This document shows positions 1-64,000 of a stretch of 64,000 bases of DNA, one piece after another. The stretch lies in assembly GCA_000091205.1 (NCBI GenBank), contig AP006501.2. One strand, given 5' to 3'. Numbering within the stretch: position 1 is the stretch's first letter; each line of letters starts with the position of its first letter. A program made the translations under genes and the position numbers. Under the pieces are notes generated by a model. That model was not told the DNA's origin, ran no database searches, and saw nothing but the letters and a program-made list of their open reading frames with translations. Source of the stretch: Cyanidioschyzon merolae (lineage: Eukaryota).

Positions 1-865
1 TCGTACGTAGAAAGCGATCAACTTGCAGCTGTGAAAAGTCACTGGGCGAGCGCAACTCATCCAGATTTTCGACAGTTTCAACAAGCTCTGTATGCATGCG
101 TCTCCGAATCGAGGCTATAATCTCTTTCTGCACCGACGCGGGGAGTGCCACGACGGCGTCAGCATCGATGTTTTCGAGGTCTGGTAACTCGAACGCTTCA
201 CAATTGGAACCATCATCTGATATGATTTCTTCTGAGGTAGCGCACGGGAGTCCAAATTCTGTACTGTCCCCTGCCATGAAGTCAAGCTCGTCACGTTGCC
301 TGCCATTGGTGTTCGCGTAATGAGAGCGCTGCACTTCGGGCTGGTTGCCATCGCTGGGCACGCGCGTTTCGTCGCCGGTAAGGCGTTTCGCACTTGTTCT
401 ACGGGGCATCGTTGGATGTTTTTCACGTGCAGTATCCGATTGCAGGGCAGTTTCCAGGGCATCTGCTGGCGCTAATGATGCTGACGCCTGCTCCTTCTGC
501 CTCGCAGTACGAGTGAGATGCAACTGAGCGAGGAGTAATCGCTCCGCAGCCCGTCGAAGCCGCGCTCGGTGTCGGTTTTGAATGTGCCTCCTTCGCTCCC
601 GTGTTCGGCGCTTCAACGAAGGCACTCCGCCATCAAATACGAAGACCGCCTCTATGCCGTAATAAAGAAGTTTGCAGCAGCGTCTAAATATGCCCAGAAG
701 GTGAGCGTTGCGTACCGTGGTCATCGCCTCGGTATCTCGGACGGCTCGAACAAACTGGTTCAGCCAGATGCTCGCATCAACAGCGACTCGCCGCCCCGAG
801 AGCGTTTCGATACCGACACGCTGGCCTGCTGGTGCCAGCAGTTCCCAGAGGCCACGAACGCCCAT
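1..865 (-). CDS. XPG/Rad2-family DNA repair endonuclease, N-terminal region. Partial: the gene continues beyond the window start.
   Basis: The minus-strand frame is open from ATG at 865..863 down to position 1. It is absent from the ORF track because it is truncated at the edge. The N-terminus reads MGVRGLWELLAPAGQR...RVADIWLNQ...HLLGIFRRCCKLLYYGIEAVFVFDGGVPSLKRTRRERH. This matches the XPG-N domain signature (human XPG MGVQGLWKLL...AVDISIWLNQ...[23 protein letters not shown]). It is followed by an acidic low-complexity spacer (…ELPDLENIDADAVVALPASVQKEII…), as XPG/Rad2 has but FEN1/EXO1 do not. Confidence 0.6.
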   Translation of the reverse strand, partial: MGVRGLWELLAPAGQRVGIETLSGRRVAVDASIWLNQFVRAVRDTEAMTTVRNAHLLGIFRRCCKLLYYGIEAVFVFDGGVPSLKRRTRERRRHIQNRHRARLRRAAERLLLAQLHLTRTARQKEQASASLAPADALETALQSDTAREKHPTMPRRTSAKRLTGDETRVPSDGNQPEVQRSHYANTNGRQRDELDFMAGDSTEFGLPCATSEEIISDDGSNCEAFELPDLENIDADAVVALPASVQKEIIASIRRRMHTELVETVENLDELRSPSDFSQLQVDRFLRT

Positions 866-2033
866 CCTAGCAGAGCAAACCGCGTCTCTGAAACGCTAAA
901 CAGTCAACAAGCAGGCACCCCTACCCAGGCGACGCTGAGTGTGCGATTCTGGCCCGCTCAAGGCAACGGATTGGTAATTAGCTTAGAGAAAGGTTGTTGG
1001 CACTGCGTCGTGGCCAGAGCTACCGACACGCAGCCTCACGTGTTGATGGTCCAGAGCCAGCGCAAACGAAATCCACAGCAAAATTTAGCGACACTGCCCC
1101 GAAAAACTTTACAATACACAGGAACTGGGGAAAGTTGATCAGTACCCCACACGAGTGAACGTGCACAGCAGCATATATTCGTGCTTGCCCCGAGAAGCTC
1201 CGCGCCAAACAGGCTGCTCGCTGACGGGCAACGAGACGCTGTTTCTTTGTAACGGTACGTTTTCAGGGGCAAAGCCTAGGCGGGCGGCAGCGCGCGAGCC
1301 TGCCTCACGGGGCACGTATTCTCGCAGGAATGGACAACCTATGCAATGCTGTTGTTCTATCGATCTGGATGAAGAACGCGTTCCGTAGGTGTCGCGGGAT
1401 CGCTAATCATGCCTTTTAGTGGATGTTATCCGAGGTTTGCCCGGGAACGGCACCGTTCGATCCAAGTCAGAGAAGCCTGGCGAGGCACGAATGCACGCAC
1501 AGACATTCGGTTGGCAGAGAACTTCTCAGCGTGCCTTGAGGGCGTCTCTGAACACGAGCCATCCCTGCTGGTGGAGCATACCAAAAGAAACGCGGGTCAG
1601 AATGAGTGTAGAAATATGTGTTCCACGGATTCTTCTGGCAATTTTGGTATGCAAAAGCAAACGAAACATGGTGCCCAGAGACGCGCCAATGCACCATATG
1701 TGTAGCGCTGAACAGACACTGTGGCACAAGAGTTAGATGGGGGAAACCTCTGCGTAGAAATACAAAAACCCGAAGTTCAGGGGCACATCAGAACACAGCG
1801 CCACTACGGCATTCTGGGCTATCCCAGCTTCTGGCGAGCGCCGGGTCGAACTGGTACCCACAAGGATACAACAAAGCCGTTCCGTCGCTGTGCGGCATCC
1901 GCACCAGTGATCACCGCGCCATCGTCGGCACAACCGGCAGACTCAGCACCCGCAGGATCGTTTGAACGAAAGAGCACCTACGACGTGATGGCCGTCTCTG
2001 GTTAGAGATGGTACCCGTAAAATGATGAAGGTT

Positions 2034-2800
2034 CTACGAGTACAGAGGGTAAGTATATACACACCTGCAGACGCGTCCCAGTCTTTTTTGATTGGCTGCC
2101 TGCTTTCGGCTGCAGTTTCTCCCTGCGCACTTCGAGTCTGAGATGCTGCCCATAAAGTTCAATCGCGCTAGCTCCTCGGGTCTCGACTTCAACGCCGCAT
2201 ATCTACTGACATTGATGGCGGCTTTGAAGTCTCGGTTCACAAATTCCATGCGTTTCTTGCTGGCGCCGCTGCTTGTACTCACCAGTGTAAGTCGTCCTCG
2301 AAGTCGTGGCCTCGGTGCTACAGCAGTATCGTCGTCGCCGTCCCGTCGGGCAAACACCTTTACTGGACTATCCCCCTACTTCGTCTTCGCCACTTGCTCT
2401 TTTCCGCTCGATGGTCGGCGAAAAGGGGAATTTTTTCGTTTCCTTTCCGGGAGCCGGCGATGATGGCCCTTCAGGATCCCCGGCTTTCATATCCATACCT
2501 TTTCCTTGGGGTTTTATCTCTTCAAATGAACGCACTTCGAACGCGTCTGCTATAAACCGCGAATAAGCATTTGGTGACACACATCTGGATGTGAATCACA
2601 ATCGAGATGAAATCCATAGCATTGAACTCCTGTGCCATCGGAGCACCGCGAATGTCTGGCACGCGAGGCGCCCAGGGGACTGAGGTCCGTCCGCCCTACA
2701 CCAGGGTTGCTGACCCGAGGTCTGCGTACCGGAACCGCGAAGGAGCTTGCCAACTCCTTAGTCAATAGTTTGGTTGGGTTGTATTGGCGTACGCCATATT
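2034..2800 (-). pseudogene. Degenerate TnpB/Fanzor-like ORF fragment, copy A. Only the C-terminal RuvC-III region is clearly retained.
   Basis: Minus-strand ORFs 2034..2357 (…KKRMEFVNRDFKAAINVSRYA…), 2368..2580 (…IADAFEVRSFEEIKPQGKG…) and 2550..2765 (…RVSNPGVGRT…SRARHSRCSDG…) lie in different frames. Together they align to copy B ORF2 and to the copy at 23990-24520 at about 85% nucleotide identity over conserved blocks. The NRDFKAAINV motif resembles TnpB RuvC-III (D-R-D-x-N-A-A-x-N-I). Confidence 0.4.
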
Positions 2801-4299
2801 CGCCTGACTGCGTTGCAAGGTAGCGTAGCTGCTTTTGAAACGGAGCTAGCCCTGGTCCACGGTTCGAAAGTTGCGGGCGTGATGCGCGGCCCCATGCCCC
2901 GGAGGTTTGCCATTGAGGGCTTCAAGTTCTCGCTGTATTTGATCGTACCGTTTTGCGCTGTTGTGTTCTTTGGTTCCAGCGATCACTCCTGGCTCGAGCA
3001 AGCTGTCGAGCGGTGGCGCTACGTCCAGTATCCCGTCAACGAAGAGTCAACGCTGACCTCCGCTGAAATCACAAGAAGGGTGTTTAAACAGCCGAAAACC
3101 GGGGCAGCTGAGGACCATCGAAAGTGAGCGAGTCTCGCGAAAGGGCGCCGCCCTTGCGCCTTCCGGAAGACACCCGTCTGGTCACTCTCGATGAGGTTCT
3201 GCAATGTTGCTGACGATCTCAACAGCAGGATGCGTGGATGGAAGCGTGGGCTTGCATGCTCGTCGAGACCTGAAATCGAAGAATACCCAGGCCTGCGCAG
3301 ATAACAGCATCGGTTCAGAAGCCAAAGTCGCAGTCTCCATAAGCAGATAAGAAATGACATCGGAACGGCCGGCTGTCAGACACAGGCACAAGCCATCGCA
3401 TATCGAAGAAGCTCGCTGGCCTCTATTAGACATCGTCATCTTACCCAAACGCTCACATCATTCCTTGTGAAAAAGCCATGGACAACGTAACGCCGAGATC
3501 GAGGCCTCTGTGCTGCATAATGCCTGCAACGAGCACGTTGGTAATGTCTAGTGTCAGCGATTTCTCCCATGCGCCACAAGAGATAAACGATTGCATCTCA
3601 AGAGCTCACAAATAGGGAACGGCTTGCCTCGTTCAGCGCTCGCTTCGAAAAATTTTAGCCCTGTCTGCGAGGCGACAACGCGTATCGTAATGCAGATTTT
3701 TCTCTTCGACAGAACCTTGGCACAACCTAGCTATCCCCGATCGCAGCGCCTGTTCGCAGCGCACAGGGAAGCATCAATCGTTCCACCTGCTTCCAAGTTC
3801 CACACGCCGTGCTTTCCCCCGAAGGAACCAGTAATTTTTACGCCATAACGTGTGCCGAGTGCATGCTATGAACACCAGCCGTAGCGCCTAAACCGCTGGC
3901 GCAGATGCATCACAGAGACAGAACAGCTTTTCCATTCCACAGAGGGCGTCGCCCGAGCAATGCTACACCTGACACGGAAACAGGGCTAATTATGATTCTG
4001 GGATCCTGCAAGCTGTGCAGACGGACGCACTGCCTGCGACAGCGCGAATCGACATTATAGGAGACCACTGCGACCAGGGCGACGCCCAGGCGCAGGCTAC
4101 CGGCTCCTAGTCCCAGAATGATATGCGTTGCGGATGAGTTGGTCAGGTCTCAATAAAGCACCTGCCACTGGGAGGAGCATCAAGCACTAGCCTGGGAGAC
4201 ATGTCCAGCTCGCGGGAGTTTCCGCCTGTAAAGTAAACTTTCGAAGGTATGGATGTCTCTTCCCCAGTTTGCAGTTTCTCGAAGAGGGAAAAGAAATCA

Positions 4300-6450
4300 T
4301 TATATCGTTGCTAGTGAATCGTGAGTCTCTGTTCTTTGTTCTAAATAGCGCGGTCGATATGCGCACCTCGAGATTTGGGAGTTACGAGACACGACGCGCA
4401 TCTCGCCATGAAGGGAAATACGATCGTGATCATTCGTTGTCTTCTTGCTCTAACGACAAGTTGCATTCGCGTAAAGTCCTAGCAAAGTATTGTTTTCATT
4501 TCAATCGTGTTTCAACTCTCAGGTTAGTGTACTCAAGTGATTTTTCACGGTTTATACCGAATGCGCTCAAAGTGCGTTATAAGAAAAATTAGGAAAAGGA
4601 AAGTTACGGAAAGGGAAGCGGAGGGTCCTGGAGACGCGGTTTCGTCGGCTAGCGGAGAAAAACGAAAAACAGTGCGGAGCAAAGCGGAGCACGAGAAGAC
4701 CAAGGAGCAAATGCAGGAGGCCGCACGTCAATGGCTGCAAGAAAGGCGACACTACGACGATATGGTAGTGAAAGACTGACTTCTCGGACATACCAGGGAT
4801 CCATCCAAGCAAAAGTTGTGAGAGGCCATCAGAAACCGTGTCGATTCGTACTCCATGAGTGTTACAAAGGCTTCGTCAGGGATCATGTATTTGGTGAGGG
4901 AGATGTATCGCGACGTGACGCACATGGAAACAGTCGAGAATCCGGAAGGGTTTTTCAACATGGCGTCTATCCGCCACCTGATGCTCGGCTCAGGGGAGAC
5001 GTCGATGAAACATGAGCGAGTGCACGCCCTCCACGAAAATCACACCAAATATCGCTTCAACGGTATTCGATACAGGGGTGACTGGGGTATTTACACCTAC
5101 GGGGCGATGAAGTACATCACGAACAAGAATAACCACATGATCGTGAACCTCAAACGTCTCGTGATATGCGCCGTCTTTGTGCTGTACCCGGGCCTCTCTC
5201 CAGAGGAATGAGATGGGCCATCGTCAGTGCCATCACCAACGATCGTCATCATGAAGATGAGGTCGAATTTGTGGACAAGAAGACCTCACGCAGGAGCACG
5301 AATAAAGCTTCTGCCCTGCGTGCGGCTACTCAAGAGCATCGTGCAGTCGTGGGGCTGGTCAATCCAGCAGAAGAGGTATCAGATATGGAATAAAGCATGG
5401 GAAAAGAAGTAACAACCAAATCCTGCGCTATTTCGTATTCCTGAACCGAGAACTCGAACACAAGGCGGAAATGGAGCAGGGTGTGGGGAACAATGCAGAG
5501 TCAGAGCAACGGAAGGCTGCGCTTCTGGAGAAGCGCTTCGACGTCGTTCGTATCTGCAACATCAAGTCACAATTTGGTACAATCGGCTTCAGAGTTCTTT
5601 ACGGCATCATGAACGAGATCTGTCCGGAGTTCGATGTAAGGAAGATAGAGTTCACCGGCGAAAACCGGGAATTCCATTGGAAAAATATCTTCGATTTCAA
5701 ACGTCTCAAAACGAGTAAGCAAAAAATATTCACGAGGATGATAGAAACCGATGGGGTATCCATGTGTGTACACTATCCGCGCTTGAAGGCAGATGGTCCT
5801 GTTGCGTCGTCGGCGTCGCCCGTGACGAAGCATGAAGGTGAGAAGAAGGCGGATCCTACGACGCAGAAAGTGCGGGGAAACGACTTTGTCGTTGGCGCGG
5901 CGAAGCATGAAGATGAGAAGGAGGCGGATCCTGCGACGCAGAAAGTGCAGGATAACGACTTTGTCAGTGGCGCGAACCCCGGAAACACGAATATCATAAC
6001 CATTGCAGCATGCAAGCGTGCGGGAGATGGTAAGGACGGCAACTTACGTCTGAAAGACACGCGTCTTTTGAGGTTCTCGAGAGCAAGATACTATCGAGAA
6101 TCCGGTATAATGAATGCGAGGAAGAAAATCGACACATGGAATGCAGGAATGAAGGATCACCTGGAAGCTATGAGCGGGGTAACGAGCCGCGGAGCGGACT
6201 TTGAAGCTTTTCTGAAATTCATGGGAGTTCGTGCTGCTCACTGGTAGGCGCTGTGGAGAGAATATACCAAGCCCCGGTGTTCTCGTCTGTGTATGAACTT
6301 GTACTGTGGGAAGAAGCGTGCATTTGCCAACTTTTTCTATCAGTTGAACGCCTTGGCTGGAGGACGAGAGTCAGAGAGTCGTAACAGCGACTGGAGCAGG
6401 GCTCTGCGCGTCCAAGAAAGGGAGCATACTCCCTGTATCGACAAGAGCGT
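4300..6450 (+). mobile_element. Repeated two-ORF element, copy B. ORF1 (unknown, coiled-coil N-terminus) is followed by a TnpB/Fanzor-like ORF2. Both are pseudogenised.
   Basis: It aligns at nucleotide and protein level to copy E (62380-64000). The 5' untranslated leader is conserved (4340-4600 vs 62425-62700). ORF1 has in-frame TGA stops at about 4782 and 4824 where copy E has Cys and Gln codons. A conserved TAA lies at the ORF1/ORF2 junction in both copies. Confidence 0.45.
5471..6450 (+). pseudogene. ORF2 of copy B, TnpB/Fanzor-like (RuvC-type OMEGA nuclease family). It is interrupted by an in-frame TAG at 6245 and has a degraded C-terminus.
   Basis: There is a RuvC-I-like block …[18 protein letters not shown]… (compare TnpB vvGIDlGikNlaTlS; here D is replaced by N), then …GADFEAFLKFMG… (compare TnpB sWgeFrrqLeYKa…G). 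Immediately after the TAG comes REYTKPRCSRLCMNLYCGKKR (compare eYTSqtCSxCG zinc finger), then AFANFFYQLNALAGG (a degenerate HaDvNAAiNIa RuvC-III). An internal 16-aa tandem duplication ([32 protein letters not shown]) is present. Confidence 0.4.
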
Positions 6451-6548
6451 ACAATGAGTGCGCTCACCGTTTTGTTGTAATACCGATAGATGAGTTCCGA
6501 ACGTCATACATACACCGTGAACTGGGACGTACACTTCACAGGGTCGAG

Positions 6549-6926
6549 ATGGAGCAGTACCAGCAAAGCCCTGGAGATATACAAAAACACAGAGCGCTGA
6601 CGGAAGAGCAAATGGAACGGAGGGCGAAATTTCGTGGACTAGTCGCACTGGTGAGTGTACCCAACGGCAAGAAACGTATAGAGTTTCTGAACCATGACTT
6701 TGACACAGCAATCAATGTAAGGCGATGTGCGGTGCTGGAGAACAGACCCCCCGCCCCACCCCCCGAGTTGACTAGAGCCAACTTCGTCGGGCGACCTCTC
6801 AAGGTCCCGTTGAACGGAAAGAAGCTGAAACCAATAGTAGCTGGCCGGTCGAGAAAAGCCTGGGAAGCGACTGCGCGTCTGCGTAGAGACATCCACGCTG
6901 TCGGCGTGATGTATGCGCGTTGGTAA
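6549..6926 (+). pseudogene. TnpB/Fanzor-like C-terminal fragment, copy C. It retains the RuvC-III motif and has no CxxC.
   Basis: …FRGLVALVSVPNGKKRIEFLNHDFDTAINVRRCAVLENRP…ELTRANFVG… aligns residue by residue with copy A (…LRGRLTLVSTSSGASKKRMEFVNRDFKAAINVSRYAALKSRPEELARLNFMG…). Confidence 0.35.
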
Positions 6927-7310
6927 ACCTGATTTGCCGGCGGTAGTTTCTTCAAAAAAAGCGCTCCGCAGCCAGCCATTTTGTGTGCGCAGCGAGCGTC
7001 ACTGCCCCTTTCAAAGCATATATTTCATATCCTAGTATCATAAAAGTGAGGGAGGTGTATTCTGAATACGAATATTCTGACGTGAAGAGCTCTTGATTTT
7101 TTTAAACACGACAGCAGCCCATACACGGAAGGGTGACGGCGACGGTGCGAGCGTGACAGGTTCGTGTACTTATCGAAGCAACATATCGCCCTCTAGGCCA
7201 CTGTTTTGCGCGGCGATATTTCCGCACTGAGGTGGGGTGTTCGTATTTTCTGTTTACAGGTGCCATATATTCCTTCATACGGTGCTAAGCTGTGATATAT
7301 TTCGGAAAAT

Positions 7311-8945
7311 ATGGATCAGGAAGCGGAGGCGCCGAGGATCCAGACTCCCAACGACCGTCCAGAGTCGGAGGGCGCGCCAGGCTCCGAACAGGATGGGAAC
7401 TCCCCATACTATCCCAGGATACATATCAAGTCGTTTGCTTTTGAACAAGAGCCTCATAGCGACATGGGATCTGCATGTTCGCTGTCGCCAACTGCCAAGA
7501 CGGAGGTGAATAAGCATGCCGTGCCTGCTGAGCAGCCCGCTGGTGCCGTTCACATGCAACCAGATGACCAGGGCAAGACACAAAGAAGTGTACAGAAAAA
7601 TGATGATCGTCCATCTGAAAACAGCGGTGGCTCGGAGATGAAACGAGCAGGCGTGGAAACGACGCGCCCCAGCCGAGCAGCGAAATATCGCACGGCTTCA
7701 CCAACACCCTCCACGAAAGGGCACAATCGTGGCACTGGAGCAACAAGAGGTAGGCCGAGAAAATACCCGGTAGCTTCAAGCCCATCAGCGGCGGAAGCCA
7801 GAATCACAAAGCGTCCGTATGGGGCATCGAACTCCATGCAACAGCACCATACCGACCGACACGTTGTGCCGGCGAGCGATGCACCGCAACCAGAGACCCC
7901 CACGGATATCGTCCTCTGCGCCTGCGGCAACGTGATCGACTTTGGGCCGATGATTCAGTGCTCTCGTTGCAAGGGCTGGTCACATAAGGTCTGTACGGGC
8001 CTATCGGACGCGGAATGGGAGCAGCTGCAAATGCAGCACGCCCGCTATCAGTGCTGGCTTTGTGCACCACGTAACGCTCGACCGAACTCCATCGCTGCAG
8101 ATGCAGTGCAGGCGTTGGCATCTGTTCGAACCGGTTCCAAGTGGAATACGATTATGGGCCGCATCATCGAGTCGGCGGCCATGGAAAACGCGGAGATTGT
8201 CGGTATGCCGCTCAGCAAACCGCGAAAGCATCGCATGGTTGAAAATATCATGACGGGCACGGGTCCGGGTCGAACGCATCGCTCGTCGGGCCCTCGAGTC
8301 GCGTCAACCGAGGGTTCAGTGCCGCTTGTGCGAGATAGCGCGAAAGAGAACGAATTTTTCGAAGCGCTCGCTGCACATTGGCAGCGCAAAACTGGGCAAC
8401 CGTGGCAAACCCCTATGTTTCGGGGGAAATTATTGGACCTCTATGCTTTATACTGGGGCGTCAAGGCACGCGGGGGCATTGACGCTGTGATCGCGTCGAA
8501 GCGCTGGCCCGAGATATGGCGCACCATGCGCAACTACTACCGCGAGTCTACGGATCACTCGTTCCGACTTCGCGTAGCGAGCCAGCAGTACTTGGCTGAC
8601 TTTCTGAGGCAGTACGCCGGGCCTCAGCCTTGGGATGTTGAGGTGCTGCACTCTGAGGAAAACGCGGACGAGGCCGTTACCCAGCAAAAAAAGCGAGCAC
8701 CTAGCGACCTGGTTCCAGCAGGCTATAAGGCGAGCCGGCGTGAGCGGGTCGTTACCACGGAGGAGTTTGTCAAACCTGAGCTGGCGCTCCCGAGCTCTGA
8801 ACCAGGTCAAACGAGTGCGAAGAAGTCTGAAACGAACGGCCCGCGGTCAGCACGGAGCCCAGCGGGTTCTGCTGTTCGCAAGGCAAGTGATGCAGTGAAA
8901 CCTGCGCCTCCGCAAAGCGACGACGACGAACTGAGCCTCGGGTGA
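7311..8945 (+). CDS. Chromatin protein with a PHD zinc finger and an ARID (AT-rich interaction) domain.
   Basis: Single 544-aa ORF. The PHD finger is CACGNVIDFGPMIQCSRCKGWSHKVCTG…YQCWLCAP (C4HC3 pattern). The ARID block is ENEFFEALAAHWQRKTGQPWQTPMFRGKLLDLYALYWGVKARGG. The flanks are low-complexity and basic. Confidence 0.75.
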   Translation: MDQEAEAPRIQTPNDRPESEGAPGSEQDGNSPYYPRIHIKSFAFEQEPHSDMGSACSLSPTAKTEVNKHAVPAEQPAGAVHMQPDDQGKTQRSVQKNDDRPSENSGGSEMKRAGVETTRPSRAAKYRTASPTPSTKGHNRGTGATRGRPRKYPVASSPSAAEARITKRPYGASNSMQQHHTDRHVVPASDAPQPETPTDIVLCACGNVIDFGPMIQCSRCKGWSHKVCTGLSDAEWEQLQMQHARYQCWLCAPRNARPNSIAADAVQALASVRTGSKWNTIMGRIIESAAMENAEIVGMPLSKPRKHRMVENIMTGTGPGRTHRSSGPRVASTEGSVPLVRDSAKENEFFEALAAHWQRKTGQPWQTPMFRGKLLDLYALYWGVKARGGIDAVIASKRWPEIWRTMRNYYRESTDHSFRLRVASQQYLADFLRQYAGPQPWDVEVLHSEENADEAVTQQKKRAPSDLVPAGYKASRRERVVTTEEFVKPELALPSSEPGQTSAKKSETNGPRSARSPAGSAVRKASDAVKPAPPQSDDDELSLG

Positions 8946-9190
8946 GGCCTCGACCCCCGCAAAGACAGGCGTGCCGGGGCTGTTTCCACCTTATCTGGCT
9001 TCAGGTGCCGTAGCGCGTTGTCCGGTCGCTTCCTACGTCTGCCAGTCTCGATAGACAGACTCGGTCGTTCGCTTCAGCCGTACACAACGGGCTGTGCCCA
9101 CACCGGAGCACGTTCAAGTGTGATCCGGTGGCTTAAAAGCTTCCTCAGTGGGGCGCTGAACGCCGGCAGGCTCCAGAGCACGCTTTCCAT

Positions 9191-9214
9191 ACAAACACAA
9201 ACACACACACACAC
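9191..9214. repeat. (CA)n microsatellite.
   Basis: acaaacacaaacacacacacacac. Confidence 0.9.
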
Positions 9215-9732
9215 CGCCAGCACGGGGTCACTCGTCACAAGCGAGCACTCGAACGTGTGTAAGGCGGCCGCACTGACCACATGTGCACGAGTTCCGGAAA
9301 AACCGCAACTATCAGATACACGGTACTTGAGGTTTGCAATTTCGCCTGTCTTCGCGGTGGACTCTGCGACACTGGAAACGATTTCCAAGCAAAACCGCAA
9401 ATATTAGGTCTGCTGTTGTGCTTGTGCATGGCAGCTTTAACACCTGTTTTCGTGGTGAATCTTGAGATATTGGATAACCGCAATCGCAGCGCTGGAGTGC
9501 ACGCTGGCGCTCCTGATTTCGGTGAGCTTCGCGCGAGGCCCCGAATGACTCTCTGGTAACCGTGATGCTAGCCCCGAGAGCTCCGAGCTGCGAGGCGCCC
9601 GGGGTCCTCGGCTTTTCTGGACGGTATGATGCTAGAGTCTCTCGACACTAGATGCGTCGCGGAGCCGGAATGCGCTCCAGCGTCTGGGGTGCTGCGTGCA
9701 CGCCCCGAGACGCGACACCTGCAATGCATACG

Positions 9733-11832
9733 CTACATGCAGCGATTGGCGGTGCTCCAAAGTCGAACGGTACCGTCATCACTCGCAGACGCAAAGAGCG
9801 CGAGATCCGTTGGACTCCACGCAACCGCATTCACTGTCCCAGTATGGCCTGCAAGTCGAGCACAGAGCTGACCCGAACGTCGTTTCCAGATGTATACGTG
9901 GGCATCTTCGCTGCCGCTCAGCACGAAGCATTCGCGAAAACCACCGAAACAGCTTCGGATCACAAAGCGACCCTGTTGATGCCCAATATAACGCTGAACT
10001 AGAGCGTTATGTTCAAAATCCCATTCGTGGATCTCAGGTCGCGGGCAACCGTCGCCGGAGGTGCTCACAAGCACGACCGGAATCGACTTTAATCGGGAAA
10101 CGCAGAGTGCTGTCATATTCTCGGACTCTTCGATGCAGGGACCTAGAGCGGTTGCCCCATCAGCATCATAGCGACAGATGCACCGGGCGGTGCAGATTCC
10201 CACGATCTCGTTGTAAAAGTAGTTCACCGCGATGTCGTTAAAGATGCGTCCATGAAAGGCGAGTACAACATGCGCTCGAACGCGGTCCATGCCGAGCGTC
10301 GTGCGCTCTCGCAACCCGTCGACGCGCCAGACGTAGAGATTGGAGTCTGTCAGGCTGGTAACGAAGCGCTCGCCGTCATGAAGCCAGGCACATGCAGTAA
10401 TCGCCTGGGTTTGTCTTTCACTTGCGAAACGACATCGACCGGTCCGCGTTTCCCACAGGCGCAAAACATGATCACCCGCTGCCGATAGGATCATCTCGTC
10501 GTCCGGCGACCAGGATACGGCACATATCGCGTCGCTGTGGCCGTCGAGCACCAGACAACCGGCGTGTTCGAACGCATCCGACCCGTTTGCCGATGATGCA
10601 TCATCGGTGGCGGGCTCGACACCATTGGAGAGAGCACGAACATCGGCAGCGGCCAGGTCAGCACGATGCTCGACGATCTGCTCATTGGATTGGCTGAGTC
10701 GCGCAACATCCCAAACGACAATAAGGCCGTCTTTGCCGGCGGAGAGGAGCCAACGACCACTGTGGGAAAACTGGACAAGCCAGACTTCATCCCGGTGCGC
10801 CTTGAGAATGCGCCATGTCTCGCTCGGTATGGCCATCGGTTGAAATACAAGATCCTCCAGTAACGAGGGACGCTCCTGATAGGTATATGGAAAACAAGCC
10901 TGCTGCAAATTCTCTCGCAGTGCTCGTCGCAAAAGCGTCTCCAATCGCCACTTTTCAATCGTTTTTTCCTTGCGGATGTACGGCTGCAGCTTGTGGAAGA
11001 GTTGCTCGCGCATGCAACGCCGCAACTCCACTCCATCCGTCGCTCCAAGTGGTACAGTCTTGGTCGTCTCTGGAACATCCTCGCCCTGTAGCACGGAGCG
11101 TAGAGACTCGCGGATCGCCTTGGAAAGTGAGCCCCTCGCATGTGAGACACGCAGCACAGCGATGGTGAGACGGTGCAGGCGCCAGGCCTCCTGCTGCGCT
11201 ACGGCGTTCGGCGATAGCTCCCGACACAGGCAGTCAACAGCGGCTTGCTGGAGCGCTTCCAGGCGCTGGCAACGCAGCACCCGCGCTGGTGCCGCTTCAT
11301 CGCCCTCTTCGACTTGCCCTAGAAGTTCCAGTAAAATTTCATACAGTTTTTGGGTATAAATGAGGAAGCGAGCCTCATCCACGAGCCTTGAAGCCTCAGG
11401 GGAAAGCGCTTCTTCTGGTGTTTCCGCAGCGGCCTGCTCTTTTTGGTAAGTTGTCCGACCAACCAGTCCAGGGAGGAGTTCTGCTGCTTGTTCCCACTCA
11501 CCGGAGAGCAGCAGTGTTTTCAAGCGACGCACGTCTGGTGAGCGTGCGAGAATACCTGCCTCGCGTTCGAGTGCCTGCGCTGTGCGGTGGTAGCCAAGGT
11601 CCTCCAGTTCCTGGAGCATAAGTCGCGTTATCTCTCTGCGATCGAGTTCCATGTCAGCGGGGTCACTCCAGCGCTGGCTGAGGCTCGCTGCCCTGCGTGT
11701 TACTGTACCCGCACTGTCGTGAAGCTCTTCTCTCGGTTCGTTCCGTCCGTTGCTACCTACTTCCGTGCCTGACCGCACATCTATCTCCATCAACTGGTCA
11801 GGAATTGGCGCTGCAGTGTGCGTGTCCGTCAT
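9733..11832 (-). CDS. LisH/CTLH/WD40-repeat protein, WDR26/GID7-like.
   Basis: 699-aa ORF. The N-terminal LisH (EITRLMLQELEDLGYHRTAQALEREAGI) and CTLH regions are followed by several WD40 repeats (…GHSDAICAVSWSPDDEMILSAAGDHVLRLWE…, …GHTGTVNAVAWSPTDLALFASASDDGTVRLWS). Confidence 0.8.
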   Translation of the reverse strand: MTDTHTAAPIPDQLMEIDVRSGTEVGSNGRNEPREELHDSAGTVTRRAASLSQRWSDPADMELDRREITRLMLQELEDLGYHRTAQALEREAGILARSPDVRRLKTLLLSGEWEQAAELLPGLVGRTTYQKEQAAAETPEEALSPEASRLVDEARFLIYTQKLYEILLELLGQVEEGDEAAPARVLRCQRLEALQQAAVDCLCRELSPNAVAQQEAWRLHRLTIAVLRVSHARGSLSKAIRESLRSVLQGEDVPETTKTVPLGATDGVELRRCMREQLFHKLQPYIRKEKTIEKWRLETLLRRALRENLQQACFPYTYQERPSLLEDLVFQPMAIPSETWRILKAHRDEVWLVQFSHSGRWLLSAGKDGLIVVWDVARLSQSNEQIVEHRADLAAADVRALSNGVEPATDDASSANGSDAFEHAGCLVLDGHSDAICAVSWSPDDEMILSAAGDHVLRLWETRTGRCRFASERQTQAITACAWLHDGERFVTSLTDSNLYVWRVDGLRERTTLGMDRVRAHVVLAFHGRIFNDIAVNYFYNEIVGICTARCICRYDADGATALGPCIEESENMTALCVSRLKSIPVVLVSTSGDGCPRPEIHEWDFEHNALVQRYIGHQQGRFVIRSCFGGFRECFVLSGSEDAHVYIWKRRSGQLCARLAGHTGTVNAVAWSPTDLALFASASDDGTVRLWSTANRCM

Positions 11833-13864
11833 TTCACGTTCAAGGTGCTAGGCAGCAATATAACGCCCGACTCGAACGTCGTGTCGCCGTCCAAAAGAAA
11901 GAAAGCGCCGCACTTGGGAACGTCCACGACCTGCACCGAACAGCGCTTGTGAGCGGAACGGTCTACTGGACATCTCGCGGCCGTTGCTGCGAGGTTGTAT
12001 GGTACGAGTGCTGCCGCGGTTTGCGAAGAAACTCGGAGATGGAGACGGGTGCCATGGGTTTTGTCGGTTCCTGCTTATGAACGCGTCGAGCTGAGCTTGG
12101 ACGCTGTAGTAAAGTTATGGAGGAGCGTTCAAGCGGTCTGCGGGGAAAACTGGTGATCGGCAGGTGCATCGCCTACGGCTCGTCTGGGCTTGTCTATGAA
12201 AGCGTCGACTTGAGTTTCGACGCTTCGATCACGCGCCGTGAACCGTTGTCAAGTGCACTCGTCTTGCAAGCTGCATACGACTAGGCATGTTTACACATTT
12301 TATACCGCAATCGCTGTACTGGCGTCCCGAAACACTCACTTGCAGATGTTTCTCTTGGAAAACGAGCTCGAAAACTCCTCGTGAGCTCGATGAGCGATAA
12401 AGCTCGGCTGCGGGCTCCGTTCAAAGGCTGCCACGGTCCAGCTCGGTGCAGTGGTCGCGGTGCTGCCTGTCCTTAGGGCGCTCAAACCGTTCCGAGCGGC
12501 TAAAGAGCCGGCTCGCTGAAAAAGCATCAGGTAGTGTCACTGTATTCGCGACTCGGTGGCTGAGTTCTTGTGCGATGTGTCGAGCGAGAGAATCGGAGAA
12601 CGTCTGCCGGTTTCGTCCGTCAGGGAGGTTTTGGTTACCGGGGCAGGTCGCTGCAGTGCCGACTGCTGAAACGCGGCCTTTGCATGCCCATAACAAAGTC
12701 CAAACTTTCTGTGAGCCAGTACGCATCTTTGTCCTTCTACGCATCGGCGATTGATTCGGATATTGTCGTTTACTGAAACGGTTCAATGCCAGCAGCTATT
12801 CGGATTTCATCCTGGACAGCACCGAAACTCGACCTGCATCACATGCTCTGAGACTTTCAGAGCGTGCGCTCGATGCGGAGCATGAACCTGTGGAGCCGCT
12901 CCACCGCTGTCGAGTGCGGCAGCATGCGCGCGTTCATGATGCACCCGGCTTTTTTGCCCCGTGACGAGCTCTTTTTTTAGATGGGCTATGAGGCGCCACC
13001 GTGGACAAGTCGCAGCATACCACGCCTCGGGAGACGCATCGTCAACTGCTTGCTCCGGAGAGCGGCTCATCGTGACCGTCCTGCAATCGCACGGTTCCGG
13101 TATTCATGAGCCAACGTACGCGACTTGACGTGATGTAGGGCGCTTGACCCTAACCAGGCAATTCTGGAGACGCGAACGCTACGAGCAATCAGGGAAGAGA
13201 CCATCACGACTCAACGAAAGATTTCACGTTCCGCGAAGCGTAGGATCATATCCTAACGCCGCGATGGCTGGCGCTCTCAAGGACATCGTTTGCTCGCATG
13301 CCTCCTTGCCATTACGGACAGGCGGACTGGAAGCCTATCGGTTTTGTCTGCAAAATCGTTTAGAATTCGGGTTTCGTGCTGAGCTGAACAAGGCTACACG
13401 CTTGGATGGTCTATGCGATATCCTGAAACGACTTGTGCAGTCATCATCCCGTAGAGTTCAAGTAAACATCGGCACCGCCACGTGATAAACCGCCGCACTT
13501 GTCCTGTATGTGCCTCCGCGCCAATCTTGCGCTAAAAAGCTTCATGTACAGCACTGCAACTTCATATTTGCTCCGAGAGCTTTCATAATCCACCGTGCTC
13601 TCTACGCGAACACCCCCTCATCTCGGTACATGCGCCTTGGCTCTACAGCACACTCTTTCTCACAAAGGTTTGCCGATCTTCGCAACAAATACAATGCAAG
13701 TTGTTCCCGCTGTTCGGGATCCTTGTTACCCAGCGCAGCTGCGAGCCTCAAACGCCGACGCTTATGAGCGCTGGACAAGTTGCCGTCGCGGCACAGTCGT
13801 ATATGCTGTGCTCCGCGCGCGCGCACTAACGCAACCTCCCTCGTCGAGCCGGAGCCCACAAAAG

Positions 13865-16792
13865 TCAACCACGCGAGTCCAAATCCCAGGCAGGTGAAGG
13901 CATCGGTTCCGCTTCGCTGCCGTTCGTGAAACTTACCTGCGCAATACGATCTCCAGTATCGAGTCGCTGTACGTAAACACCGGTAGCCCAGCGACCCTGA
14001 ATGGGGATGCTATCGCACGGTACGCGCACCACAGTACCCCGCTCAGTGATAAGAATAATCTCTGAGTCCGGTTCTACGCAACGCAGGCAGAGCAAACGAT
14101 CCTCCGTATCCATCTTGAAGCTGGTCGCACGCTTACCCCCGCCGCCTCGCCTCTGAATACGAAACGCATCCACATGGAGGCGTTTTCCGTAACCCTGTTC
14201 GGTAATCGCCACCAGGTAGCGCTCCGAGGTGGTGACGTCTGCACAGCCGTCGACCACATCCATATCGGCTATCGCGTCGTTCTTCCGCAGCCGCATGGAA
14301 CGCACACCCTGGGTTCGGCGTCCCGTCGACCTAAGCTGCGCTTCCGAGAGCGAGAAACGAACCGCAAGACCAGTTGTCGATGATATGATCACCGAGTCGT
14401 CGTTACCGCAGAGACGTACCCAGCGCACCGTGTCGGTATCACGCACATTCATGACAATCAGACCCCTGGCGTTCATGTTCGCAAATGCGGAGAGCGGCGT
14501 CTTTTTCAGCCAGCCCTGCTGTGTGAGTAGAAGCAGATAGCGATCCGGGGTAAAGGCGGATATGGGTACCAGCGCCGCGAGACTTGTCTCTGCATTGCCG
14601 ATGCTCGCATCGAAAACCGGTAACAGAGCGCTCAGCGGTGCACCGCGAGCTACGCGCGACGCCTGTGGTATCTGGAACGCTCGAATCGCATAGGCAGTGC
14701 CTCGTTGGGAGATCGCCAAGATGGTATCGTGATCGCGGCAGGAGAAGAAGTGAGCGACTTGGTCGTCTTCGCGAATACGCGCCGCAGCCTTGCCCCGAGT
14801 ACCGCGCCGCTGCGCTTCGAATTCGCGCATCGCCATTCGCTTCACGTAGCCTTGTTTGGTGGCGATGATCACCGATTCCTCATTGGGAACCAGGTCGATA
14901 TCGGAGAGTTCTGGCTCTTCGGGTGAAATCGCGGATCGACGTGGTCGTCCAAATTGTGACTGGATTTCCTGCAGCTCCCGAGTGATCATGGCCATAACGA
15001 GTTCACGTCTCGCGAGTGTATTCTCGAGCTCCGCGATTTGCGCCAGGAGCTCCTGATGCTCCTGATCGAGACGACCCATCTCTAGTTGGGTCAGGCGACG
15101 TAGCTGCATTCCCAAAATTGCATCTGCTTGGCGCTCGGAGAGTCCAAAGGCACCATCAGGGTCAACGAGTGCCCTGCGGGCGAAACTCACGTCGCGGGCG
15201 TTCCGCACGATGCGAATGACGGCGTCGATATCGCGGAGCGCAAGACGCAGGCCCTGCACGATGTGCTCTCGGTCTCGTGCCTTGTTCAGCTCAAAAGTGC
15301 AGCGTCTTTGAATCACCTGCACTCGATATTCGAGGAAGACTTCGAGCGCACGTCGTAGACTCAGTTTTTCAGGGCGTCGCCCTACCAACGCAAGCATGTT
15401 ACCATTGAAAGCCGCCTGCAGAGCAGTCTTCTTGAACAGCTGATTGAGCACAACGTTCTTATCTGCATCACGCTTCAGTTCAATGACGATGCGCATGCCG
15501 TCGCGGTCACTCTCATCCCGCAGATCCGCAATACCGTCCAGTTTCTTCTCGTTCACGAGTGTCGCCATTCGTTCCAAAAGTTGCGCTTTGTTCACCTGAT
15601 ACGGAAGCTCGTGGACAATAATTGCTTCACGCACGGGGCGGTTTTTCGCTCGAACCGTTTCGAACGAGGTACGCGCGCGCAAAATAATAGCTCCCTGGCC
15701 GGTTCGATGCAGGTCGCGGGAGCCGCGGAGACCCATGATAATACCACCGGTGGGAAAGTCCGGTGCGGGAATCAGCGCTTCTAGTTCCGCTTCCAGTAGT
15801 TTGGGATTCTTGATAAGGGCAATGAGCGCGCTCACGAGCTCGCGCAGGTTATGTGGCGGAATGTTCGTAGCCATCCCGACGGCGATCCCTGAGGCGCCGT
15901 TCAAAAGTAGCTGTGGCAGGCGTGCGGGTAGCACCACGGGTTCCTGGTCCGAGGCATCAAAGTTTGGCACCATATCGACCGTGTCTTGGTCAATGTCCGC
16001 GAGAAGGACGCGTTTGCTGAGCGAGGTCAGGCGACACTCGGTATAGCGCATGGCAGCTGCCTTGTCGCCATCGACAGAGCCCAGATTCCCTTGGCCATCC
16101 ACCAGGGGCTCCAGCATCGAGAAGGGCTGAGCCATGCGTACCAGTGCATCGTAGACCGCGCTGTCGCCATGCGGATGATATTTTCCCAACACTTCACCGA
16201 CCACGCGAGCACACTTGCGATACGGGCCGTCCGGATCCAAGCGCAGTTGATTCATTGCGTAGAGAATGCGGCGATGAACGGGTTTCAGCCCATCACGCGC
16301 GTCGGGAAGCGCCCTCGCGTGGATCACGCTCAGAGCATATTCCAAGTACGATCTCGCAAGAACGCTACTCACCTCCGTGTTAATAATGCTTTCATGCGGG
16401 GAGGCTTCCAGAGTACCAGCTGAGCCTGCTTCCGAAGGCTCTTCGCCCGCCGCTGGTGCAAGTTGCGCCCGAAGCTGATACGCACTGGCGCCTAGCGAGC
16501 GGCTCGCTCGGCGCCGACAGCCACCGCTCCCGACGAATGAGGAAGCGCCTGATCGCGCCGGGATAGAGAACCAGCCTAGGGCTCTCGGCTGTCGCCCAAA
16601 AGGAGCGGAGACACGGCCTTGTCTGAGCGTCACACGACAAGTGATGCCGCGTTTGACGCTCAGGTCAGTTGTGGGCAAGGCGCCCAAGTTTCGTTGCTCC
16701 GGGCCAGCGAGCACCCCCACAAAGACCAAAGCGCAATACGAGCAACCATGTTTGTAAGAATCAAGTTCCTGCATTGCCAGTAAAACCTGCAA
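13865..16792 (-). CDS. gyrA: DNA gyrase subunit A, organelle-targeted type with an approximately 140-aa N-terminal extension.
   Basis: 975-aa ORF. Canonical GyrA N-terminal domain (…[35 protein letters not shown]…[22 protein letters not shown]…[11 protein letters not shown] with the active-site Tyr) and C-terminal beta-pinwheel repeats. The N-terminal extension is rich in S/R/A. Confidence 0.9.
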
Positions 16793-17939
16793 GGAAATAT
16801 ATAGGGCAGCTCCGAGTTATAAACCCCGCAACGAGCGCGCTATGGCTTGAAAGTCCTCGCGCCGCGGTGTCCAGTGAACGGCGCTGGTGCGACACCAACG
16901 CTCTCGCAGAGCAGTTATCTCCCAAACATAGTCTTTGAACAAGTAAATCACCTACTGGTGGTCAATGCAGGCGCTGGGTCACAGAATGCACGGACTGGAG
17001 CTTTGAACAAATTAGTTGCAGGAGTTGAAGCACTGGTGTTTGCAGCGTTTGGTGCAGACGCAGGCTCAGGGCCGAGTTTTCCGCGCTTCGTTGCGTACTA
17101 AGAACAGTAAACGCGTTGTACGCATGTATTCCGAAACTAGAGCACTCCGGACTATTTGGTTTGCACCCTGTGAAGATAACTTGTTGTGAGTGAGCAATAT
17201 GCCCACGAGTTAGCATATACAATATTTTCGATTCTTCAAGTTTTCACCGGCGAATACCAAGCGCGGTAGCTGCACCGGTTCGCTCCCAGGCCGAATAGAC
17301 TAGTCCGCGTCTGTTAGTTGTATGGAGCAGAACCTGAAACGAACCGGATTTCTCCCGAATCCACAGAAAATCCTACGTATCAATTCATGAACCCCATGTC
17401 GAGTGCTGTCTACTATTGAACTGCGCAACTGAGCTGGCACTGCCGGTATCGTTGGGCGGCTCACGCCACAGCGCCAGCAGACACCAGTCTCGCACAGGAC
17501 GCTTGTTGCAGGGCAAATATGCAGAAGGCTAGCACCCGTGCTCCGGTGCTGTGTGGGAAGCTCAGTCGCGTCGGCTTATGCGTTGAACTTGCGGAAGATG
17601 AAAATGGCACTTTTGACTCAGACATCCGAGCGAAACCTGCAAGGAATGGGATCTCGGAAACCCACGTACCTGTTTCGCTGCACCAACATGTCTATGCAGC
17701 AAGCAGCGCTTCAGCGATGCGCTCTGGTGGCGGCAGTCTGTATTTACGTCGACGCAGGATCGAACAACAGAAACCAGAGACTGGATATGACCCCAGGAGA
17801 GCCGCGTTCTACGCTCGTTCGGGCATTTCCGTGCAAACGATCAAAGCAGCGTCGTAGACTGCGTTGCATCAGTGTGAACGACCCGCGGCAGTGACGTGAA
17901 ATGCTCAAGCCGTTTGCATCCTGGTCCCATACAAATGCA

Positions 17940-19200
17940 TGGTGTGCGCGAAACCCCACGTAACATGAACGTGGAACGCTGAACCGCTTGCAACGTTGCT
18001 GGCATTCGATATTTTCCGAACTTTTCCGAAGATATGCAACCTGAAGATTCGAATTGCATGAATGAAGGCTGGCGGATCCGTATGTAGTTTCAGGATTGTG
18101 GGTCATGTCCAGGGAGTGGCTCCCGCGATTTCTCGGCACTGGAATTCGATACGTCACCGTCATCAAGATGATTTTTCGTGGCGCGCTCGAACAAGGGCTC
18201 CTAAAAGAATCGCTATCAGCATCGAGGGCACGCGCAAAAGCCTCTGCTCGTCCATTTCCGTACTCGTAATAGGTTCAAATCACGCATTCTTCAAGGTTTC
18301 GATCTTTGTGTTGCAGGGCGCCTGTTGAGTGCAGCGATTCGCACCACTCAATTGACGACGATGAAGAACATTCCACGTGATCCATTGACGATGTTTTCAT
18401 GCGCTCACGCCGAAACCTCGCTGACCGCCTCTCGGCATATCATCGATTCTGTTCGCTAGATCAACCATCATCTGTTCCGTGTCATCGATGAAATGGCACT
18501 GGGCTGCAGCATGATGCTTTTTGCGGGAGTTGCTCCCAGACGTTCAAATCTCTTCTATTCCTTTTACACGGAAATGGGTCTTGGACTAGGAGTTCAGTTA
18601 CGGTAGCGATCGTTGCCACTGCAGTGTGCGTCATCATGTCGCATAAAGGGAACGGAGACAATTGAAGACTTCTCGGTGCGTTCTCTAATCAGGCGTTCCC
18701 CTCCGGTACCCGTATCACCATGGAAAACATCGCGTTCAAGATCTCCTCTGTCGAATGGAATAGCATGTGCTTGCATATGCAGTCGATAGCGTACTCACCG
18801 AGGGTATCGCGCAGACGCAGCCCGTGATCGATGTTACGTCAACGGGCGCGAACATGGAGCAGAGCACCCTGATGAGCTGCATGGAACCCCAGGGGGCACG
18901 TATCAAACGATGAAGCAAGCCTTCTCGTTCCAAGGGGCGGCTATCGGGGAAGCATTTATAATGGATATACGGAAACACCTGATCATTGCCAAGTGTCGTC
19001 CCGGTGAAGCGCGCAGAAAGGCGGTATGTAAAAAATGAGAATAGAAAGCGATGCGCAGATCGCAGCGTTCGCTTTTAGCATAAAATACGTCGACAACTGC
19101 CGAGAGAAACAATGTAGAGACTTTCAGGCTGCCATCAGCACACTTCGACTGCTGACAATCAAGCTGAAGGGAAAGGAAAACCAAGCAGTCGCAGAAACGG
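17940..19200 (+). repeat. Dispersed approximately 1.3-kb repeat, copy R1.
   Basis: Aligns over about 1.26 kb with 20940-22200 at a constant offset of about 3.0 kb and about 70-75% identity. Conserved blocks include CGAT(A/T)TTTTCCGAACTTTT, ATGGAAAACATCGCGTTC…CGAATGGAA(T/C)AGC(A/G)TGTGC and ATGAAGCAAGCCTTCTCG. It is also homologous to the IR arms (33879-35252 and 36858-38234) and to 60870-61420. Confidence 0.6.
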
Positions 19201-19713
19201 CCCCTGGAGGCTGGTCAATACTCGTGTTGATGACAGTGAGAGTCATCCAAAACTTGAGCGTTTATGCCAGGGCCCGACGCCCTTTTTCCATTTCATTCTG
19301 ACATGGGTGCTGATGGAAGCAACCGAACGCATCAGCGTTCACCTCATGCCGGGGATGCCAGTCAAGCCCTATAGACACTGATCAACGGTACCGTTTTGCG
19401 GGGCAGCAGCAGCGGCAGCAAGTCCCTGTTTAACATTCGTGTCCAAATGCTTTGCGGACACGTGCCGTGCTGCTGCGAGTCGCGGCACTCGGTAACGGGT
19501 CGAAGACCTCGTACCCAGCGAATTGCCCGAAGCCTCCCGAATTCAAGAAGCGAAAAAGATTGCCACCGACTCTCCGAAACAGCAGCGCATCTGGTGCACG
19601 GAAGCAGCTCATGTAACAAGCGACAGCGTTCCAGCGCTAGACCCGGGGCCAATGGCAGTCTGGTTGCCTTTTGCAACATGCCTAGGATTTGTATTTGCCA
19701 TTTCGAGGTACTT

Positions 19714-20688
19714 TCATCGAGCAAGCATTTTCTCCAGTCTTCGTTGCCACTCCACAACCATATCAAAGGAAAGCGCGCCTCCGAAGATATCCAAAGCGGA
19801 ACCGATTGTGACATCTACTCGGCCGCAACCAACAAGTCGAACGCGTTCCAGGTCGGCTAGGTCTCGAACGCCACCCGCATACGTTGCCGGTACTGGGGAC
19901 CCGACAGCCAGCTCATGCACCAATGCTTCGTCGATACCGATTTGCTTGCCTTCAACGTCCACGGCATGTACTAAAAACTCTGCACAGTATTCGCTGAGCC
20001 ATTCCAGGAGCTGGCCACTTATTCGCAAGTCAGTTCGTCTTGTCCATCGATCCGTGTAAACGTAGTATGCGCTTTCGCTCCCCGAAATATGACTTCGGCA
20101 GCTGAGATCAAGAACCAGACGCTCTCTGCCAATACGGTGGGCTAGGCGAAGCAGTCGGGACTCATCCAGCCGACCATCCCGAAACACGTACGAAGTGACG
20201 ATCACATGGCTGGCACCGGCCTCCAAAAACCGTTCTGCATTCTCCTCCGTAATGCCACCTCCGAGCTGCATTCCCTGCGGATATGCGGCAAGAGCAGCAA
20301 GCGCAGCACGTTCCGATGCTTCGCGATCCCCTCCGAGGAGGATGATATGGCCTCCAGGCAGCGCATGCTCGCGGTACAGCGAGGCGTAGTAGGCCGCGGG
20401 TTGCGTCGCTTCGAAGTTCACCACTGACGCCCGGCTCCCGTCTGCTGATAGTGATGACCCGACTATCTGTTTAACCTTTCCGTTATGAATGTCAATGCAG
20501 GGTCGAAACCGTGTCACGCGTTCAGCAGTCGCACGAGCGGTCGGCGTCCCGGCTGTGAGCCTGGGTCGCGCTCGAACACGGGCAACTGGCGGGTGCCTGG
20601 CGCCCTCCGGGGATATTCCGGTGATTCGTCTCGTCAACGGCGGAGCGTGAATCCCCGAACTGGTGCTTGGAAAACAGAAGAGGAGCAT
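19714..20688 (-). CDS. hisA: ProFAR isomerase of histidine biosynthesis (HisA/HIS6-type), with an N-terminal extension.
   Basis: 324-aa ORF. FRPCIDIHNGKVKQIVGSSL… matches the eukaryotic HIS6/HisA N-terminal signature. It has a (beta/alpha)8-type glycine-rich C-terminal half (…VTIGSALDIFGG…). An approximately 60-aa S/T/R-rich presequence is present. Confidence 0.8.
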   Translation of the reverse strand: MLLFCFPSTSSGIHAPPLTRRITGISPEGARHPPVARVRARPRLTAGTPTARATAERVTRFRPCIDIHNGKVKQIVGSSLSADGSRASVVNFEATQPAAYYASLYREHALPGGHIILLGGDREASERAALAALAAYPQGMQLGGGITEENAERFLEAGASHVIVTSYVFRDGRLDESRLLRLAHRIGRERLVLDLSCRSHISGSESAYYVYTDRWTRRTDLRISGQLLEWLSEYCAEFLVHAVDVEGKQIGIDEALVHELAVGSPVPATYAGGVRDLADLERVRLVGCGRVDVTIGSALDIFGGALSFDMVVEWQRRLEKMLAR

Positions 20689-20939
20689 GAGAACGGCTCA
20701 GCAGGTGTAGGCTCATGCGCAGTGCTCGACGGCTGTCACAGGTACCTCGACGACTGGAGACTCAAGGGTTGTGTATGAAAGTCGTCCGGAGACACGAAAA
20801 CACGCGTTTCAAAAACTTTTCCCTGAGGTCCACCACGCTCCGCTCTTCACCACTGGGTTTCGGGAATGCGCCTCGCAGCTACGCCAGAGCAGTTCAAGCC
20901 TTGTGCACGCCAGACAGGCACAGGCGCGCTGCGTCTTCC

Positions 20940-22200
20940 ACGGCAACACCCGTGTCGGATGAAAGTGGAACACTGGGCTGCTCGCATTGGTGCAGCTTTA
21001 CGATTTTTTCCGAACTTTTTTAGATGTAAAACCGCGGCTTTCGGAAAGAAGGAATATCGGCTTACGGGTTTATACGTAGTTTTAGGATTTTTGGGTGTCC
21101 TTATGGAATGGCTTCTTCGAACTTTGTCCGCTACAGCTCGTTTCGTCACCGGAATCCAGATGGGATTCTAGATCAGAATCTGGATGATTCGCAAAGTCGC
21201 CGAACATGAGTTCGAGAATCAGTCGACATCAGTTCCCGATTCATTCGAGCATGCCTCCAGTCTTCTACATTCCTTTCATGTTTCATGTTTAAACCAGATT
21301 TTCTTCAACTCTCCGATCTATGCCTTGCAAGGTGTTTCGTGGGCGCAGCAATTCGCACTTCTGGATTGACGACAAGAAAAACTCGCGGCCGTCGCTTGAC
21401 GACAAGTTCCAGAGCTCATGTCGAAAGCTCACCCAAGTCGTCACGTTTCGTAAACGATTCTGCTCGAAAGACGAGTCCTCCTCTATTTGTGGCCCTCTAC
21501 AAAACGACATTCGACTCCAGCACGACATCGCTTTTAGGGCTTGCTCCTAGAGGCTCCTATTTCCTCTGTTTGCGTCGAAACCGGATTCGGAGTCAGACTT
21601 GAGCCATCGCACCGATTGCTTCTAGTGGAGCGTTTGTCACCGCTGTGCACGAAGAGCGTGAAGACGAATCTTAATTTCTCGACACGTTCTCTGGTCTGGC
21701 TTTTCCTTCCGGTGCTCGTTTCATCATGGAAAACATCGCGTTCCACAAATCCTCTACCGAATGGAACAGCGTGTGCGTGTGTGTGCACCCGGCATCCTTC
21801 TCACAGAGGGATCCTCCAGAAAACACCTGTTACCATAGATTACGTCACCTGGCACGTAACTGGAGCAGGGCATCGAGGGGAGCCCCCTGTACCTGTCAAG
21901 GGATGTATCGAGCCATGAAGCAAGCCTTCTCGCATCAAATGGCGCTGGCCGAACGAACGAATGAGCGTGGTGAGCTTGTAGGAACACTTGACTTGGTCCA
22001 AGTGTCACCGATGCGACGGGCACATTGAGACTGTACGCATCGAAGAGGAAAATTGCAACTGACGCGTAGATCGCGACGACTTCCTGTGCACGAAATGCGT
22101 TGACAATAGCTGGAAACTGCGAATTCCGGACTTGAACGCTGACATCAACATCCTTCGACTTGTGAGAATGGAGCTGGAGAGACTAGCACATTTAAAGCCG
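20940..22200 (+). repeat. Dispersed approximately 1.3-kb repeat, copy R2.
   Basis: See R1. It lies in the same orientation, 3.0 kb downstream, and the two copies flank the HisA gene. Confidence 0.6.
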
Positions 22201-22323
22201 GGTATGAGAGAAAGCTAAAGTACGAGATTACAGAAAAAGCCTACCAATTCTGGTATCGTCGGCAATTGAGCAAGAAAGCGCTCCCAGGAGCCGAAACATC
22301 CCTGTTCGGCGCTGTGGACCTTC

Positions 22324-22339
22324 ACACACACACACACAG
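22324..22339. repeat. (CA)8 microsatellite.
   Basis: cacacacacacacaca, immediately 3' of the 22384-23805 gene. Confidence 0.9.
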
Positions 22340-22383
22340 ATATACAGCGGCTTTCTGCATTTTTCTCAGCCCAAAATGAGGTT

Positions 22384-23805
22384 TTAGACGAGATAACCTA
22401 CCTCGGGATACGTTTTGGCAAAGTACTGCGTCCACTGCTCCAGGCTGTGACGCTGCTCAGATGTGAGCATCTTGATATCGAGCGGTGGCTTCGTCGGATC
22501 CACCATCTCTGCGGAGAGGTCCGCAAACACCAGTGCTCGGCTGGCGTCGCGCCCTGCTAGGATGTGGTACGGCTCGCCTGCTCGATAGTGGTGCGCGGCC
22601 TGGGTCACATCGAACACCCGTCGATTCACAGCGACATAAATAGGACGCTCCGACTGAGATCCGTCAAACATTGCCAGTTCCTCTGTGGTGAACGGCCGAA
22701 CGGATGGCACCCTCTCCAGTGGTGAAGCTGTGCGCTCCCAAGCGCCGGCATCGCGCTTCGCAATCGTACCGTCGGCGCGGGGTGAACCCTTCTGGGCCAG
22801 CAATTTGCGAAAATATGTCCAACTGGTCTCGTTCGGTGTCATGTAATTCGACGGTGCGTGCATGTACTCTGGATGGTGTTCCTCGACGTATGCACGGACG
22901 TCCTCGGGTAGATCCTGGTACCCGTTCTCGAGCTTCTTCGTGAAGCAATGATACACGAGACGGCCAGGGCGTTCACCCATCTCCATCCAGGGTAGCCACT
23001 GACCCATGCGAACCCAACTGCCCTGGCATGGAACGGATACGAGATTCGAATCATGAAGATCATCCACGCGTGCGTAAAGTTGGAAGAGCTCCGCGCTCTC
23101 ATAAAAGGGGCTCGCTGACTCAGCGGGGAACTCGGATGGCGGCAACGGATTCGGGTAACGGAGGAAAATTTCAATATGCCAGCAGAGGTCTGCCCCGACG
23201 CGTGTGAACGGAACCAAGAATGGTTTGCCATCACGCGGATTCTTCTCCAGAAACTGCAGGTTGACCGGGTCGTTCCAAACGTGAACGACTTGATTCTCCA
23301 TTCCCGTGAACGGGTTGTTCCAAGTTCCGTGTAGAATTCGACGATTGTCCGGATCCCTATACAGTCCTACTTCGCGGGTGAGAATGCGCCAGCCGCCTTC
23401 TACTTTCACGCAGCGCGCGATATTGTAACCCTCGAAGCCGAGGATGTGTCGCGCACCCGCGTCAGCGATGTAGGCGTGAATCTCGCCGCCAAACCAAAAC
23501 ACGACTTCTTGATCCGGAACTAGGGACGCTCGAGTTTTGATAAAGGCTCGTAAGTTTTCCTCTGAGCTGTTGCCGATCTTCTCAACATCTATTTGCGGGC
23601 GTAGTGCGAGCAAGTCGCGAGCGCTCGTCACCAGAGCTCGTTGCTGCCCCTCGGGACCGTTCACCTGTTGTGCAAGCACCACTCGATGGCGTCTTGACCC
23701 CGCTTTTCTGTACACGGCGTCGTCTGCGTGCCGCAACGAACGACTTGGTCCATAATTCGTCCGCCTGAACGAACACGGTATTGTTATGTACATAGTCTGA
23801 ACCAT
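22384..23805 (-). CDS. Protein with a C-terminal MAPR-type cytochrome b5-like heme/steroid-binding domain. The N-terminal approximately 370-aa domain has unknown function.
   Basis: 473-aa ORF. The C-terminus …ELAMFDGSQSERPIYVAVNRRVFDVTQAAHHYRAGEPYHILAGRDASRAL… matches the MAPR/cytochrome b5-like signature (FDVT…Y…G.Y..FAG.DASR). Confidence 0.65.
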   Translation of the reverse strand: MVQTMYITIPCSFRRTNYGPSRSLRHADDAVYRKAGSRRHRVVLAQQVNGPEGQQRALVTSARDLLALRPQIDVEKIGNSSEENLRAFIKTRASLVPDQEVVFWFGGEIHAYIADAGARHILGFEGYNIARCVKVEGGWRILTREVGLYRDPDNRRILHGTWNNPFTGMENQVVHVWNDPVNLQFLEKNPRDGKPFLVPFTRVGADLCWHIEIFLRYPNPLPPSEFPAESASPFYESAELFQLYARVDDLHDSNLVSVPCQGSWVRMGQWLPWMEMGERPGRLVYHCFTKKLENGYQDLPEDVRAYVEEHHPEYMHAPSNYMTPNETSWTYFRKLLAQKGSPRADGTIAKRDAGAWERTASPLERVPSVRPFTTEELAMFDGSQSERPIYVAVNRRVFDVTQAAHHYRAGEPYHILAGRDASRALVFADLSAEMVDPTKPPLDIKMLTSEQRHSLEQWTQYFAKTYPEVGYLV

Positions 23806-23989
23806 AATTTCCTAAAACATGCCACAACGCGAGTCACCTTCCCTGAGGGTTCTCTCGACCATCCGTTGTACCGTTTTGCCTGGCGATGATGATGCTGATG
23901 GCGCTGGCTGCGGCGCCTATCGAGCGGTTGATGAAAACGATGCGCAGCGCGAGGCAGGCCGCGTACCGCCGCCTCCATCACCGTTCACG

Positions 23990-24520
23990 GGGGGAATGGA
24001 TGTGAAAAACGCCGCCCTCGGGCGCGCGAGGCGTGCGCCATGGAACGCACCGGCATCGCGACTGGCGGGTTTACACGTTCACCTGAATTGTGTTCCACAT
24101 CCAGATGCGTGCCATCCACTGCGTGTTCGCAGTGTACAGCAGATGCGTTCGAAGTGCGTTCATTTGAACAGATAAAAATCCAAGGGAAAGATATGGACGT
24201 GCAAGTCGAGGATCCTGAAGGGATTTCAAAGCTACCTGCTTGATAAAACCCTCATCTTGCTGATTATCAAAAGGCGAAGAAGTAGAAAAAGGAGGTAGGT
24301 GAGATAACGTGCGTGCTCGACGGGATGATGTCGAGACTGTAGTGGAACATGGGGCACCAGTCTGAAGACTCCTAGCGTTGACGAGTTCATCTAGCATCAA
24401 TATATGCAAGGAGTTCGTGAACTGCGACCCCATCACCACCATCAATATCAGATGACGTGTGGCGCTGAAGACGTGAGACCCCAGGAGCTGACGCGATCCA
24501 GTTTTATGGGGCAGCCTCTG
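23990..24520 (+). pseudogene. TnpB/Fanzor-like C-terminal fragment, copy D, with in-frame stops.
   Basis: ORF 24040..24243 (…TADAFEVRSFEQIKIQGKDMDVQVEDPEG…) and the frame at 24411 (EFVNCDPITTINIR*) align to copy A at about 85% nucleotide identity. Confidence 0.4.
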
Positions 24521-25813
24521 ATGCTCGGAATGTGCCTGGATAATAACTGAAGCCAATAGCAGCGGGTGCGCCGGTCAGAAAGGTTCGGGGGCGGGCAGGC
24601 GGCGCCTGCACGTCGGTATTCGTTTACCCCATATGATCGCGAAAAGGTTTCGCTCCACTGAGCGTATCTTGAATCTGTGATTCCACAAAATGCAACCACG
24701 ATTCCATTTCAAGTATTCGCAAAAGCTCATCGCCAATATGCAGCGACACCACCACTGGAGGACGGTGGCGTTTAAGCGCTTGGAGCAGTGTTGCAGATGC
24801 ATCTTATGCACGCGCTATTGGTACGTTCGTGTGCGTCACCCGAGCCAGGAAACAAAATGCTTTGGTAAAGCGTTCTTGATTCCGTGCAGCGTCCACACAG
24901 GCGTTATACGTGGTATGACACACCCTCACGTCAGGCTCGGTACCCGGCGGAGCACGCGAACGAACCGCTGTCTCTGAAGAGAAGTTTGTGGCAATTAGAG
25001 AAACCTGTCGATGGAGTGCGGCGTGATGGGTGCTCCCGCGACGGCGAATGCCACCTGCTCTGCCGGAGTTTTTCCAAGATGAAAGATCTTCCGATAGAGA
25101 AAATTCCTTCCACGTTGGATATCGCAAATTGCGGGCAATCGAGCAATTGCCCGCACGGAGATAGCGAGGCTGTCCCGTCTCGTAGCTAGGTGCGCGGTAT
25201 GCTCGGCACGCAGGGCACGGGGTTTACCACACCGAACCTGTACTTGCAACGAGAAGACCGGTCTGGGGCTTGTGGAACGTAGAAGCAACTGGAAGAGGAC
25301 CGCGGTCTCTTTCCTGGTAAACGGCGACATTCGTGCATCCGGATGTTCTGGTTTGAATCGTCGATCCCTTATCATCCAAAATACCGCCACTCGTTGTGCT
25401 CGTTGCAGTGCACGCGAACGTGCACACCATGGCTCGTGCTTCGCTACCAACCGCTGCGATGACTCGAGCGACGCATCGTGTGCTTCGACCCGAACGCCGA
25501 ACGCGATGCAGCCTCGCAATCACCAATAGTTGATGCACACATTGTTCTCGGCATGCGGCTCCGAGTACAGGATGGCGTCGTTTGCGCAGGAATGGTAGTC
25601 AAAATCCAAATGGAAACCTGTTTGCGGCACGAGTGCCAGCGAAACGCGAACGCGTACCGCGAGGATTATACAAGAGCATCACCCTTCGAGCGCGTCTCTT
25701 CTCCCCAGTGGTATCGGTGCTCTTACTAGGTAGCCTGCGTCACGCGTCATGCAAATCGCATATCTTCTCGAGATCACAGAAGCCGCCCTAATCGACTTTG
25801 GCGCTGGGCATTA

Positions 25814-27526
25814 TCAAGAAGTGGCTTGGTACACCAGTCCGGCGGATCGCTTGAAGGTGACCATGTGAAGCTCACGGTTTCGATCAAGCACGTACAGTGT
25901 AGTGTCCACAAAAAATATCGCACATACCGGAGCTTGAATCCTATCGTACAGACGTTGCAATTCAGAGCGACTGCCCCGTTGATTGTGTGCTGCAGCGTCG
26001 TGCGATAAATAGCGGGTAACTCGTCCAGACCAGCGATCAACGGCCAGGATGAGCAAACCTCCATCACGCGGCAAGAGCATGCCTATGCCAACCACAAGAA
26101 TGCCCAATGCAGGGCTAAATGCGTGGTAGCGTATTCCAAAGAGCGAGACCTGACGCACTCGGACATCGCGCGCAAGGTCCAGTGCCGCGATGCGCTCCGG
26201 ATGTACTGCATTAGGGTGCCGGCGTATCCGCCACACGGACACAACGCTGCCGGTGCCAATAAGCCAGACGCTTGTTTCCTGATACGCCCGAATGTGCCCA
26301 TCGAATGGCTTTTCTGTTAGAAACCCCTGGTGAACATCATCGACGGCAGCGGCGATATGGGCCTGCTCAAACGCATCCAAACAGGTGTCGATGGCGACGA
26401 GCTCGCTGGGTGCCGCCTCCGACGCCGACGCCGGCACCGACGCTGCAACCCTTGTATTCGCAGCCGCCTCGGGAGAGAGGAGCACGATTGCACCGGCATG
26501 CCAAAAGTACCACGGTATGGGTTCAATGAACCAGCCACCATCCCGCTGCATCCCGCCGGTGCCCAGCGAAACTCGAAATCGAACGCTTCCACGGGACTCG
26601 TGCGGTGGATCCCGCTCCACACCAGGCACAACACTAGTCCAGTGCGCCGTGCAGTCCAGAGACACCGAAGCGACCATACGAACATGCGCATCATCCACTG
26701 CAAAGCATTTCGCTCCGAATGAAACACAGGGAATGTTGTGTGCATGCTGTGCAAGCACCCTGCAGCGAATACGAATCTGTGAGGCGACGTACGGCAGGCA
26801 CGATGCGTCGTTTGGCGCCATCGTTGCCGGCATCACCCGCTCAGCCTCATACGCACATGTCTGCGTTCCTTCGGCACCTGCGAGACTAAACTCTAGCAAA
26901 TTCACCGTGTGTGCATTGCTGCCGTACACCAAGAGCGGAGCTTCAGCGCAAACTGAGGCCGACCAAGTCGAAGCCGCCGTCCGAATCTTCACTGGAAAAC
27001 AATCCCCGGATGATTGCTCGCTGGCATAAGGCCGAAAGATCACGATAGAGCCAGCGTCTTCCAAAAAATCTCCACAGCAGGCCACGACGACGAAACCGAG
27101 GCACGGCATCACGCCACAGGTCAAGTAATTGATGGCCTCGACGAGGCCAGCAACCGGACCCTGCTCGGTCTCTTCCGTGCTCCTGCCTGGACCCGACGCT
27201 GATACGGGAAAATAATCCACCGGACAGCGCAGGATGCGCCGCTCTCGCATGAAATCTCCATCGCGCTCAAACTCTAGGATACACGGAGCGATTTCACCGT
27301 TGAGAAAACGGTGACCCGCATCCACCCCATAAAATCGTCTTCCATCCGGACTGGGGCCGGTAAAGCAGCTCAGTCGAAAAGCATCCGGAAGACTATGAAT
27401 CGCGTCCAGTCTTTGGGTATGCAGTCGCACCTGGATGCCACGCGACGCCATGATTGCTCCATGCCACCTACGAACAGCGATAGGTTGGTGTCCGTCCGAG
27501 GCGCCGTAGACAGACGCTCGACGCAT
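25814..27526 (-). CDS. Hypothetical protein, 570 aa, with no recognisable motif.
   Basis: A long uninterrupted ORF in about 57% GC DNA, far above chance expectation. I could not recognise a domain by eye. Confidence 0.45.
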   Translation of the reverse strand: MRRASVYGASDGHQPIAVRRWHGAIMASRGIQVRLHTQRLDAIHSLPDAFRLSCFTGPSPDGRRFYGVDAGHRFLNGEIAPCILEFERDGDFMRERRILRCPVDYFPVSASGPGRSTEETEQGPVAGLVEAINYLTCGVMPCLGFVVVACCGDFLEDAGSIVIFRPYASEQSSGDCFPVKIRTAASTWSASVCAEAPLLVYGSNAHTVNLLEFSLAGAEGTQTCAYEAERVMPATMAPNDASCLPYVASQIRIRCRVLAQHAHNIPCVSFGAKCFAVDDAHVRMVASVSLDCTAHWTSVVPGVERDPPHESRGSVRFRVSLGTGGMQRDGGWFIEPIPWYFWHAGAIVLLSPEAAANTRVAASVPASASEAAPSELVAIDTCLDAFEQAHIAAAVDDVHQGFLTEKPFDGHIRAYQETSVWLIGTGSVVSVWRIRRHPNAVHPERIAALDLARDVRVRQVSLFGIRYHAFSPALGILVVGIGMLLPRDGGLLILAVDRWSGRVTRYLSHDAAAHNQRGSRSELQRLYDRIQAPVCAIFFVDTTLYVLDRNRELHMVTFKRSAGLVYQATS

Positions 27527-28354
27527 AGACCGTACAGAGCATCAAAAGCGGCGTCTGTCTTTCAAAGTACGAGCAGAACCGTACAGACTCGAGTCCGTTC
27601 GGCCTTACGGGCTGACGCAGGCCTATCGCACACCAGCGACGCACTCGGCAGCAGCTGCGCGGAGAGTCTGGTGCCGCCAGCGGTGCGTACAAGCTGGCTT
27701 TTGCACCAGTCCGGAACGCTGAAGCCTCTATGCAGGTATTCTATGGTTGATTTTCGAATTGCTCAGTAGTCTTCGTGCCGCTCTGGCTCGCAAATCGTCC
27801 AACCTTTGCATTTTGAAGCAGAAACGAAGCGAGCCGATGAACGCCGAGGCCGCGTTTCCGGAAAGCCGCTACCGCCGCCGCCGCACCTGTTTGCCGTCCC
27901 TGTTGAACGCGCCAGCAATGCTGTTCTGCGACGGAGAACCGTACTGAACGAACGATTGCGGTACCAGGCACACGTCCAGACTGAGACTCGTTTTCGTTGG
28001 TGCCGCTGTCGACACGAACGGTGTCGTGCGAGCCCCACGAAAGTCCTCAGGGCAGTGGCTGAGGCAGTGTGGCGGCGGCGGCGGCGGCCGTCCGCCCTCG
28101 GCGTTCATTTCCACGGAACACGTCTGGTGCCTGAGACTGCACCGTCGCGAGGCAGTTCACAGAGACGTTGTGGTCGTGAACATAAAGTTCTTCTCTGTGG
28201 AACGCTCTCGACGCGATAACTGGGGCCAGTTCGCGTGTCTGGTGCACCTGAACGCAATCCCTCCAGGAGTAACAGCGTCGCACGCTGCACCACCGTGGTG
28301 TGGCGTTGGGGTCCACGACGCCCGAGTACCCGCTGACGGAGGTAGTGACCCGAG

Positions 28355-30634
28355 ATGGCGGCTGCTTTTGCTGAACTCGGGCTCATGCCCGAGCTCATTC
28401 AAGCTATCGACGATATGGGTTGGGTTTTCCCGACACCTGTTCAATCGGAGGCGATTCCGCTGATCCTCGGCGGTGGTGATGTTTGCGTCGCCGCTCCGAC
28501 CGGCTCCGGAAAGACGGGCGCTTTCTGTTTGCCAACGCTCCAGATCGTTCACGAGACACTAAACTATACTTCAGCTGCCGATCAATCGCGATCGGGAGCC
28601 TCCTCGAACCCTGACAGATGGAAGATGAGCGCGCTTGATCGCGCACCGCACCTGATCCTGGACGCGAGCGGCTTGCTGTGCGCTTCCACAGAGCTCCACC
28701 AATGGAGTGGCGGTCGGGCGGCCTTTGGCATGCTACCATCGGCACGGGGCAAATGGTACTATGAAGTGCAGGTCCTTGGTGATGGACTTTGTCGGGTCGG
28801 TTGGAGCGCTGCTTGTTCGACGCTTGCGCTCGGCGAGGACGACTTGTCGTACGGATTCGGGGGCACTGCCAAGAAGTCTCATTGCGGAAAATTCGAGTCC
28901 TACGGGGGGGCATTCGGAAAGAACGATGTTGTCGGTGTGGCACTCGACTGGGAAAACGGTGAGATTTGGTTCTCAAAAAATGGTGAGCCGCTCGGTCGTG
29001 CGTTCAGCATTAACCGCAAAACTCTGGGCGATCGTGCACTATACCCGCATGTTTACTTGAAGAACAGTCAAGTGCGCGTCATCTTCAGCGACACGAGCTA
29101 TTTGCCTGGAGCTGGCTTCCGAGAAGTCGGCTCCGCAGGTCCACAAGAACGAACGACGCCTGAACGAGAAGGCGCTGTTGACTTGCAAGGCACGCACCGA
29201 CCCTCGAATGCACCGTTGATGCTGATCCTGGAGCCAACGCGAGAGCTGGCACTCCAAGTGCATCAGGAGCTGCACCGCTTTAGCCGCTTCCTCGACGAGG
29301 ACCAGACGTCGTCATCAGAGAAAGTACAGTGCGTCTTGTTCACAGGCGGCTCCGCGAGCCAAAACGAGGCACTCGGCGCTCCCCAGTCGCGAATCGATAT
29401 TGCAACCTGTACACCGGGGCGCCTGTTTGATGCGATACGTACCAAACAACTAGATGTACGGGCAGTGCGCTTTCTTGCCCTTGATGAGGTAGACGGGTTG
29501 TTGACAATGGGATGCGGTTCCCAGATTATGCAGTTGCTGGGCATGATTCCTCGTCAGGGTCGGCGGCATCGGCTCCAGATCATCATGTTTTCGGCGACCG
29601 TGAACGCACCACGGGTCCGTCAGCTCAGTGATCGAATCCAGGAGCACGCCACCTGGGTCGATGTACGCGGCCCAGAGACCGTTCCATCCACGGTGGATCA
29701 CCTGGTGGTGCGTATCGACCCGGGGACTGCCCTCCAGCTGGTACAGGAGGAGGAGGGGATAGCACCAGCACCAGCAGCATCGCTTCCAGCCACGGATGCG
29801 GTTCATGTTGGTGTGGACTATCGCGATGCGGAAACGGCCTCATTATCGCAGAGGATCAAACTTGCGAAACCTATTCTATGCCTGCGACTTTTAGAGGTCT
29901 TCCAGATGGACCAGGTGATGATCTTCTGTCGCACGCAACTCGACTGTGACTTGCTGCAGCAGTTCCTGGAGCAGCACGCAGCGATCCGAGGAGCGACTGC
30001 AACGCTGCATGCTGGACTCGCTGACCAGCAACGGCGGCAGCATTTCACTGCATTCAAAGAAGGCCAAGTGCGCATCCTGATCTGCACGGACGTTGCCGCC
30101 CGAGGTATTGATATCAGCGGTTTACCGTTCCTCATTAGTATGACGCTACCCGATGAGGTTGAAAACTACCTGCATCGCATTGGACGCGTCGGTCGCGCGG
30201 ATCGTCTAGGTCTCGCGATATCGCTCGTGAGTACTGTCCCTGAACGCGTCTGGTTTCACAGCTCGTGCCGCAAACGCGCCAAGGGCAAATGCCAGAACCG
30301 AGCCTTGACCACTGAGGGCGGCTGCACGATCTGGTACGATGAGTCGGAAATCCTCCGACGCCTCGAGGCCCAACTCGGGGAAGCGAACATGCCCGAAATC
30401 CTGGACGTGAACCAGGTATTGCAGGCGAAGGATCCGGCAGCGTTACAGGCGTATGTACGCGGCCTTGCCCAGTACGGTAGGAAGCGCGGAGAAATCGGAG
30501 CCGCCTGTGTCAACGCTGTAGATCCAGAGCTAGAACAACGGCTTCACCATACGCAACAAGTGGCCAGACGAGTGCAGGAACTAGAGAAAAACGTTCAGTG
30601 GCGTTTCCTCCGACGGCTGCAGAACGCTCGCTAG
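28355..30634 (+). CDS. DDX1: ATP-dependent RNA helicase DDX1 (DEAD-box helicase with an inserted SPRY domain).
   Basis: 759-aa single-exon ORF. The Q motif/motif I (…FPTPVQSEAIPLILGGGDVCVAAPTGSGKTGAF) is followed by a SPRY domain (GKWYYEVQVLGDGLCRVGWS…YGFGGTAKKSHCGKFESYGGAFGKNDVVGVALDWENGEIWFSKNGEPLG), then motif Ia (ILEPTRELA), a DEAD-variant (ALDEVD), SAT (MFSAT) and motif VI (HRIGRVGRA). This domain order is diagnostic of DDX1. Confidence 0.9.
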   Translation: MAAAFAELGLMPELIQAIDDMGWVFPTPVQSEAIPLILGGGDVCVAAPTGSGKTGAFCLPTLQIVHETLNYTSAADQSRSGASSNPDRWKMSALDRAPHLILDASGLLCASTELHQWSGGRAAFGMLPSARGKWYYEVQVLGDGLCRVGWSAACSTLALGEDDLSYGFGGTAKKSHCGKFESYGGAFGKNDVVGVALDWENGEIWFSKNGEPLGRAFSINRKTLGDRALYPHVYLKNSQVRVIFSDTSYLPGAGFREVGSAGPQERTTPEREGAVDLQGTHRPSNAPLMLILEPTRELALQVHQELHRFSRFLDEDQTSSSEKVQCVLFTGGSASQNEALGAPQSRIDIATCTPGRLFDAIRTKQLDVRAVRFLALDEVDGLLTMGCGSQIMQLLGMIPRQGRRHRLQIIMFSATVNAPRVRQLSDRIQEHATWVDVRGPETVPSTVDHLVVRIDPGTALQLVQEEEGIAPAPAASLPATDAVHVGVDYRDAETASLSQRIKLAKPILCLRLLEVFQMDQVMIFCRTQLDCDLLQQFLEQHAAIRGATATLHAGLADQQRRQHFTAFKEGQVRILICTDVAARGIDISGLPFLISMTLPDEVENYLHRIGRVGRADRLGLAISLVSTVPERVWFHSSCRKRAKGKCQNRALTTEGGCTIWYDESEILRRLEAQLGEANMPEILDVNQVLQAKDPAALQAYVRGLAQYGRKRGEIGAACVNAVDPELEQRLHHTQQVARRVQELEKNVQWRFLRRLQNAR

Positions 30635-31276
30635 GGAGTCAGCGGTGGCGCTGCGCAAACGGCAACAGCGACCGGCACCAAGCGCACCTGCATTAGACCA
30701 TACGAGTTGACGTCTCGTCCAAAACTCGTGATGCTCATGGTTCGCGTCGCTCACAAACGCTAGTCCGAGAAACTATGCTGAACGATGCCCCATGGGCTGT
30801 CCTCTTTCCGAATCCGTGAAAACGACGTCGTGTGTTGCGAACGCCCAGCGCGCCACTGTAGACGCGCACCAGACGACACTGAAGGCGGCACCACTCGACC
30901 AAGCCGCTGCAGCAGCATATCCGAGGATCGAGCACCAGCAAAGGCGCCCGACCTGTGTGAATGTGTACTAGGGACGGTGCATGTGGTAAAGCGCTCTGCT
31001 GTACAACTGGTGACAGCGAAAGCATGGAGCTTTTCACGCTCGGGTATGGAACGCGGCCTTTTGTCGCCTGCAGCGTGTCTGCACGCAGCGACACTCGTTT
31101 ACACGTGAAGAAGCACGCCCACCGATGAAAACCAACCATCCCGTGGTCTGCGAGAGCCCGAGAAATCAGTTCCCTCGCAACTCACCGCACTGGACTGCAC
31201 TGAACGTTTTGTACAATGCTGCAGTGCTGGCGCTTGAAGCCAGCTAGCACCAAAATCCACGTCCGTACCAAACCAT

Positions 31277-33475
31277 CTACCGTGATTGCCTCTGGACAAG
31301 GCGTAGTCCGGTGAATCTGGGCAGAAAGAGAAAGCCCCTGCGGTGACGGGCCTCGTTGTCTGCAGCTAGCTCCGTGACATTCGGTTGATGCAACCGATCC
31401 AACGCACCAGCGCTTGTCGCCGCGTCTCCCGCCAGAGCCGGTGCTATCCGCTGATCAGGCCTGGAGGTAGCAGGGTCTGCAGCAGGCTCCTGCACGCTCG
31501 ACCGCTCCGGTGCCTGGCGTGCGGTTTTCAGGCTCGACAGGTACGCATCGGTCGTGAAATGCGGGTTCGATGGTATCAGAAACGGATCTGAACGTGAGCT
31601 TTTCTGAAAGCGTTGCAGGAACGAGGTACGCCGCAGCCTCGATAACGCCAGTGCATTCCGCCGCACACTGCGTCGATATTTCAGTGCAGTTTCGCGAGCG
31701 CGGAGAATTTCGTCCAGTTTCTCGTCGCTGAACACTCTTGCTGCGAAGCGAGCGCCATCACCAGCCGGGCGTTGATACGGTGCTACCAGCATCTCGTATG
31801 CAAGCCCAAACCCGTAACGCGTAGCCTCGAAAATCACCTCAGGTCTGGTTTCCAGCTGGCTTATTTCGGGATCTCCACGCGGTGGAGCGATCGCCAGAAT
31901 CGAGGCCTGCTCCGGCAGCGCCGAGCACCAGCGTTCTTTCAAGATGCTCCGAACATGGACGTGGCGAGCGCTTTTCCTGTCTTCTAAGATGCGAATATCT
32001 TCCAAATACTGTTTGAAATGGCCTCCCCGAACGATATAGTCACGGACGTGCGGAAATGCCTCCAATTCGGGTGCAGCTATCATACGTTCGTAGAAGCCGG
32101 CGATCCGCGGAACACGCGTACCCACCGGGCGCGTTCGCAATACCAATAAATGCGTACATCCATCCGCAAGAGCGCTTCGAAAGGGGATTGCTTCGAAAAG
32201 AATCCCGTCCGCGTAGATATCGTCACCAATGGGAACGAGCGGCCCCGCGATGCCTGGAACCCGCGCGCTCGCCCTGAGGCACTCGCGCAGCTCCGCGTAG
32301 GTACGGAACCCGTCGAACGCTACACTACGTGCGTGCGTGAGGCTGCTCGCCACCGGTCGGAGCGGCTGCACCGCATTGTTTTGGGCGAACTTGTTCCAGT
32401 CTAATGGTTTGATATGAACCATTACTTCATCGAGAAGAAAGTCGAGATCGAGCACCGGTCGCGTCCGGCTTGACGAACGTAACGGTTGCCAGAGCGCTCG
32501 CTTATTGATGAAACGATCGTTCGCAATATCCTCAAAGTAGACAGACGGTCCATAACCTGGTAGCTGCCGCGCAACGACGTAGGCACCGCAGATAGCCCCG
32601 GCGGATGAGCCGAAGATCACATCAAAAGCGTCCGCGAACCCGAGGTATCCCAACGCAGCACACATCCCAGCGGCAATACTCCCGCGCATACCACCACCTT
32701 CGATGACAAGTCCAATGCGGTAGGGATCGTGGCGTTGTCCGGGTCGCGAGCCGTGTGCTCGTCGTTGGTGCAGGGCCATTAACACCGGATCATCTGCGTA
32801 GCTTTGCCAAGGATGATGCGGTTTGTTGGGGGCTTTTTCCCGCTGCAGCAAGAGACGCGGAATGAGACTCAGACTGGCGATGCGTGCTCGTCGCAAGAGC
32901 GCTGTACGCAGGGGCGCTCCTGGTGCTGCTGGTGCTGCATCACTTGATGTGGCTGTCTTGTTAGCGCGAGTCGCCGTCTTTGGTGGTGCCGGGTTCGGCT
33001 GCTCCAAAGCCGCTTCCGGTTTCAGCGCGAAAACGAGAGCGCCTCGAGCAAGAAACTGCCGCTGGATAGAGAACCTCGTAAGCAGCCTGGACTGTTCACG
33101 TGCTCGGTTGCAGGCGTTGCTCTTGGGCCAGCAGCTGTGCCTCGTCTTTCCAAAAGCAAGGCTAGTACCCTGGAACTGAAAGCTCATTCGTGACAGCGGC
33201 CGTTGCGTGGCTCCAGTAGACGCTTCCGGTTCGTCCAAAGTGACTCGTGCTGCAAGGATATGAGCGCTCATTCGTGGCGGCAGTGATAGCGTGCTTGCCG
33301 AAGATGCATGTTTCTTGTACAAAACGGCTCGTGCTTCTAGGTGGCGCTCGAGCGACTGCCTGCTGCCGTCAACTGCACGCTCTCTCGCCATGCGCAGTCC
33401 ATCTACGACCAGTGTCAAACTTGAGCCTGTATGCTTGTTGCTGGATGCTCGCGCTGCTATCCGCACAACGAGCAC
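31277..33475 (-). CDS. Patatin-like phospholipase domain protein.
   Basis: 732-aa ORF. The oxyanion motif GGGMRG (LVIEGGGMRGSIAAGM) and the GxSxG nucleophile elbow (FGSSAGAICGAY) lie in a patatin fold context. The N- and C-terminal regions are low-complexity. Confidence 0.8.
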   Translation of the reverse strand: MLVVRIAARASSNKHTGSSLTLVVDGLRMARERAVDGSRQSLERHLEARAVLYKKHASSASTLSLPPRMSAHILAARVTLDEPEASTGATQRPLSRMSFQFQGTSLAFGKTRHSCWPKSNACNRAREQSRLLTRFSIQRQFLARGALVFALKPEAALEQPNPAPPKTATRANKTATSSDAAPAAPGAPLRTALLRRARIASLSLIPRLLLQREKAPNKPHHPWQSYADDPVLMALHQRRAHGSRPGQRHDPYRIGLVIEGGGMRGSIAAGMCAALGYLGFADAFDVIFGSSAGAICGAYVVARQLPGYGPSVYFEDIANDRFINKRALWQPLRSSSRTRPVLDLDFLLDEVMVHIKPLDWNKFAQNNAVQPLRPVASSLTHARSVAFDGFRTYAELRECLRASARVPGIAGPLVPIGDDIYADGILFEAIPFRSALADGCTHLLVLRTRPVGTRVPRIAGFYERMIAAPELEAFPHVRDYIVRGGHFKQYLEDIRILEDRKSARHVHVRSILKERWCSALPEQASILAIAPPRGDPEISQLETRPEVIFEATRYGFGLAYEMLVAPYQRPAGDGARFAARVFSDEKLDEILRARETALKYRRSVRRNALALSRLRRTSFLQRFQKSSRSDPFLIPSNPHFTTDAYLSSLKTARQAPERSSVQEPAADPATSRPDQRIAPALAGDAATSAGALDRLHQPNVTELAADNEARHRRGFLFLPRFTGLRLVQRQSR

Positions 33476-33878
33476 CCTCCTGCGGATTGATATGTCTTTG
33501 TTCTACAAAGGTTTTCCGGACACTGCCTCACGCTGGACCCGTTTCTGTCGAGAGCCGTGCCTGCTGCTGCCAGCGCACTTGGCTTCGGATCTGGACGTGT
33601 TGGCGCAACCGCATCCGGCACCTGCTCTCCGTTGGCAGGAAACGGCGGGCTCGAATGCTCGCCTCCATCGCTGTGGTTGTGGAATCGACACGTCTCACGG
33701 GATATGCGGATGCGCGAATGCTACCGATATTTAGCCAAAAGAAGTAGATCCTTGGCAGTTGCTCCTGTACCCAACGAGGCCCAGCATGGTCGTCACGTCG
33801 CGCTCGGCGGTTCGATCCGGCGACAAGCCTGGAGCAACGCTTGGCGTGGGCGCTTGTCGCGCCGCTACATCTATGACT

Positions 33879-35252
33879 GATGAAAAGCGAACACTCAAGT
33901 GCGTATTCTGTTCCCGTCTTTGAGGTTTGTACGAAGTTGCTTTTTAGGTGTACAGCCTCGGCGTTCAAAGTGCAGCAACAAAGGGTCACGGATGTATGTA
34001 TCGTTTTCGAGGATGCTTGGTTGTGGTTTCGGAGCGGCGCGTTAGGCGCCTTGCACGCGGAATTCGCGACGTCATCGTAATCAAGACGATTCACAAAGCC
34101 CTGGAACAGCGCTTCGTAAAATAACCGGTCTTGTTATCTAGTTCATACGTACGAGACCGGGCTCTTCGCCCTTGCTTCCGTGTAACACGCCCAATTCACG
34201 CATGCTTCGAGTTTTTGGTCTATCGGTTTCGATGCCATATGTTGATGCAGCAACTCGTGCCGCTGCGCGGACGACGAAAAGCACCCGGCAACATGTCTCG
34301 ACGACCTCTGCACAAGCGCAAGCCGGACACACACTGAACGTGTCACGCCAAACAATCCGTGCTGTTCGAAAGCCAAATCCTCTGATCTGAGTGGCGATCA
34401 ACGGAACGGCATGCCACAGCGGTAGAATGATACCTGGCACGGAACGCGACTGCAGAAGCACCCGTCGCCTATGTTTGCGTAGGAGCGGGTGCTGGACCCG
34501 GACTGGACTGATCACAGCGATCGACTCGGGTGGAGCGTCGACGGATCGACGTCTCTCGAATTGGTTACAAGCCTGGATTCTGCAGTCTGTAGGTGTGTCA
34601 GCATGGACGCCCTCGTACTCCACAACCTGTTTATCGAATGGAAGAGCGTGCGCTTGCGTGTGCAGGTTACGGAGCACTCGCCGAGGCGATCGCCCGGACG
34701 TGGCAAGTGGTGTTACGGTACGGCACCAGGCGCGTAAACGGGGGATAGCACCGAGGGCAGCTTTCTGTACCAGCCACGAGCACGTACCGATCGACGAGGC
34801 AAGCGTTCACGCACCGCACAGAGCAGCCCTCGGAGGACAAGGGCGACAAGCGCGAGAAGAAGGAGGAAGATTCTTGGATGTTCGGTAACGTCCGACCGCA
34901 ATCGCGTGTCACCGTTGCAAAGCGCGCACCGAGCTAGCGTACAACGAAGCTGAACACGGCAAGAGAAGCGTCGATCGCCAACTCCGTCTGGGTGTCAAAT
35001 GCGTCGACAGCAGCCGGAACCCGCGAAACCGGAACCAGAACGCTACCACCAACATCCTTCGAGTGCTCACAAGGGAGCCATTTTGGAATGAAAGACCTGC
35101 GCACCTGACTCTGGAGACAGACGAGCGGTACCGGAAGCAGTCCCCGACAGCCATTGCCGCAGACTGTATCGATGCCATCGGGACGAGACCCAGTCCTGAG
35201 CGGATCCGCTTCTGGAAGTGAATCTGTCCAATTGTGCTCTAAATTGGATGTA
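33879..35252. repeat. Left arm of the large inverted repeat (1374 bp). It belongs to the approximately 1.3-kb R family.
   Basis: The reverse complement matches 36858..38234 at about 98-99% identity. Duplicated ORFs with near-identical proteins confirm this (34138..34677(-) vs 37436..37975(+); 33880..34080(+) vs 38033..38503(-); 35067..35402(-) vs 36804..37046(+)). Boundaries were checked at nucleotide level: the outer junctions are …ctgatgaaaagcgaac / …gttcgcttttcatcgaac, and the inner junctions are …ctctaaattgg|atg / ttataccc|aatttagag…. Confidence 0.85.
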
Positions 35253-35682
35253 GGGCATTGCCGCAACACGCAACGAATACGCCAGACCCAAGACTAGAAC
35301 GGAATCGGCCCAGCTCGTCGATTCCCATACGCGCAACTGCTTATCGAATGCATATTCTTTACAAGTGTCTCGGCAGACTGCCGCATACACACAGACTTGC
35401 ATGCACTAAGTAGAGCTACGGCTCGCATGCATCTCCTCCGCACAATTCTTTAAATCTACTGGGTAACCGTTCTCTATCGTAAAAATCAAGCACCCATAGA
35501 TTCATACGAGCCGCATCCCTACCTTTTGCGGGTAATGGCGCACTGCACTGCACTCAACTGCACTGCCCGCTCGCGACTCGTAACCGCCAAAGCATGTTGT
35601 GATGCTCCAGGTGCCGAATGCCGTCCAGGTTCATGCAACGGTGCCCGCGTCCAATATCTTGGATGACATCGCCCACAGAGGC

Positions 35683-36705
35683 CTAGTCCGGCGCACTGAG
35701 CTTCTTGCGATCTTGCGGTCTTGCTACGAGAAAGACCTTGCGTTGCGCCACATTGAAGCCGACGATAGCGCCGCAGCGTTTGCAGCGCCGCTCGTCACGC
35801 TTTCTATCCGAAGCGCTCGAGAAAAGACAGGTCACATCGTTTCCGCAATTAGGACAGGGTCCCCGGACTACCTCCGGAGAGCCCAAATCCAAATAGCTCA
35901 GCATTCGTGGCGTCAGGTAGTTGCTGAACCACGCAGTTACGACAGCGATGACCACGAAGAGCACAGACGCTCGAACGGCGACCTGATCATCGAACGTTAG
36001 CTGAATATGGCCGAGACAGATGAGATCAAGGAGCGCAAAACCCAGGATACTCGATAGGCAAAGCAGCACGGCGGGCGCGTAAAGAAGCAGCAGCTTGAAC
36101 CGATCCTCCACTGCGTCTCCGAAAAGCAGATACATAAGTCGTTTGTCCATCGACGAATCAGACTTGAGGATGCTTTGCATGTCGAGGGTGCTGGTTCGAC
36201 TCGCTCCCAGCTTGGCCTTGAGTCCGTCGAGCTCTTCGGGACTTAGACGCAGCTCGTTCAGGAGCCGTCTGTCCATGTCGCGTTGCTGCGCAGCTTGAAT
36301 CCAAACCTTCTCCAAGTCATTTAACCGAAGAGAACTAGAACCTAAATGTTCCAACTCGTCACGGAGAGTCTTGAATTCGCCGTCGGTGAGAACCGGGTTG
36401 CCTTCATAGTATGAGCGCAGCGCTTCAATAAACAGGTTCTCTAGGGCGCCTCTGTACTCACCGTCGTTATTGCCGTCGATGCGCCGAATCCATAAATGGT
36501 CGTCGTTTTCGAACGGTTCTCGTGATATGCTCATATGGTACCGTCGTGGACGCGAGAGCAGTCGCACGCTGGCACCACGGCAAACGGGAAACCGCGCAAT
36601 ACCAACGGAACACGCAAACGGGGCCGCGCACCGTCGAAAAGGCACACCTATGGTGCTTGTCAGCCAACACAGCGGTGCGTTGGAGCGGGACCCGGGCCTC
36701 CGCAT
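35683..36705 (-). CDS. PGRL1: PGR5-like protein 1 (PGRL1) homolog. It is the sole gene in the spacer of the inverted repeat.
   Basis: 340-aa ORF. FIEALRSYYEGNPVLTDGEFKTLRDELEHLGSS resembles plant PGRL1 FLQALQSFYYDGKAIMSNEEFDNLKEELMWEGSS. Two predicted TM helices follow. The C-terminal paired Cys motifs RGPCPNCGNDVTCLF…RCKRCGAIVGFN resemble PGRL1 KGPCPNCGTENTSFF…KCTNCGTAMVYD. An N-terminal presequence is present. Confidence 0.7.
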   Translation of the reverse strand: MRRPGSRSNAPLCWLTSTIGVPFRRCAAPFACSVGIARFPVCRGASVRLLSRPRRYHMSISREPFENDDHLWIRRIDGNNDGEYRGALENLFIEALRSYYEGNPVLTDGEFKTLRDELEHLGSSSLRLNDLEKVWIQAAQQRDMDRRLLNELRLSPEELDGLKAKLGASRTSTLDMQSILKSDSSMDKRLMYLLFGDAVEDRFKLLLLYAPAVLLCLSSILGFALLDLICLGHIQLTFDDQVAVRASVLFVVIAVVTAWFSNYLTPRMLSYLDLGSPEVVRGPCPNCGNDVTCLFSSASDRKRDERRCKRCGAIVGFNVAQRKVFLVARPQDRKKLSAPD

Positions 36706-36857
36706 GGCAGCGAGAACAACAACTGAAACGTTTCTGGCCTAAGTACAGCAAAACGCGGTGCACGTTGCCCAGCTTTGCGGAGAAGATCTCCTCTTGCAAA
36801 TGAATGAAAGGTGGTCGACGACCTGCCTACGGTGGCTGGCTGAGACTCCCGCGCACA

Positions 36858-38234
36858 GATTATACCCAATTTAGAGCACAATTGGACAGATTCACTTCCA
36901 GAAGCGGATCCGCTCAGGACTGGGTCTCGTCCCGATGGCATCGATACAGTCTGCGGCAATGGCTGTCGGGGACTGCTTCCGGTACCGCTCGTCTGTCTCC
37001 AGAGTCAGGTGCGCTGGTCTTTCATTCCAAAATGGCTCCCTTGTGAGCACTCGAAGGATGTTGGTGGTAGCGTTCTGGTTCCCATTTCGCGGGTTCCGGC
37101 TGCTGTCGACGCATTTGACACCCAGACGGAGTTGGCGATCGACGCTTCTCTTGCCGTGTTCAGCTTCGTTGTACGCTAGCTCGGTGCGCGCTTTGCAACG
37201 GTGACACGCGATTGCGGTCGGACGTTACCGAGTATCCAAGAATCTTCCTCCTTCTTCTCGCGCTTGTCGCCCTTGTCCTCCGAGGGCTGCTCTGTGCGGT
37301 GCGTGAACGCTTGCCTCGTCGATCGGTACGTGCTCGTGGCTGGTACAGAAAGCTGCCCTCGATGCTATCCCCCGTTTACGCGCCTGGTGCCGTACCGTAA
37401 CACCACTTGCCACGTCCGGGCGATCGCCTCGGCGAGTGCTCCGTAACCTGCACACGCAAGCGCACGCTCTTCCATTCGATAAACAGGTTGTGGAGTACGA
37501 GGGCGTCCATGCTGACACAACTACAGACAGCAGAATCCAGGCTTGTAACCAATTCGAGAGACGTCGATCCGTCGACGCTCCACCCGAGTCGATCGCTGTG
37601 ATCAGTCCAGTCCGGGTCCAGCACCCGCTCCTACGCAAACATAGGCGACGGGTGCTTCTGCAGTCGCGTTCCGTGCCAGGTATCATTCTACCGCTGTAGC
37701 ATGCCGTTCCGTTGATCGCCACTCAGATCAGAGGATTTGGCTTTCGAACAGCACGGATTGTTTGGCGTGACACGTTCAGTGTGTGTCCGGCTTGCGCTTG
37801 TGCAGAGGTCGTCGAGACATGTTGCCGGGTGCTTTTCGTCGTCCGCGCAGCGGCACGAGTTGCTGCATCAACATATGGCATCGAAACCGATAGACCAAAA
37901 ACTCGAAGCATGCGTGAATTGGGCGTGTTACACGGAAGCAAGGGCGAAGAGCCCGGTCTCGTACGTATGAACTAGATAACAAGACCGGTTATTTTACGAA
38001 GCGCTGTTCCAGGGCTTTGTGAATCGTCTTGATTACGATGACGTCGCGAATTCCGCGTGCAAGGCGCCTAACGCGCCGCTCCGAAACCACAACCAAGCAT
38101 CCTCGAACACGATACATACATCCGTGACCCTTTGTTGCTGCACTTTGAACGCCGAGGCTGTACACCTAAAAAGCAGCTTCGTACAAACCTCAAAGACGGG
38201 AACAGAATACGCACTTGAGTGTTCGCTTTTCATC
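36858..38234. repeat. Right arm of the large inverted repeat (1377 bp), in the orientation opposite to the left arm.
   Basis: See the left arm. Confidence 0.85.
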
Positions 38235-38811
38235 GAACATTCATCTGCGCTCGCTTCGACTCTGGAACGCAGGACAGTCGCGTCAATGAAACAGTACTGT
38301 TCGTGGATTTGTTCAGGATGCGTTCCAAGACATCGAGCGGAGCACTGCAGGAGTTTGACGCGAATCGGCCGGTAGGCTTGGCACCTGCAAGGTCGCAGGA
38401 TAGATCTCGCGTTGGTTCTTAACCAAAATACTGCACTGGGGTCCCGAGTGCGCGGGAGCTTACCTTTGCGGACGACTGTCCCCAACCTGGTCATTGATCG
38501 CATTTGCGTGTCTACGCGGGCGTCTGTTCACATTCATGAGACTCACACCTTCAAATAAAGCAAATCGGAGGCCGAGTAGCCTATACGGTAGCGGCAGGCA
38601 GGCCAAATGCTGATTTGGTGAAGCTCAGCCTCAGAGTGCCCGCGCGACTGAGGCCTGTATTCGCGATCGAGCATGCGACTCCGACATCCTGGCTAGCAAA
38701 TGAGTGTCGGATAATCATGGAGGTCGGTCAAGCGAACACATTGCATTGGGCATCATCGGGGCTTATCAGATCATCATCGGGTCGCTGACGAGGGGCCCAG
38801 TTCGCCCAGCG

Positions 38812-39789
38812 CTAGGGGAGCGATGGCAGCACACCCCAAGAGTCGTCCGCCAACGCGCCGACTCCTGGGCTACGCTCCTCACGAACCGCTCGCAGTGCTG
38901 TGGGCTCTATTGATTCTGTGCACTTTCGTCGCTCGCGAAAGAATCGCCGAAGTAATGATGCGGATTCGTTCGCCAACACCCCGGGAATGATCTCCGAGAA
39001 ACGATGGAACGGATGCGGTGGTGCTACCGTCAATAGTGGAACATACGATTCAATAGCACCTAACCGCAGACCTGGTGCTCCATAGACCAGTCGCGTTACT
39101 CGCGCCAATTGCATGGCGCTGAGACACATAGCGCACGGCTCTAGAGTACAGTAGAGCGTCACATGATACGGAACGGGATGATCTCGACTGCCAGCGCGGT
39201 TCAGTCGCCATGATCGGAGCCGTGCCGATGCCGCCCGTAAACATTCGATCTCAGCGTGTGCTGTGGCATCACAGCACTCCTCAATACGATTCCGACCGCG
39301 TGCCAGAATCACGTCCGGTGCGTCAGTTTCTGGTCCATTTCGCACAACCAAAAGAGCACCAACTGGCACCTCATTGTTCGTGTATGCCTCCTCGGCGAGC
39401 GCAAGAGCCATACGCATGTAGTGCTCGTGCGGTTCAGCTGCAACATTTCTACGAACGGACCCTGCACTCGGCGCGGGTATGCGATACTCGAGGCTGGTGG
39501 GCGTGCTCCGAGCAAGAGCCGCACGCTTGCAGGTAAGCCGGCAGTGCGCAGCCTCCACGCGTTCTCCGACTGCGTGCAGATGACCCTCTGTCTCTCGCGG
39601 CAAGTTGAGACCATCTTTTCGCTCGTTAAATTGAGGATCAGAAATGCATAAGCTAGCGCTGGGGCGGCGATTGATCGACGCCCTCTTTGGAGTCTGCCTT
39701 GTGCTGCTGCTGCTGCTCGTGCGCCGTCTACAAGCAAAGCTCAGCGTGCTCACGATAGAGAACGAGCACCTGTGCACTTTCGGTAACAT
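38812..39789 (-). CDS. tadA: tRNA-specific adenosine deaminase (TadA/ADAT2-like CMP/dCMP-type zinc deaminase) with an approximately 150-aa N-terminal extension.
   Basis: 325-aa ORF. The deaminase core MRMALALAEEAYTNNEVPVGALLV…HAEIECLRAA…TLYCTLEPCAMCLSAM carries the H(A/C)E and PCxxC zinc-binding motifs. Confidence 0.8.
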   Translation of the reverse strand: MLPKVHRCSFSIVSTLSFACRRRTSSSSSTRQTPKRASINRRPSASLCISDPQFNERKDGLNLPRETEGHLHAVGERVEAAHCRLTCKRAALARSTPTSLEYRIPAPSAGSVRRNVAAEPHEHYMRMALALAEEAYTNNEVPVGALLVVRNGPETDAPDVILARGRNRIEECCDATAHAEIECLRAASARLRSWRLNRAGSRDHPVPYHVTLYCTLEPCAMCLSAMQLARVTRLVYGAPGLRLGAIESYVPLLTVAPPHPFHRFSEIIPGVLANESASLLRRFFRERRKCTESIEPTALRAVREERSPGVGALADDSWGVLPSLP

Positions 39790-41303
39790 GACACACCTTT
39801 TAGAAATCTTAGAACAATTATCGTCACTTTTCCGCGCCTAGCACACTAGCGGCTACACGGGACGTTCGCATAGACGATCGTCTTGAACGGCCACGGTCGG
39901 TCAGCGGTAAGCGCTCAGGTTGCCGCATGCGATCGTAGGCGGGCTAGGCGAGGCGCCACGGTAGCTGCCTCACGAGTCTGGGTGCGGCGTACGCTTCTTG
40001 CGTTTGTGAACCGTGAATCAACGAGACTGGTGGTGGAGCTCCATGAGCATGAGTACATCATGCGGATACGATGATGTAGACTTTAAGAGCGCGCTCCACT
40101 GGTTGGCAGGAGAGCCCCGTAAAAGAAGTACCGGGAGAGAATGGGCGGGTACGTTTATCAGCTCCGAGCGGTATCCAGGGAAAGGTCATCGAAGCGCGGT
40201 AACGATGGAGTAACGCGACTGTCTCGATTACGGGTGTCGCTACCTGTCCTTGAGAGTCTCCGTGAATCCGTAATGTTTGTACAATAGCGTGGTAGGTCCG
40301 CAGTCCATGGAAAGCTCCTGTTCATCGCGAGTAGTATCTCTTTGTTTTGCAGATGCACAGACAATCGGTTGGATGCTTCGGCTTTAGTTGCGGGAGATCT
40401 GCACCCAGGAGAGTCATTTGCGCCAGCCATGCTCCATTCGCCCACGTTCTCGTGCGGTGCGAGTGTGGTACAACCGTTGCATGAGAGCTCGCAGCGTGCC
40501 CGCAGCGGGTGCGCATTGCGAGACCTTGATCCCGCTTCCCGTCTTGGTCTTGTGAAGCGGTTCCTGTAACAGAACGTGTCATGCTTTTGCTTTTCGTAAA
40601 AGGTGATCAACAGATCGCCATCTCCCATTGACCGCAAACACGTTCCAAGCATTCCGGTTTTTGGCGCAGCATGCACATACCCCTTTCTTTCCGTATTGCT
40701 TTGCCATCTGCGTACCGCAGTACGACTGGCCTAAAGTACGAATGCAGTCCTGCTTACACTGTTCAGAAAAGAATACATATCCGACATCCAATTCGTCTTC
40801 GATCTATGCGGTGTATCGCAGAGCGATGTCGATCCCTGCTATGCCTCGCGAACTAGCATTCGATTCTACACCGCGAAATTGGAATGAAATTGAGTTGAAA
40901 TTCTAAGGATGTTCACCGTGGCGGCCGCGCGGCGCCCAAAAATCTCCGGGCACAACGTCGCGTGGAGCGTCCGCCGCCGATAGCGCCACCGCCGCTGCCA
41001 CGTGTGCGGATTCGCTGCTTCTAGGGTGCACGCCTCTGCAACGGAACCTGTTCCACTGGATGCAGTCGCGGCAGCTGCAACTGCTACGTGGACGCGTTTA
41101 GGAGCGTTCTATGTGTTTCATGGTTGATTCCGTCATGATCGCCCACTGAGCATATTGGGACGAGAACGTTTGCCCCTCTCTCGTATTCTCAGTTCTGCTG
41201 GGCACAGGCAGTACTGCTTGAGCGTGTGCGGGACAGGCCCGAGCTGGGCGCTTCGAGGCGTTGAGGAGGAGCTCGGTGCCAGCGAGCGCTTCACGAGGGC
41301 GTC

Positions 41304-44300
41304 TTGAAAAGTTTTCCTGGTCTGGTGCGAGAATCTTCATTTATGGTGGCGGTAGGCAAGTTTCTCGTGAGGAAAATCCGTAGTTTTTTTGGCGCGGTTG
41401 ACCGCGCGCTCTTCTTCATTACGTGTTGGATCTCCGTGAACCCGGTACGCGAAACGAGCCTCTCTGAACAAGACGAGCTTGTCGATGGAGGAAACCTATT
41501 CCTGACTCGGCTGGAGAGCGGCCTAGAACCGAAGCTACGTCATTCTTCCGTACAGAAGATACGTGGTGATGAGGCGCTAGCTGGAGGCATCGCACCTGGG
41601 CACGATGTGTCAACCAAAGGGACATGCTCGGGGCCACATGACCTGCCCCAAAAGCCAAGTGATGCCGCGCGTTTTCCAACGTTTCGTGCTGCGCAGAAAG
41701 CGACGAAGGATGGACGGGGGCCGTCTCTCGACAAGCACCCGGTTGTGGACGGACGTTCCTCGCCAGCTGCGCACGGCGCGCGACCAAAGCATGCGCGTAC
41801 CCCCACGAGAAAAGTGTGGCGCCAACATCGCTTTCGACGTGTCGACGCTGATGCTGTCGACGATGCTTATCCCAGAAATAAAGCACCGGCTGCACCGAGC
41901 GAGACATTTTCCCGTACGGACACCAAGCAATGGATCCGAGAAATCCGGGATATCTACGCGAGTCGTATTTCGTTTCCGCGGCACAAGTACGAGGTATTCC
42001 GCCCTTCGCAGCTGAATTTTGTAGTCATCACGCTTTGGGGGCTCATCTTTGTAGCGGTAGCGCTCGTGATTGCTGTCATTATTTACACGCGCGCGGTGAA
42101 CTCCGATTACTTTCTTTATTCAACAACGTTTCTCTATGTGGCAACAATTGGCAGCATGACCGAATCTGCAATATCCCTTCTGCTTTACCTGTTCTTCTAC
42201 GCGCGAGTCGCCCTGGTGCCGGCACGGGAACGCACACGCATCCAGTACGTCATCGCTGCGATGACGCTGGTGCTCTTCTGGCAAACTGAGCCGTTGACTG
42301 CTCTGCTCCGACTCGCTGATAAGGGTCGACTGACAACCCGTGTGCCGCGAGTAGTTGTCGCGTTCCAGTTAGTAGGCAACTCTGCGTTTTACATCGGTAC
42401 CATTGGTTTCATGCTTGTTGTCTGCCACCTTTACCGAATTCGCGAAACGCTGCCTCTTAACTGGCTGATCTTCTTGGGTCCCAAACTTGTTCTCGTTTGC
42501 ACACTCCTGGCGCTCAGCTTTGTACTGTTTTTCGTTGGTCGTGTGATGCCGTCACGCTTGCCGTTGCTGTCGCTCATCGCTCTAGCTCGTGCGGGACGCG
42601 CAACAGGTCTCTGGGCTCGGAAAGCACTCAGCATCGTTGCGGTGCTTACGTTGTGTGAGCTCTACGCGCTCGTTGCGGTCCTGTACGAGATCCGCCGCAC
42701 CTGGCGCTGTTTGAACACAGAGCCGTACACCACGTCGCGGGCGCGACAACTCGGATTCCGGCTCTTTCTCTACACCACCGGCTTGGCGTATTTTGTTTTA
42801 TGGATACTCTTAATCCTTATTGTTTCCATTTGTCCTATGAGTTTCAGTATCGCTTACTACTACATCATGCTCTCATATGATCGGCTTCCATCCTTCTACA
42901 CCGACAACAGTCGAGTAGAACGCTTTCTTGCCTCTGTTTACTTCAATCCGCTCTTTTCGTCCTCTCTGTACTTTATTCTGAATTCCATCACCATCGCGAT
43001 AATGATTTGCAATGTACTGATTTACTTGCCTCCGGAGACACCCGCACTGTTCGCGAAAATCGTCTGTTGCCTCGCTACGAGCCGCAAAGACGTTCTGTCT
43101 AATTATCTGTGTTGTCGCGATGAGCCGCGACCGTTCTTCCGCTGGGGTCCACGCCAAACCTCCCACGGTACCGTAGATGCACCGCCGTCGATCGCTTCGT
43201 TGCCAACTGGACAAGGCGTGACGCGCTGCGACGCATACCCGGTCTCGTGTCCGATCGAGGCTCAAGTACAGGCACCGAACATCATGGCACCGGTGGGTTC
43301 TTCAAAGCCCGTTGCCGGAACTTCATTGGATACGCTGACGACGAATGATGCCACCATGGCGAGCACCAACGAAAACCAGTTGCATCGGGCTCAAGCAGGA
43401 CTCTGGAAGCCCAACGGGGATACGCCCTCGAGAGACTCTGGTACTGCGGGCGCATTAGCAACCCGTATACCCGTGTTGCGACGCTACGTGTTCTCTGTCG
43501 AGACCATGGTGGAGCAGTTCAACCTATCGTGGCTCGCCTACGTTCTAGATCCTGCAAGGTGCTCTGGGCGTTTCATCCAGTCGCAACGTTTCTGGCGCGA
43601 CTCGCTTGAACTCTTCTACGACGCCGCCACCGATACGCTGGGATACATCCTGGAGGCCGACGATCGCATCGTTCTTTCGTTCCGCGGGACTCGTTCCCGC
43701 CGCAACCTCCAAACAGATATGCAGACTCGTCTGGTGCCTCTGCGCTTCCCGAACGGGGATATGGATCACGCTCTCTATCAGTACCTGCTCCGTTGCGGAA
43801 AGTACTACAATCGAAAAGATGCCCGCTGGAGTCCAGTAATGCACATCTCCGATACGGCACTGCGACTAGAGCGGTACCTTCGATTTCGCGCTCGCTCCGA
43901 CCGACCGCGGGTGCACGAGGGTTTCCTTGCCAGCTACCTCACGTTGTGTGAAGCGCTTGAGCGAGCGCTGACCCAGCGCTATCAAAGGAATCCCCGGCCG
44001 GTGCTCATCTCTGGTCACTCGTTGGGCGGGGCACTCGCGAACCTCGCTGCGCTGCATCTCGCCATTCACCTGCAGCTTGGTCAAGACTCGTTGATGTTGA
44101 CGACCTTTGGCTCACCACGAGTAGGCGACCTCCATTTTGCGCGACTGCTGGACTATTTGGTGCCCATTCATTTCCGTGTGACGAATGCTGCCGATGTTGT
44201 GGCACGGCTGCCGTTCACGGGCCTCGGTGGATGGTTCGCCTGCGGGGGCGCAGCGTACGCCCACGCTGGAGTCCAGGTGCTCTTGAACAAGCATGGACTG

Positions 44301-44696
44301 CTGCGGGTGGATCCCTCGGTCGTTGAGCTGGAGTTCCAGTTTCGAGTTGGAGCCTACATTGAGCCCCATCTCAAGCGCGGATATAAGCGCAGCATCGAAG
44401 CCTGGGCGCAACGCTCCGGGAATGACGGATGGCAACCCGACTTGTGGGTATTCCCCAAGAAGAAGAGGATGTTCGGCCTTGGAAGCGGGCCGCAAGAAGA
44501 GAACGACATTGTGCTGGATACAGGTGAAGATGAAATCAAAGAAGATGAAAGCACGAGCAAGGTTCATGAAATGATCGAAGCGGAAGCGGCACTTGAGGAG
44601 AATATGGACGTTCTCGCCAATGAAGGAGAAATTCGAAACCTTGTGCGCGGCATGACTTGGCGTGTGCTTTCTCAGGGCTGGTTGTCATCGTCCTGA
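41304..44696 (+). CDS. Multi-pass membrane protein with a C-terminal class-3 (fungal-type) lipase domain, diacylglycerol-lipase-like architecture.
   Basis: 1130-aa ORF. At least eight hydrophobic predicted TM segments lie between about aa 230 and 570. Then comes a lipase_3 domain with the GHSLGGALANLAALHL nucleophile elbow and the downstream DVVARLP motif. The first approximately 200 aa are low-complexity, so the true start may be an internal Met. Confidence 0.75.
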   Translation: MKSFPGLVRESSFMVAVGKFLVRKIRSFFGAVDRALFFITCWISVNPVRETSLSEQDELVDGGNLFLTRLESGLEPKLRHSSVQKIRGDEALAGGIAPGHDVSTKGTCSGPHDLPQKPSDAARFPTFRAAQKATKDGRGPSLDKHPVVDGRSSPAAHGARPKHARTPTRKVWRQHRFRRVDADAVDDAYPRNKAPAAPSETFSRTDTKQWIREIRDIYASRISFPRHKYEVFRPSQLNFVVITLWGLIFVAVALVIAVIIYTRAVNSDYFLYSTTFLYVATIGSMTESAISLLLYLFFYARVALVPARERTRIQYVIAAMTLVLFWQTEPLTALLRLADKGRLTTRVPRVVVAFQLVGNSAFYIGTIGFMLVVCHLYRIRETLPLNWLIFLGPKLVLVCTLLALSFVLFFVGRVMPSRLPLLSLIALARAGRATGLWARKALSIVAVLTLCELYALVAVLYEIRRTWRCLNTEPYTTSRARQLGFRLFLYTTGLAYFVLWILLILIVSICPMSFSIAYYYIMLSYDRLPSFYTDNSRVERFLASVYFNPLFSSSLYFILNSITIAIMICNVLIYLPPETPALFAKIVCCLATSRKDVLSNYLCCRDEPRPFFRWGPRQTSHGTVDAPPSIASLPTGQGVTRCDAYPVSCPIEAQVQAPNIMAPVGSSKPVAGTSLDTLTTNDATMASTNENQLHRAQAGLWKPNGDTPSRDSGTAGALATRIPVLRRYVFSVETMVEQFNLSWLAYVLDPARCSGRFIQSQRFWRDSLELFYDAATDTLGYILEADDRIVLSFRGTRSRRNLQTDMQTRLVPLRFPNGDMDHALYQYLLRCGKYYNRKDARWSPVMHISDTALRLERYLRFRARSDRPRVHEGFLASYLTLCEALERALTQRYQRNPRPVLISGHSLGGALANLAALHLAIHLQLGQDSLMLTTFGSPRVGDLHFARLLDYLVPIHFRVTNAADVVARLPFTGLGGWFACGGAAYAHAGVQVLLNKHGLLRVDPSVVELEFQFRVGAYIEPHLKRGYKRSIEAWAQRSGNDGWQPDLWVFPKKKRMFGLGSGPQEENDIVLDTGEDEIKEDESTSKVHEMIEAEAALEENMDVLANEGEIRNLVRGMTWRVLSQGWLSSS

Positions 44697-45859
44697 TCAC
44701 CGGGAATGCAAGCATGATCCCGAGTGCGCCTGGCTTCTTGTGGACCGTACGCTTGAACCCGGATATGCCGCCCACGATGCCTGTTGTCAGTTCGCACCTG
44801 GAGGTTGGCCTCTGCCGACATTCGGCTTGACACGCAAGCACAAGAACGAAAGGCATGCGCGCTGGTGTGAACAGTGTTACTGGCGTCCTTGACGACAACA
44901 ATATTCGCTGTGCTCACCACGGGCCGTCACCGGCGCTCGCGCTCACACAGCGAACATCCTTGAGCGTGCAACGCAGCGTTGCTGTACACACACCGGCGTG
45001 CTGCGAGCAGGCGGCTGGAGACAAGTCCGCGCGTCAACGATTTCAGCAGGTCATACCTTCTAAAGCACTTGTTTGCACGCGTTTCCCAAGTGACGCATCA
45101 TGCCCAGAGACTCCAGTTGTATCGGTGTTCCTTCGACAACGAGGATTGCGTTCAGATGTTAGCGAAGCGCATAGGGTCTGCTTCGGATGCGCAGCGCCGC
45201 ATTCCCCCGTTTGGGGATCGCTCGAGTCCAGCGGCCTTTTCTCACATGGGACAACGCGTACTCCCCGAGTTCACGAGGCCACGCTCCACCCTAATCGCTC
45301 AGCGTCGCAGTCGAGTCCCCGTTCGAGCCGGTATCCTGTATGCTTTCGCCTGTGAACGGCGACTACAGGCTGCGACTTTGATGCCGTCCGCACCAGCCAG
45401 CACGAGCAGCGACCACAAATCACTTCGCCCGACGCTGACTTGCGCCTAGCCACGAACGATATCGACGAGGCACGTGTCAGTACTGGACGGAAACCCGCAG
45501 ATGACGCCTCCTGTGAGGTATGCGCCGCTTGATGACAGTGATCGCGTGGAGATGTCCTCAACGACGCTGCAACGATCGCGGCAATGCGTCGCTGCCCATT
45601 CAGCGCACACACCGCGTGATCAACGTAAAACGGCTACGCATTCGGACGATGCCTGTACATGCCAACGAACGAGACTGGCATCCTAAACGATATGTCTGGG
45701 GGAGCTTGCGCTCGTGCAGGCGTCTGACGCCGTGCTCAGCGTCTGCCGGGTGCGCCTATAACTCCATACGGCATGCGTCGCTTTCAGTGCACAAGACCGC
45801 GTCATTGTAACAACAAGCTCCAGTGCGAGTGCAGAATACATGCAGGTCCATGGATGCTC

Positions 45860-46615
45860 CTAGGGTTTTAGCATGGATAGATTGCCTTCGAGCGAGGCCA
45901 ATTCGAGCTGCATAGACTTTGGCAACAGATCGCGCGGACGGTGCTGTTGTCGATCTAGCAGCTGCCAAGCCTCTTCGTCTGCATAGGAGACTAGGAGCTG
46001 CAGCACGGGCATTCTTGCTTCCGAACACGCGACATGGAGCACATTCTGGCCTGTTTTCTCGTTGACGTTCGAGATGCGGGCTCCGAGCTCCAGCAGCAGC
46101 TGAACTGCTTCCAGGTGCCCGGCACTCGTCGCCCGCATAAGCGCAGTGTTTCCGTACGTATCCGTTTTTTCGAGGTCAACCGGGACACCACTCGAAAGCA
46201 ACTCCTTCAAAGTGTCCAGGTTGCCCTTCGATGCCGCGAGCAGCACAGGCGTTGCGCCTGTGTGCGTCTCTGCGAGTAGCGCTGCGGATAACTGGCGACG
46301 TCCAGCCAGCGCTTGCAGCAGCGCTCGCACGACAGCTACGCCCTCGGGTCCGGAAACCGTAGAAGCGATATGAAGCGCACTCCAGCCAGCGTCGTCTTGC
46401 AGCAGAGCATCTGCCCCGTGGCTTAAAAGCAGTGGAACGAGTCTTCGTCTCAGGGCAGCGGCCCAGTGCAACGCTGTTCTACCTTCGGTGTCGCGGTCGT
46501 TGACGCTTTCCGGTGACGTTTCCAAAACGTTTTCCAGACCCGCAGTGTCGTCCCTGTTCAGCGCATCAAATATTGCTGGCAAACCTTTCGTATTCACCCA
46601 GATCGGATTTGACAT
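45860..46615 (-). CDS. Ankyrin-repeat protein (gankyrin/PSMD10-like size).
   Basis: 251-aa ORF with six or seven ANK repeats (GRTALHWAAA, GWSALHIAS, GATPVLLAASKGNLDTLKELL, GNTALMRATSAGHLEAVQLLLELGA, GQNVLHVAC). Confidence 0.7.
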   Translation of the reverse strand: MSNPIWVNTKGLPAIFDALNRDDTAGLENVLETSPESVNDRDTEGRTALHWAAALRRRLVPLLLSHGADALLQDDAGWSALHIASTVSGPEGVAVVRALLQALAGRRQLSAALLAETHTGATPVLLAASKGNLDTLKELLSSGVPVDLEKTDTYGNTALMRATSAGHLEAVQLLLELGARISNVNEKTGQNVLHVACSEARMPVLQLLVSYADEEAWQLLDRQQHRPRDLLPKSMQLELASLEGNLSMLKP

Positions 46616-46828
46616 GAAAAGGTTCCGCGGGCAACGTTTATCACATCAGTTTGACCCAAGTGCCTCGCTCTCGCTACGAAACGCAGTCCCGGATGCAGCG
46701 TCGACCGTACAGAACGCGACCACTGCACTGGAAGCGCAGACGCTGCGCTTCGTGGAGTACGTCTTATAGTGCGTGTAGCTGCTGGGGTGTCCAGTGCGGG
46801 CGGACAACACACGCCTATGTCATAGACT

Positions 46829-48775
46829 GTGATGGAAAACTCGAAGCTGGATGATACGAACGAAGCCGTGGAAGATGAAGCGCAGCGTCCGCGAGCAGCG
46901 GTCGTTGACCCGACGCTTCAAGGAGCACTGGAGCGGCATCGCAGACTCGCCGCTGGGATGCATAGTCTGTCTGAACTCTTTCTAAAAGCACGAGTTGTGG
47001 TTCAGAGAGCGCTGGAGTCCGATGTTCTGATGAAAGAGTGTCCGCAGCTGGGCGTAACCGCCACGCGGTACGACGCACCTGGACAGGCTGGAGGTGCACC
47101 TGCCGCGGCCCCAGCTGCTGTGGCTACCGCTGACGGCCTGGGTCCGACAAACGTGGTTCACGTTACGATTTCAGAACGGGAACCTGATCCCAGCTGCACA
47201 ACACCAGGTCTAACGGGAACTCCCGACCAAAACGGAGACCGTCTAAGGCACGACGCTCGGGCGGAAGCGCAGGCCCCGGTCGTGGTGTGCTCTCGGGGTA
47301 TCACCTTGAACTTGGTGCTTGCTGCGCTGGAGGCACAGGAAAAGCCCCCCCTGAGCTTCGCCCTGGGGGTGCTCGGCTGGGACTTGCAGCAGACCCCTGA
47401 CTTTGGAGACAAACCCAACGAGCTTGTGGACCTGCAACTCGTGTTAGCGGGTCGTCGCTGTCTCGCTGAACAGTGCGCGAAGCTGTTGCGCGGGGCTGGA
47501 CTCGTTGCCGAACACACCAACGGGGATGTATGTCAAGTTGCCAGCATGCTGGAGTTGCGCATCGATCTTCCGCTAGGTAGCCTGCGTTTTACCGATGGAC
47601 CGGTCATGGACTGGGAAGCATGGTGCGGGGCGCTGCCTCTGGACCGGTGTTTCCGATGGCAGTCATCGCAAACGGCTCTGCAAAGCGCGGCAACTGCTGC
47701 GAGGGAGTCGAGTCGGTCTGATCAGCAGTTGGAGCAGAGCGAGACGAGTCCGAAGGCTCCGTTGTCGCCACAGCGTTCCGCAGACGGACGCCAAGCGAAA
47801 CGTGGACTCGATGAGACGCACGTCTTCCCTATGACCGATACCGCTGCACTAGCACCTGAAAAGCAGCAGCGATCAGCGCGTCGATATCGTTCCTCGCAGG
47901 GAGCCGCAAGTTCGCCACATAAATCGGCGCCGAAACAAGCTGTTGAGACCTTGCGGAAACGCGGTCGCTCGAGAGCATCACCGGTCGCAGCAGCGGATCC
48001 TAACCACGACGAAAGCACCCGATCCGCACATCAGTCAGAAGTTCCTGAACTCGTCCACAAGGCATTCCCGTCAAGCGATGAACATGCATCCTGGCGAGAA
48101 ACAGCCCGAGTCTGGCTCAACGAGCTCCTGCATGACCCTACCTGGGAGCCGTTCTGGGCACCTGTATCCAAAGAGGAGGTACCTGATTATTACGAATATA
48201 TTCGGAAACCCATGGATTTAACGACTATGAGGCAACGACTCGAAAGCGGACAATATCCATCTTTGGAAAAGTTTATGGAAGATGCGAATCTAGTCTGGCG
48301 CAACGCAGTCTCTTACAACCGTCCGCGGAGCGCTGTTTGGCACACAGCGAAGCAGTTCAAAAAAGTTGTCGCAACACAGCTTGCGTCGATGAAGGAGTCT
48401 GCTTTGACGCAGACGACTCGCAAAGCGCGTTCCGCACACTCGCTAAGAACACATGCGGTGCAGCAGGGGCCACCCGGCTCAGGTGCCAGCGGAGGCATTC
48501 ATCATCAGAACATGCCCCGCAAGTTTCGTGGCGATCGACACCCATCCACGGTAGAGGCGGAAGCGCCGGCTCTCAGCAGCAGCCCCGTTCATGGTGAGAG
48601 ACGCCCTAGGTCTGCTCGAAAATCCTCCGCAACGCAAGCGGATCCTGAGCCAGCTGCGCCCACGGGCACAACTGCTCGCCCGGAAGCAGGTACGCGGAAG
48701 CGTTCACCGGACACATCTCGTACGGAGCGGCATACGATGGCGACGCGTCAGGATCGGCGCCTTCGCAAGCGATGA
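46829..48775 (+). CDS. Bromodomain-containing protein.
   Basis: 648-aa ORF. The bromodomain is …WEPFWAPVSKEEVPDYYEYIRKPMDLTTMRQRLESGQYPSLEKFMEDANLVWRNAVSYNRPRSAVWHTAKQF… (P-x-YY-x-I-x-PMDL…Y…F…D..L…N…YN). The remainder is low-complexity. Confidence 0.75.
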   Translation: MMENSKLDDTNEAVEDEAQRPRAAVVDPTLQGALERHRRLAAGMHSLSELFLKARVVVQRALESDVLMKECPQLGVTATRYDAPGQAGGAPAAAPAAVATADGLGPTNVVHVTISEREPDPSCTTPGLTGTPDQNGDRLRHDARAEAQAPVVVCSRGITLNLVLAALEAQEKPPLSFALGVLGWDLQQTPDFGDKPNELVDLQLVLAGRRCLAEQCAKLLRGAGLVAEHTNGDVCQVASMLELRIDLPLGSLRFTDGPVMDWEAWCGALPLDRCFRWQSSQTALQSAATAARESSRSDQQLEQSETSPKAPLSPQRSADGRQAKRGLDETHVFPMTDTAALAPEKQQRSARRYRSSQGAASSPHKSAPKQAVETLRKRGRSRASPVAAADPNHDESTRSAHQSEVPELVHKAFPSSDEHASWRETARVWLNELLHDPTWEPFWAPVSKEEVPDYYEYIRKPMDLTTMRQRLESGQYPSLEKFMEDANLVWRNAVSYNRPRSAVWHTAKQFKKVVATQLASMKESALTQTTRKARSAHSLRTHAVQQGPPGSGASGGIHHQNMPRKFRGDRHPSTVEAEAPALSSSPVHGERRPRSARKSSATQADPEPAAPTGTTARPEAGTRKRSPDTSRTERHTMATRQDRRLRKR

Positions 48776-48928
48776 GCATTGCAGCATGACCAGTGAATGG
48801 ACGCTCGAGGCCAGTCGCGTATCGCTGCGCTTTGTGTGGCGGTCCATGAAAGCATACTTTACGGCACGCTGGCGAGGCGGTATTTCACCTGACAAGTCGG
48901 AGCTCACGGCAACGCCGGGCCGTACACC

Positions 48929-49633
48929 TCACAGACCGTACTGGGAGGCATGGTTCACTTCGACACGCGAACGGGAATCCGTCGCTAGTGGACGCGCCTC
49001 GTAGACCGCAGCCACTGGTGCTCTCCGATAGCCAGTGGCCTTGCCGTAAAAGCCGATGTGCTCAATCGCGGTGCTCCCGTCGTCCCCGCTGAGGTTCCCC
49101 GGGAAGAACAACGTCACACGCTGAACATTCTGGAACTTTGCTGGTCGTGTTGCGTAAAGTGGTTCCACCTCTGGTCGATGGGGTCCAGCCAATTCCCAGC
49201 TCTGAGTGCACGCCATCTGCTCGACCGTTGCAAAGTCCACATCGTCTCGATTCACGTAAGCGCGCATGGTGGCGGGCCAGCGAGCCTCCTCCGCGGCTGG
49301 TCCAGTGACACCGATGTGTGTGATCTTGACCGTCACCGAAAACGGCACGACGATAATCAGCTGCTGGTCGGCAACGCTACGGCAGAGGTAGGTCTCACCT
49401 GGTCTGCGCTGGTGGTACGGAACGAGAGCGCGCGAAGCAGCACCGCCGTCGTTTAGCGCCGTCACCCGGCTCAAGTCTATATAAGGGTAGAGGTTCGACT
49501 GCTGAAGCAGTGAACGCGCTTCCTCCTCCGTCGGGGGCGGCGGAGCGTGACCATCGGTACCGTGCGTGCTGCAGCCGCACCCACTGTGTCCTTCTGCCCC
49601 GTGATGTTGGTGGAAGTGACCGTCGTCGGCCAT
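48929..49633 (-). CDS. PITH-domain protein (PITHD1-like).
   Basis: 234-aa ORF. The His/Cys-rich N-terminus (HFHQHHGAEGHSGCGCSTHG) resembles the PITHD1 N-terminus (HGHSHGGGGCRCA). The PITH/galactose-binding-like body follows (…NLYPYIDLSRVTALN…LIIVVPFSVTVKITHIGVTG…). Confidence 0.75.
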   Translation of the reverse strand: MADDGHFHQHHGAEGHSGCGCSTHGTDGHAPPPPTEEEARSLLQQSNLYPYIDLSRVTALNDGGAASRALVPYHQRRPGETYLCRSVADQQLIIVVPFSVTVKITHIGVTGPAAEEARWPATMRAYVNRDDVDFATVEQMACTQSWELAGPHRPEVEPLYATRPAKFQNVQRVTLFFPGNLSGDDGSTAIEHIGFYGKATGYRRAPVAAVYEARPLATDSRSRVEVNHASQYGL

Positions 49634-49820
49634 TAGTGGACCAAAGTACCTGAAGTTATGCCGCGTACCTAACGCTTTGCATTCGCCGGCTTGAACGCAA
49701 CACTGAACAGCTGTTTCAACCCTGCTCTTTTGAATGCAGGCAAGGGAAACAACCAGTCAACAAGCTAGCGTCTTCAGACTCGGTTACGCTCTCCGACACC
49801 AGCACCGACAGCTTCGCGAA

Positions 49821-49864
49821 GCACCAGCACTTGCACCAGCACTTGCACCAGCACTTGCACCAGC
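49821..49864. repeat. 12-mer microsatellite (GCACCAGCACTT), about 3.6 copies.
   Basis: Direct reading: gcaccagcacttgcaccagcacttgcaccagcacttgcaccagcc. Confidence 0.9.
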
Positions 49865-50430
49865 CAAGGAGGAGCTGCAGCTGCGACTGTGTCTCTCAGC
49901 ATCTAGTTCTGTCTCATAGTATTTCACATTGTCTCATCGTACACCATACGCGCATGCGCGATTGCTATCGATTGCAAGCAAAGCGGCGAGTACGCCTCGC
50001 GCTCACGAAAGCGCTGCAATCGATGGAGCTCGGAACATGATTCTCGTTGGGAATGTTGACCGATAAATCGTTTGCACGGGCGCCGCAACATCGATATATG
50101 ATAAAAAGGTGGCGAGTTGACGCAACGCATCTGCCGATTCTTGCTTATCCGTGTGCCGATGAATACAGCGGACGGCTCGACGAGCCCCTGACACCAGAAG
50201 TCTATCGCAGACTAAAGGCGTCCGCCGCACCCAGCTCTGCTGAACGGAAACTCATGAACAGCTTGACTGTCTCTGCAACCAACGCGAAAGCCGACTCTGC
50301 CGAGTCAACTGCTCTGGCAGGTCATTGAAGAATAATACCCGCATGCAGCTGTGCGCTCACAAGAATCGTAGCGCCCAACGTTGAAACCATCCAACGCACG
50401 CGACGCTGTACGGGATATTGGCGTAGCGCG

Positions 50431-50672
50431 CGCATCCCAAGTGACATGTGCACTGGCGAAACGCGTGCACTAGCCATGTGTCCCTTTGGACAGCGCGTTA
50501 CGTCGCAGGCTGATGGCGATCTGCAAGGCACAGACGCCACATGACACCAGCGCATCCCAAGTGACATGTGCACTGGCGAAACGCGTGCACTAGCCATGTG
50601 TCCCTTTGGACAGCGCGTTACGTCGCAGGTTGATGACGATCTGCAAGGCACAGACGCCACCTGACACCAGCG
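50431..50672. repeat. Tandem duplication of a 120-bp unit (2 copies, about 97% identical).
   Basis: 50431-50550 is repeated at 50551-50670 with three or four mismatches. ORF 50322..50660(-) is an artefact of the duplication. Confidence 0.9.
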
Positions 50673-51655
50673 CTCGCGACAGCTGCACGCTTCTGCGCAT
50701 GCCCGGCGACTGCGCTGCTCAACTTGACCTGCTTCGCAGTTGCGCGGATGGGGCGAGCAGACGGCTATCGCGGCGGCGGTTCACGCTTATATGCATGCAA
50801 GCTCGTATGCAATCCGTATCCGAACCATGAGTCGCTCACCAGTGAAGCGCTGAGACGTCAGTCCCAGAGACCATCCAGCGTCATTGGATCTCCGCAATCG
50901 CCTTAGGCTGCTTTCCAAACGTAGGGATCGACGCGAGGTTCTTGATCTGCGCCAAAACGTTGAGAGTGAGCTTTCACCGTTGCAGCGCACGGTGACTACG
51001 TGAGCTGGCGAGTCTGCCCTACACTGGTCAGCAGCGAACGCAGACAATATGCGTACCTAGGACACTGCTCGTGAAATTGGACGATTCAGAGTCTGCGGCA
51101 TCTCTTGAAACTGGCTTTGACGTTCTACGGTTGATGCAAGAGACGCTGGCGCCCTGTATGTTGCGCGTATGTGCCATGTCGCGTGCACTCGCCGCAGGCT
51201 TCTCCAGTGCTGCACCGTGAATACTAGCAGGTTATTCTGGAAAGCCATACGCATATTGCAGTCATCGTTGCGGCATCGGGCACCCTTAACGTACATATGA
51301 TTCCAGCGTAGTTCACGACGAGTGCATATCGAGCTGGATGCTAGGCTGCGGTACGCGCAGGAGAGCGCAAACGAGGCTATCAGGGGCGCTTCCAGCGCAG
51401 ATGCAGCGTATTGGGATTAAAATGTACAAGTATGGACATAGCACCCAACCGTTTGAATTTTCAAAGCGCTTCATCACAGCGGCGCGCGCGCCTTGCAAGC
51501 GGCGCTCCTGTGCGATACGGAACAGCTCCGCAGGCTTTACAGCGTCTGCGACACCGTGAAACCAAAATACCCACAAATTCGTCACTTTTTTCTACCTCTG
51601 ATTTAATTATCAGGCGTGTGCACCACAGAAACTCGGACGCACGTACGGGAGGCCG

Positions 51656-54472
51656 ATGGTGAGTGCAGACGCCCCTGCTTCCCGGCGAGTGTGGCCCCAG
51701 CGTTTACAGCCAACTGCGAGCCATATCGGTGGTTGTGCTGAGCTCATTTCAACGTTCTTCGGTCCCGCTGGGAAGCCAGACCAAGACAACTTTGGCACAA
51801 CATTGAAAAGTGGATCGATTCGCCCCACGCACAAACTGGAAGAGGCAACGACTTCAAATGCTGGACGAGGGCGGCGTGGCGTGCTCCAGCCGATCGCGCT
51901 CGAGAACACGCCCTGTGCGACGGCTTCGCACCCGAGGGCGCTTGCCGCTGAGTCGGCCCATGAGAACAGCGGACTCTGGGCCGGTGATCTCGTACTAAGT
52001 CCCGGAACAAAGGCGACACTGCAGCGGGCAGCGCTGCTTTCTCGAAATGCGAACCGAGAAGCACCGATCCCGGCTAACGACCCTGCTCCGAGTGCTATGG
52101 TGCGTGCGCCAACAGGCCAGTCGGACGCACCGCCCTCACCGCCACCTGAGGAGGACTTCATCGATACGTCGGTGGTGGACGACAGCTCCTCTTTGGAGAG
52201 CAATATGCTCATCCAGACCACGTCGTTCACACAAACCACTATAATTTTATCGGAGCGCAAACGAAAAACAACCAGAAACCGTAACGAATCTCCTCAGCGA
52301 ACGCACAATGGGTGTGAAAATGTCAGGCTATCCCAGCAAGATTTTCAAGCAGCACAAATCCTCAAGGATCAGAACAAGAGCGATCATACGAACAGCTTGG
52401 CGGTGACAATCGGTGACTCGAGCGCCCCGTCTTTGACTGGCATCAGCAGCCCGGGTCGTCCCGACACGCTGGAGCAGCCCAGTCTGGGTGACAAAAAAGA
52501 GGGTTCCAACCGCCTGGAACGCACCAAGGAGACGCTCAATGCCACAGCCGATATGTCTGCGATTCTTGCTGTTCACGCAGGATTGGTTCAAAAGTACGCC
52601 AACATGCCGCCATGTGACAGCGATGCCCTGACACGTGCGAAACACAACGAGTCCGAATTCTTGATGGACAACAGCATCGCTGCGAAGCAAGAGAGCTGTC
52701 TGTCCACAATGTCGCCAATGCTGCACGGCAATGCTGTACACACGGTATCGGCTGCATGGGGCGCGTCACCGGTAGTTTTCTGGGAGTCATCGGCGCTGCG
52801 CAGTCGCAGGGAGTCCCGCGGCCCGCTTACAATCCTGACGTGGAGAAGCAGGCAGCAACTGCGTGATAACAAGCTTGCTCTTGCCCAGGTTTCACCGGAC
52901 GCCGTGCTCAATGCACGTGCGCCTGTCGCAAGTTCAACGTCATCGGACGGTATAGCGCCGCTCTCTGGAGTCGCCCTGGACGCAACGCATCACGTTCAGC
53001 GTGTGGAAGTTGCTCGGAGCGCGAACCTGGCGCCGACGAGTGCAGTCCACGTTTCCGTTCCGCGACGTGTTGCGCAGGTGGTGTCGAGTCCAGCAGATGC
53101 TTCGCCACCAGAAGAGCGCCGACGAGACCGCAGCAGAAAAACGCTTGAGCGGCGTACCGGGTACCTCGCGGACGAGTACGGCAGCGAGGCAGTTGCAGCA
53201 CTGACGCTTGCACCAGCAGCCGTGACCGAGGATCAGGAACACGGTCTCGATCATGAAACTTACGGGCACACCAAGACTGACCGCATTCCAGTGCAGAAGC
53301 GGCAAGGCGCTTCGGCTGTGGCCCTGAAGTCCCATGGCGGCATTGTGCGGCGACCCGAGGTCTGCACGAACGCCGACGCCCCTGCAAACAAGCGCAGTGG
53401 ACTTGCACTGCCAGCGACCCGCGGGTTTCCAGAGCGCACGTCCGATGCAGCCGAACCCGTACGCAATAGGGATCTGTCACCTCGCGCTTGCAAAGACGGA
53501 ACCAAAGACCCTGTATCCAGCCCCAGAGGCCGTGCATTGCAAAGGCATCGAGCACTGGAGCCGTTAACCCTTCCGCCGCAGGTCTCTAGCGCAGCGCAGA
53601 AGACTTGCATTCCTCCCAAGACATACCAAGGTTTGCCACCCAGAATATCAAGACGTCCTCCAGGGGATGAAAGAGCGCCACCGCGCTTGCCAGCGTTCTC
53701 AAAGCACCTTGAGCATGAACGCTATCGAGCCTCGGCTGAACAAGCGCTGTATCGAGTGAGCGTCGACGCGGCTGCTGCGCGTGAGCGGCCTCCACCACGA
53801 CGCCATACGCTACCCCCAGGGGCGGCGCACCGACCGCCCACGGTCGCAAAGACGCCGCACTTGGAAACAGAGCGGCGGGCGAGACTCCGAGCTGCCGCCG
53901 ATGCCGCCGCCAAAGCTGCTTCCATTCATCAAAGTCGCACTCAGGGTGCGCGTGAAACGCAGAAACCCGCAAACAGCTGGAAACCGCGCATCACCGTGCC
54001 GCAGACCCCAAACGTGCTCCGCCATACGAGTGTCTGCCGACGCGAGCGCCCAAAAACTAAGGAGGAAATGGATCTGGAGGAAATGGAGCGAGGTCGACAG
54101 GCAATCCTACGAATGCGGGAAGCAAACGAGCGTTCCCGCCGAAGATGCCTCCGCGTTCAAACGTGCACCGTTTACAGAGGAGCATTAGACGAGCAAGTCA
54201 TGCACGGATCCGACGACTGTGCCAGTGCGGCACCAGGCATGAGCGGGCAGTCCTCGCGTGCACGCTCCGTGGGAACGGGGGCACTATTCCCGCCGTGGTT
54301 CGACAAGCCTTCGACGCCTGAACCTCGAAGGCGCACCATGCCGGCCCCGAGCGACACCACCTACCGCACAGCCTCTCCGCTAGATGCCAACTGGCAGACG
54401 TCCTCTCCGACGAAATGCGCACATCCAGCAGCACCAAGCACCCTGGGGTTATTCCGCAAATGGAGATCGTAA
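51656..54472 (+). CDS. Hypothetical low-complexity (P/R/A/S-rich) protein, 938 aa.
   Basis: An uninterrupted 2.8-kb ORF is far longer than chance in this GC context. Its composition is strongly biased and I see no recognisable domain. The ends may not be correct. Confidence 0.35.
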   Translation: MVSADAPASRRVWPQRLQPTASHIGGCAELISTFFGPAGKPDQDNFGTTLKSGSIRPTHKLEEATTSNAGRGRRGVLQPIALENTPCATASHPRALAAESAHENSGLWAGDLVLSPGTKATLQRAALLSRNANREAPIPANDPAPSAMVRAPTGQSDAPPSPPPEEDFIDTSVVDDSSSLESNMLIQTTSFTQTTIILSERKRKTTRNRNESPQRTHNGCENVRLSQQDFQAAQILKDQNKSDHTNSLAVTIGDSSAPSLTGISSPGRPDTLEQPSLGDKKEGSNRLERTKETLNATADMSAILAVHAGLVQKYANMPPCDSDALTRAKHNESEFLMDNSIAAKQESCLSTMSPMLHGNAVHTVSAAWGASPVVFWESSALRSRRESRGPLTILTWRSRQQLRDNKLALAQVSPDAVLNARAPVASSTSSDGIAPLSGVALDATHHVQRVEVARSANLAPTSAVHVSVPRRVAQVVSSPADASPPEERRRDRSRKTLERRTGYLADEYGSEAVAALTLAPAAVTEDQEHGLDHETYGHTKTDRIPVQKRQGASAVALKSHGGIVRRPEVCTNADAPANKRSGLALPATRGFPERTSDAAEPVRNRDLSPRACKDGTKDPVSSPRGRALQRHRALEPLTLPPQVSSAAQKTCIPPKTYQGLPPRISRRPPGDERAPPRLPAFSKHLEHERYRASAEQALYRVSVDAAAARERPPPRRHTLPPGAAHRPPTVAKTPHLETERRARLRAAADAAAKAASIHQSRTQGARETQKPANSWKPRITVPQTPNVLRHTSVCRRERPKTKEEMDLEEMERGRQAILRMREANERSRRRCLRVQTCTVYRGALDEQVMHGSDDCASAAPGMSGQSSRARSVGTGALFPPWFDKPSTPEPRRRTMPAPSDTTYRTASPLDANWQTSSPTKCAHPAAPSTLGLFRKWRS

Positions 54473-54601
54473 AAGCGCCATCAGGCCTGCAGACGACGCA
54501 CCCCAATGTCTTGGCCATATGACGCAGCAGTGCTGCCTCGTCTTCCTAGGGACTCAAGTTGCGGCCGGTGCCCGCGCTTCTCGGCATAACCCGGGTATCT
54601 A

Positions 54602-54723
54602 GGCGATTGCTGAAGCCGCTGAGGCGATCTTCGGCCAAATATCCGCTGCCTCTTTCGCTACCGGTCCGGTGATCGCGCTGCCCTTCATCTCGCCTTTCGG
54701 ATTCACTATAACTCCAGCGTTAT
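54602..54723 (-). CDS. RPL23: Ribosomal protein uL14 (RPL23), exon 2 (41 codons; stop TAG at 54601-54599).
   Basis: See the intron feature. The C-terminal 41 aa are [41 protein letters not shown]. Confidence 0.8.
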
Positions 54724-54960
54724 CTAAAGTCGCTCATATCAGCGGCAAGTGGTTAGTTTCCTGTTCTCGTTTGGTATGACCAGAGGTCACGATAAGCGCA
54801 AACCCGTGCTCAGCCCCGAAAGATGGTTTGCTGACACTATCCTCTTCATCGCCATAGCTTCCGTAAGCGTTTCCCAGACTCACGGAGTTCGCGTCAACTC
54901 AGCGTTGGATTGTGCGTATGAAGCTTTCATCATCGAACGCGGTTGCACTGTGAAACTTAC
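54724..54960 (-). other. Spliceosomal intron of RPL23 (237 nt, phase 1, GTAAGT…TTTAG).
   Basis: The donor is GAGG|GTAAGT and the acceptor is …GCGACTTTAG|AT. Splicing restores (D)[40 protein letters not shown], matching the RPL23 C-terminus, for a total of 140 aa. Confidence 0.8.
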
Positions 54961-55258
54961 CCTCAAACATTATGTAGGTGCCATCCTTCCGCCGCCATGC
55001 TTTTCGTTGTCTCACAACAACAGCTGGCATTACTTTCTTCCGCAGCTCCGGTTTCCCTTTTTTCACCGTAACCAGGACCATATCGCCGATGCTTGCAGCA
55101 GGGAGCCGGTTCAAGCGACCGCGCACACCGTGCACCGCGATGATGTACAAGTTCTTCGCTCCGGAGTTGTCGGCACAGTTTATTACTGCGCCAACTGGAA
55201 GACCAAGCGTACAGCGAAACTTGGTGCCTGCTGCACCACCACGCCCGCGTTTACTCAT
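54961..55258 (-). CDS. RPL23: Ribosomal protein uL14 (RPL23), exon 1 (codons 1-99 plus 1 nt).
   Basis: [99 protein letters not shown] is near-identical to eukaryotic RPL23. The reading frame then diverges at a GTAAGT donor, located at 54960-54955 on the minus strand. Confidence 0.85.
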
Positions 55259-56602
55259 GATTCAAGTTGATGACGATGATGGTGACGCTGGTGATGGTAC
55301 TGAAGCCGTCCAAGACGCGTTGGTAATGCGCACCCGACAATGCTGGTACGATCCTCGATTACGAGTCGTGCCGCTTTGGCGTCGACGGGACGGGCGTGAC
55401 CCCGGCGAGGGTGTCAGAGTCTGAACAATAGCGTATATTTTGGTTTGTTTGAATCTTTTTTCGGACATATCTTGACAGCGCTCATCGCGTCCATCGCAGT
55501 GCGGCCGAATCCCGTGGCGGTGCATGATGCTGGCGCCCGTCCAGCGTTCACAAGTATGAAGCAGCGCGCCCGGGCACGCGCTGGAATCCGCAATGAGGGT
55601 CGTCGTCGTCGTCGTCGCCCAGGCATGCTGCGGCTGGTCGGGTACCGACGACACTGGGGTAGCGGTATCGCCAACACTGCGATCACGTGGCTAGCTGCTG
55701 TAGTCACTGTCAGATATCGCGTCACGTCTCGGGCAGATGCGGTTGCACAGGCGGGGACTTTCCCGAATACAGGGGGCTTGCTTTCGTGTTCAGATGCATT
55801 GATGGAGACGATGTATGCGCGAACTGGGTCTCGCCTTTCGTCGGTAGGTATGCGGTGATTCGTCGACATTATCAGTTTTTTTGGACTCAAGAGTGTTGAC
55901 CAATTTGGGCGTGAGCGGTATCCCGAATGCAGCGGATCTTCCGCTCGAATACCCCCGAGCTGCGTCGCTCCAGCGCCAACCGATGCTCGGTTGCCTCTTC
56001 TTGGTCGACTCGCCAACGCGCACATGCATACCTGCACATCGCATCCTGAACCCTTGAGGCCATCCATTTTGTCTGGCAGGTGTGTATCGAGCAGCTTTGC
56101 AACTCCCTGCGGTTGTGATCCGCGCACTCCACTGCACACTGCTGTCAGCGGTGCATGGAAGATACACACCCTAGAATCTGCTGCAGCGAGCTGCGAAGCT
56201 TTCAGCGTCAGGCGAGGGAACGCCTCGTGAGCATGCGAGGCCCGACAGGCTTGCCAAATGGACGTCGACGTCTGCCTGGCAAACACCAGGCATGCGCCCC
56301 ACCGAGATATCTACCTGTTCCTATCACTAGTGGCGACAGAGGGAGACAGAAAGACGCTGATTGGGCTTGTCTGATGCAAGAGTTGGGCATCGTCATCAAG
56401 TGAACGCAGCAACTAGCTACGTATCGTTCCAAGCGTATCGAGCAGTCACGTGATCAGTCATTTGCGTGGATCGAACCAACACATCCGCAAGCATGCCGAT
56501 ACCAGCCACGCTACATATAGCGAGGGCGATGCTTCCCAGTCCATATAAACGTTCTATCAAACGAGAAAATAAGAATACAAGTAACTCGCTCCCAAGCTCG
56601 CA

Positions 56603-58099
56603 TTGCCGAGCGCCCAGGCGCGATGTCGTTCCGTATCGTACAGAGACTGGAGCTGTGCGCTGCTGAGCGCATTCACGGCATATCGCTTTTGCGCCTGCGA
56701 ACTGGGACCGTTCATGGCTGGGAATCACACGCTCAATTGCGGTACTGAGTGCCCATTCACTGCCTCTGCTGTGGCTGGAGCGAACGAGTCTGTTGAGCGT
56801 CTCGGTTTCCAACTGCCGCCCGGAGGCCGAGCAAAGGCGAACACCCCGACCCTGAGGCGAAGCGCTCGGTGCCTGCTGTCTTCGAGCGAGCACAGGTGCG
56901 GTACCTGGTCCAGTCAGCTAGACGTCCAGAAAGTGAAGCGTTGCAATACGAACCGTGTTCGACGACAGCGCTTCGCGGGTGTTCGAATGGACCACCGGAA
57001 ACCCACCAGTGGCCCTGTTGTTCTAGGCCTCGGTGCAACAGCGCTCGACTACCTTGCCACCGTTGAACGATATCCACAACCAGACGAGAAGATACGAAGT
57101 CAATCCTTGACAATACAGGGTGGTGGCAACGTTGCGAATACGCTCACGGCACTGGCACGCCTCGGTGTCGCGACCAGACTCGCAACGAAACTGGGTGACG
57201 ATGCGATCGGGCGGGACATACTCGCAGAGTTGCAGCACGAAGGCGTCGACACAAGCTTCGTCGCTATAAAGACGAATATGAACTCGCCCATAACCTACGT
57301 GATCGTCGATGCGTCCACACGAACACGAACCTGTATCCACACACCGGCCGCGGAGGAGTTGCTCGCCTCGGATGTCGTGAACCGCGACGCACTATGGGAG
57401 CGTGTTGCACTGGTACACCTCGACTCACGTCATACGAGCGCCGCACTGGCTCTGGCCAGAGAGGCGGTCCAACGCGGCATCCCTGTTGTCTTGGATATCG
57501 AAAAGGATCGCCCACATGCGCTTGATTTGGTTGCTCTGGCAGACTACATCATCACGAATGCGACGTACCCGCTGCATTTTAGTGCACAGCCGGGCATGAG
57601 CGCGAATCGCCTAACTGCACTGAGCGGCCTTGTCGCGATCATGGACTATGGAAGGGCAGCGTTTGCAATTAGCACCCAGGGTGCAGAGGGATCGCTCATG
57701 GTTCGTCGACGTCATAATGTCGATGGTCTTTATGCATTGGGTCATGAAACCGAGGAGCCGGCGCCAACTGGCCTTCCGATACTGGTACAGAGCGATACGT
57801 ATCCGCCGGCAACGGCATGCGGCTCATGCGAGCCCCAGTACGACGTGCTGCGCTGTCCAGCGTGGCCGCTCTCCAGACCAGTTGTAGACACGACAGGTGC
57901 AGGGGACGCGTATATCGCGGGTGTAATCTACGCGCTATTGCATGGGTTATCAGACGGGCAAGCGATGGCGCTAGGTTCGTTTGTAGCTGCGGAGAAGCTT
58001 GCTGGACCAGGGGCCCGCTCGGCGCTACCCCGGCTGGAACAGGTGCCTCCAGCGTTGCGCGCGCGTGTTCAAGCGCCGTCGAACTGGAGGTCAGGCTGA
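56603..58099 (+). CDS. pfkB-family carbohydrate kinase (ribokinase/ketohexokinase-like). The probable true start is ATG 56987.
   Basis: The C-terminal pfkB signature is VVDTTGAGDAYIAGVIYALLHG. The N-terminal glycine-rich region VVLGLGATALDY…QGGGNVANTLTALARLG is typical of ribokinase-like folds. The first 128 codons of the ORF are a probably untranslated or targeting extension. Confidence 0.75.
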   Translation: MPSAQARCRSVSYRDWSCALLSAFTAYRFCACELGPFMAGNHTLNCGTECPFTASAVAGANESVERLGFQLPPGGRAKANTPTLRRSARCLLSSSEHRCGTWSSQLDVQKVKRCNTNRVRRQRFAGVRMDHRKPTSGPVVLGLGATALDYLATVERYPQPDEKIRSQSLTIQGGGNVANTLTALARLGVATRLATKLGDDAIGRDILAELQHEGVDTSFVAIKTNMNSPITYVIVDASTRTRTCIHTPAAEELLASDVVNRDALWERVALVHLDSRHTSAALALAREAVQRGIPVVLDIEKDRPHALDLVALADYIITNATYPLHFSAQPGMSANRLTALSGLVAIMDYGRAAFAISTQGAEGSLMVRRRHNVDGLYALGHETEEPAPTGLPILVQSDTYPPATACGSCEPQYDVLRCPAWPLSRPVVDTTGAGDAYIAGVIYALLHGLSDGQAMALGSFVAAEKLAGPGARSALPRLEQVPPALRARVQAPSNWRSG

Positions 58100-58831
58100 G
58101 GGCTTTGCAGCCCAGCGTTGTCGCAGGTGCGCGATGAAATGGGTGCCCTTACTCCTCGATAACCATTGCGGTGAAGGATTTGGAGTGAAGAATGCTGCTA
58201 GTGCCGATGCCCGATGCCCGATGCCGTGACCTCCTCGATCGCCGCTTCTGTGACGTATGCGGTGTGAAGGATGCTGCTGATGCTGCTGCATGGTGCAGTT
58301 CCCTGCACACACACTTGTGCTGAGCTGGGCGTCATGCCAAGCATCTCGACTGCGGCATGAGCGCTGCTATCGTTTCCCTGGCAATTGCTGGACAGCTGGG
58401 CGCTTAGACACGGATGCTAGTAGGGCGCTGCGTTTCCGCCCAGGTCGATGTGTACAGGTGTTGTGCACGATACACTTGGGGATAGCGCTGCACTACGATG
58501 AGCATCAGCGTATGACAGCCGGTGGTCCGAGCCTCGATATCGCTCCGACCTGCGCTAGCAGGCACGAAAGCACGCGCAGCCAACGGACGACCGAGTCGGA
58601 CGGGGGTGCAAGCGGCGCGGTCACTGGAGCGCGCGAGACGCACCAAAGGCTCGTGTGTGACGACTTGTGTATCGTCGTTCCGAGACAACGTATGCTTTGC
58701 TTGCGCCAAAAACCATGTCGGTTGGAAAGGTTTACCCCGAAACCAGCTCGAAATCCGACCTCATCGCTCGCAAAGCATTGATCCAGTACAGCAATCATGC
58801 GGGTTGTTGCAGTCGTTTAAACCATAGATGA

Positions 58832-58855
58832 CAGCAGCAGCAGCAGCAGCAGCAG
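58832..58855. repeat. (CAG)8 microsatellite.
   Basis: cagcagcagcagcagcagcagcag. Confidence 0.9.
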
Positions 58856-58971
58856 CATGTTCACAATGTGCCGGGTTGTCCGTTGTGCCAGTAAGCGCCT
58901 ACTGGACGCGTGCTTGTTCGCAAAGCGACCAACTTTGCGTTGGATACTCTATTCAATGCGATGCTTTCACG

Positions 58972-60360
58972 TTAAATAGACTGGCGAATCTCGTCCCGTA
59001 ATCGTCGCTCAGTGTCTCGAGCAATCAAGCGATGGAATCTAACGACATAATAGGCAACGACACAGCGCAAGATCGGGAGAAGCGCGATCGATAGCACCCC
59101 AAAGTTGCCTGGAGCGAAACCTGCGTTCAGTGCACCCATCAAGTACCCATCAAGACCGAAAGTGATCCAGAATTTTCGTTTGGTGATGCCTCGCAGTGTC
59201 ACTCTGGCGACCTCATCAGCTGGCAGAGCAGCGCCAGCGGACATTTCCGTGCACGCTCTGGTGGCAGGCGGCTTGCGTCGATTTTCCACGTCAAAGCCGC
59301 GTGTCAAGGTATCCGGCGGAAATACCACCGAAACACCAATACCGTAGGGCCTCCCCTCATATACCAGCGTTTCTGCGAGACCGCGCAAGGCATACTTTGC
59401 TGGTGCGTAGGCGCTGTATCCGAAAATCGCTGCGAACGCTGCCATCGACGAGAAGAACACGATGTGTCGCGGTCTTTCCGAGCAGTACGGCACCCGTATT
59501 CGAACATCACCGCGTCTGTGCGTATGCTCCGCGACGATTGCCTCAAGAACCTCGCGTTTCCATTCACGAAAGGCAGCCTGAGCGACCAGAGCTGCAGACA
59601 TATAGTTGCACTCCATTTGCGCCCTAAACTCTTCCACTGTGAACTCTTCGAAATAACCCGGTAGTGCACCGCCAGCACAGCAGATAACAACGTCATAAGT
59701 CTCGCGTTTGTTCCCAAAGACACGGGCAACACCCCCTGGAGTTGAGACGTCTGCTTGTATTGTTTCAATCACCGGTTGGTGTCCCGAATCGCTGCCTTGA
59801 GCTGCCTTGGGGCGGCTCGAGAGCAGCACCTGCTTGGCAGTTTCCAGTCGCGACGCGTCCCTTCCTACGATAGTGAGGTGTCGCGGCGGCCCTGGTGAGA
59901 CACTAGCCTCACAGAGCATGCGCGCTATCTCGAAACCAATGCCGCTCGTCCCGCCCGTGATCAGTACCCGCAGGTTCTCCCACCGAATCGGTTGCGAACA
60001 GTCCCAGCGTTTCCTCTTCTGAGGCTTGCTCCGAAGGCCGTCGCGGTCAGCGCGACTTGATTGAAATATTCGGAAGCGGTGGAAGAGTCCCTGAATCAGG
60101 GCCATCAGGAAAGATGCAACCACAAACGCAAGCAGTAAACAGAGAGCGTTCCCCGCTCGTCGTTGCGCTTCGGTGAGCAGTTCCCGTGCTGCTCGGAGAG
60201 GCGGTGCGTCGAGCCAAGACGGCGTACGTTCTAGAAAAGTGAGCTTTGGCAAGCTTCCCATCTGCAGCGACACGAGAAGACCCGGTGCTCGGCAAGGAGT
60301 CGCGGTGTCAGCCACAAGCGAGTCTCTACTTTGTACAACCTGAACAGAGAGGCGTAACAC
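58972..60360 (-). CDS. Short-chain dehydrogenase/reductase, 3-ketodihydrosphingosine reductase (KDSR/TSC10)-like, with an N-terminal TM segment.
   Basis: 462-aa ORF. The NAD(P)-binding motif is VLITGGTSGIGFEIARML. The catalytic motif is YSAYAPAKYALRGLAETL (compare KDSR YS(A/S)SKFA(I/L)RGLAE). Hydrophobic segments lie at the N-terminus and near the C-terminus. Confidence 0.7.
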   Translation of the reverse strand: MLRLSVQVVQSRDSLVADTATPCRAPGLLVSLQMGSLPKLTFLERTPSWLDAPPLRAARELLTEAQRRAGNALCLLLAFVVASFLMALIQGLFHRFRIFQSSRADRDGLRSKPQKRKRWDCSQPIRWENLRVLITGGTSGIGFEIARMLCEASVSPGPPRHLTIVGRDASRLETAKQVLLSSRPKAAQGSDSGHQPVIETIQADVSTPGGVARVFGNKRETYDVVICCAGGALPGYFEEFTVEEFRAQMECNYMSAALVAQAAFREWKREVLEAIVAEHTHRRGDVRIRVPYCSERPRHIVFFSSMAAFAAIFGYSAYAPAKYALRGLAETLVYEGRPYGIGVSVVFPPDTLTRGFDVENRRKPPATRACTEMSAGAALPADEVARVTLRGITKRKFWITFGLDGYLMGALNAGFAPGNFGVLSIALLPILRCVVAYYVVRFHRLIARDTERRLRDEIRQSI

Positions 60361-60483
60361 CTCCGTCTATTTGGCGGCGACTCCGCCAGGTCTACGACGC
60401 CTCCCATCCCTGGTACTTCAGCGCACCTGCGCCACAAATGGCGCGAAGCGCTCGGCGTCGCCGCAGGACACCGGCAAGCTGGT

Positions 60484-60625
60484 GTGCCATAGGAGTGTGG
60501 TATAGGCGTGTGTGCCACAGGAGTGTGGTATAGGCTTGTGCTATAGGAGTGTGTGCTATAAGGGTGTGCTATAGGCTTGTGCTATAGGCTTGTGCTATAG
60601 GCTTGTGCTATAGGGCGTGTGCAAT
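60484..60625. repeat. Minisatellite of degenerate 13-14-bp units (GTGCTATAGGCTT / GTGTGGTATAGGC).
   Basis: ggagtgtggtataggcgtgtgtgccacaggagtgtggtataggcttgtgctataggagtgtgtgctataagggtgtgctataggcttgtgctataggcttgtgctataggcttgtgctatagggcgtgtgc. Confidence 0.85.
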
Positions 60626-60869
60626 GAAGGTAGAGCACGGAGCAGGCGTTTGGTTTCTGTATGTCGACGTGTTTTCCGGGCTTCTTGTACCTGTCCAGTC
60701 CTGGGAATGGAAATGCAATCGTAAGTTCATTCGAATTGATTCATAGGTCGAGGATGCTTGGTGGTGTTTTTGGAGCGAGTCCTTGGACTGCATGCAGCTG
60801 GAATTCGTTGCGTCACCAGGATCAGGATGATTCGCAATAGAAGAGACAAAGAGCTAGGAAACTGACCGA

Positions 60870-61420
60870 TATCATGATCCAGTGTTTGCGAAGACGTCTC
60901 GGCTCTTCCTGTTTCCTTACGTAGCGTATGTTGAAAAATCACGCATTGTGCACGTTTTTGATCGGTCTGTTTCAAGGCTAGTCATTGCCACAGCACTGCG
61001 CGTCGCTGGGCTGACGAGGAAACGAAAACTCGACTTGGTGCACTGGCGAGTGCTTCACAAGCTCATGGCAAAATTTCACTGAACGTGTCATGTCGAATAA
61101 TTATCGGATTCGTTCGAAGGACAAAAGCTCATTTTTTTGTGACTATTGACGAAACTGGATTCGACATCCGTACGCTACCGCTTACGAGATATGCAGGCAG
61201 TGGTTCTCGTCTCTTCTAATTGCATGGAAATTGGTCTTGGATTAGCACGTGGGTCATTGCGTCGATTGGCTCGAGTGGGGCGTGCGTTACCGCGTTCCAC
61301 GATGAGCAGGTAGACGGATCGAACTTGCTAGACTTGATCTCCAGACCTGACTTTTCTTCCCACACTAGTTTCAACACAGACAGCACCGCTTTCCACGAAT
61401 TCTAACTCATATGGGACATT
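60870..61420 (+). repeat. Partial copy R5 of the approximately 1.3-kb R family (about 550 bp, truncated).
   Basis: Blocks AAATCACGCATT…, …GACGA(G/C)(G/A)AA(A/C)…AAAACTCG…, …AGCTCATG… and …CTCTTCTA(A)TT…GGAAAT(T)GGTCTTGGA(T/C)TAG are co-linear with R1 18260-18590 and R2 21270-21600. Confidence 0.4.
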
Positions 61421-62379
61421 GTGCGCTCGCATATCCAGCTTACAAAGTACTCAGCATCGGATTACCCAAAAGGAGCTCGTCATTGGAGGGCACGGCACCG
61501 GGTACGGAAACGGAGGCGGACATCGAATGGAGTCCTCTGCACCAGACATAAGCATGCACAGAACGATGAAGCATCCCGTCGCGTGTCAACGAGCAGACCT
61601 CACCGGAGCAGGTGCCGTGGACATAATGGAATACCTGACCAAGGTCGAGTGTCGACGGTTCTCCAGCGCACCAAAGTTGTATACAAAGATGATGATGAGA
61701 CTAGCAAGCGGTGCGTAGCTTGCAGCTTTTGCGAGTGCATGAAATGCATGCACAACAGTCCGAAGGACGGGAAAAGAGGACAAAAATACCGAAACGAGTT
61801 ACTAACAACCAACGTGCTACCAGTTTCTTTCCTCCTCTTCGGTGAGCGTTACAAGAGGAAAAAGTTTTCCCAATTCTCAAAAGGTTACCATCTAGGCGGA
61901 AGGTCTCGCGAGCCGGACGAGCCTGCCGGGCATACGCTCTGTGCGCCTCTGCAGCGACCGATGCTGTAGTGAGATCGCCGCTGCCCTTCGGCAACGCAAC
62001 TCAGTCTGGGACTCGCAGCGAGTATGCTGCATTTCAGCGTCGCGCAGGTCGCAGAGGACCCCTAGCATATCGCATCGCGCTGTCGCAGGCAATACGTCTT
62101 TCTGCGCATCTTGCAGGCTCCCTGAATGACAATAAATCCCGATTCCATGTCGTGCAGAACACGCTTCGAGCCGGCGCCCTCAGCGGTATGACAACGCCGT
62201 TCTGTCTCCGTGATGCATCGGCATCAGCGGTGTAAGCGTTAAGGCGCGTGCTCGAAGTGGCACTCGGCGCACGATAGAACGTACGAAACGAACAATATAC
62301 CCAAAACGAAGTACAAGTAATGGAACTAGAAGGTAGGTGCTTCATCATGGGCGATTTCCCGAAAGCCGATACCTATCCC

Positions 62380-64000
62380 GCAATCTGGGATCCATGGTCC
62401 AGTTTAGACGTTTTGTCATCGGAAAACGAATCGACGCTTAGCGAGCGCACCTAGGAGATCTGGCAGGCATGAGACACGACGCGTACGGTGCCGTTGTTGA
62501 AGGGAAACGCGATTTTGATCAGTAGCGTGTTATTCAGCTGGAAAAGTTGGATTTCCGTTCAGGACGTAGCAACGTATAGTTTTTCAGTTCATTTGTGTTT
62601 CAAAACTCAAACAAGTCTAGTCAAGTGTTTTTTTCGTAGTATATTGGAGAAGCGTTCACAGAGTGCTTCTTTTCAAAAAAACTAAAAGAAAAGGAAAGTT
62701 ATGAAAAACTGAGTCGACGATCCTGGAGGCCCAGGGTCGCTGGCTGCCGGAGATGAACACATTGTTTCGAGTCCAGAAGAAAGAGGAAGAGAAGAAGAAC
62801 CGAAAGAAGGAGGCCCGACGCCAATGGCAGCAAGAAAGACGACGATACGACGAGATGGTGGTGAAAGCCTGTCTTCTTAATTATATCAAGGATCTCTACA
62901 AGCACAAATTGCAAGAGGACATCCAAAACCGTGTCGACTCGTACTCTAAGAGTATTGTCAAGGCCTCGTCAGGACTGATGCATTTGGCGAGGGAGATGTA
63001 CGGAGACGTGGCGCACATGGAAACGGTCGAGATTCCTGACGAGTTTTTCGACATGACCTTTCTTCGTCACCTGATGCTTGGTACAGCGAAAGCGCGGAAG
63101 GAAAATGTGCTAGTGCATGCCCTCCACGAAAACTTCGCGGAATTCCGCTTCGAGGGTAATCGATACAGCGGTGACGGAAATATTTACACCTACGGGCGAT
63201 GAAGTACCTCACGAACCTGAAGAACCATTTGACGATGAACCTCAAAAGTTTCACGATACGTTCCGTGTTTGGACTCTACCCGGACCCATATCGCAAAGGG
63301 ATATGGGCCATCATCAATGGCATCACGAACGATCGCTTTCATGAACAGGAGATCGAATTCTTCGACAAGAAGACATTACACAGGAGAAAGAATGAAGCTT
63401 CTGTGATCTGCGCGGTCATACAAGAGTACCATGCAGTACTGGGGCTGGCGAATCCAGCAGACAAGATATCAGCTACGAAAAAAGATAAGAAATAATGTTA
63501 TCACCTTATCCTGCGCTATTTTGTGTTTTTGGACCGAGAACTCGAACGCAAGGCCGAAAGGCAGCTGAGTGGGGGAAAATGAAGAGTTGTTGGAACGGAA
63601 GGCTGCCCTGATGGGGAAGTGCTTCAACGTCGTTCCGTTGTGCAGCATCAAGTCACATTTTGTGAATATCGACTCCGGAGTCCTTCATGGCATCGTGAGA
63701 GAGATCAGTCCGGAGTTCGATGTAAGGAAGATAGAGTCCACCGACGAAATGCGGGAGACGTTCTAGAAAATTATCCTTAATTTCAAACGTCTCAAAGTGA
63801 GCAAGCAAAACATATTCACTGGGATGATCGAAACCGATGGAGTAGCCATGTGTGTACACTATCGGCGGTTGAAAACAGATCGGCCAGTTCCGTCCTCGGC
63901 TTCGCCCGTGACGAAGGATGAGGAAAACAAAGAGGTGGATCCTGCGACGCAGAAGGTGCATGAGAACGACTTTGTCGTTGGCGCACACCCCGGAAACACA
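62380..64000 (+). mobile_element. Repeated two-ORF element, copy E (ORF1 plus the start of TnpB/Fanzor-like ORF2). It runs off the window end.
   Basis: ORFs 62753..63202, 63199..63495 and 63569..63766 and the frame from 63780 are co-linear with copy B ORFs 4537..6247 at about 60-70% aa identity. The leader (62425-62700) and the ORF1/ORF2 junction block (ATCCTGCGCTATTT.GT.TT…GACCGAGAACTCGAAC.CAAGGC.GAAA) are conserved. The end of the window shows …[12 protein letters not shown] (the RuvC-I-like block, with D replaced by H). Confidence 0.45.

Follow-up and report, generated by a model that had tools for sequence, protein, structure and literature searches.

What kind of protein gave rise to the repeated, interrupted reading frames in a 64,000-nucleotide stretch of Cyanidioschyzon merolae DNA (contig AP006501.2; hereafter, the window), and can any of the copies still function? 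An initial annotation, made from raw sequence without tools, correctly recognised a RuvC/Fanzor relic there, and its reading as a decayed family of TnpB/Fanzor-like RuvC nucleases in an algal genome is borne out by profile, fold and published consensus. We conclude, with a probability of roughly 95%, that the relics in the window are copies of CMe-1A, a Fanzor1-encoding DNA transposon family of C. merolae 10D. The family had also been taken as new for the lineage, which it is not. CMe-1A, its protein CMe-1 and the assignment to Fanzor1 were already published for the C. merolae genome in 2013 (Bao & Jurka 2013, Mob DNA 4:12, PMC3627910). The published description gives a 3,169-bp consensus encoding the 734-aa Fanzor1 protein CMe-1, ~150 decayed copies that are ~80% identical to the consensus, no TIRs, an undetermined TSD, and a 5' 635 bp with 95% identity to a separate element, TE-N2_CMe. 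With the element in print since 2013, and with Fanzor1 biochemistry and structures available since 2023, the locus has little weight as a discovery; its copy structure is now corrected.

CMe-1A copies in the window

A repeated, protein-coding-derived family is present in the window far beyond chance: copy B (4361-5898) and copy E (62445-63984) share 74.6% nucleotide identity over 1,560 nt (E = 0). The CMe-1A consensus matched the window by blastn at 82-84%, over 3.1 kb in copy B and 1.55 kb in copy E, and pieces of the window matched the CMe-1 protein by tblastn at 65-77% identity. All six long host ORFs are identical to C. merolae 10D proteins, from CMS239C to CMS261C. The five copies (A-E) counted at first are not five equals. 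Copies B and C form a single copy and E is a real, plus-strand one, while A and D are short derivatives, which also disposes of the idea that all copies share one protein.

Copy B is a near-full-length, degenerate CMe-1A on the plus strand (3708-6963) that runs from consensus position 5 to about 3160-3169. Blastn placed consensus positions 62-2196 at 3766-5900 (82.3% identity) and 2117-3089 at 5896-6879 (81.9%); local alignment stretches the ends to 3708 and about 6952, and the alignment of 3' ends puts the terminal GCG near 6963. The segments earlier called B (4300-6450) and C (6549-6926) jointly span residues 1-752 of an intact homolog, and the copy begins ~600 bp upstream of the position 4300 given then. 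Its 5' module (3708-4345, plus strand) is the non-coding TE-N2_CMe part (consensus 1 to ~641) in direct orientation. There follows the conserved non-coding 5' core of the Fanzor module (4349-4605, plus strand; consensus ~648-905), which carries a GTTGAAGGGAAA-like block and at which homology to the intact locus L001 and to most other copies begins. The degenerate Fanzor1 (CMe-1) coding region (4606-6926, plus strand), traced by three-frame translation, stitching and tblastn, matches CMe-1 residues 2-722 at 65-70% identity (tblastn). Compared with the consensus, the start codon has changed from ATG to ACG (4606-4608); in-frame stops lie at 4777, 4819, 5391 and 6245, and frameshifts near 5205, 5418 and 6377. 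The suggestion to read through the TAG at 6245 was sound, the consensus codon there being GAG (Glu). Directly before RuvC-I stand two tandem 75-bp coding units (5826-5974, plus strand; 25 aa, KHE.EK.ADP.TQKV..NDFV.GA), of which 5826-5899 and 5901-5974 are 89% identical by self-blast; this unit (consensus 2117-2196) occurs in 1-5 copies in other loci and is single in the consensus. The degenerate 3' terminal segment (6861-6963, plus strand), where the omega-RNA scaffold and right end would be expected, is badly eroded.

Copy E (62445-64000, plus strand) is cut by the window end and comprises the Fanzor module from consensus position 660 to 2209, with stops and frameshifts. It is 83.9% identical to the consensus over 1,561 nt (blastn), and CMe-1 residues 50-435 match it in three frames (tblastn). 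Beside it lies an inverted TE-N2_CMe module (61777-62421, minus strand): local alignment equates consensus 1-641 with 62421-61777, blastn equates 1-618 with 62421-61801 at 79.7%, and the end bearing consensus position 1 is ~23 bp away from the 5' end of copy E. It is because of this inversion that 4001-4244 matches 62121-61877 in inverted orientation.

Copies A (about 2063-2612, minus strand) and D (about 24078-24562, plus strand) are internally deleted derivatives of the same type, ~500 bp each, mutually 67% identical and with unrelated flanks. In copy A, consensus positions 793-969 and 2851-3088 are joined by about 130 nt. Both copies keep only consensus ~800-960 (5' UTR and first ~18 codons) and ~2870-3090 (last ~80 codons). 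Copy D is more decayed than A and was undetected by tblastn with intact proteins.

Assignment of CMe-1 to Fanzor1

By sequence and by structural model, CMe-1 is a Fanzor1, a eukaryotic protein of TnpB/Cas12 type with a split RuvC (D431, E603, D672) and a predicted nuclease function. A profile built from 109 family members matched three Fanzor1s in the PDB, 9cf0 (PpFz; 3.8e-25), 8gkh (SpuFz; 5.4e-20) and 9cer (GtFz; 7.4e-15), over 370-480 aligned positions with the DPG, DEF(R/K)TS and NRD motifs aligned, and no TnpB or Fanzor2 chain at E <= 10. The initial annotation had staked itself on a profile match to TnpB, Fanzor or Cas12, and the Fanzor1 matches at 4e-25 to 7e-15 supply it. Fanzor detection in the PDB needed the 109-member profile: Pfam and PDB searches with stitched copy B or with single intact proteins gave nothing significant, six intact homologs gave only sub-threshold Cas12f1-like_TNB matches in Pfam, and a six-sequence profile was without a Fanzor match in the PDB. 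The comparison of predicted structures proposed at the outset also put SpuFz, PpFz and GtFz first. Using an AF2 model of moderate confidence (pLDDT 68; <50 in the C-terminal 85 residues), Foldseek returned SpuFz (7.1e-16), PpFz (1e-14) and GtFz (1.5e-10), then Cas12f and Cas12k; the seven best matches were all SpuFz/PpFz/GtFz chains, with probability 1.0 and a query-normalised TM of 0.41-0.45, in agreement with a Fanzor/TnpB-like fold (WED-REC-RuvC-TNB).

In the alignment of the 109 members, D378, G380 and E539 never vary, and conservation reaches at least 90% at P379, R582 and D583; the catalytic D, E and D correspond to SpuFz1 D383, E541 and D606. Fanzors are distinguished by a RuvC-I Asp in DPG and by an alternative Glu position (Yoon 2023, Jiang 2023). 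CMe-1 carries GADPGN, and the invariant Glu of the alignment, E539, is placed as in Fanzors within DE(F/Y)x[TS][TS], retained in copy B as IDEFRTS; the canonical TnpB Glu site, which is P or G in Fanzors, reads VVAYGAG ~45 residues upstream of E539. The RD of RuvC-III is present in the alignment as R582 and D583, and in CMe-1 D431 lies 174 residues from T606, within the D-X(125-275)-[TS][TS] spacing (Bao & Jurka 2013). The C4 zinc finger between [TS][TS] and RD is absent. In CMe-1 this interval holds only H610, H611, C615 and C625 and, at 63 residues, exceeds the 5-50 of the 2013 motif definition; in the clade consensus the two CxxC pairs are gone and, at most, the cysteine of LLWC is left, and the finger is missing in most members. 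CMe-1 was listed as Fanzor1 despite the missing finger (Bao & Jurka 2013, PMC3627910), and its loss is treated here as clade-specific degeneration, not as exclusion from Fanzor1. Given the absent finger and the long TS-to-RD gap, intact members might differ biochemically.

Within the window, RuvC-I and RuvC-III had been placed correctly. RuvC-I reads SGANPGNT in copy B (5966-5989, plus strand), its Asp codon changed from GAC to AAC (Asn) at 5975-5977, and VGAHPGNT in copy E (63977-64000), where the codon has become CAC (His; 63986-63988); the consensus reads GADPGN, its family-invariant D being aligned with SpuFz1 D383. RuvC-III is FLNHDFDTAINV in copy B (6684-6719, plus strand; Asp kept at 6696-6698, Arg changed to His) and is retained in copy A as EFVNRDFKAAINV, with NHDFDTAINV in B and NRDFKAAINV in A; the family motif NRD.NAA.NI aligns with the NRD of SpuFz1 (D606). 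RuvC-II, IPIDEFRTS in copy B (6480-6506, plus strand; IDEFRTS at 6486-6506, Glu kept at 6492-6494), had been missed because it stands in another frame after the frameshift near 6377. Its family-invariant E aligns with DEYKTS of SpuFz1 (E541) and DEFRTS of PpFz. Two of the four proposed motif equivalences are wrong. The 'helix' ADAFEVRSFEEIK of copies A and D comes from translating the 5' UTR, ahead of the start codon, and is not homologous to ADFEAFLKF; the 'zinc-finger remnant' EYTKPRCSRLC is EEYTKPRWARLRMNLY in intact proteins, a helical segment ~80 residues upstream of RuvC-II.

Could the likeness to TnpB be a coincidence in an unrelated fold, such as that of some other transposase? Two of the four earlier motif matches were spurious, and neither the decayed copy nor single intact proteins nor the six-sequence profile gave a significant match in Pfam or the PDB. 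However, the deep profile matches Fanzor1 chains only, down to E = 4e-25, an independent fold search yields the same three proteins with probability 1.0, and the catalytic columns are invariant, and we regard chance as exceedingly improbable. Very slightly less remote is the possibility that contamination or a recent horizontal transfer brought in a Fanzor2 or a prokaryotic TnpB of the IS200/IS605 or IS607 type. It could draw on the RuvC core common to TnpB, Fanzor1 and Fanzor2 and on the presence of Cas12f and Cas12k among the weaker fold matches, yet the flanking genes are identical to C. merolae nuclear genes, RuvC-I is the DPG of Fanzors and not the D-hydrophobic-G of TnpB, and the Glu occupies the Fanzor position. 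The profile search, with no TnpB or Fanzor2 chain at E <= 10, also speaks against it, as do the 734-aa length and the long N-terminal half, both Fanzor1 traits. The serine-recombinase TnpA that accompanies Fanzor2/IS607-type elements is likewise missing, CMe-1A having no second ORF, and the PDB profile search gave no Fanzor2 match. The copies are multiple and each is only ~80% identical to the consensus, which points to long residence rather than recent transfer.

Element architecture and decay

The consensus CMe-1A contains one ORF only, of 734 aa. The unrecognised ORF1 partner that had been proposed dissolves on comparison with it: the upstream pieces make up the N-terminal half of that one protein. 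Next to nothing speaks for a new two-gene Fanzor element with an unknown ORF1 product working alongside a TnpB-like ORF2: in copy B, stops and frame changes do separate the upstream frames (4537-5400) from the RuvC region, but intact homologs and the published CMe-1 run through both parts as one protein, the consensus and L001 are each a continuous single ORF, in the PpFz and SpuFz structures the counterpart of the upstream region is the REC/WED half, and the family has been in print since 2013. Nor do we give any real credence to a functional copy in the window whose interruptions are introns, programmed frameshifts or sites of stop read-through. Some Fanzor genes have introns, and in copy B the Glu of RuvC-II and the Asp of RuvC-III are still in place. 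Against this, neither the intact homolog nor the consensus contains an intron, and both stay colinear with B through each of its interruptions; B has the ATG-to-ACG change, four stops, +/-1 shifts without intron-sized gaps and an Asn at the catalytic Asp, and copy E has a His there. Introns were rejected as the cause of the frame changes because intact relatives are colinear without gaps.

Every copy in the window is a pseudogene, as had been stated, through stops, frameshifts, a lost start, a changed Asp or internal deletions. Only one of 72 related loci has a near-complete reading frame. Copies A and B are also present in colinear contigs 95-99% identical to the window, and the window copies are old insertions, fixed in related strains and decaying neutrally. 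A RIP-like or otherwise strongly biased mutation spectrum was considered and rejected, since Ts/Tv is about 1.2 and GC->AT changes are no more than mildly in excess.

An intact CMe-1A would measure about 2.5-3.2 kb and would comprise, in order, an optional 5' TE-N2_CMe, a ~260-bp conserved non-coding leader, one intronless 734-aa ORF and a ~60-nt non-coding tail with a sharp boundary, with neither TIRs nor a transposase gene. No significant TIRs were found in the TE-N2 module, the Fanzor module or the whole element; the best inverted end matches score 14-20, the shuffled 95th percentile being 19. The 3' boundary is sharp across 49 aligned copies. The 3' 130 nt of the consensus fold as RNA with z = -3.5, and a hand-specified structure has 39 pairs with no covariation above shuffles; changes in the terminal hairpin are one-sided only, RNAalifold predicted zero pairs on the 49 aligned 3' ends, and Rfam at gathering thresholds gave no match anywhere in the window. 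Ten contigs orthologous at CMS239C yielded no empty site or TSD, since each of them either contains copy B or breaks off within it. If CMe-1 worked like SpuFz1 and GtFz1, the intact protein would bind an omega-RNA made from the element's 3' end, take the flank beyond that end as its guide and cut TAM-adjacent DNA, which would help the element to persist or spread; to transpose, the element would need an enzyme provided in trans. This predicted mechanism does not operate in the window, which holds no functional copy.

The 3' end of the Fanzor module is sharp and bears a palindrome, and its 5' end is fuzzy and modular. The sequence upstream is of at least four kinds, and TE-N2 may stand in either orientation or follow the 3' end. 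A speculative and rather unlikely reading is that 'CMe-1A' is two independent elements, TE-N2_CMe and a ~2.5-kb Fanzor module, spreading in a one-ended or homing-type manner. If so, TIR-less and transposase-less elements might target each other's ends, driven by the Fanzor nuclease, and such spread would be a mode of movement so far undescribed for Fanzor elements.

CMe-1 among known Fanzor and TnpB systems

The Fanzor module belongs to a large Fanzor1 clade without a zinc finger (Pfam DUF8286; about 4,600 clusters at 50% identity). The DUF8286 proteins are hereby flagged as Fanzor1s; they are invisible to standard TnpB/TNB models because their zinc finger is degenerate. C. merolae grows in hot, acidic conditions, and a consensus-resurrected CMe-1 could therefore interest tool builders.

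ISDra2 TnpB and Cas12f share the RuvC fold and the D-E-D logic with CMe-1, and Cas12f and Cas12k are the next fold matches after the Fanzors. ISDra2 TnpB and Cas12f differ in being much smaller, in the D-hydrophobic-G of their RuvC-I, in having their Glu at the canonical position and in their C4 zinc ribbon; in IS200/IS605 the partner is a TnpA transposase, and the CMe-1 family profile gave no sequence-level match to such proteins. SpuFz1 of Spizellomyces punctatus (PDB 8GKH, 9CEU-9CEZ) and PpFz/GtFz1 (9CF0-3, 9CER-T) resemble CMe-1 significantly in profile and fold over REC/WED and RuvC, in the DPG, DE(F/Y)(R/K)TS and NRD motifs, in a length of 600-750 aa and in belonging to single-ORF elements of 2-3 kb, although identity to CMe-1 is only about 12-17%. 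Where SpuFz, PpFz and GtFz have the zinc-finger cysteines CxxC...CxxxxC, the CMe-1 clade has TTkvhhed...RGLLWC.ST and CMe-1 itself TSYTHHELGC...RGLLALVS. The Spu-1 element has 30-33-bp TIRs and TA duplications, whereas none are detectable in CMe-1A. Omega-RNA and cleavage have been demonstrated for SpuFz1 and GtFz1; for CMe-1 they are predictions. The Fanzor1s VCa-1 and VCa-2 of Volvox carteri (Bao & Jurka 2013), from a green-algal host unlike the red alga C. merolae, share with CMe-1, in a comparison by eye and without alignment statistics, the clade-specific strings QRLRLYG.K..F..FF and VIVAYS..KFA..G.GE.AVPT.RA.KEC...L.TFPVDEFR and are without the CxxC pairs.

Copies A and D recall the ghost loci of S. 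punctatus, short (~550 nt) non-coding Fanzor derivatives (Saito et al. 2023), in being short derivatives of a Fanzor element that keep sequence from its 3' part, consensus ~2870-3090 in A and D. The ghost loci have both IRs and the omega-RNA region (Saito et al. 2023), whereas in A and D the final ~80 nt of CMe-1A are missing, the terminal palindrome among them, and a short tail of their own follows; just two old copies of this type were seen in the window. Compared with the published CMe-1A consensus, nothing essential differs: copy B is colinear with it at 82%, individual copies vary by decay, the TE-N2 module is inverted beside copy E, and the 75-bp coding unit is doubled in copy B.

Identity and structure of the window copies

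The repeat family in the window is real, with 4361-5898 and 62445-63984 sharing 74.6% nucleotide identity over 1,560 nt, and it is already known. The window has ~55% GC and intron-free ORFs, and each of six long host ORFs matches a Cyanidioschyzon merolae strain 10D protein exactly (CMS239C, CMS247C, CMS261C and neighbours, on a 1.28-Mb chromosome). CMe-1A was described in C. merolae as a ~3-kb Fanzor1 element without terminal inverted repeats (TIRs), present in ~150 copies, each sharing ~80% identity with the consensus; the supplementary files give that consensus (3,169 bp) and the protein CMe-1 (734 aa) (Bao & Jurka 2013, PMC3627910). Using blastn, the CMe-1A consensus (positions prefixed c) matched copy B at 3766-5900 (+; c62-2196, 82.3%) and 5896-6879 (+; c2117-3089, 81.9%), and copy E, which is cut by the window end, at 62445-63999 (+; c660-2209, 83.9%), with an inverted 5' module at 62421-61801 (-; c1-618, 79.7%). 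Matches were also obtained for copy A at 2612-2432 and 2302-2063 (-; c793-969 and c2851-3088, 73-76%) and for copy D at 24126-24221 and 24364-24519 (+; c843-934 and c2854-3010, 68-76%). Copy B shares 65-70% protein identity with CMe-1 across residues 2-722. Given these matches and the strain 10D host ORFs, CMe-1A has therefore been rediscovered in its type genome: element and genome are those of the 2013 paper, which already made the Fanzor1 assignment, and the family mechanism was established in 2023-2024. Among papers retrieved for Fanzor together with Cyanidioschyzon, the 2013 paper alone describes the element. The remaining points (a composite consensus, modular 5' ends, a variable coding repeat and a clade without the zinc finger) are refinements, none of which alters the overall picture of CMe-1A.

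Three-frame translation revealed that the separate "ORF1", "copy B" and "copy C" of the initial annotation are fragments of a single long reading frame, interrupted by stops and frame changes near 5205, 5418 and 6377. In a tblastn search of the window with the homologous protein P0001, residues 1-752 aligned across 4672-6791, which makes B and C a single copy. Copy E (62846-64000) matched residues 28-488, copy A no more than the final ~55 residues, and copy D was undetected. There is no ORF1 partner, as the CMe-1A consensus carries a single ORF and no transposase. Copy B extends from ~3708 (c5) to ~6952-6963 (+). Its 5' ~640 bp constitutes the module TE-N2_CMe, a separate element equal to c1-641 of the consensus, and the Fanzor module begins near 4349. 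The start codon at 4606-4608 is ACG in place of ATG, and stops occur at 4777, 4819, 5391 and 6245; reading through the last was rightly proposed, since the consensus codon there is GAG. The RuvC-I Asp codon at 5975-5977 has changed from GAC to AAC (Asn), and the RuvC-II Glu (6492-6494) and RuvC-III Asp (6696-6698) are retained. Beyond 6377, frame 2 of copy B encodes VVIPIDEFRTSYIH...RGLVALVSVPNGKKRIEFLNHDFDTAINV on three-frame translation, a sequence with a closer resemblance to a TnpB-type RuvC-II/RuvC-III region than the block originally cited. In copy E the RuvC-I Asp codon is CAC (His), accompanied by stops and frameshifts. Copies A and D have in common an internal deletion and a short tail peculiar to them, lie between unrelated flanks, and stem from one old deletion derivative. 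The string ADAFEVRSFEEIK cited from these two copies is translated 5' UTR, because it lies upstream of the ATG position.

A Fanzor1 protein without the C4 zinc finger

Stitched copy B alone gave no match in Pfam or PDB, and 48 homologs in a large protein collection. The best of these, P0001, comes from a metagenome contig and is an uninterrupted ORF of 752 aa (E = 1e-261, 55% identity, 91% coverage); further homologs were full-length (620-700 aa) with 28-38% identity. Invariant D-P-G, D-E-x-R and N-R-D-x-N-A-A-x-N-I columns were common to six full-length homologs. Exhaustive HMMER searching revealed a large family: clustering at 50% identity gave 4,571 clusters with a cut-off of E<=1e-3 and 547 with E<=1e-30, and members 600-650 aa long are numerous. 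A family profile was built from 109 diverse full-length members, among which D378, G380 and E539 are invariant and P379, R582 and D583 at least 90% conserved. Against all PDB sequences, this profile matched exactly three proteins, each a Fanzor1: Parasitella parasitica Fanzor1 (E = 3.8e-25), Spizellomyces punctatus Fanzor (E = 5.4e-20) and Guillardia theta Fanzor1 (E = 7.4e-15). The family DPGR, vdEFrTt and nRDlNAA motifs align onto their counterparts in those structures. An AlphaFold2 model of the 623-aa homolog P0047 (pLDDT 68; C-terminal 85 residues poor) was searched using Foldseek, and the top PDB hits were SpuFz (7e-16), PpFz (1e-14) and GtFz (1.5e-10), with AsCas12f and Cas12k ranking after them. 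The metal-binding residues of SpuFz1, D383, E541 and D606 (PMC10432273), occupy the columns aligned to the conserved family D/E/D. The family has DPG as its RuvC-I and Glu at the 'alternative' position, both Fanzor hallmarks (Yoon et al.; Jiang et al.), whereas canonical TnpBs have Glu at the site where the family has VVAYGAG. CMe-1 is a Fanzor1 by fold and motifs, and profile, fold search and hallmark residues all indicate Fanzor. The outcome that would have refuted the initial reading, no significant profile match to TnpB, Fanzor or Cas12 RuvC, did not occur, and the Fanzor reading stands.

A C4 zinc finger is part of the Fanzor/TnpB motif (Bao & Jurka 2013, PMC3627910). It is missing from CMe-1, whose 63-residue TS-to-RD interval holds only H610, H611, C615 and C625; SpuFz, PpFz and GtFz have CxxC...CxxxxC there, whereas the clade consensus has at most the LLWC cysteine. 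This absence is probably why the Pfam TNB/OrfB_Zn_ribbon (TnpB/Cas12f TNB) model scored below threshold on family proteins and why their precomputed annotation is PF26935 (DUF8286) only. Proteins annotated as DUF8286 are apparently Fanzor1 nucleases from a clade whose zinc finger is degenerate; at 50% identity the family falls into ~4,600 clusters, many of which are full-length. Among the homologous proteins P0001-P0221, many carry PF26935 (DUF8286).

Decay and a tandem coding repeat

Related loci (L001-L072) were drawn from JGI metagenomes. Only one of the 72, L001 (JGI 3300050362, Ga0504780_000149, 10001-12259), has a near-complete stop-free frame; it covers CMe-1 residues 11-699 and includes all three motifs. 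This 819-codon frame contains GADPGN, VDEFRT and NRDFNAA and stops ~35 residues before the consensus C-terminus, and the locus is without the TE-N2 module; a 99% identical copy (L002) is broken, being split in two. Orthologous contigs of related strains are 95-99% identical to and colinear with window 1-9000, copies A and B included, so these insertions are old and fixed. Environmental and SRA contigs (L075-L082, L073-L074) carry these dead copies A and B, an identical 258-codon ORF fragment included. Short-read assemblies break within copy B at a point 563 bp upstream of CMS239C. None of the orthologous contigs of window 1-9000 yielded an empty site. Substitutions display a Ts/Tv of ~1.2 with mild GC->AT drift, a pattern of ordinary neutral decay.

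Self-comparison of the window revealed a 75-bp unit in tandem duplicate at 5826-5974 of copy B. The 75-80-bp coding unit (25 aa; consensus c2117-2196) is located directly upstream of the RuvC-I motif and occurs twice in copy B, once in the consensus and four times in P0001/L001. Among element copies, its tandem number differs from 1 to 5.

Element ends

The 3' boundary is sharp at c3169, with unrelated flanks beyond, and CMe-1A has no TIRs. By analogy with SpuFz1 and GtFz1, intact CMe-1 would associate with an omega-RNA transcribed from the element 3' end, the adjacent flank would serve as guide for TAM-dependent DNA cleavage, and mobilisation would need enzyme supplied in trans. Weak support for such an RNA comes from folding of the 3' 130 nt relative to shuffles, with z = -3.5 for the consensus, -2.0 for L001 and -0.7 for the related locus L039; the 5' leader folded no better than shuffles (z = +2.0). 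The 39 proposed 3' pairs were 82% paired, with covariation not above shuffle controls, as expected from dead copies. A perfect 9-bp long-range complement, CAGTAGTGG / CCACTACTG (c3042-3051 with c3124-3133), spans the stop codon region. A terminal palindrome, TTCGA-CTT-TCGAA (c3149-3169), lies 5-10 nt from the 3' boundary. Both are kept in most copies with compensatory changes absent, and could therefore either form a scaffold in RNA or signal the element end at the DNA level. The window counterpart of the 3' paired segments (6829-6963) is eroded. Beyond c3169, the 3' flanks of L001-L072 often start with TT and are G/T-rich (TTGTTGGTGCG, TTGATGGTGC, GTGGTGGTG, TTTGGTGTGG), which may reflect a target preference or a guide-adjacent bias.

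In order to compare 5' junctions, L001-L072 were examined together with window 4280-4400 and 62376-62500. At least four recurrent sequence classes occur upstream of the conserved core ATCG|CGCTCG...GTTGAAGGGAAACGCGATCCTGAT, so the Fanzor module has a modular or fuzzy 5' side. Most copies begin at c~648-690, without TE-N2_CMe; that element does not in every copy join the Fanzor module in the way of the consensus. The TE-N2_CMe of copy E (61777-62421, -) adjoins 62445. An inverted TE-N2_CMe (or an entire inverted CMe-1A) occurs in copy E, L052 and L055, and ~23 bp separate its c1 end from the Fanzor 5' end. Six loci have partial inverted pieces ~120 bp upstream, and in L019 and L032 TE-N2 begins 56 bp beyond the Fanzor 3' end; loci outside the window with observations on TE-N2_CMe arrangement are L052, L055, L013, L015, L016, L019, L022, L030 and L032. 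Two elements with a tendency to lie side by side may have been combined in the consensus. In combining a modular or fuzzy 5' side with a sharp 3' end, CMe-1A resembles the Mucor MCi-2 Fanzor elements (Bao & Jurka 2013, PMC3627910).

Follow-up and report, generated by a model that had tools for sequence, protein, structure and literature searches.

The dispersed repeats that flank HisA and a PGRL1-like gene in Cyanidioschyzon merolae, here termed R, are very probably remnants of an ancient IS630/Tc1-mariner-type DNA transposon that had a transposase-Fanzor interior, decayed neutrally and is now passive. Five collinear R copies (R1, R2, IR-A, IR-B and R5) were detected with nhmmer in the window, i.e. 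the whole 64,000-nucleotide stretch of DNA that was analysed.

Results

R1 (17953-19309, + strand) was defined by a full-length nhmmer match and alignment of its ends. This decayed full-length copy is 74% identical to the family consensus described below and comprises a left terminal inverted repeat (TIR; ~17953-17978), a transposase-derived part (~18032-18752), a junction (~18752-18764), a Fanzor-derived part (~18764-19214) and a right TIR (~19276-19309). R2 (20947-~22337, + strand), located by nhmmer and tblastn, is also full-length and decayed but is the best preserved copy in the window. Its left TIR lies at 20947-20972, its transposase-derived part at 21024-21758 and its Fanzor-derived part at 21770-22239; past its degraded right end (~22308-22337) lies a (CA)n run. 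R5 (60612-~61800, + strand; nhmmer and tblastn) is the most decayed copy, with BLAST alignment to the consensus confined to 60738-61765. Truncation has removed its 3′ end, and the break coincides with the start of TE-N2_CMe/CMe-1A-like sequence (the CMe-1A 5′ region matches 61801-62421). Full-length R copies span 1317-1381 bp, and pairwise identity within the family is 53-67%, one near-identical pair excepted.

An earlier, sequence-only reading had described R1 and R2 as homologous direct copies, and both exact-seed anchors (R1-to-R2 offsets of 2994 and 3005 bp) and BLAST blocks agree with this. The blocks pair 18670-18927 with 21676-21932 (70.8% identity, E ~1e-25 to 1e-26), 17965-18170 with 20959-21162 (66%) and 18287-18369 with 21301-21382 (72%). 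The identity of 70-75% that was then proposed is too high: a value of 59% was measured overall, and about 71% is reached in the best blocks only. The proposed unit bounds (17940-19200 and 20940-22200) are likewise too short.

Further R copies were sought by scanning metagenome contigs for a 27-nt motif taken from the junction region. At least 10 more copies were found at seven or more further genomic sites, some of them on contigs 99% identical to the window, which together with the five copies in the window establishes R as a genuine dispersed repeat family. A majority consensus was built from 12 copies, representing the five window loci and the other genomic sites (at least seven), to which individual copies are 66-75% identical. 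This consensus restores the ancestral sequence of a ~1.4-kb element with ~25-bp TIRs (CACCCGTGTCAGATGAAAATGGAAC ... GTTCCATTTYWTTCTGACAYGGGTG); when the right end is reverse-complemented, 21 of 25 positions agree with the left end (TGTCAGA..AAAATGGAACA). The copies are very old, and a TA duplication is visible in a minority of flanks, three of six on the left and three of nine on the right, with TA as the exact dinucleotide at two of the six left flanks. In the least-decayed copies TA abuts the ends, on both sides in the case of IR-A, and R probably inserted at TA.

Domain assignments were made with the consensus and by tblastn with database proteins; a Pfam search of single ORF fragments of R from the window returned no match. 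With Pfam DDE_3 the consensus scored 37.0 bits (E=3.7e-9; curated cut-off, 28.6), the match spanning profile positions 3-117 of 146 and covering the first and second catalytic Asp residues (IDET and MDNIAFHKS, respectively). A different frame scored 29.8 bits with Pfam Cas12f1-like_TNB (E=6.6e-7; curated cut-off, 26.3). The transposase P0015 aligns with consensus nt 97-432 (44% identity) and 425-880 (39%) with E=5e-46, and the intact Fanzor-like protein P0013 aligns with nt 763-1296 (E=3e-37). Single copies gave tblastn matches to the same proteins: P0015, a DDE_3 protein, matches R1 at 18298-18764 (E=5.5e-6), R2 at 21039-21770 (aa 6-236, E=1.9e-19) and R5 (E=1.4e-13), and P0013 matches R2 at 21763-22176 (aa 318-501, E=2.5e-12) and the IR arms (E=3e-9; 34632-34823 in IR-A). 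The N-terminal helix-turn-helix region and the D...D catalytic part of R are homologous to the intact DDE_3 proteins P0015 and P0021. A zinc ribbon of the form [TS][TS]-x-x-C4 with a following RD motif is present in the consensus (WEHLTTAKCHRCEG...RLCMKC...NRDLNAAINIL) and degraded in single window copies. The mobile-element origin of R bears out the earlier suggestion that it is a repeat that inserts.

The interior of R is chimeric. The transposase-derived part corresponds to the first ~720 nt of coding sequence, comprising the helix-turn-helix N terminus and the first two catalytic Asp residues. Within 15 nt past the second Asp motif, R switches out of frame to sequence corresponding to the last ~160 codons of a Fanzor1/TnpB-like gene (GYGTG...WEHLTT, the CxxC...CxxC zinc ribbon and NRDLNAAINIL), such that ~2/3 of a transposase and ~1/3 of a Fanzor are retained in out-of-frame fusion. 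All 12 aligned copies cross this junction without a gap. Neither the transposase C terminus nor a matching Fanzor N terminus was found in any R copy in a search of ~340 kb of related sequence; a single weak Fanzor N-terminal match falls in a separate CMe-1A element. Of the three catalytic transposase residues, the third was not recovered, the segment expected to hold it being replaced by Fanzor-derived sequence. On the Fanzor side, only a homologue of P0013 aa ~318-525 is present, no R copy has the RuvC-I DPG region (P0013 ~aa 210), and R does not contain the complete RuvC-like D-E-D triad (RuvC-I, RuvC-II, RuvC-III). An autonomous parent with both complete genes between R TIRs was not found.

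IR-A (33868-35252, + strand), characterized by self-BLAST, tblastn and end sequences, is the older copy of an inverted pair and retains the terminal 12 nt of the family in its left flank, preceded by TA. IR-B (36866-38234, − strand) is an inverted partial copy of IR-A that does not include the outermost ~12 nt of the left TIR. Over 1369 bp, the arms (33879-35247 and 36866-38234) show 11 differences (99.2% identity). By nhmmer they are members of the family that includes R1 and R2, and they flank a single ORF, at 35683-36705 (− strand), as had been read from the sequence; their start-to-start distance is 2987 bp, and not the 2979 bp then given. The unique segment between the arms (35248-36865; no strand assigned) carries this PGRL1-like ORF, whose start codon lies 161 bp from the inner end of IR-B. 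The ORF matches no Pfam family; it encodes two hydrophobic segments and a C-terminal CxxC...CxxC, features that we take to fit PGRL1.

It is unlikely that the arms represent two old independent insertions homogenized by gene conversion, as opposed to a recent duplication. Conversion would account for the TA found after both inner ends and for the match of three of the five bases just past the identical block. In addition, IR-A-type and IR-B-type bases are mixed within one arm of a 33-kb metagenome contig that shares 99% identity with the window. Sequence exchange between the arms would produce this pattern, but such a mosaic may instead be an assembly consensus of both arms. Moreover, the left flank of IR-A resembles family left ends (P=0.017), but the outer flank of IR-B does not, its score being lower than the random mean (P=0.94). 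IR-B is best seen as an inverted copy that arose from IR-A much later, by duplication and not by transposition.

When the window was compared by BLAST with related sequences (L006, L007 and L008), 35248-36865 matched in reverse and all neighbouring genes were collinear. The syntenic position of PGRL1 is shared by L006 and L008; relative to two related genomes, the gene is inverted in the window only. The inversion itself is observed; homologous recombination between the 1.37-kb inverted repeats was presumably, or still is, the means by which the segment flips. The metagenome contig with mosaic arm polymorphisms carries the PGRL1 segment in the opposite orientation, which could equally reflect the arbitrary path of an assembler through the repeat. 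Both observations would fit a PGRL1 segment that the inverted copies turn into a naturally flipping cassette in Cyanidioschyzon populations, but this is quite improbable. Each flip would then change the R end and upstream context facing the PGRL1 promoter, so that recombination would act as a switch for a gene of cyclic electron flow.

Short conserved cores within R had been interpreted as promoter, terminator or small-RNA signals and not as parts of an ORF. Core 1 (18720-18775, + strand; 13-copy alignment and tblastn) contains the second-Asp codons (MENIAFK...) followed by the transposase/Fanzor junction; its sequence, ATGGAAAACATCGCGTTC...CGAATGGAA.AGCGTGTGC, reads as the DDE_3 second catalytic-Asp motif M-D/E-N-I-A-F-H-K and continues into the beginning of the Fanzor-derived part. 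Core 2 (ATGAAGCAAGCCTTCTCG; 18911-18928, + strand) lies in the Fanzor-derived part and holds the codons MKQAFS, which read GMYRTMKQAFTRHR in the consensus and AMYRALKMAFKRHR in P0013. By their translation, the cores go back to the DNIAFHK motif of the transposase, to the fusion junction and to a Fanzor motif. The best-conserved stretch of the family is the junction region, which is unexpected under pure neutral decay; part of this conservation is ascertainment bias, because the metagenome scan used a motif from that region.

A functional non-coding module (promoter, terminator, small RNA or long non-coding RNA) that regulates the bracketed genes through these cores would be consistent with this conservation peak, and with R filling the intergenic space beside gene starts, the left end of R2 lying 268 bp from the HisA ATG and the inner end of IR-B at the 161 bp noted above for PGRL1. 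Such a role is nevertheless very improbable, not only because the cores translate to known transposase and Fanzor motifs, but also because the orientation of R with respect to neighbouring genes varies between sites and the compact relative L008 has the same genes without R. There were no Rfam matches in the window. RNAalifold analysis of the 12-copy alignment in 200-column windows, the 3′ region included, gave energies of ~0 on both strands with no consistent excess over column shuffles; the alignment thus yielded no conserved structure. A 3′ omega RNA of the Fanzor/TnpB type was not evident either, with no structured candidate in the alignment and no Rfam match.

The possibility that R is a live or domesticated protein-coding family, perhaps multi-exon or a transposase-Fanzor fusion protein in use, has very little to commend it. 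A 415-codon open frame is present in the consensus, R-like copies in other metagenomes carry ORFs of 190-360 aa predicted by gene callers, and P0009, an ORF of a relative, runs through the junction in frame, making an in-frame fusion possible in some lineage. By contrast, every R copy examined has stops in all frames across the unit, frameshifts are also seen, and the database “proteins” change frame relative to real homologues. The long consensus frame is partly an artefact of a 1-nt homopolymer ambiguity at consensus nt 425-432 (8 nt in five of 10 copies, as against 9 in the consensus). No conserved ORF was found among the copies, no 3-base periodicity was detected in R, and conservation was not frame-specific: a column-shuffle coding test gave z≤3.6 for R, whereas a real gene of comparable divergence scored z=5-11. 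The R copies are pseudogenes that have decayed neutrally, without coding or RNA-structure constraint. The earlier proviso that R might turn out to be a multi-exon gene family thus holds in so far as R descends from genes, albeit dead transposon genes; the multi-exon host gene does not stand.

The single long ORF between R1 and R2, at 19714-20688 (− strand), is the one reported previously and encodes a HisA (His6-type) protein (Pfam His_biosynth, E=5.5e-26). This is a host gene that lies outside the R element: in L008, HisA is found ~200 bp from a DUF1838 gene with no R between them. The proposal of a recurrent layout, in which R pairs ~3 kb apart enclose single genes, did not extend beyond the window. 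Pairs at metagenome sites are separated by ~4.0 kb (inverted), ~4.6 kb (inverted) and ~10 kb (direct) and enclose 2-4 housekeeping genes. Nor was the suggested preference for plastid-function genes sustained, as other R copies adjoin genes for a PP2A-A subunit, a cyclin, an F-box/SPOC protein, an oligopeptidase, a RING protein and phosphoglucomutase, at other spacings. For four independent insertions into ~20 intergenic slots, we calculate a chance of about one half that at least two are adjacent. The 3-kb “modules” are incidental to the places where R landed, together with one recent inverted duplication. The notion of a composite transposon that moves the enclosed gene as cargo, which the TIRs of R and the twofold occurrence of R, a ~1-kb gene and R in the window might suggest, can be set aside as barely credible: R1 and R2 are dead and share only the identity given above, IR-B is missing one terminal repeat end, pairs elsewhere span unrelated genes, and HisA and PGRL1 hold the same syntenic positions in relatives without these R copies.

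Discussion

The master copy of R would have been a non-autonomous derivative, formed by internal deletion or fusion, of a mariner-type element carrying a Fanzor gene, and a full transposase would have mobilized it in trans in one old burst. R1 and R2 are independent old insertions that came by chance to occupy both intergenic spaces beside HisA. The present role of R is passive, as intergenic padding and as recombination substrates.

Blocks of 1.4 kb that appear to be “empty” intergenic sequence are, on this basis, dead transposons to be masked, and not mined for regulatory motifs or small RNAs. The gene-sized inversion at PGRL1, arising from a recent inverted copy, indicates that relic repeats still reshape a very compact genome. 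DDE_3/IS630 enzymes are bacterial-type transposases, which BLASTX would report. Eight class II elements, most similar to bacterial transposases, have been described in the C. merolae genome (PMC1955436); compared by description only, R could be the same as, or related to, these elements, but eight in 16.5 Mb contrasts with five R copies in this 64-kb window alone. Transposons were put at 0.7% of the genome and cited as extremely few (PMC1955436). The occurrence of five R relics and two CMe-1A copies (3766-~6900 and 61801-64000) in 64 kb therefore suggests that old, diverged transposon-derived DNA is under-counted by protein-level searches.

CMe-1A is an old Fanzor1 repeat of C. merolae with ~150 copies of ~3.2 kb that are ~80% identical to their consensus (PMC3627910), and is probably, by our inference, the 253-copy interspersed repeat of PMC1955436. 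It resembles R in occurring in the same kind of host, in being similarly old and diverged and in containing Fanzor-derived sequence, but has neither TIRs nor a transposase part. In a comparison with 630 nt from the 5′ part of the CMe-1A consensus, R showed no nucleotide similarity, and the Fanzor fragment of R is closer to P0013 than to CMe-1.

R shares with IS630/Tc1-mariner (DDE_3) elements a typical mariner-type size of ~1.4 kb, short TIRs of ~25 bp, a homologous helix-turn-helix and D...D region, and TA beside the ends of its better-preserved copies. It differs in that its transposase is cut right after the second Asp and joined to Fanzor sequence, in its want of the third catalytic residue, and in that all copies are dead. 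Capture of Fanzor1 genes by Mariner elements is known from PGv-1, PUl-1 and PUl-4 (Bao & Jurka 2013, PMC3627910), and chimeric architectures are common among Fanzor elements (PMC3627910). Like R, these three combine a Mariner/IS630-type transposase and a TnpB-like Fanzor in one TIR-bounded element; they are, however, 3.3-3.8 kb long and retain a full Fanzor ORF (640-810 aa), some of them a full transposase ORF as well (PMC3627910), whereas in R the partial chimera was itself amplified. R is an ordinary case of a known kind of element, and as an amplifying transposase-Fanzor chimera it adds a further case of Fanzor genes in chimeric elements.

The R Repeats in the Window Belong to One Dispersed Family

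A search with an nhmmer profile returned exactly five copies of R, a dispersed ~1.4-kb repeat, in the window, each with E = 0. Four-way MAFFT alignment showed R1, R2, one inverted arm and a fifth copy near 60.6 kb (R5), absent from the sequence-only reading, to be collinear across ~1.35 kb, and the sequence-only reading of R as a genuine repeat family was borne out by these results. R1 and R2 flank an ORF encoding a His_biosynth protein (HisA; Pfam, E = 5.5e-26), and their regions are held in register by two exact-seed repeat anchors with offsets of 2994 and 3005 bp. Sensitive BLAST aligned them in three collinear blocks of 66-72% identity, the best of which (18670-18927 versus 21676-21932) reached 70.8% with E of about 1e-25 to 1e-26. 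The proposed homology and offset were therefore confirmed, but the 70-75% identity claimed for this pair was too high, the overall value being 59%. Each member of the pair is an old, independent copy. The inverted arms, IR-A and IR-B (33879-35247 and 36866-38234), are 99.2% identical across 1369 bp, with 11 differences.

Metagenome contigs were scanned once with a degenerate 27-nt core motif, giving 29 loci. Eleven of these represent the window region in other samples (99% identity), and the others comprise at least 7 further genomic sites with at least 10 further R copies, including partial ones. Full-length copies measure 1317-1381 bp. With the exception of one 99% pair (copies E and F), pairwise identity is 53-67%, each copy is 66-75% identical to its leave-one-out consensus, and relationships within the family are star-like. 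No R homologues were detected by BLAST or nhmmer in L006, L007 and L008, the syntenic regions of two related genomes (L006/L007 and L008).

Inverted R pairs at two other sites lie ~4.0 and ~4.6 kb apart and enclose two genes each, and direct copies at one other site lie 10 kb apart and enclose four. The genes beside other copies are ordinary ones: a PP2A-A subunit, an HD-domain protein, a cyclin, an F-box/SPOC protein, an HCF101-like NTPase, an oligopeptidase, a RING protein and phosphoglucomutase. Because spacing and neighbors differ in this way from site to site, there is neither a fixed 3-kb R-gene-R module nor a preference of R for plastid-function genes, both of which had been suggested from the window sequence. 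By our calculation, four independent insertions in ~20 intergenic slots would be expected to yield an adjacent pair about half the time.

Present Copies of R Are Free of Coding and Structural Constraint

Six-frame tblastn between R copies revealed no preferred reading frame, scores being alike in all frames; the copies share no common ORF, and their mismatches show no 3-base period. In a column-shuffle test, amino-acid similarity among R copies gave z ≤ 3.6 everywhere, compared with z = 5-11 for the positive control, a similarly diverged DEAD/SPRY helicase gene represented by three sequences at 56-66% identity. These tests rule out the present copies as a protein-coding family on either strand. 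Likewise, R as a structured RNA was ruled out by the absence of an Rfam match, of any tRNA in a tRNA search and of conserved structure in RNAalifold windows on both strands of the R alignment. Since the frame, period, shuffle and RNA tests were all negative, the present copies are under neither coding nor structural constraint. Pfam searches with single ORF fragments of R from the window gave 0 matches; the ancestral genes are revealed only by the family consensus and not by copy-to-copy comparison.

The Consensus Encodes Parts of a Transposase and of a Fanzor Protein

Because bursts of transposition leave old, star-like families, a majority consensus of 12 copies (1396 nt) was built. This consensus contains long open frames. 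Nucleotides about 540-870 matched Pfam DDE_3 (E = 3.7e-9; 37.0 bits against a cut-off of 28.6), and nucleotides about 976-1201, in another frame, matched Cas12f1-like_TNB (E = 6.6e-7; 29.8 bits against a cut-off of 26.3). The latter is the zinc-ribbon domain of TnpB/Fanzor proteins. No match to PDB sequences was obtained with the consensus ORF.

Database searches with the frame-corrected consensus identified intact relatives among DDE_3 transposases (P0015 and P0021) and Fanzor-like relatives in P0013 (551 aa) and the fragment P0012 (216 aa, from a 1.1-kb contig); many other database "proteins" that matched are mere ORF calls on decayed R-like copies. P0015 aligned with nt 97-432 at 44%, covering the N-terminal DNA-binding region, and with nt 425-880 at 39% (E = 5e-46), the latter alignment spanning LFVAIDETAF, GYAPRGSR and IMDNIAFHKS. 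Residues 301-525 of P0013 aligned with nt 763-1296 (E = 3e-37), the convincing similarity running from RMEQRALAYAAD through KKPVIVGYGTGRGNGGGHRGEPSVPVK, WEHLTTAKCHRCEG, RLCMKC and NRDLNAAINIL. Individual window copies also matched these proteins directly: R2 gave E = 1.9e-19 with P0015 (21039-21770) and E = 2.5e-12 with P0013 (21763-22176), and protein matches to the other copies had E values of 1.4e-13 (R5), 3e-9 (inverted arms) and 5.5e-6 (R1).

Two frame changes appear in the consensus. The one at nt 425-432 is an artefact of the consensus in an A-run: 5 of 10 copies are one base shorter there, and the shorter form reads ...TRKKTRR..., like P0015. At the transposase/Fanzor junction the frame change is genuine; the alignment of all 12 copies has no gap at this point, where one homology gives way to the other, in a different frame, within ~15 nt.

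The two short conserved cores had been taken for promoter, terminator or small-RNA signals rather than for parts of an ORF, a view contradicted by their position in the ancestral genes. Positions 18720-18775 of R1 contain the codons M-E-N-I-A-F-K, which form the second catalytic-Asp motif, and then the fusion junction; 18911-18928 correspond to the codons MKQAFS in the Fanzor-derived part. The cores are thus remnants of the best-conserved coding motifs and do not represent regulatory signals. The apparent extra conservation near the junction among the newly collected copies stems partly from the search pattern, as this pattern had been drawn from the junction region itself.

Ends of the Element and the Unit That Amplified

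Similarity within the family extends from ~12 nt upstream of a conserved ATGAAA to ...TTCTGACAYGGGTG. The ends of the consensus are inverted repeats in which 21 of 25 positions match, the left end reading CCCGTGTCAGATGAAAATGGAACA and the reverse complement of the right end CCCATGTCAGAATAAAATGGAACA. TA adjoins the ends of the better-preserved copies, and IR-A is flanked by it left and right. The dinucleotide is consistent with the TA target that the IS630/Tc1-mariner superfamily uses, the copies being too old for proof. LTR or Helitron ends, suggested by TG...CA-like termini and by a small hairpin where an inverted arm ends, were dropped given the 25-bp terminal inverted repeat and the DDE_3 content. 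The right end of R2 is degraded, with a (CA)n microsatellite there (22323-22340), and the left end of R5 is directly preceded by a minisatellite of 13-15-nt GTGTGCTATAGGN units (60482-60614).

Within ~340 kb of related sequence, the missing C terminus of the transposase was absent from R copies and the matching N terminus of the Fanzor protein was also absent, its one weak match falling within the separate element CMe-1A, the old Fanzor1 repeat of Cyanidioschyzon merolae. As both parts are missing from this sequence, the amplifying unit was the chimeric 1.4-kb element itself. No autonomous parent of R turned up in this sequence. No transposase is encoded on the contig of the intact Fanzor-like protein P0013, the contig of P0015 stops 89 nt past its gene, and no relatives of P0013 were found in an IMG/VR scan.

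P0013 is the closest intact relative of the Fanzor part of R, and the two are alike even as DNA (nhmmer, E = 1e-11). Its gene (5569-7224) lies on a 7.8-kb contig of 56% G+C (JGI Ga0399894_004485), where it neighbors RNA-ligase, 2H-SAK and Peptidase_S74 genes, and this neighborhood looks virus-like.

Surroundings of HisA and Inversion of the PGRL1 Segment

In L008 (ENA ERZ1300892 NODE_6), from the more distant of the two relatives, HisA and the DUF1838 gene are separated by ~200 bp with no R between them, and on this comparison R2 would be either an insertion in the window lineage or a copy lost in L008. L008 has the gene order of the window with intergenic gaps of only ~50-500 bp, PGRL1 and the deaminase gene being 87 bp apart, and transposon relics appear to make up most of the additional intergenic DNA of the window lineage.

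The ORF between the inverted arms has no Pfam family and just seven database relatives. It encodes two hydrophobic segments and a C-terminal CPNCG...CKRCG pair, features that we take to fit PGRL1, and the protein is 87% identical to its homologue in L006/L007 and 72% identical to that in L008.

The near identity of the arms could reflect either recent copying or gene conversion between old independent insertions. The left flank of IR-A retains the terminal ~12 nt of the family and the pattern upstream of it (P = 0.017 against random windows), whereas the left-end pattern is missing from the outer flank of IR-B (P = 0.94). This difference does not favor old insertions made alike by gene conversion, and it suggests that IR-B arose recently by inverted copying of most of IR-A and not by transposition. 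A 3-nt ATG microhomology is present at the junction.

The PGRL1 segment (35248-36865) matches L006, L007 and L008 in the reverse direction, all neighboring genes being collinear; this segment has been inverted in the window lineage. Recombination between the inverted R copies would be the obvious mechanism for the flip. A 33-kb metagenome contig (Ga0080006_1206402; loci L022, L009 and L016) shares 99% identity with the window and has the segment in the orientation opposite to that of the window, relative to the patatin-side flank; in one arm of this contig, bases of IR-A type and IR-B type form a mosaic. This arrangement could represent a real flip-flop polymorphism or the arbitrary path of an assembler through a 1.37-kb repeat. 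The repeat-flanked inversion of PGRL1 is a by-product of modest interest.

L006, from the closer relative, has short intergenic repeats of its own (7725-7957, 9385-9617 and 13354-13577; 79-85% identical) around its PGRL1 and deaminase genes. They are unrelated to R and include an inverted pair spanning both genes.

Other Repeats in the Window

The window is gene-dense, with long uninterrupted ORFs and ~55% G+C. It contains two copies of CMe-1A, one on the plus strand from 3766 to about 6900, with frameshifts and stops, and one at 61801-64000 that is cut off by the window end. They show 79-80% nucleotide identity to the published 5' consensus (PMC3627910) and 63-77% protein identity to CMe-1. 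Their presence suggests C. merolae or a close relative as the source of the window, and exact matches to its proteins came only from JGI and Logan assemblies. In the second copy, the ~620-bp TE-N2_CMe-like 5' part (61801-62421) runs in the opposite direction to the Fanzor ORF (62846-64000).

Another diverged family, ~67-70% identical, pairs 2100-2611 with 24562-24078, 2178-2302 with 6749-6631 and 2432-2618 with 4669-4488. One member occupies a portion of the 2-kb gap that separates the DUF1838 gene from a 570-aa gene, and others lie inside or beside a CMe-1A copy. Weak RDxNAAxNI-like tblastn matches occur at 2172-2237 and 6690-6770, and these repeats are probably further CMe-1A-type fragments. 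Tandem duplications of 124 bp (50430-50553 and 50550-50673; 97.6%) and, inside the CMe-1A Fanzor ORF, of 74 bp (5826-5974; 89%) were also observed.

Relation of R to Known Systems

C. merolae has been described as containing only eight "class II elements," weakly similar to bacterial transposases, and a 253-copy, 3.2-kb repeat (PMC1955436). The latter is probably the family named CMe-1A in PMC3627910, and the class II elements may correspond to R. R is a family separate from CMe-1A, with zero nucleotide similarity in a comparison confined to the 630-nt CMe-1A 5' segment. It differs from a Fanzor gene in the absence of RuvC-I and of a guide-RNA structure and is instead a transposon relic with a Fanzor fragment inside. 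With IS630/Tc1-mariner elements it shares the terminal inverted repeats and, in part, the DDE_3 domain. Both chimeric Fanzor elements and mariner-type elements that have taken up Fanzor1 genes are on record (PMC3627910). The modular, cargo and regulatory interpretation of R gives way to that of a dead chimeric mariner/IS630-Fanzor transposon family.

Follow-up and report, generated by a model that had tools for sequence, protein, structure and literature searches.

Why does a single photosynthetic gene of a compact algal genome lie between two nearly identical, oppositely oriented copies of a repeat, and does the gene turn around between them? The question arises at a nuclear locus on chromosome 19 of Cyanidioschyzon merolae 10D, where two inverted arms enclose a PGRL1-like gene. 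C. merolae, whose genome is finished, serves as the 'simplest' photosynthetic eukaryote. The locus is located in a 64,000-nucleotide stretch of DNA (hereafter, the window), which was analyzed as a whole and compared with environmental C. merolae contigs and with three outgroup loci.

Architecture of the palindrome and its repeat family

The palindrome consists of two arms of 1374 nt apiece and a unique spacer (Table 1). A repeat search and a base-by-base comparison revealed 13 mismatches and no indels between the arms. The resulting identity of 99.05% bears out the near-perfect inverted repeat (98-99%) of a preliminary description of the window. Its left-arm coordinates were also accurate, and its right-arm start (36858) and spacer length (1605 bp) deviate from ours by an unimportant 3 nt. 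The arm boundaries are sharp, with random identity right outside both ends, and two of the 13 mismatches sit 3-5 nt from the inner edge and go along with the spacer ends. Self-BLAST of the window detected no second repeat of more than 90% identity except a 124-bp tandem duplication, and thus the arm pair is exceptional in the window.

Table 1. Positions of the palindrome, its neighboring genes and related repeat copies in the window
Feature	Position	Strand	Remark
Patatin-like phospholipase gene, left flank, synteny anchor	31277..33475	-	Pfam and conserved synteny
Left arm of inverted repeat	33879..35252	+	Non-coding copy of dispersed family E1; 99.05% identical to right arm
Unique spacer, 1608 bp	35253..36860	.	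Segment inverted between window and relatives
PGRL1-like gene, 340 aa	35683..36705	-	Protein identical to C. merolae 10D BAM82852.1
Right arm of inverted repeat	36861..38234	-	Reverse complement of left arm
Cytidine/tRNA-adenosine-type deaminase gene, right flank, synteny anchor	38812..39789	-	Pfam and conserved synteny
Diverged E1 copy	17968..19185	+	Intergenic, between gyrA-like and HisA-like genes; nhmmer
Diverged E1 copy	20959..22201	+	Intergenic, between HisA-like and DUF1838/cyt-b5 genes; nhmmer
Diverged E1 copy	60680..61822	+	Adjoins second repeat family (61784-64000); nhmmer

The possibility that the inverted repeat itself is an assembly collapse or chimera, which the preliminary description had raised, can practically be dismissed, given that the arm-spacer junctions on both sides recur in more than 25 independent assemblies of different samples. 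Arm sequence is present on both sides of the spacer in metagenome contigs L010, L011, L015, L017, L018, L025, L031, L032 and L034, and several environmental contigs pair a full arm at one end of the spacer with a partial arm at the opposite end. Six short-read contigs (L001-L005 and L033) cover the spacer only and end 0-51 nt into both arms.

The spacer contains a single plausible gene, as had been claimed. A distance of 155 nt separates its 5' end from the right arm, and 430 nt separate its 3' end from the left arm. The encoded protein resembles plant PGRL1 in the conserved N-terminal region, in hydrophobic segments and in the C-terminal CxxC...CxxC pair. In a BLASTP comparison with Arabidopsis PGRL1A, it shares 29% identity over 248 aa (E 2e-22), with both CxxC motifs included, and the four cysteines (C284, C287, C308 and C311) are invariant across eight red-algal homologues. 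The database name of the protein is only 'hypothetical protein, conserved'. Single-sequence and profile searches for named relatives gave only unnamed red-algal proteins, and further searches gave no Pfam family beyond a sub-threshold zinc ribbon and no PDB relative. The literature searched contained no functional data on the C. merolae protein that would bear on a role in cyclic electron flow around PSI, and the papers that name both PGRL1 and Cyanidioschyzon do not treat the gene.

The arms are non-coding copies of a dispersed, diverged intergenic repeat family, E1. Homology to E1 spans approximately 33879-35104 of the left arm, and the last ~150 nt of the arm are duplicated yet lie outside the family. 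Using nhmmer, we identified five E1 copies in the window, including both arms. The three non-arm copies (E 1e-70 to 1e-82) are 54-59% identical across the whole alignment. BLAST picks up only patches of these relatives (70-180 nt at 67-73% identity), and the figure of ~70% given in the preliminary description is right in substance. The longest left-arm reading frame (222 codons) is interrupted by a stop codon in the right arm, and the family displays stops in all frames and no 3-periodicity. Six-frame stop-to-stop segments, stop counts, codon-position periodicity across the family and Pfam matches with E up to 1 revealed no coding content in the arms. RNA genes were matched neither across the whole window at Rfam gathering thresholds, nor at 33400-38800 by Rfam with E up to 1, nor by ARAGORN. 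The arm ends carry no target-site duplication (TSD), terminal inverted repeat (TIR) or poly-A tail, and no transposase was found by Pfam over 31-40 kb or in the arm frames.

E1 was not detected in the syntenic loci of the three outgroups by blastn with a word size of 7, tblastx or nhmmer with the family HMM, all of which matched only the PGRL1 coding region, and no inverted repeat was found there. The outgroup intergenic spaces, which measure 739 bp between the PGRL1 and deaminase genes in C. yangmingshanensis and less than 100 bp in the Cyanidium-like locus, have no room for the arms. E1 occupies several intergenic regions whose outgroup counterparts are short and free of repeats. The intergenic DNA of C. 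merolae has been expanded by repeats, which account for 12.7% in this species versus 0.59% in Cyanidiococcus (Cho 2023, PMC9812998). As the PGRL1 locus shows, lineage-specific repeat expansion made substrates for ectopic recombination even in C. merolae. Among the repeats described in this genome is a 'novel interspersed repetitive element' (Nozaki 2007, PMC1955436). It is present in 253 copies, measures ~3.2 kb and includes a truncated ORF with a weak relationship to WSSV WSV486. The arm family, compared with this element by length and ORF signal, is ~1.2 kb long and exhibits no such signal. At 60.6-64.0 kb, E1 adjoins a second repeat family that bears protein-like ORFs.

Concerted arms and spacer orientation

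The arms could be similar because their duplication is very recent or because they are homogenized by gene conversion, the two options offered by the preliminary description. The two 10D arms differ from each other at 13 sites and from every environmental arm at 17-27 sites. The 10D arms have a common allele at 14 sites where the environmental majority on both sides carries another, and the environmental arms show no side-specificity at any of the 11 internal positions that distinguish the two 10D arms. Likewise, the patatin-side arm of L010 and the deaminase-side arm of L015 exhibit only seven differences. As judged from these alignments, the arms have evolved in concert, with paralogous arms closer than orthologous ones, and the 14 shared strain-specific sites favor the gene conversion option. 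A literature search for inversions, inverted repeats or gene conversion in the nuclear genome of C. merolae gave nothing specific to the PGRL1 locus.

The gene order patatin-PGRL1-deaminase is conserved in all three outgroups (L006, L008 and L036), and the orientation of the central gene differs. PGRL1 is located on the same strand as both neighbors in the window and 10D, and on the strand opposite to both in the outgroups. Orientation was counted in the 20 environmental C. merolae contigs that cross one whole arm into the unique flank. The outgroup orientation was observed in 17 of them (L010-L021, L023, L024, L026, L031 and L034) and the window orientation in three (L009, L022 and L027). The spacer is colinear in all loci at 98-99.7% but adopts either orientation relative to the conserved flanks, and the switch in colinearity falls across the arm in every contig. 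The comparison with related strains and species, which the preliminary description had proposed, thus encounters both orientations, and the opposite orientation in the outgroups and most environmental contigs supports its view that the geometry permits inversion.

Alleles linked to the flank (33887 and 35107) and alleles linked to the spacer end (35206/7 and 35248/50) occupy opposite ends of the arm. In L009 and L022, which come from different sample series, an arm that is of the patatin-side type over more than 1.2 kb leads into the 3' end of PGRL1, and the alleles switch in one common 99-nt interval (35107-35206). Such an arm SNP pattern is expected under both true recombinants and assembler mis-joins. 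All three window-type contigs share their spacer haplotype with outgroup-type contigs, and matching contigs of both types can come from the same JGI sample series, where short-read mis-joins are possible. L027 contains only 118 nt of flank with three mismatches, the first 145 nt of L009 match nothing, and signs of messy assembly are seen in L009, L020, L021, L027 and L035. An inverted repeat of 99% identity can cause mis-joins in short-read assembly, and L009, L022 and L027 may thus be chimeras. Every contig with the 10D spacer haplotype stops at the arms, which leaves the reference assembly as the only source of the 10D orientation, and the reciprocal junction, from the deaminase flank through the arm to the PGRL1 5' end, was not seen outside the window. 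With the window orientation represented by the reference assembly and the three short-read contigs, we infer that 10D and its relatives are set apart by at least one inversion whose breakpoints lie within the arms.

Proposed origin of the palindrome and meaning of a probable inversion

What sequence of events could generate this locus? We consider it probable that an inverted duplication of E1, concerted evolution of the arms and a flip of the spacer by non-allelic homologous recombination (NAHR) together account for the palindrome and have left a polymorphism that is likely neutral. One E1 copy and ~150 nt of adjoining DNA would have been duplicated locally and inverted after the Cyanidiococcus split and before the sampled C. 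merolae strains diverged. A local origin is suggested by the extra-family sequence in the arms and by a limited scan of JGI metagenome contigs that gave no further near-identical copies: a 32-mer from the center of the arm matched two contigs, both from this locus and too few to represent all four junction types. The arms would then have been kept alike by intrachromosomal gene conversion and crossing-over between them, and at least one arm-arm crossover would have flipped the spacer. Such a flip would explain why PGRL1 shares the strand of both neighbors in 10D and lies on the opposite strand in the outgroups and most wild contigs. The process, repeat-mediated inversion with arm-to-arm gene conversion, is a known mechanism.

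The same locus could instead be a static inverted duplication, in which the 10D orientation is an assembly error, the window-type contigs are mis-joins, all C. merolae retain the ancestral orientation and conversion alone acts on the arms. This explanation draws on the missing independent contig support for the window orientation on the 10D haplotype, on the prevalence of the other orientation in the environmental contigs and all outgroups, and on the messy assemblies noted above. However, the widest gap between arm-discriminating sites is 410 nt, and a typical Sanger read is longer. The arms should therefore be phaseable in 10D, where mate pairs would also tie the flank to the spacer. The junction shared by L009 and L022, with the same switch interval in separate series, also argues against a static duplication. 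Given that the 10D genome was completed to 100% from Sanger shotgun data (PMC1955436), we regard a static duplication as unlikely. A different origin of the arms, in which an active E1 element inserted recently and independently on each side of PGRL1 (or made a local hop) in place of a segmental inverted duplication, would be in keeping with the outer edge of the repeat, which coincides with the start of E1 homology, and with the colonization by E1 of several intergenic regions that are short in the outgroups. However, the arms lack TSDs, TIRs, a poly-A tail and coding capacity, share sequence past the family homology at their inner end and, by their central 32-mer, are represented in the JGI contigs at this locus only. 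Moreover, the other copies in the window are so diverged (54-59% identical) that the family looks long dead, and the insertion origin is accordingly a doubtful one. A TIR transposon, foldback or composite element was rejected as a description of the locus on the basis of the absent TSDs and transposase, the same neighbors of PGRL1 in three outgroups and the restriction of the arm 32-mer to this locus.

Does the inversion regulate PGRL1? The preliminary description had envisaged a promoter or orientation switch, and a programmed or high-frequency switch governing PGRL1 expression would fit the presence of both orientations among close relatives, the occurrence of one spacer haplotype in both orientations within one set of sample series and the position of the PGRL1 ATG, which is so near the arm that the promoter may lie in it. 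The symmetry of the locus argues against this idea. The arms are mirror images, and the sequence around PGRL1, for ~1.5 kb upstream and ~1.8 kb downstream, is therefore the same in either orientation, leaving an identical local cis context in both states. In addition, the whole gene is located inside the invertible segment, in contrast to a promoter facing an outside gene, and the orientation frequencies are heavily skewed (17:3). No conserved ORF or recombinase was identified in the arms or spacer; a search for an invertase or integrase in or beside the element returned Pfam matches in 31-40 kb only to patatin, deaminase and the sub-threshold zinc ribbon of PGRL1. Such a switch is highly improbable, and its site-specific-recombinase form was rejected, given the absence of a recombinase gene and a promoter-gene pairing that inversion would leave alike. 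Judging from the symmetry of the arms, a neutral structural polymorphism is the most likely reading of the inversion. It is very unlikely that the segment flips appreciably often in clonal C. merolae populations and that its orientation matters. If it did, the effect could arise through read-through or interference from the deaminase or patatin gene past the arms, or through inward arm promoters that generate sense and antisense PGRL1 RNA. The outcome would be cell-to-cell heterogeneity in cyclic electron flow capacity; in algae, bet-hedging on a photosynthetic regulator by a nuclear switch that needs no recombinase would be novel. The hairpin or cruciform envisaged for the palindrome should rarely extrude with a 1.6-kb spacer.

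Comparison with known inverted repeats and practical consequences

NAHR inversions between inverted low-copy repeats provide a close parallel. At human Xq28, the FLNA-EMD segment inverts between ~11-kb inverted repeats, and recurrent 'toggling' inversions are flanked by inverted segmental duplications. The PGRL1 locus shares with them near-identical homogenized inverted repeats, a gene-bearing spacer found in both orientations among close relatives, breakpoints within the repeats and the absence of a dedicated recombinase. However, it is ~10-1000 times smaller (1.4-kb arms and a 1.6-kb one-gene spacer), resides in a 16.5-Mb, repeat-poor, normally haploid red alga, and has arms that derive from a lineage-specific non-coding dispersed repeat and not from gene-bearing duplications. 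The human and primate Y palindromes P1-P8, with arms of 9 kb to 1.45 Mb, exhibit the same arm-spacer-arm layout, an arm identity far above that expected from the age of the duplication, concerted evolution and spacer inversions. Their arms carry genes thought to be protected by conversion, whereas the PGRL1 palindrome has non-coding arms and its gene in the spacer.

Recombination between inverted repeats also flips a single-copy segment, with local junction sequences unaltered, in the plastid genome and the yeast 2-micron plasmid. These are multicopy circles with both isomers at ~1:1 in each cell, and the recombinase FLP serves the 2-micron plasmid; in contrast, the PGRL1 locus is single, nuclear and devoid of a recombinase. 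Bacterial invertible switches (fimS, hin/H-segment and shufflons) resemble the locus in that inverted repeats delimit a DNA segment whose orientation changes. They employ 9-30 bp sites and a dedicated site-specific recombinase to reorient a promoter or partial gene, and short sites, recombinase and reoriented promoter are all absent at the PGRL1 locus.

The palindrome by itself adds nothing new on the regulation of cyclic electron flow. On the preferred reading of a repeat-mediated flip, an inversion of one gene would distinguish the reference strain from both wild populations and sister species. Assemblies of short reads break or mis-join at the palindrome, and PGRL1 knock-out or knock-in constructs with 1-2 kb homology arms would include the repeat, making recombination with the wrong arm possible. 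At 4.4 kb, the palindrome is also a compact, PCR-sized natural system for measuring, in a red alga, how fast inverted repeats recombine and undergo gene conversion.

A near-perfect inverted repeat around a PGRL1-like gene

A repeat search across 32-40 kb of the window recovers a single inverted pair, whose arms of 1374 nt each are 99% complementary and lie 1608 nt apart. Compared base by base, the arms differ by 13 mismatches and no indels, and their similarity falls to the random level directly outside both the outer and the inner edges. Together, the two comparisons place the repeat coordinates of the preliminary description within 3 nt. The sole other repeat of comparable identity in a self-BLAST of the whole window is a 124-bp tandem duplication (50430-50673, 97.6% identity).

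Is the inverted repeat an artefact of assembly? Exact-protein look-ups retrieve more than 30 metagenome and SRA contigs from different samples. Six of these (L001-L005 and L033) contain only the spacer and end 0-51 nt into both arms, which is the expected behaviour of a de Bruijn assembler for a spacer flanked by two repeat copies. In other contigs (L010, L011, L015, L017, L018, L025, L031, L032 and L034), a complete or long arm on one side of the spacer is paired with the beginning of the inverted arm at the opposite end. The recurrence of both contig types across different samples demonstrates that the inverted-repeat structure at PGRL1 is real and not an assembly artefact.

Features of the PGRL1 module, its flanks and the E1 repeat family
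Feature	Position	Strand	Remark
Left arm	33879-35252		inverted repeat
Right arm	36861-38234		inverted repeat
PGRL1-like ORF, 340 aa	35683-36705	minus	sole credible gene of the spacer
Patatin-like phospholipase gene	31277-33475	minus	flank of the module
Cytidine/adenosine-type deaminase gene	38812-39789	minus	flank of the module
E1 copy	17968-19185	+	nhmmer
E1 copy	20959-22201	+	nhmmer
E1 copy	60680-61822		nhmmer

The spacer gene, whose ATG lies 155 nt from one arm and whose stop codon lies 430 nt from the other, encodes a protein identical to C. merolae 10D BAM82852.1 / XP_005538888.1, and the database name of BAM82852.1 is 'hypothetical protein, conserved'. Sequence and profile searches retrieved no homologue with a name, a Pfam search no family and a PDB search no solved structure. 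Arabidopsis PGRL1A aligns with the protein over 248 residues at 29% identity (E 2e-22), and the alignment takes in both C-terminal CxxC motifs, whose four cysteines are invariant in eight red-algal homologues. Given this alignment and the invariant cysteines, the gene's initial designation as PGRL1 is accepted in the form 'PGRL1-like'. Environmental loci L034 and L035, from different samples (3300053675 and 3300053660), contain different, overlapping deletions of 16 bp and 11 bp, respectively, in PGRL1. Both deletions cause a frameshift at the same spot (window equivalent 36073-36089) in the first hydrophobic segment, a site flanked by GCTGCTGCTT and GTGCTGCTTT motifs. They could be errors of assembly, products of a slippage hotspot or naturally occurring loss-of-function alleles.

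Orientation of the PGRL1 segment

In the window (orientation A), PGRL1 and both neighbours share a strand, and the 3' end of PGRL1 points toward the patatin gene. Three outgroups, Cyanidiococcus yangmingshanensis (GCA_026122185.1; L036), a relative with 87% protein identity (L006/L007) and a Cyanidium caldarium-like contig (L008), have the same neighbours with PGRL1 on the opposite strand and its 5' end toward the patatin gene (orientation B), and no flanking inverted repeat of the arm kind is found at these three loci. The sister lineage L006 has a short repeat of its own (160-230 nt, 79-85% identity; 7725-7957, 9385-9617 and 13354-13577), whose sequence shows no relationship to the C. merolae arms. 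One copy precedes PGRL1, and inverted copies follow the deaminase gene and lie near the patatin gene.

When all C. merolae-like contigs are mapped onto the unique flank, arm and spacer segments, those that span a full arm and reach unique flank comprise 17 with orientation B and 3 with orientation A. Orientation B is observed as PGRL1 3' end-arm-deaminase flank in 15 contigs (L012-L021, L023, L024, L026, L031 and L034) and as patatin flank-arm-PGRL1 5' end in two contigs of 33 and 41 kb (L010 and L011), and orientation A is observed as PGRL1 3' end-arm-patatin flank (L009, L022 and L027). The 17:3 ratio deviates from the ~1:1 ratio expected if assemblers chose flanks at random (two-sided binomial p ~0.003, with non-independent samples). 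Therefore, B is the true majority arrangement in the sampled environmental populations. B is also ancestral, and arrangement A of the 10D reference, which is based on a finished Sanger assembly, is derived. These comparative data, with A in the window and B in the outgroups and 17 contigs, bear out the early proposal that the PGRL1 segment can invert. A Yellowstone study describes '10D-like' Cyanidioschyzon in its metagenomes (PMC11662350).

The largest spacing between arm-discriminating sites is 410 nt, and thus reads could phase the arms. Colinearity changes inside the arm in all contigs: alleles from the outer end at 33887 inward to 35107 track the flank, and those at 35206/7 and 35248/50 track the spacer end. 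The three environmental A contigs (samples 3300050379, 3300054705 and 3300053663) may be assembly mis-joins, given that their spacer haplotype also occurs in B contigs and that two of them have odd ends. However, L009 and L022 come from different sample series and switch alleles in the same interval (35107-35206), which mildly favours a real recombinant haplotype. In the 13-kb L009 contig, the first 145 nt stand where arm sequence past 91 nt would be expected, and they match nothing in the window or the other loci. This segment is either a chimeric end of the contig or a structural variant at the 5' side of PGRL1.

Origin and concerted evolution of the arms

The arms have no frame open in both, no Pfam match at E up to 1 and no match in Rfam and tRNA searches. 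BLAST matches of the arm elsewhere in the window are limited to 67-73% patches, and nhmmer aligns nearly the full arm to three more intergenic regions (E 1e-70 to 1e-82). These copies share 54-59% pairwise identity, and their substitutions lack codon periodicity, with 5-18 stops in every frame; the arms thus belong to an old, non-coding dispersed family, here termed E1. From the outer repeat edge, E1 homology extends inward until ~150 nt short of the inner edge, and the arm ends show no target-site duplications, terminal inverted repeats or poly-A tail. The E1 family HMM finds no match in the syntenic loci of the three outgroups, where the gene order is identical and the intergenic spaces are much shorter. 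These differences fit the reported intergenic repeat expansion of C. merolae, in which repeats constitute 12.7% of the genome versus 0.59% in Cyanidiococcus (PMC9812998). The diverged E1 copies at 17968-19185 and 20959-22201, both on the plus strand and 59% identical, form direct repeats around a HisA-like gene (19714-20688). Only ~200 bp separates the HisA gene from its DUF1838/cyt-b5 neighbour in the Cyanidium-like L008, and E1 thus appears to have inserted into intergenic DNA in a lineage-specific manner.

Each orientation is found with both arms present, and the duplication is therefore older than the strain divergence. The 10D arms differ from each other at 13 sites, but each is separated from any environmental arm by 17-27 differences, irrespective of the attached flank. 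The two 10D arms have 14 sites with a common allele that departs from the environmental majority on both sides, and the environmental arms show no side-specificity at any of the 11 internal sites that distinguish the 10D arms. The patatin-side arm of L010 and the deaminase-side arm of L015 differ from each other at 7 sites, versus 12-27 sites from most other arms. With a duplication older than the strains, this pattern requires exchange between arms after strain separation, and homogenisation, one of two options offered in the preliminary description, is upheld by this pattern. Over 20 variable sites, spacer-only contigs (L001-L005 and L031-L033; window 35396-36804) are mosaics of 10D-type and environmental-type alleles, which suggests either that haplotypes recombine in nature or that strain mixtures were assembled into chimeras.

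The simplest account involves three steps. An E1 copy with ~150 nt of adjoining DNA would have been duplicated in inverted form beside PGRL1 in the C. merolae lineage, inter-arm gene conversion and crossing-over would hold the arms near-identical, and at least one crossover would have flipped the spacer. Alternatively, a staggered-break inversion possibly made the duplication and orientation A at once, but a later repeat-mediated re-inversion would still be needed to produce B with both arms. The locus, on the three-step account, is a small-scale case of the well-known inverted-repeat-mediated inversion and arm-to-arm conversion.

Consequences of inversion and a second repeat system

Because the arms are mirror images, PGRL1 is surrounded by identical sequence in both states over 1.5 kb upstream and 1.8 kb downstream, and a flip alters only the sequence beyond the arms, namely the 5' region of the patatin gene or the 3' end of the deaminase gene. 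Given this symmetry and a mean intergenic length of 1.9 kb in C. merolae (PMC9812998), no regulatory effect of inversion on PGRL1 is expected. A search of the locus for a recombinase gene found none, and with mirror-image arms the promoter or orientation switch envisaged initially is not supported. Cruciforms should seldom form across a 1.6-kb spacer. The locus matters for C. merolae genomics and PGRL1 gene targeting and provides a compact system for measuring ectopic recombination; its general interest is modest.

A second repeat system of lower GC (0.49-0.53) occurs near both window ends (2033-6905, 24078-24643 and 61784-64000) and directly adjoins an E1 copy at 60.6-64.0 kb. Within it, 4360-5898 matches 62444-63984 at ~75%, 3707-4336 matches 62418-61784 in inverted orientation, and 2033-2611 matches 24643-24078 and 6904-6614. 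Its protein-like ORFs (5471-6247, 258 aa; 62753-63202, 149 aa) have no Pfam match. The system is possibly the 3.2-kb interspersed element with a truncated WSV486-like ORF that was reported in 253 copies in C. merolae (Nozaki 2007; PMC1955436).
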